This document shows, piece after piece, positions 1 through 24,000 of a DNA stretch of 24,000 nucleotides. Positions within the stretch are counted from its first letter, which is position 1. Each line of letters begins with the position of its first letter. Made by a program: the position numbers and the translations under genes. The notes under the pieces are model-generated. The model had not been told where the DNA came from. It did not search any database and worked only from the letters and a program-made list of their open reading frames with translations. The stretch is from Nocardioidaceae bacterium (lineage in GTDB: Bacteria; Actinomycetota; Actinomycetes; Propionibacteriales; Nocardioidaceae): the NCBI GenBank assembly GCA_030655315.1, contig JAURVT010000053.1, forward strand, positions 11,917 through 35,916. Reading direction: 5' to 3'.

Positions 1-1045
1 CGCGCAGGCCCTGGACGACCGCGTCGTAGTCGTCGTCGACCGCTGCGCGCAGCAGCCGTCCGGTGGCGGCGGGCAGCGACCCGCCGGGGAGCCGGGCGAC
101 GGCGCCGTAGTCGACGACGCCGAGCCGGCCGTCGTCGAGGATGCGGAAGTTGCCGGGGTGGGGGTCGGCATGGAGCAGACCGACGCGCTCGGGGCCGGCG
201 AACAGGAACCGGACGTAGCTCTGACCGAAGCGGTCGCGCTCCTCCTGGGTCCCGGAATCGATGAGCGCGGCGAGCGAGCCCGAGCTCTCCAGCCAGCGCG
301 AGACCAGCACCGTGCTGGAGTGTGCGAGCACCTCGGGGACGTCGATGTCGGGGTCGCCGGCGAAGGCCTCGGCGAACTGCTGCTGGGCCTGCGCCTCGAG
401 GTCGTAGTCCAGCTCCTCGATGATGCGGTCGCGCAGCTCTTGCACGAGGGGCTTCACCTCGAGACCGGGCGCCAGCACCGCGAACATCCGCGCGATGCGG
501 GAGATCTGCTTGAGGTCGGTCTCGAGGGCACGGGCCGCCCCGGGGTACTGGACCTTGACGGCCACCTCACGGCCGTCGTGCCAGCGCGCACGGTGCACCT
601 GACCGATGGACGCGGCCGCGGCCGGCGCGTCGTCGAACCGCTCGAACTTGTCGCGCCAGTCGTCGCCGAGCTCGCGGGCGAGGACGCGGTGGACGGCGCG
701 CGCGCTCATCGGGGGCGCGGAGTCCTGGAGCTTGCGGAGGGTCTCGCGGTAGGGCTTGGCGACCTCCTCGGGCAGCGCCGACTCGAAGACGCTCATGGCC
801 TGGCCGAACTTCATCGCCCCGCCCTTGAGCTCGCCCAGGACGCTGAAGATCTGCTCGGCGGTACGGCGTTGCACCTCGGTCATCACGGCGTCGGCCGGTC
901 GTCCGGCGATCCGACGGCCGAGGCCCATCGTGGTGCGGCCGGCGAACCCGAGCGGAAGGCTCGCGAGCCGCGCGGTGCGTCGGACGGCGCCGCTCGGGAA
1001 GGCCGAGCGGTCGGTGTCGCTGTCGTCACGGTCCCGATCGGTCAT
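1..1045 (-). CDS. ABC1/UbiB (AarF-domain) atypical protein kinase family protein, C-terminus beyond window edge
   Basis: Hand translation of the minus strand from ATG at 1045 gives MTDRDRDDSDTDRSAF...GELKGGAMKFGQAMSVFESALPEE...AAASIGQVHRARWHDGREVAVKVQYPG...LHADPHPGNFRILDDGRLGVVDYGAV. These are the characteristic ABC1 motifs (KFGQ, ASIGQVH, AVKVQ[YR]PG, HxDxHPGN, DxG). The ORF is absent from the supplied track because it runs off position 1. The overlapping + ORF 158..1246 is a shadow ORF. Confidence 0.9.
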   Translation of the reverse strand, partial: MTDRDRDDSDTDRSAFPSGAVRRTARLASLPLGFAGRTTMGLGRRIAGRPADAVMTEVQRRTAEQIFSVLGELKGGAMKFGQAMSVFESALPEEVAKPYRETLRKLQDSAPPMSARAVHRVLARELGDDWRDKFERFDDAPAAAASIGQVHRARWHDGREVAVKVQYPGAARALETDLKQISRIARMFAVLAPGLEVKPLVQELRDRIIEELDYDLEAQAQQQFAEAFAGDPDIDVPEVLAHSSTVLVSRWLESSGSLAALIDSGTQEERDRFGQSYVRFLFAGPERVGLLHADPHPGNFRILDDGRLGVVDYGAVARLPGGSLPAATGRLLRAAVDDDYDAVVQGLR

Positions 1046-1055
1046 GTCCCCATTG

Positions 1056-1982
1056 TCACCGTGGGGATGGCTCCTGGCCGAACGAGCCCCGGCAGGTGCA
1101 CCCCGGGTGGAACCCCGCGGGCACGCAGTCCAGGTCCCAGGGCCCGGGCCCCACGGCCAGCACCGCGCCGTAGGTGGAGGCCCCCTCGTCGTCGAGGTGG
1201 GCGAGCACCTCGGTGGCGACGGCGGCCGCCACGATCGGCGCCGTGACGGCCGAGAGGCCGTCGGGTCCGTGTTCAGGTGGCGTGCACAGCGGCTGGTCGA
1301 GCTGGGCGAGCAGTGCGGGCCAGGCCGCGTCCCACGTGGTGCGTCCGGCGTCGGCGCAGGTGACGCAGGGCGTGCGGCCGGGCACCACGAGGGGACCGAC
1401 GTGGGCCCGTCCCTGCTCGAGGAAGACCGGCAGGTGGGTGAGCCCGCCGTGCTGCAGCACCTCGAACGGCTCGCGCGGGCTCGGCCGGTCGGTGAGGACC
1501 ACGACCAGGTCCGGCGCGTCGGTCGGCGTCGTGGAGCACGGGACCGCGGCTGTCGTGAGGATGTCGACCAGGTGGCCGCAGAGCGTGGCCAGGCCGGGGC
1601 ACGAGATCACCTCCACCCGCGACGCGGCCCGTCGTGCCAGTCGGCGGGCGCCCGCATCGGGTCCCACCCCGCGACAGGCCAGGTGGGCCGCCTCCAGCCG
1701 GGCCGGCGGGGGAGCGACGCCCCACTGGTCCGCGTCCACCACCACGCCGGCCGCGCAGAGCTCGCCGACGACCTCGCCCACGTCACGGGCCAGGGCCGCC
1801 GCGTGACGTCCGGCGTCGAGACGCAGCGCGGCGAGGTCGCGGACGCCGTCCATCAGCCGGATCAGCTCGACGAGCCCGGGTGCGTCGCGCAGCACGTGGG
1901 CATGGCGTGGCGTCGTGCCCACCTGCAGGTGGGTGGGGTCGCGGCGCAGCACGACCGAGCCGGGACGGAGCACAGGGCGCAT
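1056..1982 (-). CDS. Conserved hypothetical protein, degenerate E1/ThiF-fold (TOMM cyclodehydratase docking-domain-like); function unknown
   Basis: Lies in the track ORF 1056..2243. I place the start at ATG 1982 (MRPVLRPGSVVLRRDPTHLQVG...), which follows GGAGG with a 5-nt spacer. The upstream 87 codons are Arg/Pro-rich with lower third-position GC. A Cys pair (PCVTCAD) and HPGCTC recall the zinc sites of E1-like enzymes. It ends 10 nt before the ABC1 kinase start, suggesting an operon. Family assignment is from memory of actinobacterial annotation and is tentative. Confidence 0.55.
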   Translation of the reverse strand: MRPVLRPGSVVLRRDPTHLQVGTTPRHAHVLRDAPGLVELIRLMDGVRDLAALRLDAGRHAAALARDVGEVVGELCAAGVVVDADQWGVAPPPARLEAAHLACRGVGPDAGARRLARRAASRVEVISCPGLATLCGHLVDILTTAAVPCSTTPTDAPDLVVVLTDRPSPREPFEVLQHGGLTHLPVFLEQGRAHVGPLVVPGRTPCVTCADAGRTTWDAAWPALLAQLDQPLCTPPEHGPDGLSAVTAPIVAAAVATEVLAHLDDEGASTYGAVLAVGPGPWDLDCVPAGFHPGCTCRGSFGQEPSPR

Positions 1983-2478
1983 CGGGACCTCCGGGGACGA
2001 CCGGCGGCTCGGGCGCCGCCGGTCCTCCAGCCTGCACCCGCGACGGGCCCGTCCGGCCGTCGTCCACAGGGCAATCCCGGCGGACCTGCCGGAGGGCCTC
2101 GAGAGCCGCAGGCGGGGGACCGGTCCGCCCCACGAGGCGGCGACGTCGCCGGTCCGGGTGCCCACGGCAGAGGCCCCCGGTGGGTTCGGTCGTGTCCACC
2201 TTCCCCAGCGGACGCTTCCGGCCACCGAGGGCCTCGGGCACACGTTATGCCGGGCGCGCGACGGTCGTCAACCGAGCCGTGCGCCGCGTTGTCCACCCCT
2301 GTGGAAAACCCTGGGGACAGCGTGTGGGCGACGCGCCATGGGCCTGTGGAGCCCGTGTGGAGAGAGGGACCGGAGCTGTTGACGGCCGCAGGGCTGAGCA
2401 GGGGTGCGGGGCGTTGACCTGCGACGATCCGGTCCCCACCGTGTGGACCCGGATTCCTCGTCGCACCCGGCGGCTACC

Positions 2479-3069
2479 GTGATCGGCGTGACCCCTCGAC
2501 GACCCGCGCCACGCCCGGCGGTGCGCAGCGTGGAGGAGGTGCGCCCCGGCGTGGAGGTGCGCCGCAGCAGCCGCCGTCGGCGCTCGGTGCAGGCCTACCG
2601 CGAGGGCGGTCGCATCATCGTGCTGGTCCCCGCCGCCCTCACCGCCGCCGAGGAGGCGCGCTGGGTCGACACGATGGTGGAGCGGCTGGAGAAGCGCGGC
2701 ACGAGCACCCGGCGGAGCGACGAGTCGCTGCTCGCGCGGGCGCTCGAGCTGGGGGCGGCCCACCTCGACGGCACCGCCGTGCCGGCGAGCGTGCGGTGGG
2801 TCGACAACCAGCACACCCGCTGGGGCTCCTGCACCCCGGGCGACCGGTCCATCCGGCTGTCGAGCCGGCTGCGGTCGATGCCCGACTGGGTCGTCGACTA
2901 CGTGCTCGTGCACGAGCTCGCGCACCTGCGGGTGGCCAGCCACGGGCCCGACTTCTGGGCGCTCGTCGACCGGTTCCCGCTCACCGAGCGGGCGCGGGGC
3001 TACCTCGAGGGCTGGTCAGCCGCCGGCGGGGCCGGCGAGGCCGTGCCCGGCGACGCCGAGGTCGACTGA
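2479..3069 (+). CDS. YgjP/DUF45-type (M48-like) HEXXH metal-dependent hydrolase
   Basis: Has the motif YVLVHELAHLRVASHGPDFWALV (HEXXH followed by H..FW), preceded by VEVRRSSRRRRSVQAYREGGRIIVLVP and RWGSCTP, all typical of the family. The start is uncertain. In-frame GTGs occur at 2479, 2521, 2530, 2539 and 2551, and third-position GC becomes uniformly high only after about 2515. Confidence 0.8.
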   Translation: MIGVTPRRPAPRPAVRSVEEVRPGVEVRRSSRRRRSVQAYREGGRIIVLVPAALTAAEEARWVDTMVERLEKRGTSTRRSDESLLARALELGAAHLDGTAVPASVRWVDNQHTRWGSCTPGDRSIRLSSRLRSMPDWVVDYVLVHELAHLRVASHGPDFWALVDRFPLTERARGYLEGWSAAGGAGEAVPGDAEVD

Positions 3070-3608
3070 CCCACCCGTCGCACCGCCGCGCGGACCAGGT
3101 CGTGGACCGACTCGTCGCAACCCGGCGGGAGGTCGTCCACGTCGAACCAGCGCAGGTCGGTGGACTCCTCGCTGCGCACCGGGACGGCGCCGGGCGCCGC
3201 GGTCGCGACGTACTGGACGTCGAGGTGGTGCGCCGGGCTCACCGGGCCGCACGGCACCTCGTGACGGGACAGCAGCACCGGCTCGGGGTCGAGGACGAGG
3301 GCGTCGATGCCCGTCTCCTCGCGGCCCTCGCGGAGGGCCGCGTCGGCCAGCGAGACGTCGTCGGGCTCGCAGTGGCCGCCGGTCTGGAGCCACCGGCCGA
3401 GCCGCGCGTGCAGCGTCAGCACGACCTGCCTCGCGTCGGCCGAGAGCACCGCGACGCTCGCCGTGAGGTGGTCGGGGTGGCACGAGCGCCAGGCGGCGTC
3501 GTCGTGCCCCCGCAGGTGCGCGACGTAGTCGTCACGCAGCGAGCGCTGCGCGACGTCGTCGTGCTCCCACGAGCCGAGCACCCGCAGGGCGTCGGCGCGC
3601 AGCGTCAC
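3000..3608 (-). CDS. NUDIX hydrolase
   Basis: Nudix box GGHCEPDDVSLADAALREGREETGI. The GTG start at 3608 overlaps the stop of the upstream gene (GTGA). The 3' end overlaps the convergent YgjP-like gene by 70 nt. Confidence 0.85.
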   Translation of the reverse strand: MTLRADALRVLGSWEHDDVAQRSLRDDYVAHLRGHDDAAWRSCHPDHLTASVAVLSADARQVVLTLHARLGRWLQTGGHCEPDDVSLADAALREGREETGIDALVLDPEPVLLSRHEVPCGPVSPAHHLDVQYVATAAPGAVPVRSEESTDLRWFDVDDLPPGCDESVHDLVRAAVRRVGQSTSASPGTASPAPPAADQPSR

Positions 3609-5002
3609 CGCGGGGTGTCGGTCGGGCCGTCGGTGCCCGCGTCGCCCTCGTCACCCTGGTCGGGCTCCTCGGTCGCACGCGCCTCGTCCGACGCCTCGGC
3701 CTCGCCCTGCTCGAGCAGGTCGGCCAGCGCGGCGTCGAAGTCGTCCTCGGCGGCGACGTCGTCGTCGGACCGCTCGCCCTGGGCGAACCCGAGCGGGTCG
3801 TCCAGGTCGGAGGCCGAGGGCATCAGGTCGGGGTGGGCCCAGACGGCGTCGCGCGCCTCGGCGCCCTGGCGGTCGCGCAGTGCGGCCCACAGGGTGGCGG
3901 CGTCGCGGAGACGGCGGGGCCGCAGCTCCAGACCCACCAGCGTGGCGAACGCCTGCTCGGCCGGTCCGCCGGTGGCGCGACGTCGACGCATGGCCTCGCG
4001 GAGCTTGGGGGCCGACGGCATGGTCTCGCGGGTGGCCTGGTCGACGACGTCGTCGACCCAGCCCTCGACGAAGGCCAGCAGGGCCTCGAGCCGGTCGAGC
4101 GCGGCCTGCTGCTCGGCCGTGCGCTGGGGCTCGAACAGGCCCTCCTGCATGGCCTCCTGGATGGCGCCCGGGTTGGTGGGGTCGATCGAGCCGAGCTTGG
4201 CCTCGATGCCCGCCACGTCGATGGTGGTGCCGCGGCCGAAGGCCTCCACGGCGCCGACCAGCCGGCCGCGCAGCCAGGGCGCGTGGGCGAAGAGCCGGTG
4301 GTGGGCGCACTCGCGGATGACGACGTAGAGCAGCACGTCGGCGTCGCTGACCTCGAGGCCCTCGCCGAACGCGGCGATGTTGGACGGCAGGACGGCTGCC
4401 AGGCCCTCGGGGCCGAGGGGGAGCCCGACGTCGGTGCTCGAGTGGACCTCGGAGGCCAGGCCACCGAGTGCCTGCCCGACCTGCTGGCCGAACATCGCCC
4501 CGCCGGCCTGGGTGAGCATGCCGAGCAGGGGCCCGACCATCGCCTTGGCCTCCTCGGGGATGGCCTTTCCCATGGCCCCGACGACGTGCTCGGCGATCGG
4601 CTCGACCAGGCCGCGCCACGTGTCGGAGGTGTGCTCCACCCACTCCGCGCGGCTCCACGCCGCCGAGGCGGTGGCGCCCGCGGGCAGGCCGGTGGCGCGG
4701 TCGAGCCACGTCTCGGCCAGGCGGACGGCGTCGGCGACCGCACCGCTCTGGTTGCTGGTGGGCGACGGGTCGGGCGAGGCCGCGACGGTGTGACGGGCGA
4801 CGTCCTTGGCGGTGTCCCAGTTCACCGCACCCTCGTGCGGGGCGAACATCCGCTGCATCTGGCCCATCAGCGCGTTCATGTCGGGCATCTGGCCGCTGCC
4901 GAACGCCTTGAACACGTCCTCCATCGGCGTCCCGGCGAACGGGTTCGTCTGCTTGCGACGCGGGTCGTCGGGGTCGTTGGTCTCGTCGGGTTCGCCAGCC
5001 AT
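3605..5002 (-). CDS. DUF2342-type 'zinc-dependent metalloprotease'-family protein (Rv3195-like)
   Basis: 465-aa ORF with high third-position GC. Has a conserved-looking core ...DADVLLYVVIRECAHHRLFAHAPWLRGRL... and an acidic C-terminal tail. The position next to the Lon-like protease and UPF0182 genes matches conserved actinobacterial synteny as I recall it. A canonical HEXXH is not present (see findings). Confidence 0.7.
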   Translation of the reverse strand: MAGEPDETNDPDDPRRKQTNPFAGTPMEDVFKAFGSGQMPDMNALMGQMQRMFAPHEGAVNWDTAKDVARHTVAASPDPSPTSNQSGAVADAVRLAETWLDRATGLPAGATASAAWSRAEWVEHTSDTWRGLVEPIAEHVVGAMGKAIPEEAKAMVGPLLGMLTQAGGAMFGQQVGQALGGLASEVHSSTDVGLPLGPEGLAAVLPSNIAAFGEGLEVSDADVLLYVVIRECAHHRLFAHAPWLRGRLVGAVEAFGRGTTIDVAGIEAKLGSIDPTNPGAIQEAMQEGLFEPQRTAEQQAALDRLEALLAFVEGWVDDVVDQATRETMPSAPKLREAMRRRRATGGPAEQAFATLVGLELRPRRLRDAATLWAALRDRQGAEARDAVWAHPDLMPSASDLDDPLGFAQGERSDDDVAAEDDFDAALADLLEQGEAEASDEARATEEPDQGDEGDAGTDGPTDTPR

Positions 5003-5064
5003 GCGTCCAACGTACCGGCTGCACGCCCAGCACCACCCTCGACGAGACGCCTACTCTGTGCGCC

Positions 5065-5490
5065 ATGAGCGAACCGATCCGCCTGGTCGACCTCCGCGAG
5101 GACGCCCTGAGCATCGACGAGGTCTACCGGTCCGTGCTCGACGACGCCGCGGGCGCCGTCGACGTCTTCGTGGGGACGGTCCGCGACCACGACCACGACC
5201 GCGGCGTCACCTCGCTGCAGTACTCGGCCCACCCGACCGTCGTGGCGCAGATGCGCGCGGTCGTCCAGGCCGTCGCCGACCGCCACGAGGCGATCGCCTT
5301 CTCGGTCGTCCACCGCGTCGGCGACCTGGCCATCGGCGACCTCGCCGTCGTCGCCGCCGTCTCGGCCGCCCACCGCGGCCAGGCCTTCGACGCCTGCCGG
5401 GCCCTCGTCGACGACCTCAAGTCCCAGGTCCCCATCTGGAAGCACCAGGTGTTCTCCGACGGATCTACCGAGTGGGTCGGCTCCCCGTGA
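5065..5490 (+). CDS. moaE: Molybdopterin synthase catalytic subunit MoaE
   Basis: 141 aa. Contains GAVDVFVGTVRDH...VTSLQYSAHP...VVHRVGDLAIGDLAVVAAVSAAHRGQAFDACRALVDDLKSQVPIWKHQ, the typical MoaE signature (...HR.EAF.A....D.lK..vPIWK). Confidence 0.9.
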   Translation: MSEPIRLVDLREDALSIDEVYRSVLDDAAGAVDVFVGTVRDHDHDRGVTSLQYSAHPTVVAQMRAVVQAVADRHEAIAFSVVHRVGDLAIGDLAVVAAVSAAHRGQAFDACRALVDDLKSQVPIWKHQVFSDGSTEWVGSP

Positions 5491-5696
5491 CCCCGTGGCG
5501 CCGGCATCCCGCCTGACGGCGTTGCCGCCTCGTCGGCGAACAAGACCAGTTCGCGTTCTTCGTCGCGCCTGGTCAGCCGGGGCGCCGGCACCACGGGCGT
5601 TGCTCGACGCTCGGAGGACGAGACCGGTTGCGGTCGGTCCGGCCCCGCGGGCACGCCTGCCGGGATCGGCGGGGGAGCACCCGTAGACTTCACGGC

Positions 5697-5933
5697 GTGA
5701 TGGTCCTGCTCTGGCTCGCGGTGCCGATCGGCGTCGCGGTGCTCGCGATGGTCTGGGCCGCGTGGTCCGGACGGCGCCGTCGGCGGGAGCCCAGCCGCGA
5801 CGCCGCGCACGCCCGGTTCAGCGCCGCCGTCACGCGTCCGCTGCCCGCGCGGGCCCGCACCGTCGTCGCCCAGCGCCCCGAGCGGCCCACCGGCATCGCC
5901 GTGCGCCCCTCGCAGCACCGCACCCGGTCCTGA
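5697..5933 (+). CDS. Small single-pass membrane protein (hypothetical)
   Basis: Within track ORF 5628..5933. GTG 5697 or ATG 5700 opens onto the hydrophobic helix VLLWLAVPIGVAVLAMVWAAW, followed by SGRRRRRE (positive-inside). It ends 10 nt before the Lon-like protease gene. No family recognised. Confidence 0.4.
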   Translation: MMVLLWLAVPIGVAVLAMVWAAWSGRRRRREPSRDAAHARFSAAVTRPLPARARTVVAQRPERPTGIAVRPSQHRTRS

Positions 5934-5943
5934 GGCCCGCCGC

Positions 5944-6990
5944 GTGACCCGTCGTTCCACCACGCTCGTCAGTGCGTCCGTGCTGTTGTTCGCGCTCGCG
6001 TTCGTGGCGTTCGTCCTCCCCGTCCCGTACGTCACCCTCAAGCCGGGGCCGACGGTCAACACCCTCGGCAGCTACGACGGCGACCCGGTGATCGAGATCG
6101 ACGGCGCCCGCACCTATCCCACCGACGGCTCGTTGCGCCTGACCACCGTGTCGGTCACCAGCGCCGACGCGCGGGTCAGCATCGCGCAGGCGTTCGCGTC
6201 GTACTTCGACGAGGACGACGCCGTCGTCCCGCGCAGCCAGTACTACCCCGAGGGCGTCGACCCGAAGCAGTCCGAGAAGCAGAGCGCGGACCAGATGTCG
6301 GGGTCCAAGCAGACCTCCGAGGCTGCCGCCCTGCGCGCCGCCGGGTACGACGTGCCAGCCGTCGTCACCGCCAGCCAGGTCGTCCAGGACGGCCCGTCGG
6401 CCGGCAAGGTCGAGGTCGGCGACCGCATCCGCACCGTCAACGGCACCCGCGCCAACGGCGCCGGCACGCTGATCAAGCTGGTCCGGGCCACCGAGCCGGG
6501 TCAGGTCGTCGAGCTCGGCATCACCCGCGACGGCCGGGACTCCACCGTCGACATCACCACCGACACCCTCCCCGACGCGCCCGGCATCGCCCGCGTGGGC
6601 GTCTCTCTGGCCGAGGACTTCGACTTCCCGATCACGGTGCGCAACAACCTCAGCGAGATCGGCGGACCCAGCGCGGGGACGATGTTCGCGCTCGCCATCT
6701 ACGACAAGCTCGAGCCCGGCGACCTCACCGGCGGCCGCAAGATCGCCGGCACCGGGGAGATCACGGCTGACGGCCAGGTGCTTCCCATCGGCGGCATCTC
6801 GCAGAAGATCGCCGGTGCCCACGAGGCCGGCGCGACCACGTTCCTGGTGCCCGAGGCGAACTGCGCCGAGGCCGCCGCCGGCCACGACTTCGGGCTGCGG
6901 CTCGTCGAGGTCGGCACCCTGAAGCAGGCGATCGACTCCCTGGAGAAGCTCGCCGACGACCCCGACGCGAAGGTGCCGACATGCCGGTGA
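5944..6990 (+). CDS. PDZ domain-containing Lon-like (S16) serine protease, membrane anchored (YlbL/Rv3194c-like)
   Basis: N-terminal TM helix LVSASVLLFALAFVAFVLPVPY. PDZ-like segment VQDGPSAGKVEVGDRIRTVNG. Lon catalytic module with IGGPSAGTMFALAIYD (Ser) and PIGGISQKIAGAHEAGATTFLVP (Lys). GTG start. Confidence 0.9.
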   Translation: MTRRSTTLVSASVLLFALAFVAFVLPVPYVTLKPGPTVNTLGSYDGDPVIEIDGARTYPTDGSLRLTTVSVTSADARVSIAQAFASYFDEDDAVVPRSQYYPEGVDPKQSEKQSADQMSGSKQTSEAAALRAAGYDVPAVVTASQVVQDGPSAGKVEVGDRIRTVNGTRANGAGTLIKLVRATEPGQVVELGITRDGRDSTVDITTDTLPDAPGIARVGVSLAEDFDFPITVRNNLSEIGGPSAGTMFALAIYDKLEPGDLTGGRKIAGTGEITADGQVLPIGGISQKIAGAHEAGATTFLVPEANCAEAAAGHDFGLRLVEVGTLKQAIDSLEKLADDPDAKVPTCR

Positions 6991-7541
6991 CTCCCGACCC
7001 CACCCAGCCCGACCTGCCCGGTCCCGACCCCGACGCGCCCATCCGCCGGGTGACCCTGGAGGTCGAGACCCACGTCGCCGCCGGCGGCTGGGACCAGGCC
7101 CCCCGCCTCTACGCGCTCGTCGCCACCACCGACCTGCTGGCCTCCGAGCCCGAGCTCGCCGAGCAGCTCGGCGTCGACGGCGGTGCCGAGGGCGCCCTGA
7201 CGCCCGTCGAGCAGGACGAGCTGCCCGACGACACCACCATCGAGGAGCTGCTCGAGCAGATCGCGTGGCCGCCGCAGGTCGTCGGCTGCGCCGTGGTGCT
7301 CGAGCGCCTGATGCTGCCGCCCGAGGCCGAGGCCGGCATGCCCGACGACCCGGACGCGGCCGCCGCGTACGCCGCCGAGCACCCCGAGCGCCAGGAGGTC
7401 CGGATCGCGGCCGCCGTGACGCGCCGCGGCGAGGCGCACTGCGCCGTCCGGCCGCACGTCGGGGACGGGGAGGACGTGCTCGAGGGCCCCGACCTCGTGC
7501 CCGGTCTGGTGGAGCTGCTTTTCCAGACCCTGGCAGACTGA
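6981..7541 (+). CDS. PPA1309-family conserved actinobacterial protein (function unknown)
   Basis: 186-aa acidic protein. Its start overlaps the protease stop by 10 nt (ATGCCGGTGA). Motifs GGWDQAPRLYALV...AWPPQVVGCAVVLERLMLPPEAE resemble the family usually found between the Lon-like and UPF0182 genes. Recognition is from memory. Confidence 0.6.
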   Translation: MPVTPDPTQPDLPGPDPDAPIRRVTLEVETHVAAGGWDQAPRLYALVATTDLLASEPELAEQLGVDGGAEGALTPVEQDELPDDTTIEELLEQIAWPPQVVGCAVVLERLMLPPEAEAGMPDDPDAAAAYAAEHPERQEVRIAAAVTRRGEAHCAVRPHVGDGEDVLEGPDLVPGLVELLFQTLAD

Positions 7542-7601
7542 CCCCCCGGGCCCGACCGGAATACCACAGCACGACCCGAGCACCATGACTCAAGGAGCAC
7601 A

Positions 7602-10592
7602 GTGAGCGACGGACCCGCGGCAGGTTTCCCCCGGCAGGCGCCTCCGCCAGCGTCCCAGCACCGGCGACGCGTCCTGATCCCCACCCTGATCACGCTCGCC
7701 GCCCTGCTGTTCCTCGGCGCGGTGTTCACCGGGGTGTGGACCGACCGCCTGTGGTTCCGGTCGGTCGGGTTCGCCTCGGTCTACCGGACGATGCTCACGA
7801 CCCGCGTCGTGATGTTCCTGGTGTTCGGGCTCGTGTTCGCCGTCGTGGTGGTCGCCAACATCGTCATCGCGTACCGCACGCGGCCGCTGACGATGGCCCA
7901 GCTCGACCGCTCCGACCCGGTCATGCGCTACCGCCAGGCGATCGACCCCCTGCGCAGGATCGCGCTCGTGGGGCTCGGCCTGCTGCTCGCGGTGTTCGCC
8001 GGCTCGGCCGCGGCGGGCCAGTGGCGCACCTTCCAGATGTGGCGCAACGGCGTCCCGTTCGGCGAGCGCGACCCGCAGTTCGGCCGGGACGTGGGCTTCT
8101 ACGTCTTCGACCTGCCCTGGATCAACTTCGTCGTCTCGTTCGGCTTCGCGCTGCTCATCGTCACCGGCATCTCGGTGCTGCTGGTGCACTACGTCTACGG
8201 CGGCATCTCGCTGCAGCCGCGCGACCGACGCATCTCCCGCGCCGCCACCGTGCACCTGTCGATCATCATCGGCCTGGGCATGCTGCTGCGGGCGCTCGGC
8301 TACTACCTCGACCGCTTCGGCTTCATGAACGGCGACACCGGCCTGATCGACGGCCCGACGTTCACCGACGTCAACGCACGCATCCCGAGCAAGAACATCC
8401 TGATCGTCATCGCGATCATCTGCGCGCTGCTCTTCTTCGCCAACGTGATCCGCCAGACGCTGCTGCTGCCGGCGATCGGCCTGGGCATGCTGCTCCTCTC
8501 GGCGATCCTGATCGGCGGCATCTGGCCGGCGGTCATGCAGTCGTTCCAGGTGCGCCCGTCCGAGCCGGACAAGGAGGCGCCGTACATCGGGCGGAACATC
8601 GAGGCGACGCGCGACGCGTACAACGTCGCCGACACGCAGAAGACCAACTACACGGGCAGCACGACGCTGACGCCCACCGAGCTGACGCAGTCGGCGGAGT
8701 CGCGGGTGTCCACCCGTCTGCTCGACCCGACGCTCGTCTCGCCGGCGTTCCAGCAGCTGCAGCAGGTGCGTGGTTACTACACCGTGCCCGAGACGCTCGA
8801 CGTCGACCGCTACCAGCTGCCCGGCAGCGACATCGCGCAGGACATCGTCATCGCGGCCCGCGAGCTCAACCTCGACGGCCTGCAGGAGAGCCAGCGCAAC
8901 TGGGCCAACGACCACACGGTCTACACCCACGGCTACGGCGTCATCGCCGCACGCGGCAACCAGCGCGGCGACCAGGGCCAGCCGGTCTGGGTCGAGCGCG
9001 ACATCCCGCCCACGGGCGACCTCGACATCCGGACCCCGCCGCGGATCTACTTCGGCGAGAACTCCCCGACCTACTCGGTCGTCGGGCGTCCTGACGGCGC
9101 GGCGCCGATCGAGGTCGACATCCCGCGCGGTGGGGGCAGCGACGACCAGACGGCGTCGGAGGCGGCGGCCACGCAGAACACCTACGACGGCAAGGGCGGC
9201 GTCCCGGTCGGCGGTCTGTTCAACAAGCTGCTCTACGCGATCAAGTTCTCCGAGCCCAACATCGTCCTCTCGAGCCGCGTCAACGAGGCGTCCAAGATCC
9301 TCTACGACCGCCACCCCCGCGACCGCGTCAACAAGGTCGCCCCGTGGCTGACGGTCGACGGCGACCCCTACCCGGCGGTCGTCGGCGGGCGCGTCGTGTG
9401 GATCGTCGACGGCTACACCACCAGCAACGCCTACCCGTACAGCCAGAAGGTGTCGCTCGACGAGGCCACCTCCGACACCCTCACCCAGGGCGGCGCGCAG
9501 GTGCGTCTGCCCTCGGACGAGGTCAACTACATGCGCAACTCGGTGAAGGCCGTGGTGGACGCGTACGACGGCTCGGTCGACCTCTACCAGTGGGACGAGG
9601 ACGACCCGATCCTCAAGACGTGGATGAAGACGTTCCCGGGCACCGTGCAGCCCAAGGCCGAGATCGGCGACGACCTCCTCCAGCACCTGCGCTACCCGGT
9701 CGACCTGTTCAAGGTGCAGCGCGAGATGCTGTCGCGCTACCACGTCACCGACGCCCAGACGTTCTACGAGGACGGTGAGCGCTGGGAGGTCCCGACCGAC
9801 CCGGCCGGCACGGCGGACTCCAAGCAACCGCCGTACTACCTCTCGGTCACGCAGCCCACGCAGCCCGACGACGGGCCGAAGTTCAGCCTCACGAGCGTCT
9901 ACCTGCCCAACAACCGCGAGAACCTCGCGTCGTACGTGTCGGTGAACTCCGAGGCCAGCGACACCGAGAACTACGGCAAGCTGGAGATCCTGCAGCTCAA
10001 CGCGGACACCCAGGTGGACGGCCCCAGCCAGATCGCCAACAAGTTCAACGCCGACCCCGGCGTCAGACAGGCGCTCCTGCCGTTCACGCAGAGCTCGGGC
10101 ACGTCGGTGGAGTACGGCAACCTGCTGACGCTTCCGGTCTCCGACGCCCTGCTGTACGTGCAGCCGGTCTACGTCCGACGCAACAGCGCGTCCGGCACGT
10201 TCCCGGTGCTCCAGTACGTGGTCGCGTCCTTCGGCGACAGCGTCGGGTACGGGCAGTCGCTGGACGAGGCGCTGCGCGTCGCGCTCGGCCTGCAGCCGGG
10301 TGACGACTCCGGGGCCGACACGACCGGGGGCGACACCGGTGGTGACAGCGGCGACGACTCCGGCGACGCCGGGGGAGGCGCGACCGGTGAGAACCAGACC
10401 ACCGACCAGCTCCTCACCCAGGCCTCGGAGGAGTACGACGCGGCCCAGACGGCGCTCGCCGACGGCGACCTGTCGGAGTACCAGGAGCGCATCGACGCGA
10501 TGAACGACCTGGTGCGCCGCGCACAGGCCACCCTCGGGTCGGCGGCTACCCCGTCGGCCTCGGCCACCCCGTCGGCCGACGGCGGCAGCTGA
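7602..10592 (+). CDS. UPF0182 family large polytopic membrane protein (Rv3193c-like)
   Basis: 996 aa. GTG start preceded by AAGGAG (7592-7597). Multiple N-terminal TM helices are followed by a large soluble domain (…HTVYTHGYGVIAARGN…, …WIVDGYTTSNAYPYSQ…, …LRYPVDLFKVQREML…). Has a low-complexity Asp/Gly/Ser tail. Confidence 0.9.
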   Translation: MSDGPAAGFPRQAPPPASQHRRRVLIPTLITLAALLFLGAVFTGVWTDRLWFRSVGFASVYRTMLTTRVVMFLVFGLVFAVVVVANIVIAYRTRPLTMAQLDRSDPVMRYRQAIDPLRRIALVGLGLLLAVFAGSAAAGQWRTFQMWRNGVPFGERDPQFGRDVGFYVFDLPWINFVVSFGFALLIVTGISVLLVHYVYGGISLQPRDRRISRAATVHLSIIIGLGMLLRALGYYLDRFGFMNGDTGLIDGPTFTDVNARIPSKNILIVIAIICALLFFANVIRQTLLLPAIGLGMLLLSAILIGGIWPAVMQSFQVRPSEPDKEAPYIGRNIEATRDAYNVADTQKTNYTGSTTLTPTELTQSAESRVSTRLLDPTLVSPAFQQLQQVRGYYTVPETLDVDRYQLPGSDIAQDIVIAARELNLDGLQESQRNWANDHTVYTHGYGVIAARGNQRGDQGQPVWVERDIPPTGDLDIRTPPRIYFGENSPTYSVVGRPDGAAPIEVDIPRGGGSDDQTASEAAATQNTYDGKGGVPVGGLFNKLLYAIKFSEPNIVLSSRVNEASKILYDRHPRDRVNKVAPWLTVDGDPYPAVVGGRVVWIVDGYTTSNAYPYSQKVSLDEATSDTLTQGGAQVRLPSDEVNYMRNSVKAVVDAYDGSVDLYQWDEDDPILKTWMKTFPGTVQPKAEIGDDLLQHLRYPVDLFKVQREMLSRYHVTDAQTFYEDGERWEVPTDPAGTADSKQPPYYLSVTQPTQPDDGPKFSLTSVYLPNNRENLASYVSVNSEASDTENYGKLEILQLNADTQVDGPSQIANKFNADPGVRQALLPFTQSSGTSVEYGNLLTLPVSDALLYVQPVYVRRNSASGTFPVLQYVVASFGDSVGYGQSLDEALRVALGLQPGDDSGADTTGGDTGGDSGDDSGDAGGGATGENQTTDQLLTQASEEYDAAQTALADGDLSEYQERIDAMNDLVRRAQATLGSAATPSASATPSADGGS

Positions 10593-10628
10593 CGACGCCG
10601 CGATCGAGCACGGCCGCGACCACGCGGT

Positions 10629-10671
10629 GAGGGGCGCGAGGCCCGGGGACGACCCCGGCCTCGCGCCCCTC
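10629..10671 (+). terminator. GC-rich stem-loop terminator after the UPF0182 gene
   Basis: GAGGGGCGCGAGGCC(C)GGGG-ACGA-CCCCGGCCTCGCGCCCCTC forms a ~19-bp stem with one bulge, 37 nt after the stop codon. There is no U-tract, which is common in high-GC actinobacteria. Confidence 0.6.
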
Positions 10672-10686
10672 GTGCGTCCGGCACCC

Positions 10687-10716
10687 TTGCCATGTATCCA
10701 GAATCCTGGATATTGT
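10687..10716 (+). promoter_or_regulatory. Candidate sigma-A promoter with palindromic operator for the yhf-like operon
   Basis: -35 TTGCCA (10687-10692), 18-nt spacer, -10 TATTGT (10711-10716). The spacer contains the perfect palindrome TATCCAG-AATC-CTGGATA (10695-10712). The -10 ends 7 nt before ATG 10724, so the transcript may be leaderless. The patch is locally AT-rich within GC-rich DNA. Confidence 0.5.
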
Positions 10717-10723
10717 TCGGTAC

Positions 10724-11647
10724 ATGCCCAGCACCGAGCCCCGCGACCGGCTGATGTCGCGCGTCGGGATCGCGGCGCAGCGGCTCGCCCGTGACCTCGG
10801 GACCCTCGCCGCGGGGGACCGGCTGCCCCGGGTGCAGGACGCCGCCGCGGCCCTCGGGTGCGGCAACGGCACCGTGCAGGCGGCGCTCGAGCTGCTCCAG
10901 GACGCGGGCGCGATCACGCTGCGACCGCGGGGACGGCTCGGGACCTTCCTCGACGCGGTCGACCACCGGGTCCTCTGGGAGCTGGCCGGCAACCGGACCG
11001 TGTCCGTGGCGATGCCGCTGCCGTACTCGCGTCGCTACGAGGGGCTGGCGACCGGCCTGCAGGAGGCCTTCGTCGAGTCCGGCGTGCCGCTCTCGCTGAT
11101 GTTCATGCGCGGCGCCGAGACCCGCGCCGTCGCGGTCGCCGAGGGGCGGGCCGACCTCGCCGTGATGTCCGGCCTGGTCGCCGGGGACCGTCCCGACCTG
11201 GTGGTCGTGCGCGACTTCGGCGCCGGCAGCTACGTCAGCAGCCACGGGCTCGTGGTCGCCCGCGGGCGCGACCCGCACGACCCCGGGCTCCGCGTGGCCG
11301 TCGACCAGTCGTCCGCGGACCAGGTCGAGCTCACCCGCCGCCACTTCGGCGACCTCGACCCGGCCCGCGTGGTCGAGGCCTCGTACAACCAGCTCGACCG
11401 GTACTTCGCGACCGGGCGCATCGACGCGACGATCTGGAACCTCGACGAGATCGAGGTGCACATCACCTCGCCGATCGACACCTACCCGGTCGCCGACGTC
11501 GTCGGCGGTGCCAACACCCGCGCCGTCATCGTCGCGCCCGCCGCGGCCCCGCCCACCTCGTGGGTCGTGCTCGACGCGCTGGCCGCCGAGTCCGTCGCGA
11601 CCAGTGCCGCCGCCGTGCTCAGCGGCGAGCGCATCCCCAGCTACTAG
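10724..11647 (+). CDS. yhfZ: YhfZ-family regulator (N-terminal GntR-like HTH + C-terminal periplasmic-binding-protein-like domain)
   Basis: N-terminus ...AAGDRLPRVQDAAAALGCGNGTVQAALELLQDAGAITLRPRGRLGTFL is a winged-HTH pattern. It is followed by ...VSVAMPLPYSRRYEGLATGL..., as I recall for YhfZ. Context with the other seven yhf families supports the call. An alternative start is ATG 10754. Confidence 0.7.
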   Translation: MPSTEPRDRLMSRVGIAAQRLARDLGTLAAGDRLPRVQDAAAALGCGNGTVQAALELLQDAGAITLRPRGRLGTFLDAVDHRVLWELAGNRTVSVAMPLPYSRRYEGLATGLQEAFVESGVPLSLMFMRGAETRAVAVAEGRADLAVMSGLVAGDRPDLVVVRDFGAGSYVSSHGLVVARGRDPHDPGLRVAVDQSSADQVELTRRHFGDLDPARVVEASYNQLDRYFATGRIDATIWNLDEIEVHITSPIDTYPVADVVGGANTRAVIVAPAAAPPTSWVVLDALAAESVATSAAAVLSGERIPSY

Positions 11648-11655
11648 GAGCCCTG

Positions 11656-12036
11656 ATGGACGACCAGCTGCGCGCGCGGCTCGACGTGTACCGGCAGATG
11701 CCCGACGTCCCGGATGGCGTCGTCGACCTCGTGGCCGACGAGCTGGACCGGCTCGCCGGCGACCACGACGTCACGGACGACAGCGCGGGGATGCTCACCT
11801 CGCACCTCGTGACGGCGCTCGCCCGGATGGCGAGCGGGGCCCCCGACGTGGAGGCACCCGATGCCGGCGTCGTCGCCCGTGCGGTGGCCGACGTGCCAGG
11901 CGCCGACGAACGCGCGGCCGCGGTGTCGGCCCGCGCCGCCGAGCACCTCGGCACCGCCCTCACGCCGACCGAGCAGCAGTACCTCACCCTCCACCTCGCC
12001 ACCCTGGCGATCACCTCGTCGAAGGAGAAGTCATGA
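11656..12036 (+). CDS. yhfY: YhfY-like PRD-domain protein
   Basis: 126 aa. ATG preceded by GGAG with a 5-nt spacer. Helical protein with ...MLTSHLVTALARM... and ...EQQYLTLHLATL... His-containing helices typical of PRD modules. Size and position fit YhfY. In the track it is embedded in the longer frame 10858..12036. Confidence 0.6.
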   Translation: MDDQLRARLDVYRQMPDVPDGVVDLVADELDRLAGDHDVTDDSAGMLTSHLVTALARMASGAPDVEAPDAGVVARAVADVPGADERAAAVSARAAEHLGTALTPTEQQYLTLHLATLAITSSKEKS

Positions 12037-12386
12037 AGATCATCGCCGGAGGAGTGGCCAAGAGCGAGGTCGTCGACGCGTTGCGTCCCCTGCTCGGACC
12101 GGACGACACGGTCGTCGCGGGCACCGACATGGACGCGGCCCTGAAGCTGCGCACGGGCGCCGTCGACTACTACCTCGGTACCTGCCACACCGGTGCGGGC
12201 GCGAGCCTGGGGGTGCTGGTGGGCCTGCTGGGCAGCGCGCGCTGCCACACCTTCGGCCGCTCGGTGCCCACGCGTGACGACGTCGAGGCGGTCGTCGCGG
12301 CCGACAAGGTCGCGCTCGGGTTCGCGCTCGACCAGGTCCAGGAGGTCGTGCCGGTCGTCTGGTCCGTCCTCGACGCCCGTCGCTGA
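12033..12386 (+). CDS. yhfU: YhfU-like DUF2620 protein
   Basis: 117 aa. ATGA overlap with yhfY, and an AAGGAG upstream. MKIIAGG...DMDAALKLRTGAVDYYLGTCHTGAGASLGV... matches my memory of the YhfU core (..DYYIGACNTGAGAAL..). Confidence 0.7.
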   Translation: MKIIAGGVAKSEVVDALRPLLGPDDTVVAGTDMDAALKLRTGAVDYYLGTCHTGAGASLGVLVGLLGSARCHTFGRSVPTRDDVEAVVAADKVALGFALDQVQEVVPVVWSVLDARR

Positions 12387-12395
12387 GGAGCCCCC

Positions 12396-13796
12396 ATGAC
12401 CCCCACCAGCCTGGCCACCGCGGCCCAGACCTCGGTCCACTTCGAGGTCTGGCAGTCCGTCGTCGTCATCGTCACCTGCGTCGTCGCCGCCGTGATCGCC
12501 CACCAGGCGCTCGCGGTGTTCAACGACGGCGCTCGCCCGTTCCTGCTCGACTACATCCAGGGCCGGACGACGCGGCTCGCGACCGCCACGATCGTCTTCG
12601 GCCTGTCCGCCGGGTTCATCTTCGGTCTCGGTGCGCCGATGGCGCTGTCGACCGGCGTGCTCAACCCGTGGCTCGTCTTCCTGCCGGTGGAGATCCTCGG
12701 CCTGCTCGCGCCGTTCCGCTGGCTGGCCGCGCTCGCGGGCGCGGCCTGGGGTGCGGTGTGCGCCTTCGGGCTGAGCGCGGCCAACTCGCTGGCCACCGGG
12801 CTGCCGGTCGACTTCATCACCGCGCTCCAGCAGATCTCGACACCGATCCTGTGGCTGTTCGCGATCTTCCCGGTGATCGCGGTCGCGCGGCAGTTCGACC
12901 GGCCGAAGGCCCTGGCCACCTTCGGCGTCGAGATCGTCGTCATCGTCGCCGCGGCCAAGTGGATCCCGACCGTGTTCGGAGGCTCGCTCGCCCTGGCTGT
13001 CGGCGTCATCATGCTGATGGCCTTCGCCGTGCAGAAGGACCGCCGCGACCGCGTCCGAGAGCGCGCCGAGCTGGCCTCGCAGGGCGAGGAGGCCCGGCGG
13101 GCCGCCGACGAGGCACGCGCGGCGAACGCGGAGATCACCGACGAGCTGTTCGGGCCCAACGCCGACCGGCTGCGACGCAACGTCGTGTGGTTCGCGCTGC
13201 TGGGCGGCGTGGTCTGCGCGCTCGCGTCCACCGGGATCTTCGGCGGTGGCGAGGCCACGAGCTTCCTGCTGTCGGACGGCAAGCTGGCCGAGGCGGCGCA
13301 GGTCGACTTCTACCGGGTGTTCGGGTTCATCCCGCTGATCGCGACGACGGCGCTCGCCTCGGGTGCGTACGCCATGGCGGGGTTCACGCTCGTCTACCCG
13401 ATCGGGTACCTGTCGGCGCTGCTGATCGAGCCCTGGCCGATCGCCCTCGGCGTCGCCTTCGTGCTCGGTGCGGCGATGATGACCGCCGAGGTGCTCGCCC
13501 TGAGCGCCGTCGGCCGGTGGCTGCAGCACTGGCCGTCGATCCGCGACTCCGCGGACCACATCCGCAGCGCGATCACCGAGGCGCTGACGCTGGCGATCCT
13601 CGTCGGCTCCCTGATGGCCGCCCTCGCCATGGGAGGCGGGATCGGGATCGCCATGGTCGGTGGGCTCTACCTGCTGAACGAGTCGCTGGGTCGGCCGGTG
13701 GTTCGGATGGCGGCCGGCCCGGCGGCGGTGATCGTCGTCGGCATCGCGCTCAACCTGCTGAACCTCGTGGGGCTGTTCACCCCCGTGGCGGGCTGA
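12396..13796 (+). CDS. yhfT: YhfT-like polytopic membrane protein (putative transporter)
   Basis: 466 aa with about 10-12 hydrophobic segments and a central charged loop (QKDRRDRVRERAELASQGEEARRAADEARAANAE). GGAG sits 5 nt upstream of the ATG. The context between the yhfU and php homologues supports the call. Confidence 0.65.
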   Translation: MTPTSLATAAQTSVHFEVWQSVVVIVTCVVAAVIAHQALAVFNDGARPFLLDYIQGRTTRLATATIVFGLSAGFIFGLGAPMALSTGVLNPWLVFLPVEILGLLAPFRWLAALAGAAWGAVCAFGLSAANSLATGLPVDFITALQQISTPILWLFAIFPVIAVARQFDRPKALATFGVEIVVIVAAAKWIPTVFGGSLALAVGVIMLMAFAVQKDRRDRVRERAELASQGEEARRAADEARAANAEITDELFGPNADRLRRNVVWFALLGGVVCALASTGIFGGGEATSFLLSDGKLAEAAQVDFYRVFGFIPLIATTALASGAYAMAGFTLVYPIGYLSALLIEPWPIALGVAFVLGAAMMTAEVLALSAVGRWLQHWPSIRDSADHIRSAITEALTLAILVGSLMAALAMGGGIGIAMVGGLYLLNESLGRPVVRMAAGPAAVIVVGIALNLLNLVGLFTPVAG

Positions 13797-13797
13797 G

Positions 13798-14724
13798 ATG
13801 GCGACCGTCCGCACCGTCGAGGGCCCGCTCGACCCCGCCGAGGTCACCGGTCCGGTGCTGCCGCACGAGCACCTCGCGATCGACCTGCGCACCGAGGACG
13901 ACGCCGAGGCCCGGGTCACCGACCGGCTCGCGGTCGTCGACGAGCTCCGCGCGGCGCGCGAGTCGCACGGCCTCGGACTGGTGGTCGACCAGACCTGCCG
14001 GGGGATGGGACGGGACCCGCGCGCCCTCGTGGCGATGTCGCGGGCTGCCGGCGTGCCGGTCGTGGCGTCGACCGGCTACTACTGGCACCGCTTCCACCCC
14101 GCGGGCGAGCTCGACCACGACGTCGAGGCAGTGACGGCCCGGCTCGTGCACGAGATCCGGCACGGCCTCGACGGCACGGACGTCCGTCCCGGCGTCGTCG
14201 CCGAGGTGGGAAGCCACGGCGCCGAGCCGTCGCCCGCCGAGCGCACCAGCCTCCTCGCGGCCGGGCACGCCGCCGCGGAGACGGGCCTGTCGGTGGGCAC
14301 GCACGCCCACCTCGGCGAGGGCGGCCCGGGACAGCTGGAGCTGCTCGTCTCGACCGGTATGCGGCCCGAGCGGGTGTGCGTCGGGCACCAGGACCTCGCC
14401 GACGACACCGCCCAGCACCTCGCGATCGCCGAGGCGGGCGCGTTCGTCGCCTTCGACACCGTCGGCAAGGAGTCCTACCAGCCGGACGCGGTCAGGCTCG
14501 GTCTGCTGCTCGCGCTGCTGGAGGCCGGTCACGCGGGGCAGGTGCTGCTGAGCAACGACGTCTCGCGCGACCGCTACCTCCTCGCGCACGGCGGGCCCGG
14601 CCTCGGGCACGTCCTCGGCACCTTCAGCGACCTGCTCCGCGGGGCGGGCGTCGACGAGGGCACCCTGGACCTGCTGCGCCGTCGCAACCCGCTGCGCTGG
14701 CTGACGGGGGAGGAGGTCGCGTGA
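13798..14724 (+). CDS. php: Phosphotriesterase-homology protein (Php/YhfV), amidohydrolase-superfamily binuclear metal hydrolase
   Basis: 308 aa. N-terminal metal motif GPVLPHEHLAIDL (HxH). Later His and Asp ligand candidates occur in GTHAHLGEG, VGHQDL and LLSNDVSRD. This is the typical PTE-family layout. Confidence 0.85.
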   Translation: MATVRTVEGPLDPAEVTGPVLPHEHLAIDLRTEDDAEARVTDRLAVVDELRAARESHGLGLVVDQTCRGMGRDPRALVAMSRAAGVPVVASTGYYWHRFHPAGELDHDVEAVTARLVHEIRHGLDGTDVRPGVVAEVGSHGAEPSPAERTSLLAAGHAAAETGLSVGTHAHLGEGGPGQLELLVSTGMRPERVCVGHQDLADDTAQHLAIAEAGAFVAFDTVGKESYQPDAVRLGLLLALLEAGHAGQVLLSNDVSRDRYLLAHGGPGLGHVLGTFSDLLRGAGVDEGTLDLLRRRNPLRWLTGEEVA

Positions 14725-15839
14725 CCCGGCCAGCCCTGCCGTCCACCGCGCCGCTCCCGGCCACCGACCTCGACCAGGCGTTCGCCCTCCAGCAGCGCCT
14801 CGTGGCCGGGGTGGCCGAGGCCTTCCCCGACGGGGCCATGTTCCGCGCCGACGTCGGCGTGGTGCCCGGGCTCGGGCGCCCCGAGACCACCGCACGTGCC
14901 GAGCGCGTCCTCGCGGCGGCGTTCGACGCACCCGCCGCCTGCCTGGTGCAGGGCGCGGGGACGGCGGCGATCCGCACCGCGCTGTCGGCCGGGCCGTGGG
15001 CCGAGGGCGACCGGCGGCTGCTGCTCCACGACGCCCCCGACTACTCCACCACCGCCACGACGCTGTCGGACGGGGCCGTCACGGCCGTGCGCGTCGACCT
15101 CGACGACGCCGCGGCGCTCGACGAGGCGCTCGCCGACCCCGACGGCCCCGCCTGGGTCTTCGTCCAGCACACGCGGCAGCGTCTCACCGACTCCTTCGAC
15201 CCCACCGCCGTCGTGGAGGCCGCCGTGCGCGCGGGCCGACGGGTGGTGGTCGACGACAACTACGCGGTGGTGCGCACGCCCACGATCGGGGTGCAGCACG
15301 GGGCGTCCGCGTCGGCGTTCTCGCTGTTCAAGCTGCACGGACCCGAGGGCGTCGGGGTCGTGCTCGGCGACCAGGACCTGGTCGAGCGCGCCCACCGGGC
15401 GAACTACTCCGGGGGCGGGCAGGTGCAGGGCGCGCAGGCGCTCGCGGCGCTGCAGGCGCTGGTGATGGTGCCGCTGAACTGGGCGGTCCAGGCCCGCGAG
15501 ACCCGGCGGGTGGCCGAGCGCCTCGCCGCCGGTGAGGTGCCCGGCGTCGTCGACGCCGTGCTCGCCAACGCCCAGGACCTCTGCGTGCTGGCGCTGCTCG
15601 ACGAGCCCGTGGCCGCCGACCTGCCTGCGCGCGCGGCGTCGGTCGGAGCCGCACCCTTCCCGGTCGGCTCGAACTCCCGGCACGAGATCACCCCGATGGT
15701 CTACCGGCTGTCGTCCTCGACCCTCGCGGGCCGGCCGGACCTGCGCGACTGGGCCGTCCGGGTCAACCCGATGCGCGGGGGCGCGGACCTGACGATCGAC
15801 CTGCTCCGGCGCGCGCTCGACCGGGGCGGGGTGTCCTGA
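14721..15839 (+). CDS. yhfS: YhfS-like fold-type-I PLP-dependent enzyme (aminotransferase/lyase-like)
   Basis: GTG 14721 overlaps the php stop (GTGA) and follows GGAGGAGG. Motifs are VQGAGTAAIRTAL..., DDNYAV..., and SAFSLFKLHGPEG with a candidate PLP lysine in an S-x-x-K context. Lies in track frame 14376..15839. Confidence 0.65.
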   Translation: MTRPALPSTAPLPATDLDQAFALQQRLVAGVAEAFPDGAMFRADVGVVPGLGRPETTARAERVLAAAFDAPAACLVQGAGTAAIRTALSAGPWAEGDRRLLLHDAPDYSTTATTLSDGAVTAVRVDLDDAAALDEALADPDGPAWVFVQHTRQRLTDSFDPTAVVEAAVRAGRRVVVDDNYAVVRTPTIGVQHGASASAFSLFKLHGPEGVGVVLGDQDLVERAHRANYSGGGQVQGAQALAALQALVMVPLNWAVQARETRRVAERLAAGEVPGVVDAVLANAQDLCVLALLDEPVAADLPARAASVGAAPFPVGSNSRHEITPMVYRLSSSTLAGRPDLRDWAVRVNPMRGGADLTIDLLRRALDRGGVS

Positions 15840-17014
15840 TGTTCCTCCCGGTGACCGAGCGTCGGAACCCGGCCCTGGTGGACGCCGCACTCGACCTCCA
15901 CGCCGCCGGGGAGATCGAGGCCGACACCTACGTCGTCGACCTCGACACCGTCGACGCCAACGCCCGGGCGCTGGCCGAGACGGCCGCCGCGTCGGACGTC
16001 GGGCTGTGGTTCGTGGCCAAGCAGTACGGACGGAACCCGCTCGTGACCGCGGCGGTCGCCGCCCACGTGCCGGCCGCCGCCGCGATCGACGTCCGGGAGG
16101 TCGACGGCCTGGTGACGGCGGGCGCGCGCGTCGGCAACGTCGGCCACATCACCCAGGTGCCGGTGCGTCGCCTGCCCGGCGTCCTGCGCCACGAGCCCGA
16201 CTTCGTCACCGTCTTCGACCGCGGCAACCTCGAGGCGGTGGCGGCCGCGTCCGAGGACGTCGGTCGGGTGCAGCGGGTGCTGCTCAAGATCGCGAGCGAT
16301 CCCGCCGGCGTCTACCCCGGTCAGGAGGGCGGGTTCGAGGTGGCGGACGTGCGGGGCGTCCTCGAGCACGCCGACGCGCTGCCCGGCGTCGACGTCGTCG
16401 GCGTGACGGGGTTCCCGTGCCTCCTGCTCGACCCGACGATCGGCAGGCCGGTCGGAACCGCGACGCTCGACCGCGTCCTGGCCGCCGCGGAGGTCCTGCG
16501 GGACGCGGGCATCACCCCCGAGATCAGCCTGCCGAGCCACAGCAGCGTCTCGACGATCCCGGTGGTGGCGGGCCTCGGCGGCACCTGGGCCGAGCCCGGC
16601 CACGCGCTGACGGGCACGACGCCCGAGCACGTCCTGCGCGACGACCTGCGGGAGGTGCCGGCCCTGGTCTACGTGTCGGAGGTGGCGCAGCTCGGGGGGA
16701 GCACGAGCGTGTTCGGCGGCGGGTTCTACCCGCGGGGTCGGGCCGAGTCGGTGCTCGTCGCGTGCGCGGACGGCCGGAGGCGGGGCCGGCTGCTCGACGC
16801 CCCCGCCGAGAACATCGACTACTACCGCCGGTTCACCTGGACCGGTGACGGGCCGGCCGCCCGGGTGGGCGACCCCGCCGTGATGGCCTTCCGGACCCAG
16901 GTGTTCGTCACCCGCTCGCGGGTGGCCGTCGTGTCCGGCGTGTCGTCCGGACGTCCGGTGGTGCGGGGCCTGTTCGACAGCCAGGGACGCCGGCTGGACG
17001 GCGAGCCCGGGTGA
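15839..17014 (+). CDS. yhfX: YhfX-like fold-type-III PLP enzyme (alanine-racemase N-terminal domain family)
   Basis: 391 aa. The start overlaps the yhfS stop by 1 nt (TGATG). LWFVAKQYGRNP holds a candidate PLP lysine in a racemase-like VxK context. The TIM-barrel-like region is followed by a C-terminal beta domain. Confidence 0.7.
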   Translation: MFLPVTERRNPALVDAALDLHAAGEIEADTYVVDLDTVDANARALAETAAASDVGLWFVAKQYGRNPLVTAAVAAHVPAAAAIDVREVDGLVTAGARVGNVGHITQVPVRRLPGVLRHEPDFVTVFDRGNLEAVAAASEDVGRVQRVLLKIASDPAGVYPGQEGGFEVADVRGVLEHADALPGVDVVGVTGFPCLLLDPTIGRPVGTATLDRVLAAAEVLRDAGITPEISLPSHSSVSTIPVVAGLGGTWAEPGHALTGTTPEHVLRDDLREVPALVYVSEVAQLGGSTSVFGGGFYPRGRAESVLVACADGRRRGRLLDAPAENIDYYRRFTWTGDGPAARVGDPAVMAFRTQVFVTRSRVAVVSGVSSGRPVVRGLFDSQGRRLDGEPG

Positions 17015-18231
17015 GCGCCACCGTCCTCGTCCTCGACGGCTTCGGCGTGGGGGCGATGCCCGACGCAGGCGCGCTCCGGCCGTCCGACGCCGGGGCCGAC
17101 ACCCTCGGCCACCTCGTGCGCTGGTGCGCCGACGAGCGAGGCGAGCCCCTGCGCGTCCCGCACCTGGCGTCCTGCGGGCTCGACGCGCTGCGTCCCGACC
17201 TGCGGCTCGACACCACGGGCGGGGCGGCGGTGCGGGCCGTGGCCCGGCGGGCGGCCCTGGGGTATCCCGGCGCCGACAGCTTCGCCGGTCACCAGACGAT
17301 GATGGGGGCGGACCTGTCGCACGTGGCGCTGAGCCGGGTGGGGGAGTGTCTGGACGAGGTGGTGGACGCGCTCGAGCGGGCGGGGCACCGGTGCCGGTTG
17401 CTCGACGGCCGTCCGCTCGTCGTCGTCGACGACCACCTGCTCCTGCACGACAACCTCGAGGCCGACCCCGGCCTGAACTGGAACGTCTCGGCGAGCCTGG
17501 ACGAGGTGTCGTGGGAGGCGGTCGTCGACGTCGCCACCGTGGCGCGCCGGGTGGCACCGGTGGCGCGCGTGATCGCGGTCGGCGGGCACTCCCAGGCACC
17601 CCTGGTGCGGGCGGTCCGCGACGGCGCGGAGGGGACGGTCGGCCTCGACACCCCCGCGAGCGGCTTCTACCGCAACGGTGGTCTCCGGGTGCAGCACATG
17701 GGCGTCGCGATCGACCACGCCCAGCAGCTGCCCGAGCTGGCGGCCAGGTCGGGCCTGGGCGTCACGCTGCTCGGGAAGGCGGCCGACCTCCTGGTGACCG
17801 ACACCGAGGTGCACCGGGTGCCGGGGGTCGACACCACCGAGCTGCTGGCGGCCACCACGACCGCCGTCGCCGGCGGCGGGCTCGTCGTGGCCAACGTCCA
17901 GCAGACCGACCTCGCCGGGCACCAGCGCGACCCGGGTCGCTTCGCCGCCCTGCTGGAGGAGGTCGACGCCGCGATTCCGGCGATGCTGGCGCACCTCGCC
18001 CCGGCGGACCTGCTCGTCGTCACCGCCGACCACGGCAACGACCCCACCGCCGGCCACGCCTTCCACACCCGCGAGCACGCGCCGGTGCTGGCCGTCGTCC
18101 CCGGGCGGGGACCGGCCCGCGCGGCCACCGACCTGCCGACCCTGGCCGACGTCGGCGGAGGCGTCGCCCGCCATCTCGGGCTGGACGTCTCCCGCCTCGG
18201 CAACGGCCGCGGCGTCGTCCTGCTCGGCTGA
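17011..18231 (+). CDS. yhfW: YhfW-like phosphopentomutase/metalloenzyme-superfamily (alkaline-phosphatase fold) mutase
   Basis: 406 aa. GTGA overlap with yhfX. N-terminal VLVLDGFGVGAMPDA and C-terminal DLAGHQRD...LLVVTADHGNDPT...HTREHAP are the DeoB-type metal-binding motifs. Confidence 0.75.
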   Translation: MSATVLVLDGFGVGAMPDAGALRPSDAGADTLGHLVRWCADERGEPLRVPHLASCGLDALRPDLRLDTTGGAAVRAVARRAALGYPGADSFAGHQTMMGADLSHVALSRVGECLDEVVDALERAGHRCRLLDGRPLVVVDDHLLLHDNLEADPGLNWNVSASLDEVSWEAVVDVATVARRVAPVARVIAVGGHSQAPLVRAVRDGAEGTVGLDTPASGFYRNGGLRVQHMGVAIDHAQQLPELAARSGLGVTLLGKAADLLVTDTEVHRVPGVDTTELLAATTTAVAGGGLVVANVQQTDLAGHQRDPGRFAALLEEVDAAIPAMLAHLAPADLLVVTADHGNDPTAGHAFHTREHAPVLAVVPGRGPARAATDLPTLADVGGGVARHLGLDVSRLGNGRGVVLLG

Positions 18232-18262
18232 GCCGTGTGGCTCATGTCTCCCCGGTGCCGAT

Positions 18263-18292
18263 TTGGTGACGCGCAGGTGTACCGCGTACTGT
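18263..18292 (+). promoter_or_regulatory. Candidate promoter of the tRNA gene
   Basis: TTGGTG (18263-18268), 18-nt spacer, TACTGT (18287-18292), ending 12 nt upstream of the mature tRNA 5' end. Motif match only. Confidence 0.3.
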
Positions 18293-18304
18293 GGTGATCA
18301 CCGA

Positions 18305-18381
18305 CGCGGGGTGGAGCAGCTCGGTAGCTCGCTGGGCTCATAACCCAGAGGTCACAGGTTCAAATCCTGTCCCCGCTACCA
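18305..18381 (+). tRNA. Initiator tRNA-Met (tRNA-fMet, anticodon CAU) with encoded CCA
   Basis: 77-nt cloverleaf folded by hand. Acceptor CGCGGGG/CCCCGCT with a C1xU72 mismatch. D arm GAGC-AGCTCGGTA-GCTC. Anticodon stem CTGGG/CCCAG with three consecutive G:C pairs next to the loop CTCATAA. T arm ACAGG-TTCAAAT-CCTGT. Discriminator A followed by CCA. The 1:72 mismatch and the GGG/CCC anticodon stem are initiator hallmarks. Confidence 0.93.
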
Positions 18382-20179
18382 AGAATGATTCGTTAGAACC
18401 TCGGACCTTTGAAGGTCCGGGGTTCTTTCGTTCCCATGGGAGGGCGCCTCTGGGGCGTTCGAGGCCCAAGAATGCGCGCAGACGGTCGCCGGGCGTCGTC
18501 CTGGTGGACCGAGGCGCCAGGTCCTTTGACCCGTTCGAGTCACCCCTGTCGGCCGATTCGGTGACCTCTGGCATGAGGAATAGGTCACTGGTTCTAACGA
18601 GACGCTTCTGCTCACGTCGCCGCTCGTTGGCTAGATCATCGACCAGAGCCGGAGACATGAGCCTCTGGAAGGCACCGGTCAGGTCGCTGCCCACCACTTC
18701 GTCGTCGTCGATGTAGATGTGCTCGAAGACCCCTTGGTTCAGTTCGCGTCGGATCGTGTCGGAGGCGTTCGCGTAGTGCTCGTGGGCACTCGTCAATAAT
18801 TCGCAGCACTCCAGCAGCTTCTGTTGAAGCCGTTCGGTTGGGGTGGCGGCTTGCTTCAGCTTGTGTTCGGCCAGCGCTCGTCGCCCCGCGATGCGCTGCT
18901 GCTCGCTCTTCAGCTGATCTAGCGCGATGGCATCTGCGTAGTGAGCCTGCAGCAGCTTCTGGCTCTGACTCTCCAATTCTCGTAGTTCCCTCTCGGCTGC
19001 CATCCGCTCGGCCTCGACTTGTGGTGTCACTGTGTCGATGTGCTCGAGGACAAGCTCCCGGATTCGCTGTACTGAGGCGCGGCTCAAGGTGATCGTGCGC
19101 CAGTGGTCTTCCACCAGTTGCTCGACGAGGTGCACTTGGGTGGCGCGGAAGGTGCATCCGTTCTTCTGGCGTTGGCGGCCGAGGCAGTAGAAGTAGTCGT
19201 AGAGGTCGCCGCGGGCGTTGCGGCTCTTCTCGTAGGCGAGCGGTTCGCCGCATTGGCCGCAGTAGACGGACCCCTTGAGGTACACGCTGTGTACTCGGGG
19301 CTTCTCTCCGCTCTGGTGTCGGGCCTCCCGAATCTGTTGAACACGAGCGAACTGCTCCTCGGAGACGAGGGCTTCGTGCTTGCCCCGATATTCGACGCCG
19401 CCGTACACCACCACGCCCACGTAGTAGCGGTTCTTCAGGATGCTGTTGACGTGTGACGTGGCGATGGGTCGCGCCGGTCGGTTGGGTCGAGGAAGCGTCG
19501 TGACTCCGTACAGGTTGAGTTCGTCGCGAATGGACGCCGCGGTGGAGTTCCCCTCGGTGTACCGATCGAAGATCCAACGAACCCAGCGGGCGCGCTCAGG
19601 GTCGAGAACGACGGTGCGTACCTCTCGACCATCAGCGGTACGTTCGCGCGAGTTGAGGTAACCGAACGGAGCCATGCCTGGAGTGCCACCACCCTTGGCC
19701 TTCTGCAGCATGCCCTTCTTGGACTCCGTCGCGAGATTCTGGCTGTAGAACTCTGCGATCGAGCTCATGATCCCGTGCAAGAGCATGCCGCTGGGCGTCT
19801 CGTCGATGTTTTCCGAACAACTGACGAGCTGCGAGCCTGCCTGAGTGATCTGCAGATTGATCTCAACGTCATCGACACGGTTGCGTGCGAGGCGATCGAC
19901 CTTGTGGACGATGACGTACTTGACTCGGTGCTTAGCCACGTAATCCAGCATGTTCTTCAACTGGGGGCGGTTTGCCGAGCGTGCGCTCTCGCCAGCGTCG
20001 ACGAATTCACCGACGACTTGGGCTCCCAAGGCTTGGGCTTTGCGGAGGCAGCCGTCACGTTGCGCCGGGATCGAAAACCCTTCCACCTCGCCGCCGCGTC
20101 CGGCCTGCTCCTTGGTGCTCACACGGAGGTAGATCACTGCCATCGGCATGACGGTCATCTCCGGGGCCGGATTGCTCAT
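18338..20179 (-). CDS. Large serine recombinase (resolvase/invertase catalytic domain + recombinase domain + zinc ribbon + coiled coil)
   Basis: Start at ATG 20179 (MSNPAPEMTVMPMAVIYLRVSTKEQ...), preceded by AAGGAG and overlapping the ImmA stop (ATGA). Catalytic Ser lies in YLRVSTKEQ, followed by VIVHKVDRLARN. The recombinase domain has PFGY...VLDPERARWVRWIF, the zinc ribbon has CGQCGEPL...YFYCLGRQRQKNGC, and a coiled-coil segment follows. The track ORF (18338..20683) is extended 168 codons upstream through the ImmA gene, and I reject that extension. The last ~100 codons are unconserved-looking and run through the tRNA terminator into the tRNA antisense strand. Confidence 0.9.
   Translation of the reverse strand: MSNPAPEMTVMPMAVIYLRVSTKEQAGRGGEVEGFSIPAQRDGCLRKAQALGAQVVGEFVDAGESARSANRPQLKNMLDYVAKHRVKYVIVHKVDRLARNRVDDVEINLQITQAGSQLVSCSENIDETPSGMLLHGIMSSIAEFYSQNLATESKKGMLQKAKGGGTPGMAPFGYLNSRERTADGREVRTVVLDPERARWVRWIFDRYTEGNSTAASIRDELNLYGVTTLPRPNRPARPIATSHVNSILKNRYYVGVVVYGGVEYRGKHEALVSEEQFARVQQIREARHQSGEKPRVHSVYLKGSVYCGQCGEPLAYEKSRNARGDLYDYFYCLGRQRQKNGCTFRATQVHLVEQLVEDHWRTITLSRASVQRIRELVLEHIDTVTPQVEAERMAAERELRELESQSQKLLQAHYADAIALDQLKSEQQRIAGRRALAEHKLKQAATPTERLQQKLLECCELLTSAHEHYANASDTIRRELNQGVFEHIYIDDDEVVGSDLTGAFQRLMSPALVDDLANERRREQKRLVRTSDLFLMPEVTESADRGDSNGSKDLAPRSTRTTPGDRLRAFLGLERPRGALPWERKNPGPSKVRGSNESFLVAGTGFEPVTSGL
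18396..18432 (+). terminator. Intrinsic terminator downstream of the tRNA
   Basis: GAACC(T)CGGACC-TTTGAA-GGTCCG(G)GGTTC followed by TTTCGTT. This is a stem-loop plus T-rich tail, 15 nt after the CCA end. Confidence 0.7.
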
Positions 20180-20835
20180 GCATAGCTCCTTCGGTTGAGC
20201 CCGTTGCGGGCGTAACGGAATCGTTGAGGGCGAGATCGAGGGCCGCGGATAGGGCGAGCGCATCGGGGTGCGGGAAGTCGATCTACGTCGGTGTCGAGGC
20301 CGGTCTGTGCCAGTCGGACACGGATGGCTTGCTCGCTGACATGGAAGTGGGAGGCCAGCAGGGATGGTCGCTGTAAGCCGTTGCCCCACGCGCTCTTGAG
20401 CTCTCGCTTGCTCACGAGTGCGCAACCGGCGAAATAGTCGGCGGCGAGTTCGGCCTGCTCCTGTGCGCTCTTGGATCGGTTGGTTCGGTAGAGGCGCTGG
20501 ACTGAACCGTGGTCGATGATGTGCTTGAACTCGTGCAGCAGCGTGAAGCGCTGGCGAGCGGGAGCATCGTGGGAGGCGATCGCGATCAGCCACTCGGTGC
20601 CTGTCCAGTGGCTCATGCCGCTGACGGGCAGATCGGTCTCGAAGACGACGCGGACGCGGGGGAGCCCATCGATGTGGTGCCACCGGATGCCGTCGCTGTG
20701 ATCCTCAACCAGAAGTTCAGCGACTCGCGTTGCCTGTCGCTCGGCAACCACCAGGGCTTCCCCGAACGTGCAGTCGCGGGCTGGGATGAGCGAACGGAGG
20801 CGCTTCAGGATAGATGGTGATGTTGATTGATTCAT
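20176..20835 (-). CDS. ImmA/IrrE-family HEXXH metallopeptidase
   Basis: 219 aa. Motif FTLLHEFKHIIDH (HEXXH), with a downstream EQAELAADYFAGCALV (E..AN.FA-like) motif typical of ImmA/IrrE. AAGGAGG lies 6 nt upstream of the ATG. The gene sits immediately downstream of an XRE HTH gene. Confidence 0.85.
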   Translation of the reverse strand: MNQSTSPSILKRLRSLIPARDCTFGEALVVAERQATRVAELLVEDHSDGIRWHHIDGLPRVRVVFETDLPVSGMSHWTGTEWLIAIASHDAPARQRFTLLHEFKHIIDHGSVQRLYRTNRSKSAQEQAELAADYFAGCALVSKRELKSAWGNGLQRPSLLASHFHVSEQAIRVRLAQTGLDTDVDRLPAPRCARPIRGPRSRPQRFRYARNGLNRRSYA

Positions 20836-20865
20836 GGTGCGCCTCCTTTCAGTGTGGCTGGTGTG

Positions 20866-21249
20866 TTATTCGTCTTCGCCGGGATTTGGTCCGGCTTCCG
20901 ACATGCCGTAGCGCTCAGCAATGCGCGTGAACGAAGCTGCGAGCTCGGATTGCGCTTCGGGGGGGAGCTGGGAATATTTGCTCCGGAGGTATGGGCTGAA
21001 GGTCGGCAATCCCTGAGCAGGTACATAGCCGGCTGCTGTGTAGAGGTCGATTAGCTCTACGTCCAGAGTGGACGCGAGCGAATTGAGGACGTGGGGGTTC
21101 GGAGATGCGACGTTGTCCTGCTCCATGTTGCCCAGCAGAGACTTCGAGATCCCTGTCTCCGCCTCAACTTCGCGCAAACTCAATCCCGCAGCTTCTCGTG
21201 CTCGTTTGAGAAGTTGTCCGAATGTGGTTGCTGTCGATTCGTCGGTCAT
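20866..21249 (-). CDS. XRE-family helix-turn-helix transcriptional regulator (ImmR-like)
   Basis: FGQLLKRAREAAGLSLREVEAETGISKSLLGNMEQD is a classic Cro/C1 HTH. The start is either ATG 21249 (MTDESTATT...) or ATG 21276, which gives 9 extra AT-rich codons. I prefer 21249 but cannot decide. Confidence 0.85.
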   Translation of the reverse strand: MTDESTATTFGQLLKRAREAAGLSLREVEAETGISKSLLGNMEQDNVASPNPHVLNSLASTLDVELIDLYTAAGYVPAQGLPTFSPYLRSKYSQLPPEAQSELAASFTRIAERYGMSEAGPNPGEDE

Positions 21250-21368
21250 GTGATTAGGTAGTCCATATTTATTCAATCGTCTATATCTATTCTAATTCAT
21301 TTGTCCCAATTTGGGGACAGGAAATCCAATTCCACAACACAGAGCATTTCTCGATAAGTTGTAGTTGT

Positions 21369-21410
21369 GGGGCGGGAGTCGAACGGCAGAACGCCGCCCA
21401 ACTCCCGCCC
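21369..21410 (-). terminator. Strong GC-rich hairpin after the RHH gene (probable terminator separating two operons)
   Basis: GGGCGGGAGT-(22 nt with an inner GGC/GCC pairing)-ACTCCCGCCC is a perfect 10-bp outer stem, 15 nt downstream of the RHH stop on the minus strand. There is no U-tract. Confidence 0.5.
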
Positions 21411-21424
21411 TGGTGGAGGTGCTG

Positions 21425-21688
21425 TCAGCTGCTCTTGGCTCGCCCGCGAGCGGCAGGCTTGGTGCCGAAGAGTTGCGCGATAGCTGCATGCTGCTCGGCG
21501 GCCTCACGCTCGATCGTGGCGGTGAGCTCCTCGGCCTTGGCCGAGAGCTCGGGGTTGGTCGCCATCGAGTCGAGTTGCCGCTCAACCGCGGAACGGATGA
21601 CGTCCGTCACCGATTCGCCACTGAGCTTCGCCAGGATGTTGAGTCGAGCATGCTGCTCGTCTTCCAGCCGGATTGCCAGAGTCTTCAT
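21425..21688 (-). CDS. Ribbon-helix-helix (CopG/Arc/MetJ-like) DNA-binding protein
   Basis: MKTLAIRLEDEQHARLNILAKLSGESVTDVIRSAVERQL shows the beta-strand/helix/helix RHH pattern (hydrophobic-polar alternation, then two helices). Alternative start is ATG 21700 (MQVVMK...), directly abutting GAGAGGAG. The track ORF 21425..22408 is over-extended through the ArdA gene. Confidence 0.6.
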   Translation of the reverse strand: MKTLAIRLEDEQHARLNILAKLSGESVTDVIRSAVERQLDSMATNPELSAKAEELTATIEREAAEQHAAIAQLFGTKPAARGRAKSS

Positions 21689-21836
21689 GACTACTTGCAT
21701 CTCCTCTCTGAGGGACTGCCTCGCCGCACTGCCATGGCCACGCGGCCATAACCGGCGAGCCACCTCCTCGGGGTGGTGCAGCCGTACTCTCGAATGAGAG
21801 CTGAGGACGACTGCAGGCTCCCGAGGAGCTGGTGTC

Positions 21837-22412
21837 CTAGATTGAACGGAAGACCCAGACGCCGCCGTCGTCGGCGTCTTCGACCGCGACGTCGCCGCTG
21901 ATCTGCGCGTCCCGTGCCCACCCCTCGTAGTCGATCTGGACGTAGCCGCGAAGGGCCGCTGGCACTGCTTCGTCGAGCTGCTTCTCCAAGTCGAGGTCGC
22001 CGATGGTTTCTCGTGCCCAGTCCTCGCCGCTGGTGAAGTGACCCATGTAGGCGTCGCTGAATCCGTCGAGGAAATCAGGTGTTCCATCGTGGAGGTATGC
22101 GAAGGCAGCGAAAGCCGGACCGTGCTCCGCGATGCCGCGTGCCACTCTTGCGACGTGGTCAAGAGGTTCGTACTCGTCAGGCCGGTAGCTTCCGAATTCG
22201 TCGTAGTCGAAGATGGCGAACTCCTCCGCCCCAGGGTCGGGACTGGCAGCCAGAATGGCGCGGACGGATTCGTTGAGCGTGTCGGTGTCGACGGCGGCAT
22301 CGATCCACTCGCCGTGAAGCCGTCCAGCGTTGTAATCGGAGAGGCTGCCGACCCAGATCCGCGGCCGTAGCCTGGGTTCGTGTTCGTGTTCGTGTGGTTG
22401 TTGTTCATGCAT
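21837..22412 (-). CDS. ardA: ArdA anti-restriction protein (type I R-M inhibitor, DNA mimic)
   Basis: 191 aa, very acidic. RIWVGSLSDYNAGRLHGEWIDA, EEFAIFDYDEFG and YVQIDYEGWARDAQISGDVAVE...GVWVFR align by eye with Tn916 Orf18/ArdA (YIANLGKYNEGELVGAWF, EEYAIHDYE, YIDYQAYGRDLDLSG...). AAAGGAGG RBS. The start overlaps the methyltransferase stop by 8 nt. Confidence 0.9.
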   Translation of the reverse strand: MHEQQPHEHEHEPRLRPRIWVGSLSDYNAGRLHGEWIDAAVDTDTLNESVRAILAASPDPGAEEFAIFDYDEFGSYRPDEYEPLDHVARVARGIAEHGPAFAAFAYLHDGTPDFLDGFSDAYMGHFTSGEDWARETIGDLDLEKQLDEAVPAALRGYVQIDYEGWARDAQISGDVAVEDADDGGVWVFRSI

Positions 22413-23460
22413 AGTCACCTCCTTTCGATTGATTGCTTGGTCGTGTACTGGCGATGCGATGGTTCGCCAGCGCGACGTACTCCGGGTTGAGTTCGATGCC
22501 CATCCAGTCGCGGCCGAGTGCTTCTGCGGCGACCGCCGTGGTGCCCGCTCCCATGAAGGGATCCAGGACGAGACCCGATTCATGGTCCGCATGACAGTGA
22601 CAGTCCGGCCGTAGTGCCAGCCGTGTCGCCGTCGCACCGAGCCGCCGAATCGGACGGGACCACGGAGTGCGACAGCGGACGCAGCGCTGTTCGGGACAGG
22701 CGGCACGCAAGATGCGTTCCACGAGAGCTGGTGGATACGTCGCGAAGTGCGCGCCTCGATATCGGCTGGTGCTGATCGTCCAGACATCGCCGGGGTTCTT
22801 GCCGAGCGGATGTCCAGCGAGCCCACGGCGATGAAGGTTCGCGAGGCCGCTGTCGCCGTCCGCGTTGGGACCGAGCCATGTCGGGCGCAGCTTGTCGGTG
22901 CCCTTCTTCGGGCCACGCCCGTCCAGCCGGGGCTTTGGACGAGAGGTATGTGGTGTGCGGATCGCGTGCAGATCGAAGAAGTAGGCGGCTCTACGGGTGA
23001 GCGAGTAGACGACCTCGTAGGTGCAGGACAGCCGGTCGGTGACACTGCTCGGGATCGGATTCGACTTGGCCCAGATGACCTTGTTCCGGACAACCCACCC
23101 GTCCTCGATAAGGGCCAAGAGCAGACGTTCGGGGGCACCCAGCAGGCTCTTCCTCGGGGCACCTTCTCGCGGGTGGGTGCTGTAGGCGTCGCCGAGGTTG
23201 AGCCAGAGGGTGCCGGTCGGCACCAGGAGTCGCTCGGCCTGGCGGGTGACTACTTGGAGGTCGGACACCCACTCGTCGACGCTCGCCTCCAGACCGATCT
23301 GATCCGTCGCGTTGTAGTCGCGCAGCCGGAAGTAGGGCGGGCTCGTGACGATTGTGTCGATGGTCGACGACGGCAGCGTGGCCATGTGCGTCGCGGCGTC
23401 TCCGGTCAGGATCTGCCCGCGTGGCAATCCGGCAGGGTGGTCGACTGCCACCGCCGTCAT
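22405..23460 (-). CDS. Orphan beta-class N4-C/N6-A DNA methyltransferase (motif IV SPPY N-terminal, AdoMet motif I C-terminal)
   Basis: Start at ATG 23460 (MTAVAVDHP...), after GGAGG plus a 6-nt spacer, with an ATGA overlap to the upstream gene. Motifs are DTIVTSPPYF (catalytic), LWLNLGD, VIWAKSNP and a C-terminal LVLDPFMGAGTTAVAA (FxGxG). A Cys/His-rich insert is present (CPEQRCVRCRTPW...PDCHCHADH). No restriction endonuclease gene is visible in the window. The track ORF is over-extended to 23664. Confidence 0.85.
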   Translation of the reverse strand: MTAVAVDHPAGLPRGQILTGDAATHMATLPSSTIDTIVTSPPYFRLRDYNATDQIGLEASVDEWVSDLQVVTRQAERLLVPTGTLWLNLGDAYSTHPREGAPRKSLLGAPERLLLALIEDGWVVRNKVIWAKSNPIPSSVTDRLSCTYEVVYSLTRRAAYFFDLHAIRTPHTSRPKPRLDGRGPKKGTDKLRPTWLGPNADGDSGLANLHRRGLAGHPLGKNPGDVWTISTSRYRGAHFATYPPALVERILRAACPEQRCVRCRTPWSRPIRRLGATATRLALRPDCHCHADHESGLVLDPFMGAGTTAVAAEALGRDWMGIELNPEYVALANHRIASTRPSNQSKGGDYA

Positions 23461-24000
23461 GATGAGCCTCCGCTGAGGACGCTTGCCACTGTGTGGGGAA
23501 CGGCGAAGCGATAGAGCTCGGGGGTGAGGCGTGGAGTCTTGGCGACAGCTTCGCGGAGTCGACGAGCCCGCGATGGGTCGCTGAACACCCAGAGCACCAA
23601 CGGGAAGCTTCCGTGCGCCTGCTGCTCCTGCCCACTGGCCAGGTAGGTCTCGTAGTGACCGCACTTCCTAAGCAGGGTCGGCAGGCTCTCGGTGCCGAGG
23701 TCCACCTCGATGAACCATCGGTCCTCGTAGTCAGCGGTCGCGATGGTGGCGGCCAGATCAGGCTGAAGCCACTTGGGCTCGCCGCCTGGCCCGGTGTAGC
23801 GGCGCCAGCAGTCGGGTTCGACTTCAACGCGGATGTCCTCGATGGTCTCGATCGCGCGGTGACGACTGAGCAATACGTGGACATCCCCGACAGCCAGGCA
23901 GTGACGCAGGAATCGCAGGCTGGGCTCGCTCGTGCGGTAGGTCGCGCCGTCGCTTTGAACGAGTCGAGCACCGCCGGGAGCGAGCTGCCAGATGCGAGCA
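23457..24000 (-). CDS. Replication-relaxation (Replic_Relax) family protein, N-terminus beyond window end
   Basis: The track lists 23457..23873 from a TTG. Hand translation shows the same frame stays open to position 24000 (...ARIWQLAPGGARLVQSDGATYRTSEPSLRFLRHCLAVGDVHVLLSRHRAIE...). ...FLRHCLAVGDVHV... and ...WFIEVDLGTESLPTLLRKCGHYETY... resemble the family found on actinobacterial plasmids and ICEs. Recognition is from memory. Confidence 0.6.
   Translation of the reverse strand, partial: ARIWQLAPGGARLVQSDGATYRTSEPSLRFLRHCLAVGDVHVLLSRHRAIETIEDIRVEVEPDCWRRYTGPGGEPKWLQPDLAATIATADYEDRWFIEVDLGTESLPTLLRKCGHYETYLASGQEQQAHGSFPLVLWVFSDPSRARRLREAVAKTPRLTPELYRFAVPHTVASVLSGGSS

Follow-up and report, generated by a model that had tools for sequence, protein, structure and literature searches.

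This locus raises the question of whether a soil-type actinobacterium carries a counterpart of the E. coli yhf/php cluster and, if so, what such a cluster does. In the window (the whole 24,000-nucleotide stretch of DNA analysed here), positions 10724-18231 of the plus strand hold eight genes in the order yhfZ-yhfY-yhfU-yhfT-php-yhfS-yhfX-yhfW:

10724..11647, plus strand: yhfZ, GntR-type winged-helix regulator with a binding-protein-like C-terminal domain, 307 aa (NF041241 YhfZ_full)
11656..12036, plus strand: yhfY, stand-alone single PRD domain protein, 126 aa (hhalign to the enterobacterial YhfY family)
12033..12386, plus strand: yhfU, DUF2620 protein with an RpiB/LacAB-like predicted fold, 117 aa (Pfam DUF2620, 3e-32)
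12396..13796, plus strand: yhfT, polytopic membrane protein, presumed permease, 466 aa (Pfam YhfT, 1e-131)
13798..14724, plus strand: php, binuclear-metal amidohydrolase of the phosphotriesterase (PTE) family, 308 aa (Pfam PTE, 2e-51)
14721..15839, plus strand: yhfS, fold-type I PLP enzyme, 372 aa (YhfS-like_C and Aminotran_5)
15839..17014, plus strand: yhfX, fold-type III PLP enzyme, alanine racemase-like, 391 aa (Ala_racemase_N and YhfX-like_C)
17011..18231, plus strand: yhfW, phosphopentomutase-like protein of the alkaline-phosphatase superfamily, 406 aa (NF009049 PRK12383)

The eight-gene counterpart is genuine. The initial annotation had placed all eight families on one plus-strand unit, and in profile-HMM searches seven of the translations matched the expected Pfam or NCBIfam families. 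Likewise, 7/8 proteins are 32-42% identical to their E. coli K-12 counterparts over nearly the full length (BLASTP). YhfY has no direct match in Pfam or by BLAST in E. coli K-12, and its assignment as a PRD protein is upheld by profile comparison only: the actinobacterial and enterobacterial YhfY families align with an hhalign probability of 94% (E 8.5e-8, 111 columns), and Streptomyces homologues, 41-48% identical, match PF00874 PRD. The recomputed junction distances, +8 (GGAG), -4 (ATGA), +9 (GGAG), +1, -4 (GTGA), -1 (TGATG) and -4 (GTGA), are all seven identical to those from which translational coupling had been proposed. yhfW is the last gene of the operon, and then a tRNA-Met gene comes.

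Two features lie in front of yhfZ:

10687..10716, plus strand: sigma-70-like promoter, with -35 TTGCCA at 10687-10692 and -10 GATATT/TATTGT ending at 10714 or 10716
10695..10712, no strand: 18-bp palindrome TATCCAGAATCCTGGATA, putative YhfZ (GntR-type) operator, overlapping the promoter spacer and the -10 element

The promoter, already named at this position by the initial annotation, is the sole sigma-70-like match in 10400-18500, with about none expected from shuffles. The yhfZ ATG at 10724 lacks a Shine-Dalgarno sequence, and this, together with its spacing from the promoter, makes a leaderless transcript probable. The palindrome is single-copy in the window, and matches at ≤2 mismatches occur in 0/100 shuffles. 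About 25 loci of Actinomycetota and Chloroflexota have ATCCAG-N4-CTGGAT (≤2 mismatches) just 5′ of yhfZ, and two Streptomyces loci (L017 and L021) have an additional copy ahead of yhfY. From its position and conservation, the palindrome is probably the YhfZ operator. The region is a single promoter-to-end operon, orthologous to E. coli yhfZY and yhfXW-php-yhfUTS.

The cluster had been called complete but reshuffled, against an E. coli order given, correctly, as Z-Y-X-W-php-U-T-S. ‘Reshuffled’ is an E. coli-centric view. About 170 loci were compared, drawn from Actinomycetota, Chloroflexota, Bacillota, Fusobacteriota and Gammaproteobacteria, and the same families occur in them in at least six arrangements. 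The window order is the common one: all Actinomycetota loci have it, as do several Bacillota, and the Ktedonobacteria loci (Chloroflexota) have it either whole or shortened. The enterobacterial order of E. coli is a minority, lineage-specific one. Three adjacencies are near-invariant, U-T (160 loci), X-W (125) and Z-Y (115), and that of U and T is strict (160/160 U-T cases). That different phyla keep the same genes but order them differently speaks for a single functional system, as had been proposed.

E. coli K-12 (b3376-b3383; yhfZ-yhfY, yhfX-yhfW-php-yhfU-yhfT-yhfS) has all eight families on a single strand, like the window, and the Php metal ligands, the PLP lysines and the Z-Y, U-T and X-W pairs are common to both, whereas the order differs (Z-Y-X-W-php-U-T-S vs Z-Y-U-T-php-S-X-W). 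In the window a single, probably leaderless promoter carries the putative palindromic operator, for which a search of E. coli at ≤2 mismatches gave no match. Relative to E. coli, the operon is complete. Relative to Aeromicrobium (also Nocardioidaceae), which has the closest relatives, it is not: loci L003-L006 have the window order, a YhfT about 73% identical and the same putative operator palindrome 5′ of yhfZ, but directly 3′ of yhfW they carry a ninth gene, for a double-SIS protein resembling GlmS-C/NagB-II, which in L005 at least is translationally coupled to yhfW. This gene is missing from the window, and the flanking genes are unrelated.

YhfZ scores 278 bits with NF041241 YhfZ_full (cut-off 260). 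It shares 32% identity with its E. coli counterpart, and its match to PDB 2OZZ has an E-value of 8e-25. Both HTH_41 and YhfZ_C were matched, in agreement with its description as an HTH plus a binding-protein-like domain. No DNA- or RNA-binding domain accompanies the PRD of YhfY, which, judged by known PRD motifs, appears to retain both canonical histidines, H50 and H113; the second of these is Asn in E. coli YhfY.

The predicted catalytic residues of the cluster enzymes are intact. Php matches PDB 1BF6 and 4LEF (E. coli Php) at 2e-52, and its metal ligands H23, H25, E136, H169, H197 and D254 are kept in 80-81 of 81 orthologues, as expected of the binuclear-metal amidohydrolase-fold enzyme that it had been taken for. 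Lmo2620 and Bh0225 are phospho-sugar lactonases of the PTE family, and share PF02126 and the binuclear metal centre with Php. The NCBIfam phospho-furanose lactonase model matches Php weakly (4.6e-10, 39 bits vs a cut-off of 630), and the nearest solved relative of Php is not one of these lactonases but E. coli Php. The two distinct PLP folds that had been recognised are borne out: YhfS (PDB 4J8L, ‘Uncharacterized protein YhfS’, 2e-80) has K204 in its SLFK motif and D178 invariant in 71 sequences, and YhfX (PDB 4KBX, ‘Uncharacterized protein YhfX’, 8e-73) has K61 in VAKQ invariant in 76. YhfW, called phosphomutase-like before, reaches 362 bits with the PRK12383 phosphopentomutase model (cut-off 254) and also matches the Metalloenzyme domain. 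Aligned to E. coli DeoB, its metal and nucleophile positions D9, S90, D300, H304, D340, H341 and H352 are conserved, S90 being the nucleophile position, which is Thr in E. coli K-12 YhfW and in DeoB.

YhfU had been regarded as a small partner of the permease. The strict U-T adjacency is compatible with partnership, but YhfU is probably more than that, as its predicted structure (AF2, pLDDT 95.5) is RpiB-like: the best 13 Foldseek matches in the PDB are all RpiB (probability 0.99-1.0, TM 0.57-0.69). A profile search of the PDB gave weak matches to RpiB-like 2PPW, 3C5Y and 4U8E across the Cys motif. Cys51 is invariant, in a C-x-T-G-x-G-x-S motif, and aligns with the catalytic Cys66 of E. coli RpiB, so that its Cys-x-Thr-Gly-x-Gly motif stands at the catalytic position of the RpiB/LacAB isomerases. 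Compared with them, YhfU gives no Pfam LacAB_rpiB match, is shorter (117 vs 149 aa), and lacks both the Asp-His motif at the N-terminus of RpiB and the Arg-bearing helix at its C-terminus. Apart from the Cys/Thr motif, most RpiB active-site residues are missing, which counts against YhfU as an isomerase. YhfT is 38% identical to E. coli YhfT. Its model (AF2, pLDDT 88.9, pTM 0.86) finds nothing closer in the PDB than E 0.09 and TM ≤0.24 by Foldseek, and a profile search of PDB sequences gave zero matches; the fold, as modelled, is without a representative in the PDB.

No pathway is assigned to the yhf/php cluster in RefSeq, PDB titles or the literature searched, in line with the initial annotation. 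Its proposal that the substrate bears an amino group and possibly a phospho or ester/lactone group gains support from accessory genes at other loci, counted when directly adjacent and co-directional. The NagB-I glucosamine-6-phosphate deaminase adjoins the cluster in L011, L015, L086, L091, L093 and L145, where those of L011 and L086 were scanned and lie above the NCBIfam cut-offs, and the other four were recognised by BLAST to these, some also by Pfam Glucosamine_iso. A double-SIS protein (GlmS-C/NagB-II-like), unrelated to NagB-I, adjoins it in L003-L006, L009, L017 and L018. These two non-homologous deaminase types at the same spot argue for a common end product. Cof-type sugar phosphatases adjoin the cluster in L084, L086 and L093. 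Immediately 3′ of yhfW lie HPr and Enzyme I in L018 (Ktedonobacteraceae) and Enzyme I in L092 (Vallitaleaceae), so that a PRD protein with no PTS component, noted before as odd, is so locally but not elsewhere.

Because such deaminases and Cof phosphatases adjoin the cluster, we favour, as a moderately probable reading, amino-sugar-phosphate catabolism with phosphorylated intermediates and a PTS-linked PRD protein. The HPr and Enzyme I genes, the RpiB-like YhfU, the phosphate bound to E. coli Php in 4LEF and the phospho-sugar lactonase activity of Lmo2620, a PTE-family enzyme, also fit this reading. The nag, aga and frl/gfr (SIS deglycases) operons, whose pathways are known, have a hexosamine-6-phosphate deaminase end, as the yhf cluster has in other lineages (NagB-I or GlmS-C-type SIS). 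As in amino-sugar operons, there is a link to HPr and Enzyme I (other lineages) and, as in several of them, a GntR-family repressor. Unlike them, the yhf cluster has no EIIA, EIIB, EIIC, kinase or NagA-type deacetylase. In their place stand a hydrolase of the PTE family, two PLP enzymes, an enzyme resembling phosphopentomutase, the RpiB-like YhfU and a presumed permease whose fold is unmatched in the PDB. Several observations count against this reading. Deaminases were found in only about 13 of about 55 non-enterobacterial loci; the SIS proteins scanned (L005 and L018) score 147 and 226 bits, well short of the 430 bits that mark a NagB-II equivalog, and these proteins could alternatively be deglycases or etherases. 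COG3457, the COG of YhfX, includes ornithine racemase, which suits a sugar no better than an amino-acid moiety. In the window, no gene for a deaminase, HPr, Enzyme I, a kinase or a phosphatase was found, so the amino-sugar-phosphate reading does not explain how phosphate enters.

A rival reading is a non-canonical PEP-dependent phosphotransfer system, in which phosphate would pass from Enzyme I and HPr to the YhfY His and/or the YhfU Cys (EIIB-like) or the YhfW Ser/Thr. The substrate would receive it while crossing the membrane through YhfT or directly afterwards, and YhfT, as a permease of a new fold, would replace EIIC. The HPr and Enzyme I genes of L018 and L092 stand beside clusters with no EIIA, EIIB or EIIC gene, and a kinase is absent from all cluster versions examined. 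The invariance of the U-T pair, a YhfY bare of any nucleic-acid-binding domain and the YhfU loop C-x-x-G-x-x-x-S, which is typical also of Cys-type EIIB proteins, point the same way. However, the YhfU fold and its Cys position after strand 3 match RpiB, EIIB is absent from the best 50 Foldseek matches of YhfU, YhfT has no similarity to any EIIC structure, most loci including the window have no nearby PTS gene, and the known role of PRD domains is to be phosphorylated for regulation, not to relay phosphate; we consider this relay unlikely. We give similarly low weight to degradation of a non-sugar amino compound, for example a small amide, or a basic D/L-amino acid or the lactam or lactone derived from it. 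In this route YhfX would be a racemase, YhfS would serve as an aminotransferase or lyase, Php would be a lactamase or esterase, and secondary roles would fall to YhfW and YhfU. The alanine-racemase fold and COG of YhfX, the resemblance of YhfS to Cys/Met-metabolism and class V enzymes, and an amidase-like gene within the cluster in L084, L085, L095 and L175 fit such a route, but it leaves unexplained the intact phosphomutase of nearly every version and the RpiB-like YhfU, and also why glucosamine-6-phosphate deaminases, Cof sugar phosphatases and HPr/Enzyme I recur.

Detoxification or scavenging of an organophosphate, phosphonate or phosphoester, in which Php would be a phosphotriesterase or diesterase, YhfW a hydrolase of the alkaline-phosphatase type and YhfS a PhnW-like aminotransferase, is suggested by the PTE family of Php with its weak OPH model match, and by a weak Phosphodiest match (E 0.003) and a phosphonate-pathway model match of YhfW. 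It is quite improbable, as Php, like E. coli Php, has Glu in place of the carboxylated Lys of classical PTE, the match of YhfW to phosphopentomutase is far stronger than that to any hydrolase, and phn-type or pst-type genes are not associated with the cluster in the loci examined; E. coli Php, too, is not known to have phosphotriesterase activity. Least probable, and very much so, is a biosynthetic cluster making a modified amino sugar or small metabolite with YhfT as exporter. Two PLP enzymes and a mutase occur in amino-sugar biosynthesis too, and some loci are near ATP-grasp genes (L174), but the ligand-binding GntR regulator, putative autoregulatory operator and PRD protein form a catabolic architecture, the accessory deaminases and phosphatases feed glycolysis, and nucleotidyl- or glycosyl-transferases are absent from the cluster in the loci examined.

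If the cluster serves amino-sugar-phosphate catabolism, YhfZ would bind the palindrome over its own, probably leaderless promoter and release DNA on effector binding, and YhfY, encoded beside it, would tie this switch, an enzyme or the transporter to the HPr phosphorylation state. YhfT would import the amino-sugar-type compound. Php could then hydrolyse an ester, lactone or amide, YhfW move or transfer a phosphoryl group, YhfU isomerise a sugar phosphate, and YhfS and YhfX act on the amino-bearing moiety. The route would end with conversion of hexosamine-6-phosphate to fructose-6-phosphate by a deaminase, which would be cluster-encoded in other lineages and have no gene in the window. The window cluster is a further member of the already known, still uncharacterised yhf/php system, in an arrangement that is typical outside Enterobacterales.

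Eight plus-strand genes were modelled at 10724-18231 of the window in the order yhfZ-yhfY-yhfU-yhfT-php-yhfS-yhfX-yhfW, and all eight families (YhfZ, YhfY, YhfU, YhfT, Php, YhfS, YhfX, and YhfW) are contiguous there on the same strand. GC content of the window is high (0.68-0.77) as far as about 18000. GC3 is 0.92-0.98 in each of the eight genes versus about 0.5 at codon position 2, a pattern typical of genuine genes in high-GC genomes. The seven junctions are exactly those listed in the initial annotation: a gap of 8 nt with GGAG, an ATGA overlap, a gap of 9 nt with GGAG, a gap of 1 nt, a GTGA overlap, a 1-nt TGATG overlap, and a GTGA overlap. When the translations were checked with HMMs, Pfam and NCBIfam also put seven of the products into the families expected. 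By BLASTP, the seven proteins other than YhfY are 32-42% identical to their E. coli K-12 counterparts over nearly full length. NCBI annotation already gives these family names in actinobacterial genomes, and the region belongs to the known, functionally orphan yhf/php cluster.

Gene order was examined by mapping the eight families onto all collected loci, about 170 in all (80 from a genome scan with YhfT, 80 more from a metagenome scan, ten exact-protein look-ups with annotated contexts, and two plasmid records). The order Z-Y-U-T-php-S-X-W (yhf letters) was found in every Actinomycetota locus collected. It recurs in Bacillota (Bacillus sp. 37MA, Harryflintia, Brevibacillus, and Alicyclobacillus) and, in full, in two loci of Ktedonobacteria (L018 and L030), the other five there being shortened, with Y or W not detected. 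Other arrangements are listed below. Some order variants in high-GC loci (e.g., U-php-T) arose only because overlapping stop-to-stop open reading frames were sorted, and are no true rearrangements.

Arrangements of the cluster in other lineages.
Clostridium butyricum: Z-Y-U-T-php-X-W
Vibrio tapetis: Z-Y-php-U-T-X-W
Sebaldella: Z-Y-php-U-T-amidase-S-X-W
Cetobacterium: Z-Y-U-T-amidase-php-S-X-W
Thermoanaerobacterium: S-X-W-Y-U-T-php
Coprothermobacter: two divergent halves
Vallitaleaceae: Z-U-T-php-Y-X-W

The window copy had been regarded as reshuffled by comparison with the E. coli order, Z-Y-X-W-php-U-T-S. This order is indeed that of the K-12 locus (L001), but among the collected loci it occurs in Enterobacterales only. 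Because the window order is found in all collected Actinomycetota loci and several Bacillota and is widespread outside Enterobacterales, it is the E. coli arrangement that is specific to a lineage, and the window copy should not be called reshuffled. Ranked by frequency among the roughly 170 loci, the adjacencies U-T (160), X-W (125), and Z-Y (115) come first. These pairs, all present in the window cluster, outlast nearly all rearrangements, and yhfS is dispensable in several lineages. Incidentally, two loci labelled Pseudomonas lundensis (L070) and Serratia proteamaculans (L075) carry php-yhfU-yhfT alone, suggesting a minimal three-gene module. In the former, a gene for an IclR-family regulator precedes the three genes, and this ‘Pseudomonas’ contig with Serratia-like sequence may be mislabelled or recently transferred.

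The cluster lies between the following features.

Features flanking the cluster (window coordinates).
1056-2267, minus strand, high-GC3 open reading frame with no Pfam match
2398-3069, plus strand, YgjP-like
3000-3650, minus strand, NUDIX
3605-5050, minus strand, Zincin_2
4912-5490, plus strand, MoaE
5701-6990, plus strand, PDZ/Lon_C protease
6699-7589, minus strand, high-GC3 open reading frame with no Pfam match
7542-10592, plus strand, UPF0182
18305-18381, downstream of yhfW, tRNA-Met (CAT)
within 18338-20683, minus strand, large serine recombinase
20176-20835, minus strand, ImmA/IrrE-type M78 peptidase
20866-21276, minus strand, XRE-family HTH protein
within 21837-23162, minus strand, ArdA antirestriction protein
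22405-23664, minus strand, N6/N4 DNA methylase

The genes at 1-10592 look like ordinary actinobacterial housekeeping genes. On the other side, GC content is about 0.75 up to roughly 18000 and about 0.62 beyond, and the low-GC stretch that abuts the tRNA (18305-24000, running past the window end) resembles an integrated mobile element or a prophage remnant. None of the flanking genes (UPF0182, Lon-PDZ, the adjacent unannotated open reading frame, and the serine recombinase) has a counterpart in loci L001-L081, and aragorn detected no tRNA-Met in 12 actinobacterial loci. Since these flanks are not shared among related loci, the block resides in different chromosomal contexts, and inherited synteny with the neighbours is ruled out for the related loci examined. 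Plasmid carriage as the vehicle was also rejected, as the cluster is rarely on plasmids; of six matches among plasmid records, three from E. coli are chromosome-sized (4.8-4.9 Mb, filed under ‘plasmids’) and the others measure 0.24-0.70 Mb.

The first gene product, YhfZ, scores 278.4 bits over its full length against the NCBIfam equivalog NF041241 (cut-off 260), and also matches HTH_41 and YhfZ_C. The sole sigma-70-like promoter match in 10400-18500 stands before it; its -35 element, TTGCCA, starts at 10687, its -10 element ends at 10714 or 10716, and about 0 such matches are expected from shuffles. As the yhfZ ATG is only 8-10 nt beyond the -10 end and a Shine-Dalgarno sequence is absent, the yhfZ mRNA is probably leaderless. 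Inside the promoter lies a palindrome with perfect arms, TATCCAGAATCCTGGATA (10695-10712), which occurs once in the window and was matched in 0 of 100 shuffles. Across Actinomycetota and Ktedonobacteria, about 25 loci have its form ATCCAG-N4-CTGGAT, with at most 2 mismatches, immediately 5′ of yhfZ, and two Streptomyces loci have a second copy ahead of yhfY. Judging from position and conservation, the palindrome is a putative operator of YhfZ, which would imply autoregulation.

No riboswitch or other RNA element was detected in or before the operon, Rfam detecting the downstream tRNA only; a riboswitch-prediction paper listing the E. coli operon has its hits kilobases off. Between the UPF0182 stop (10592) and the yhfZ promoter is a GC-rich inverted repeat at 10630-10668, GGGGCGCGAGGCCCGGGG-ACGA-CCCCGGCCTCGCGCCCC. 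It has no T tract and was not flagged by a simple terminator scan, and it is probably a factor-independent terminator of the upstream UPF0182 gene in the actinobacterial style.

YhfY needed indirect comparison. The window protein has no match in Pfam, including PF00874, even at E up to 10, and none by NCBIfam or BLAST. E. coli YhfY itself scores merely 20.2 bits against PF00874 (cut-off 23), and Streptomyces homologues with 42-48% identity to the window protein reach 27.5-29 bits. When the actinobacterial and enterobacterial YhfY families were compared by hhalign, they aligned over 111 columns (probability 94%, E = 8.5e-8). With the direct tests empty, the homology of the window protein to PRD/YhfY has indirect support, from the PRD-annotated homologues and from this profile-profile comparison, which decided the matter. 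YhfY is a single PRD without a nucleic-acid-binding domain. In the actinobacterial and chloroflexal alignment, H50 (SHLVxAL) and H113 (YLTLHLA) are conserved, which we take, from known PRD motifs, to be the phosphorylatable histidines. At the second motif E. coli YhfY has Asn, unlike the actinobacterial and chloroflexal proteins, in which both histidine motifs are retained.

YhfU matches DUF2620 and no other Pfam family, PF02502 included. Its structural model (pLDDT 95.5) resembles RpiB (ribose-5-phosphate isomerase B), which accounts for all of the best 13 Foldseek matches in the PDB (probability 0.99-1.0, TM 0.57-0.69). The family profile weakly matches RpiB-like 2PPW, 3C5Y, and 4U8E exactly over C-x-T-G-x-G, and the invariant Cys51 aligns with RpiB Cys66. 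By hhalign, the likeness to RpiB reaches E = 0.054 over 26 columns only. YhfU is 32 residues shorter than RpiB and is missing the GxDHxG motif and the other active-site motifs of RpiB. Thus YhfU is RpiB-like in its predicted fold, with a Cys at the catalytic position, and not a demonstrated isomerase. A PTS EIIB was rejected as the main reading, because Foldseek gives RpiB with no EIIB among the matches, and the Cys follows strand 3.

Its constant partner YhfT scores 440 bits against Pfam YhfT. The YhfT model (pLDDT 88.9, pTM 0.86) is all-helical and polytopic, with a long charged central loop. Against the PDB, Foldseek gave nothing significant (best E 0.09, TM at most 0.24) and a profile search of PDB sequences gave no significant match; YhfT resembles no solved EIIC, and its reading as EIIC or another known transporter fold was rejected.

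The four enzymes keep their catalytic residues. Php belongs to Pfam PTE (PF02126), and H23, H25, E136, H169, H197, and D254 (HxH, bridging carboxylate, two more His, and one Asp) are kept in 80-81 of 81 orthologues; they make up the full ligand set of the binuclear metal centre, as assigned by reference to the E. coli Php structure. The nearest solved relative of the window protein is E. coli Php (PDB 1BF6, 4LEF). With 200.8 bits against NF007373 (PRK09875), below the cut-off of 486, the window protein is an orthologue by context, not an equivalog by the NCBI threshold. In YhfS (YhfS-like_C and Aminotran_5) K204 is invariant, and so is K61 in YhfX (Ala_racemase_N and YhfX-like_C). Motifs and Pfam alignments point to them as the likely PLP Schiff-base lysines of fold-type I and fold-type III, respectively. 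YhfW passes NF009049 (PRK12383) with 361.9 bits (cut-off 254), and its D9, S90, D300, H304, D340, H341, and H352 align with metal-binding or nucleophile positions of E. coli DeoB, Ser90 taking the place of Thr as the nucleophile. However, it fails the canonical DeoB models TIGR01696 (103 bits versus 341) and NF003766 (128 bits versus 256), so ribose-phosphate activity should not be assumed.

Accessory genes beside the cluster hint at where the pathway leads. NagB-I, a glucosamine-6-phosphate deaminase, is encoded directly next to the cluster in Cellulomonas (L011), Propionicimonas (L015), three Bacillales loci (L086, L091, L093), and a metagenome contig (L145). The calls in L011 and L086, the two loci scanned with models, are above NCBIfam cut-offs; the other four were made by BLAST to these two, with Pfam Glucosamine_iso for some. 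A double-SIS protein, unrelated to NagB-I and with likeness to NagB-II and the isomerase domain of GlmS (GlmS-C), is encoded directly 3′ of yhfW in all four Aeromicrobium loci (L003-L006) and a metagenome-assembled genome (L009), where a ninth gene for a 339-aa protein overlaps or abuts the yhfW end. A double-SIS gene also stands beside yhfZ in a Streptomyces locus (L017) and closes the cluster in Ktedonobacteraceae (L018). In L005 a gene of the DapA-type DHDPS family follows the double-SIS gene. The Aeromicrobium loci and L009 are the closest relatives of the window, which lacks this ninth gene. Cof-type HAD sugar phosphatase genes lie divergently ahead of yhfZ in L084, L086, and L093, and an amidase-like gene is inserted into the cluster in four loci.

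Two non-homologous deaminase types joined to one operon in three phyla are the strongest hint of the pathway end, suggesting that it ends in hexosamine-6-phosphate or a close analogue, e.g., a glycated-amine 6-phosphate. Incidentally, the yhf cluster and the fructoselysine operon frlABCDR converge in E. coli (L001, 1269-12345). Among E. coli proteins, the SIS deglycase encoded by frlB matches the appended SIS protein of L018 best (56 bits), which may be chance or may hint at a glycated-amine substrate.

In L018, whose gene order is that of the window, genes for HPr, Enzyme I, and the double-SIS protein come straight after yhfW (15146-18310), with no EIIA, EIIB, or EIIC within the cluster and the three appended genes. 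An Enzyme I gene follows yhfW in Vallitaleaceae (L092), and the HPr/Enzyme I linkage is limited to these two among the loci. It plausibly gives the orphan PRD protein YhfY a phosphoryl donor. In the window, no deaminase, HPr, or Enzyme I was found below E = 1 by tblastn, and no PTS part (Enzyme I, HPr, EIIA, EIIB, or EIIC) is present.

We infer that the region is most likely a substrate-inducible catabolic operon. YhfZ would repress at the palindrome and respond to a ligand, YhfY would modulate the system according to HPr phosphorylation, and YhfT would import an amino-sugar-type compound. Php, YhfW, YhfU, YhfS, and YhfX would carry the import through phosphorylated intermediates to hexosamine-6-phosphate, which would enter glycolysis via a deaminase encoded elsewhere in this genome. 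What the analysis shows directly is the orthology, the operon structure, the kept catalytic residues, the conserved palindrome, the modelled YhfU fold, and the links to accessory genes; the biochemical roles, the pairing of operator and regulator, YhfY phosphorylation, and the kind of substrate are proposals. Since none of the cluster versions encodes a kinase, the phosphate source is the main gap of this mechanism. One conceivable, though unlikely, rival reading is non-canonical PEP-dependent phosphotransfer via YhfY, YhfU, or YhfW in a previously unrecognised uptake and phosphorylation system. YhfT with its fold absent from the PDB, the always-paired RpiB-fold Cys protein YhfU, and the HPr-phosphorylated bare PRD YhfY, together with the phosphomutase-like enzyme, would then replace the classical EIIA/B/C or a kinase, supplying Php and the two PLP enzymes with a phosphorylated amino-sugar conjugate.

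The other readings differ in the substrate or in the direction of the pathway. That the operon catabolizes a non-sugar amino compound or lactam seems similarly unlikely, given the deaminases of both types next to the cluster; the inserted amidase-like genes and the two PLP enzymes speak for it. For Php in the PTE family and the phosphomutase-like YhfW, organophosphate or phosphonate scavenging can be conceived, with quite a low probability. Biosynthesis is the most improbable of all, the accessory deaminases and sugar phosphatases suggesting catabolism toward a hexosamine-6-phosphate. The substrate-inducible catabolic operon is our preferred reading.

The yhf/php cluster is among the better-known orphan operons of E. 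coli, and a crystal structure of Php has reportedly been available since 1998. E. coli structures of YhfS (4J8L) and YhfX (4KBX) and a structure of YhfZ came from structural genomics; the PDB titles of the first two still read ‘uncharacterized’ and that of YhfZ ‘hypothetical’. No function was found assigned to the cluster in the full text of 7.7 million PMC papers and of bioRxiv, such absence being no proof that none exists, nor in RefSeq naming and PDB titles.

The window itself is merely one further copy, and it is the comparative picture that narrows the search. The comparative inferences are a common order with three fixed pairs, the putative operator, an RpiB-like DUF2620, a YhfT fold without a PDB match, and the links to deaminases and to HPr/Enzyme I. 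The conserved putative operator is usable in reporter and binding assays, and YhfT is flagged as a transporter family without structural precedent. Because two unrelated types of glucosamine-6-phosphate deaminase, along with sugar phosphatases and HPr/Enzyme I, were recruited repeatedly, the substrate question narrows to a few candidates that can be tested, namely amino sugars, their phosphates, lactones or lactams, and amino-acid conjugates. Together, these inferences make the long-standing question of Php function more testable.

Follow-up and report, generated by a model that had tools for sequence, protein, structure and literature searches.

A 23.3-kb island at the initiator tRNA gene of a Nocardioidaceae bacterium, probably inserted by its own large serine recombinase, whose gene contains attP

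Results

The genome of a Nocardioidaceae bacterium carries a low-GC segment beside its single initiator tRNA gene, which is likely a 23.3-kb integrative element placed at the 3' end of that gene by its own large serine recombinase (LSR). We assign this reading a probability of roughly 0.8; there are no experimental or read data for excision, for the circular form or for the exact cut. Comparison of the two junctions revealed that attP lies inside the recombinase gene, and joining the island ends extends the recombinase by a resolvase-type helix-turn-helix (HTH) domain encoded at the far end of the island.

An island beside the initiator tRNA gene

The window, meaning the whole 24,000-nucleotide stretch of DNA that was analyzed and from whose first letter positions are counted, ends inside the island. 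The only tRNA reported by ARAGORN was a tRNA-Met(CAT) at 18305–18381 on the + strand. Its sequence shows a GGG/CCC anticodon stem and a C1 x U72 mismatch, the marks of an initiator, and neither of the genome's other two CAT tRNAs is of initiator type. The GC fraction is 0.75–0.78 up to 18000 and 0.55–0.67 across 18500–24000. An initial annotation had claimed an element abutting an initiator tRNA-Met gene, a sharp change of composition and gene content just past that gene, and an LSR as the first low-GC gene. All three claims held, on the ARAGORN call with the initiator marks, a GC drop from about 75% to about 60%, and Pfam matches to Resolvase, Recombinase and Zn_ribbon_recom, respectively; only its estimate of 50–62% GC was slightly too low.

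Extension of the contig to the right located the far junction on the same contig, C12. The low-GC island runs from C12 30296 to 53592, 23,297 bp in total, so that 17.7 kb lie beyond position 24000, which is the edge of the window only. Alignment to an element-free relative, a species of the same genus (G001, contig C31), revealed an empty site in which about 100 bp separate the tRNA from the right-flank DUF1330 gene, and in which the tRNA-fMet gene encodes CCA. Because this nearest empty site comes from another species, about 84% identical in the adjacent coding sequence but divergent between the genes, the present strain's ancestral attB was reconstructed by inference rather than observed. 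One genome per species was compared, and within-species presence or absence was not covered.

The initial annotation had left two options: the recombinase acts at a site within the tRNA-fMet gene or immediately past it, or it is nested or cargo and the true integrase lies at the far end. The first is supported by the empty site, by homologous loci and by the lack of a rival integrase or repeat; the second failed, the far end having neither a tyrosine integrase nor a tRNA repeat. Neither outcome that had been named as refuting the element was met: the same locus in a relative is empty rather than occupied by genes of host-like composition, and no tyrosine integrase with a tRNA 3'-end repeat was found at the far end.

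Gene content

The gene nearest the tRNA (18338–20185, minus strand) encodes, in the integrated form, a 615-aa LSR containing an ...IYLRVSTKEQ... motif. Its domains, Pfam Resolvase (5.8e-32, residues 16–166), Recombinase PF07508 (2e-14, residues 196–289) and Zn_ribbon_recom PF13408 (1.8e-08, residues 303–363), establish the product as a large serine recombinase, while catalysis of attP x attB recombination is inferred from the sequence alone. Further minus-strand genes in the window encode an ImmA/IrrE-type M78 metallopeptidase (20176–20835; Peptidase_M78, 1.7e-17), whose stop overlaps the integrase start in a gene order also kept in relatives; an ImmR-like XRE-family HTH repressor (20866–21276; HTH_31 and HTH_3); a small ribbon-helix-helix protein (21425–21685; weak PSK_trans_fac, ParD and RHH_1 matches, all under the curated cut-offs); an ArdA anti-restriction protein (21837–22412; ArdA, 6.3e-33); an orphan N6/N4 DNA methyltransferase (22405–23460; N6_N4_Mtase, 3.7e-42); and the 3' part of a Pfam Replic_Relax gene (23457–24000), which starts beyond the window at C12 36344.

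Outside the window, Pfam identified a coupling protein (C12 36341–38689), and Pfam and PADLOC identified type I restriction-modification genes and an ATPase (C12 41358–51413). A 782-aa ATPase matched TrwB_AAD_bind, T4SS-DNA_transf and TraG-D_C, not FtsK. Of the features expected of an integrative mobilizable element (IME), the integrase, coupling protein and Replic_Relax are present and no VirB4-type or other pore genes were recognized, although several small ORFs lack a family match. The element is probably mobilizable, as inferred from sequence alone. A search for a Rep family of the RepSA, RepAM or Prim-Pol type, as expected of an AICE, found none, Replic_Relax being present instead. The scanned ORFs of the island included no recognizable second recombinase gene, and no directionality factor was identified.

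Anatomy of the junctions

The only sequence common to attL and attR is the 6-bp CGCTAC, corresponding to tRNA positions 69–74. Within it, the fMet and Pro elements have just one non-palindromic dinucleotide in a shared position, AC. This dinucleotide, A73-C74 (18378–18379; the discriminator base and the first C of CCA), is also the dyad centre of attL, and its attR counterpart lies at C12 53591–53592. Strand exchange is inferred to take place here, without experimental mapping of the cut. The attR of the present genome (G000) reads ...CAGCGCTAC followed by GCAGGAAC. In relatives, empty tRNA-Pro genes end in ...GAC followed by CG, AC, AA or AT and occupied ones in ...GACCA, and in 8 of 11 relatives the tRNA-fMet gene ends in ...GCTAC without an encoded CCA. 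With minimal identity between attL and attR, no long repeat and an inferred 2-bp cut, the short-att criterion of serine integrases is met.

The chromosomal (B) half of attL consists of the T-arm and the acceptor stem 3' strand of tRNA-fMet. The element (P') half-site (18380–18401, + strand) consists of CA, nine variable bases and then CGTTAGAACC; its reverse complement mirrors the tRNA T-loop GGTTCAAA at an equal distance from A73-C74. The mirrored GTTC/GAAC motif is found in 10/10 members of the closer clade, all of which have (A/C/G)GAAC at +16 to +20, with GAAC invariant at +17 to +20, while the spacer and the target tRNA differ. Downstream of the tRNA, the sequence (B') is not conserved. 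In the proposed mechanism, the T-arm and acceptor strand would serve as the chromosomal half-site and the P' half-site would present the same T-loop motif in mirror image. This recognition model is tentative. In serine integrases that have been studied, the spacing of the bound half-sites differs between attB and attP; here, in contrast, B and P' share a mirrored motif at equal spacing.

Insertion leaves the mature tRNA sequence unchanged, the element providing the final CA (18380–18381) and a new hairpin. This element-supplied stem-loop, followed by a T-rich run (18395–18432, + strand), was folded with RNAalifold across four elements, giving 17 pairs at -25.7 kcal/mol, four of them kept via changes on both sides. 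It replaces the host hairpin 3' of the tRNA and probably acts as a terminator.

A recombinase gene split by integration

The split of the recombinase gene was not part of the initial annotation. The recognizable integrase ends near 18620. The reading frame then traverses the hairpin and attL and stops antisense within the tRNA; the stop codon (18338–18340) lies 44 nt inside the tRNA, and none occurs within the island. The integrated LSR thus ends in a C-terminal 13-residue peptide read from the antisense tRNA strand. In none of the 14 family loci tested does a stop codon precede the junction.

Joining attL and attR generates a 685-residue protein whose last 85 residues form a resolvase-type HTH domain from the far end of the island (outer tail, C12 53338–53592), which matches Pfam HTH_7 with 26.1 bits against a cut-off of 23.8. 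An in-frame tail fusion was found in the present genome (85 aa), in G041 (three copies, 86 aa) and in G042 (84 aa, on another contig), and the tails of all three align, with a conserved K-S/T-T-V-L-R-I-L...G..VRP.G block. For the distant elements G043, G044 and G045, the far ends were not found and no HTH_7 tail was detected nearby; a domain-sized tail is therefore shown for the closer clade only.

Unsplit genes also occur naturally. Three of them (P0047, P0094 and P0076) have a ...GSN(3-4 residues)LV/V(A/V)L... junction and the HTH end, and loci L068–L070 combine the same backbone with a full-length gene and no tRNA. Among the 120 best hits, at least seven are unsplit and at least 67 end in an antisense T-arm peptide. 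In L071, the natural attP and the reconstructed one are colinear, and in each of them GGTGTTGG and GTTAGAAC are separated by 34 nt. The L071 copy lacks the N-terminus, and some contiguous genes may derive from tandem arrays, not free circles.

In the proposed model, the full-length protein would be made from the free circle and would serve integration, although this is inference only. Since the truncated protein retains all canonical serine-integrase domains, the split could act as a built-in sensor of the integration state or as a control on direction. This is no more than a possibility drawn from the sequence; the functional role of the split is inferred, not shown.

A simpler rival accepts the LSR as the integrase and takes the far-end HTH to be functionless read-through, with a core of about 520 residues active in both states and the tail kept by its overlap with the P arm. 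In its favor, the core has every canonical domain, the roughly 90 residues between core and junction are poorly conserved, more distant family members have no HTH tail nearby, and variable, low-efficiency C-terminal translation was weighed as a trivial explanation for the similar DsiB (McMurdie et al., PMC3146451). However, the P arm spans only about the first 10 tail codons and the conserved HTH block lies 40–80 codons further, so a constraint on the DNA site cannot explain that block. The tail also lacks its own start codon within the element, its frame continues that of the recombinase in three genomes, its HTH_7 match exceeds the curated cut-off, and the pre-junction stop is missing even from AT-rich loci, where stops are frequent. 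We consider a functionless tail unlikely.

Conserved orientation toward tRNA genes

The LSR gene converges on a tRNA gene in 17/17 homologous loci with enough flanking sequence, at 24–68% identity and in several phyla. Family members are related, and these counts are not independent trials. The tRNA converging on the recombinase 3' end is tRNA-Pro in L027, L028 and L034, tRNA-fMet in L029, tRNA-Met in L031, L072, L073 and L074, tRNA-Ile in L032 and L037, tRNA-Arg in L033, tRNA-Ala in L043, L045 and L046, and tRNA-Val in L044 and L047. The backbone genes also show synteny with elements that occupy different tRNAs in other genera.

The Mycolicibacterium homologue is located at tRNA-Met.

An alternative is that a tyrosine integrase, since lost, inserted the island, the serine recombinase being cargo, an element resolvase or part of a nested element. 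The 3' ends of tRNAs are classic tyrosine-integrase targets; relatives have 38–48-bp tRNA-fMet 3'-end repeats near their own tRNA-fMet, as such islands predict; and homologue L072 has a tyrosine integrase gene directly upstream of the serine recombinase. Against it, PF00589 (tyrosine integrase) matched at five places in the genome and at none on C12, and no tRNA-end repeat was found in or beside the island, where searches for tRNA k-mers of ≥12 nt and for fuzzy copies of the last 18–35 nt of the tRNA were both negative within the island. The recombinase-to-tRNA geometry is moreover kept at all 17 loci, across various tRNAs and phyla. Finally, joining the island ends restores the recombinase frame, which is sensible only if these ends are the recombinase's own att sites. 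The lost-integrase reading is thus largely refuted and very unlikely.

A composite island

The island is two elements in tandem, a 21.4-kb element by the tRNA followed by a 1.9-kb remnant. The remnant appears degenerate and retains a second tail and a second P arm. An inner HTH tail (C12 51427–51684; Pfam and junction analysis, as for the outer tail) shares 44% identity with the outer one (E 1e-18), and a P'-like arm and a hairpin come after its P arm, forming an internal attP-like junction. The tandem arrangement is deduced from this spare tail and internal junction. The composite structure suggests that an occupied tRNA site might be reusable, again an inference.

The degenerate distal 1.9 kb and the availability of only one genome per species would suit another reading, that of an old, fixed low-GC segment not recently mobile, with att-like features as remnants. 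This is all but excluded: a congeneric species has the site unoccupied; the integrase, the tail and both the P and P' arms remain intact and line up colinearly with natural attP sequences; and the backbone shows the synteny described above.

Discussion

Published precedent is thin, being limited to DsiB of Dehalococcoides at ssrA and to elements at tRNA-Leu in Mycobacterium; the domain-sized tail is new. The statement in the initial annotation that characterized serine integrases avoid tRNA genes was broadly right, but exceptions had been predicted earlier in two genome surveys (PMC3218068, PMC3146451).

In the Dehalococcoides ssrA islands, the DsiB gene always overlaps attL and no stop codon lies in the island; its authors speculated that full function is perhaps achieved only on the circle or beside a neighboring island (McMurdie et al. 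2011, PMC3146451). The present LSR likewise overlaps attL without a stop inside the island, and both systems place the LSR by attL, converging on the end of a tRNA or tRNA-like gene (tmRNA for DsiB, whose site also bears tandem island arrays; PMC3146451). However, at the DsiB target, ssrA, the direct repeat is 20 bp long and the cut is inferred to fall in the T-loop, compared with tRNA-fMet, 6 shared bp and an inferred cut at A73-C74 here. DsiB is also paired with a small recombinase, DsiA, of which the scanned ORFs of the present island show no equivalent, and no far-end C-terminal domain has been identified for it.

Serine recombinases at tRNA-Leu were predicted for Mycobacterium actinomycete ICEs and called rare (Ghinet et al. 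2011, PMC3218068; PMC3429521). These are likewise actinobacterial integrative elements with a predicted serine recombinase at a tRNA gene, but they remain predictions without junction anatomy or a split gene, and they differ in target tRNA and in transfer genes, which are an FtsK-type Tra and Rep. The present island differs from AICEs in lacking an FtsK-type translocase match and a Rep family.

An attP inside the integrase frame, with tRNA integration splitting the gene to both ends, is shared with the SSV1-type integrases of archaeal viruses and plasmids (PMC8371274, PMC7253208). Those enzymes are archaeal tyrosine recombinases whose split parts are essential and which leave a tRNA-derived direct repeat (PMC8371274, PMC7253208), whereas the present enzyme is a bacterial serine recombinase whose canonical core stays whole and which loses only an extra HTH. 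Having no tyrosine recombinase domain, it resembles the SSV type in gene partitioning only and is not a member of that family.

With the characterized LSRs (phiC31, Bxb1, A118/LI, TP901-1 and SPbeta SprA), the enzyme shares the order of catalytic domain, recombinase domain and zinc ribbon with coiled coil, as well as short att sites with few shared bases at the crossover. For those enzymes, the target sites are protein-coding or intergenic, attP lies outside the integrase gene, and a separate directionality factor is required. The present enzyme differs in its tRNA-end target, its attP within the gene, its additional C-terminal HTH_7 and the lack of an identified directionality factor. As in the immR-immA-int arrangement of Bacillus subtilis ICEBs1, genes for an XRE repressor, an M78 protease of the ImmA antirepressor type and an integrase follow one another at the end nearest the tRNA. 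ICEBs1 has a tyrosine recombinase as its integrase, while the present one is of the serine type, and a link between regulators and integrase may be proposed only by analogy, without experimental data.

A bolder reading joins both features and is offered as a possibility inferred from the sequence alone. The split would be a switch built into the DNA, in which only the circle encodes the HTH-bearing, integrating enzyme and insertion alters or shuts off its activity without a directionality factor. The enzyme would read the universal T-loop and acceptor strand of tRNAs, mirrored in attP, cut at A73-C74 and need almost nothing downstream. If true, such reading of tRNA features would account for the clade's movement among tRNA species and for its reuse of occupied sites.

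Serine integrases are the main tools for large DNA insertion, and their targets are thought to be idiosyncratic sites in genes. The present clade is inferred to cut tRNA genes at the discriminator/CCA boundary, leaving the mature tRNA sequence intact, with an attP half-site that mirrors the T-loop. This targeting points to a recognition rule that could be transferred between tRNAs, for which all genomes offer natural landing sites. A further consequence concerns annotation: of the 120 best database homologues, at least 67 end in an antisense-tRNA peptide, and these gene models are truncated and state-dependent. To our knowledge, removal of a whole DNA-binding domain on integration, through an attP within the gene, has not been described beyond the archaeal tyrosine integrases, the one bacterial hint being the remark on DsiB. 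If the split controls direction, it would be a novel way for serine integrases to decide whether to integrate or excise.

An integrated element abuts the initiator tRNA gene

The only tRNA gene in the window, a tRNA-Met(CAT) at 18305-18381 (+), carries the marks of an initiator, namely three G-C pairs closing the anticodon stem and a C1 x U72 mismatch, and is the single initiator-type gene among the three CAT tRNAs of the 4.18-Mb assembly. The GC content is 0.75-0.78 up to 18000 and 0.55-0.67 from 18500 to the window end. The first gene past the tRNA (18338-20185, - strand) matches the Resolvase, Recombinase and Zn_ribbon_recom families, identifying it as a large serine recombinase (LSR). The initial annotation had claimed both a sharp GC drop just past the tRNA, noted there as a fall to 50-62%, and a serine recombinase as the first low-GC gene, and both claims held. 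Behind the LSR, all on the - strand, lie genes for an ImmA-type M78 peptidase, an XRE repressor, a small ribbon-helix-helix protein, ArdA, an orphan N6/N4 methyltransferase and a Replic_Relax protein. The ImmR/ImmA-type pair among them hints at induction by the SOS response.

The island has defined ends, an empty counterpart in a relative and no rival integrase. Extending the sequence rightwards and aligning it against an element-free relative, both proposed in the initial annotation, located the other junction on the same contig (C12) and gave an empty site, though only from another species. The window spans C12:11917-35916, and low GC runs on to ~53,600 of C12, after which it returns to 0.74-0.78. 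In G001, the sole other species of the genus compared, the tRNA-fMet gene on contig C31 is followed ~100 bp later by a DUF1330 gene, which in the window's genome sits just right of the island. Identity to G001 ends exactly past ...GCTACCA on the left and restarts ahead of the DUF1330 start on the right; the adjacent coding sequence is ~84% identical, and the intergenic sequence has diverged.

The alternative put forward at the outset, that a tyrosine integrase and a direct repeat of the tRNA 3' end at the far end account for the integration, failed. The genome contains five PF00589 (tyrosine integrase) matches, none of them on C12, and Pfam scans of the island's larger ORFs revealed no second recombinase. 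No 12-mer of the tRNA occurs within the island, nor do the tRNA's last 18, 25 or 35 bases, even approximately. Several relatives have 38-48-bp repeats of the 3' end of tRNA-fMet close to their own tRNA-fMet genes, and tyrosine-type islands therefore use tRNA-fMet elsewhere, not here. A tyrosine integrase gene and another CAT tRNA gene of the window's genome, one that does not encode CCA, are ~430 bp apart (contig C17:1443-2451), and a conventional tRNA island probably coexists with the LSR element in this genome.

The integrase gene is split between the element ends

The LSR gene is split, and it has unsplit counterparts. Its frame passes the recognisable integrase end (~18620), crosses a hairpin and attL, and stops antisense 44 nt inside the tRNA gene, the integrated form having 615 residues. 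No stop precedes the junction in any of the family loci tested (14/14), including AT-rich ones, in which a chance open frame is unlikely. Joining the element half-site P (ending at C12 53592) to the half-site P' (starting at C12 30296) adds 85 codons to the frame, for a protein of 685 residues. The 85-residue outer tail (C12 53338-53592, - strand; 18339-18593 of L001, a stretch of C12 reaching past the window) scores 26.1 bits (cut-off 23.8) with HTH_7, the DNA-binding domain of resolvases. It has no start codon of its own inside the element. A 93-aa ORF at L001 18281-18562, in a different frame from the real tail, was considered as a terminal HTH gene and rejected, having neither a Pfam match nor a homologue in related genomes.

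A protein search with the tail returned more copies, all on the recombinase strand and all beginning at the P arm. The far end of a tRNA-Pro element in Flexivirga (G041) holds three copies (contig C7, ending at 124441, 125713 and 127942), and the tail of a tRNA-Pro element in Leekyejoonella (G042) lies on a separate contig (C65, ending at 5713). Joined at A73-C74 of the tRNA, these tails of 86, 86, 86 and 84 residues fuse in frame to their own recombinases. They align well, the best-conserved part being the HTH, 40-80 codons from the P arm. These element ends were found by the protein search with the correct tail; searches for attR of the two elements with the reverse-complement P' motif or the tRNA core returned nothing but noise from GC-rich sequence, and the downstream flanks of tRNA-Pro in relatives offered no usable synteny. 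For more distant elements in three genomes (G043, G044 and G045), the far ends were not found and no HTH_7 lies near them; the candidates in G043 were an IS fragment or unconvincing. A tail of domain size matching HTH_7 is, like the spare tails, particular to the closer clade.

Of roughly 4,000 homologues, several among the 120 best database matches carry the terminal HTH (PF02796 in P0047 and P0094, PF13384 in P0076), and these three read through the same junction, ...GSN, 3-4 residues and LV, then V(A/V)L.... At least 7 of the 120 are of this unsplit type, and the antisense T-arm peptide (...GFEP...) forms the end of at least 67. The P0094 contigs share the backbone of coupling protein, Replic_Relax, methyltransferase, ArdA, XRE, ImmA and a 627-residue LSR, followed by cargo genes, with the tRNA absent. 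The natural attP in another homologue gene (L071) is colinear with the reconstructed attP, 34 nt separating GGTGTTGG from GTTAGAAC in both. The unsplit-gene contigs could represent either tandem arrays or free circles; neither the plasmid nor the phage collections contained a close LSR homologue or a free form.

Attachment sites and the inferred crossover

The attL junction reads ...CCCCGCTAC CA AGAATGATT CGTTAGAACC, followed by the hairpin, and attR reads ...GGTCTTAGCTTGGGCCAGCGCTAC GCAGGAAC...; the only sequence common to both is CGCTAC (tRNA positions 69-74). The reconstructed attB (...GCTAC then GCAGGAAC) is ordinary for the group, because the tRNA-fMet genes of 8/11 relatives lack an encoded CCA. 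Empty tRNA-Pro(CGG) sites in relatives read ...CCCCGAC and then CG, AC, AA or AT, and the two occupied tRNA-Pro sites read ...CCCCGACCA. From the empty and occupied tRNA-Pro sites and the CCA-less fMet genes, we infer that exchange occurs at or before C74, with the element supplying the final CA.

The P arms of the Flexivirga and Leekyejoonella elements end ...GGGCGAC, of which CGAC is common with tRNA-Pro. A serine recombinase requires a non-palindromic dinucleotide for polarity, and A73-C74 is the sole such dinucleotide that the fMet and Pro elements have in the same position; the exact cut is inferred to lie there. A crossover at the CA of CCA was excluded, as attP would then exceed the natural L071 attP by one base. 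The A73-C74 placement agrees with a dyad test on ten closer-clade members (listed as the window's element and the LSR-homologue loci L027-L032 and L043-L046), in which the reverse complement of P' has (G/A/T)GTTC(T/G) in register with the tRNA T-loop GGTTC(A/G)A. The mirrored motifs lie 17-20 bases either side of A73-C74, and the nine-base spacer is not conserved. Recognition of the T-arm and acceptor strand by the LSR is an inference.

The chromosomal half-site B', downstream of the tRNA, has nothing in common among the window's genome, G041 and G042. The hairpin past P' is kept via compensatory changes in four elements, and it takes the place of the host hairpin, which now lies beyond attR. 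The P' motif CGTTAGAACC (window 18392-18401) also has an exact inverted copy, GGTTCTAACG, at 18590-18599, ~190 bp further into the LSR frame, with a partly similar sequence in L029 and none in L027 or L028. This copy may be an accessory binding site or a chance occurrence.

Gene content of the element

Pfam also identified a VirD4/TrwB-type coupling protein (782 aa), type I restriction-modification genes hsdM, hsdS and hsdR (the last also matched by PADLOC as REase_I, E = 0) and a YgjP-like metallopeptidase. No mating-pore genes or FtsK-type translocase were recognised in the element. Inferred from gene content, it probably resembles an integrative mobilizable element with defence cargo, and its first ~10 kb is syntenic with the tRNA-Pro elements in two other genera. 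Adjoining the restriction-modification genes is an SMC/AAA-type ATPase of 886 aa (L001:13754-16414 (+), C12 48753-51413). Its partial PADLOC match to Ppl is limited to the C-terminal ~120 residues (3.2e-34), leaving it a possible defence gene of uncertain type.

The island is composite

Some 1.9 kb in from the right end is a second, inner tail (L001 16428-16685) that shares 44% identity with the outer tail (E 1e-18). After its P arm (...GAGCGAGGACTAC) come CA, an AT-rich stretch, a hairpin and TTTCGTTCC, a run that resembles a P' arm and thus marks an internal attP-like junction at C12 51681. The inner tail and this junction divide the island into two parts, a 21.4-kb element adjoining the tRNA and a 1.9-kb distal remnant in which a low-GC ORF of 445 residues accompanies the outer tail and outer P arm. 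Three such units are present in G041. The simplest reading is that an occupied site, its tRNA half still intact, would have been used again; this re-use is inferred, and is consistent with the non-conserved B'.

The array in G041 (C7:124189-127944) consists of three copies of the tail exon and P arm, each followed by the same AT-rich sequence and hairpin; copies 1 and 2 are nearly identical and 1,272 bp apart, with copy 3 a further 2,229 bp on. By appearance only, these might be recombinase-less mini-elements, comparable to cis-mobilizable elements. The 445-residue ORF (L001:16939-18276 (-), C12 51938-53275) is the sole cargo of the 1.9-kb remnant flanked by att-like arms. Its GC of ~45% is far lower than that of the host or of the island's remainder; Pfam gives no match, and PADLOC only a weak one to ZorA (E 1.4e-4). 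The remnant, outside the window, also contains a 28-nt stretch like the 3' half of an AT-rich tRNA (L001:16782-16828, C12 51781-51827), with a T-stem, TTCGATA loop and T-stem leading to ...GCCCACCA, then nine bases and CGTTAGAAC, an arrangement matching that of an attL at some other tRNA. Rfam found no tRNA in this fragment. It could be a fossil junction of an element once at another tRNA, although how a serine-integrase element would transport host-side sequence is unexplained.

The LSR family at tRNA genes

A scan of one genome per species identified 13 loci with LSR relatives (24-63% identity) in actinomycetes, Coriobacteriia, Desulfomonilaceae, Atribacterota and gut bacteria. At every locus with its downstream flank available, an opposite-strand tRNA, Pro(CGG), Met, Ile(GAT) or Arg(TCT), converged on the 3' end of the recombinase gene. 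The same genomes contain five paralogues, which lie at tRNA-Ala(CGC), Ala(GGC) (twice), Val(TAC) and Val(GAC). Named homologues at tRNA-Met occur in Mycolicibacterium peregrinum, Gordonia alkanivorans and Aeromicrobium sp.; in all three, as in the window, the called gene and the tRNA share 44 nt. Convergence of LSR and tRNA was seen in 17/17 relatives, plus the window; these loci are mutually related and are not independent trials.

At the M. peregrinum locus (L072:97-1434), the LSR homologue at tRNA-Met has genes for a tyrosine integrase and an excisionase-like HTH_17 protein directly upstream of it, possibly two kinds of element stacked at one tRNA. In Leekyejoonella (G042:C62), ARAGORN called an 83-nt tRNA-Gly(TCC) antisense within the recombinase coding region (L042:5414-5496), ~540 bp from the real tRNA-Pro. 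This call is likely a false positive; it may be set beside the conserved tRNA-like locus inside the Dehalococcoides integration module (McMurdie et al., PMC3146451).

Serine-recombinase integration into tRNA genes was termed rare by Ghinet et al. (PMC3218068), whose predictions included eight integrative elements of Mycobacterium that have serine recombinases and sit at a tRNA-Leu gene; the window's element likewise has a serine recombinase at a tRNA gene, but its target is tRNA-fMet. In Dehalococcoides, serine-recombinase islands occupy the tmRNA gene; McMurdie et al. (PMC3146451) remarked that dsiB, lacking a stop codon, overlaps attL in every case, and that its full function might depend on the circular form. 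The window's LSR gene is alike in overlapping attL with no stop codon before it. A dependence of the LSR's direction or activity on whether it has the HTH tail is speculative, and we regard it as less likely than not. In the literature searched, which did not cover subscription journals, the DsiB remark was the only mention of a split serine integrase, and the far-end C-terminal exon, the A73-C74 crossover and the mirrored T-loop motif were undescribed. Across the family, the geometry of LSR and tRNA is constant while the target tRNA varies.
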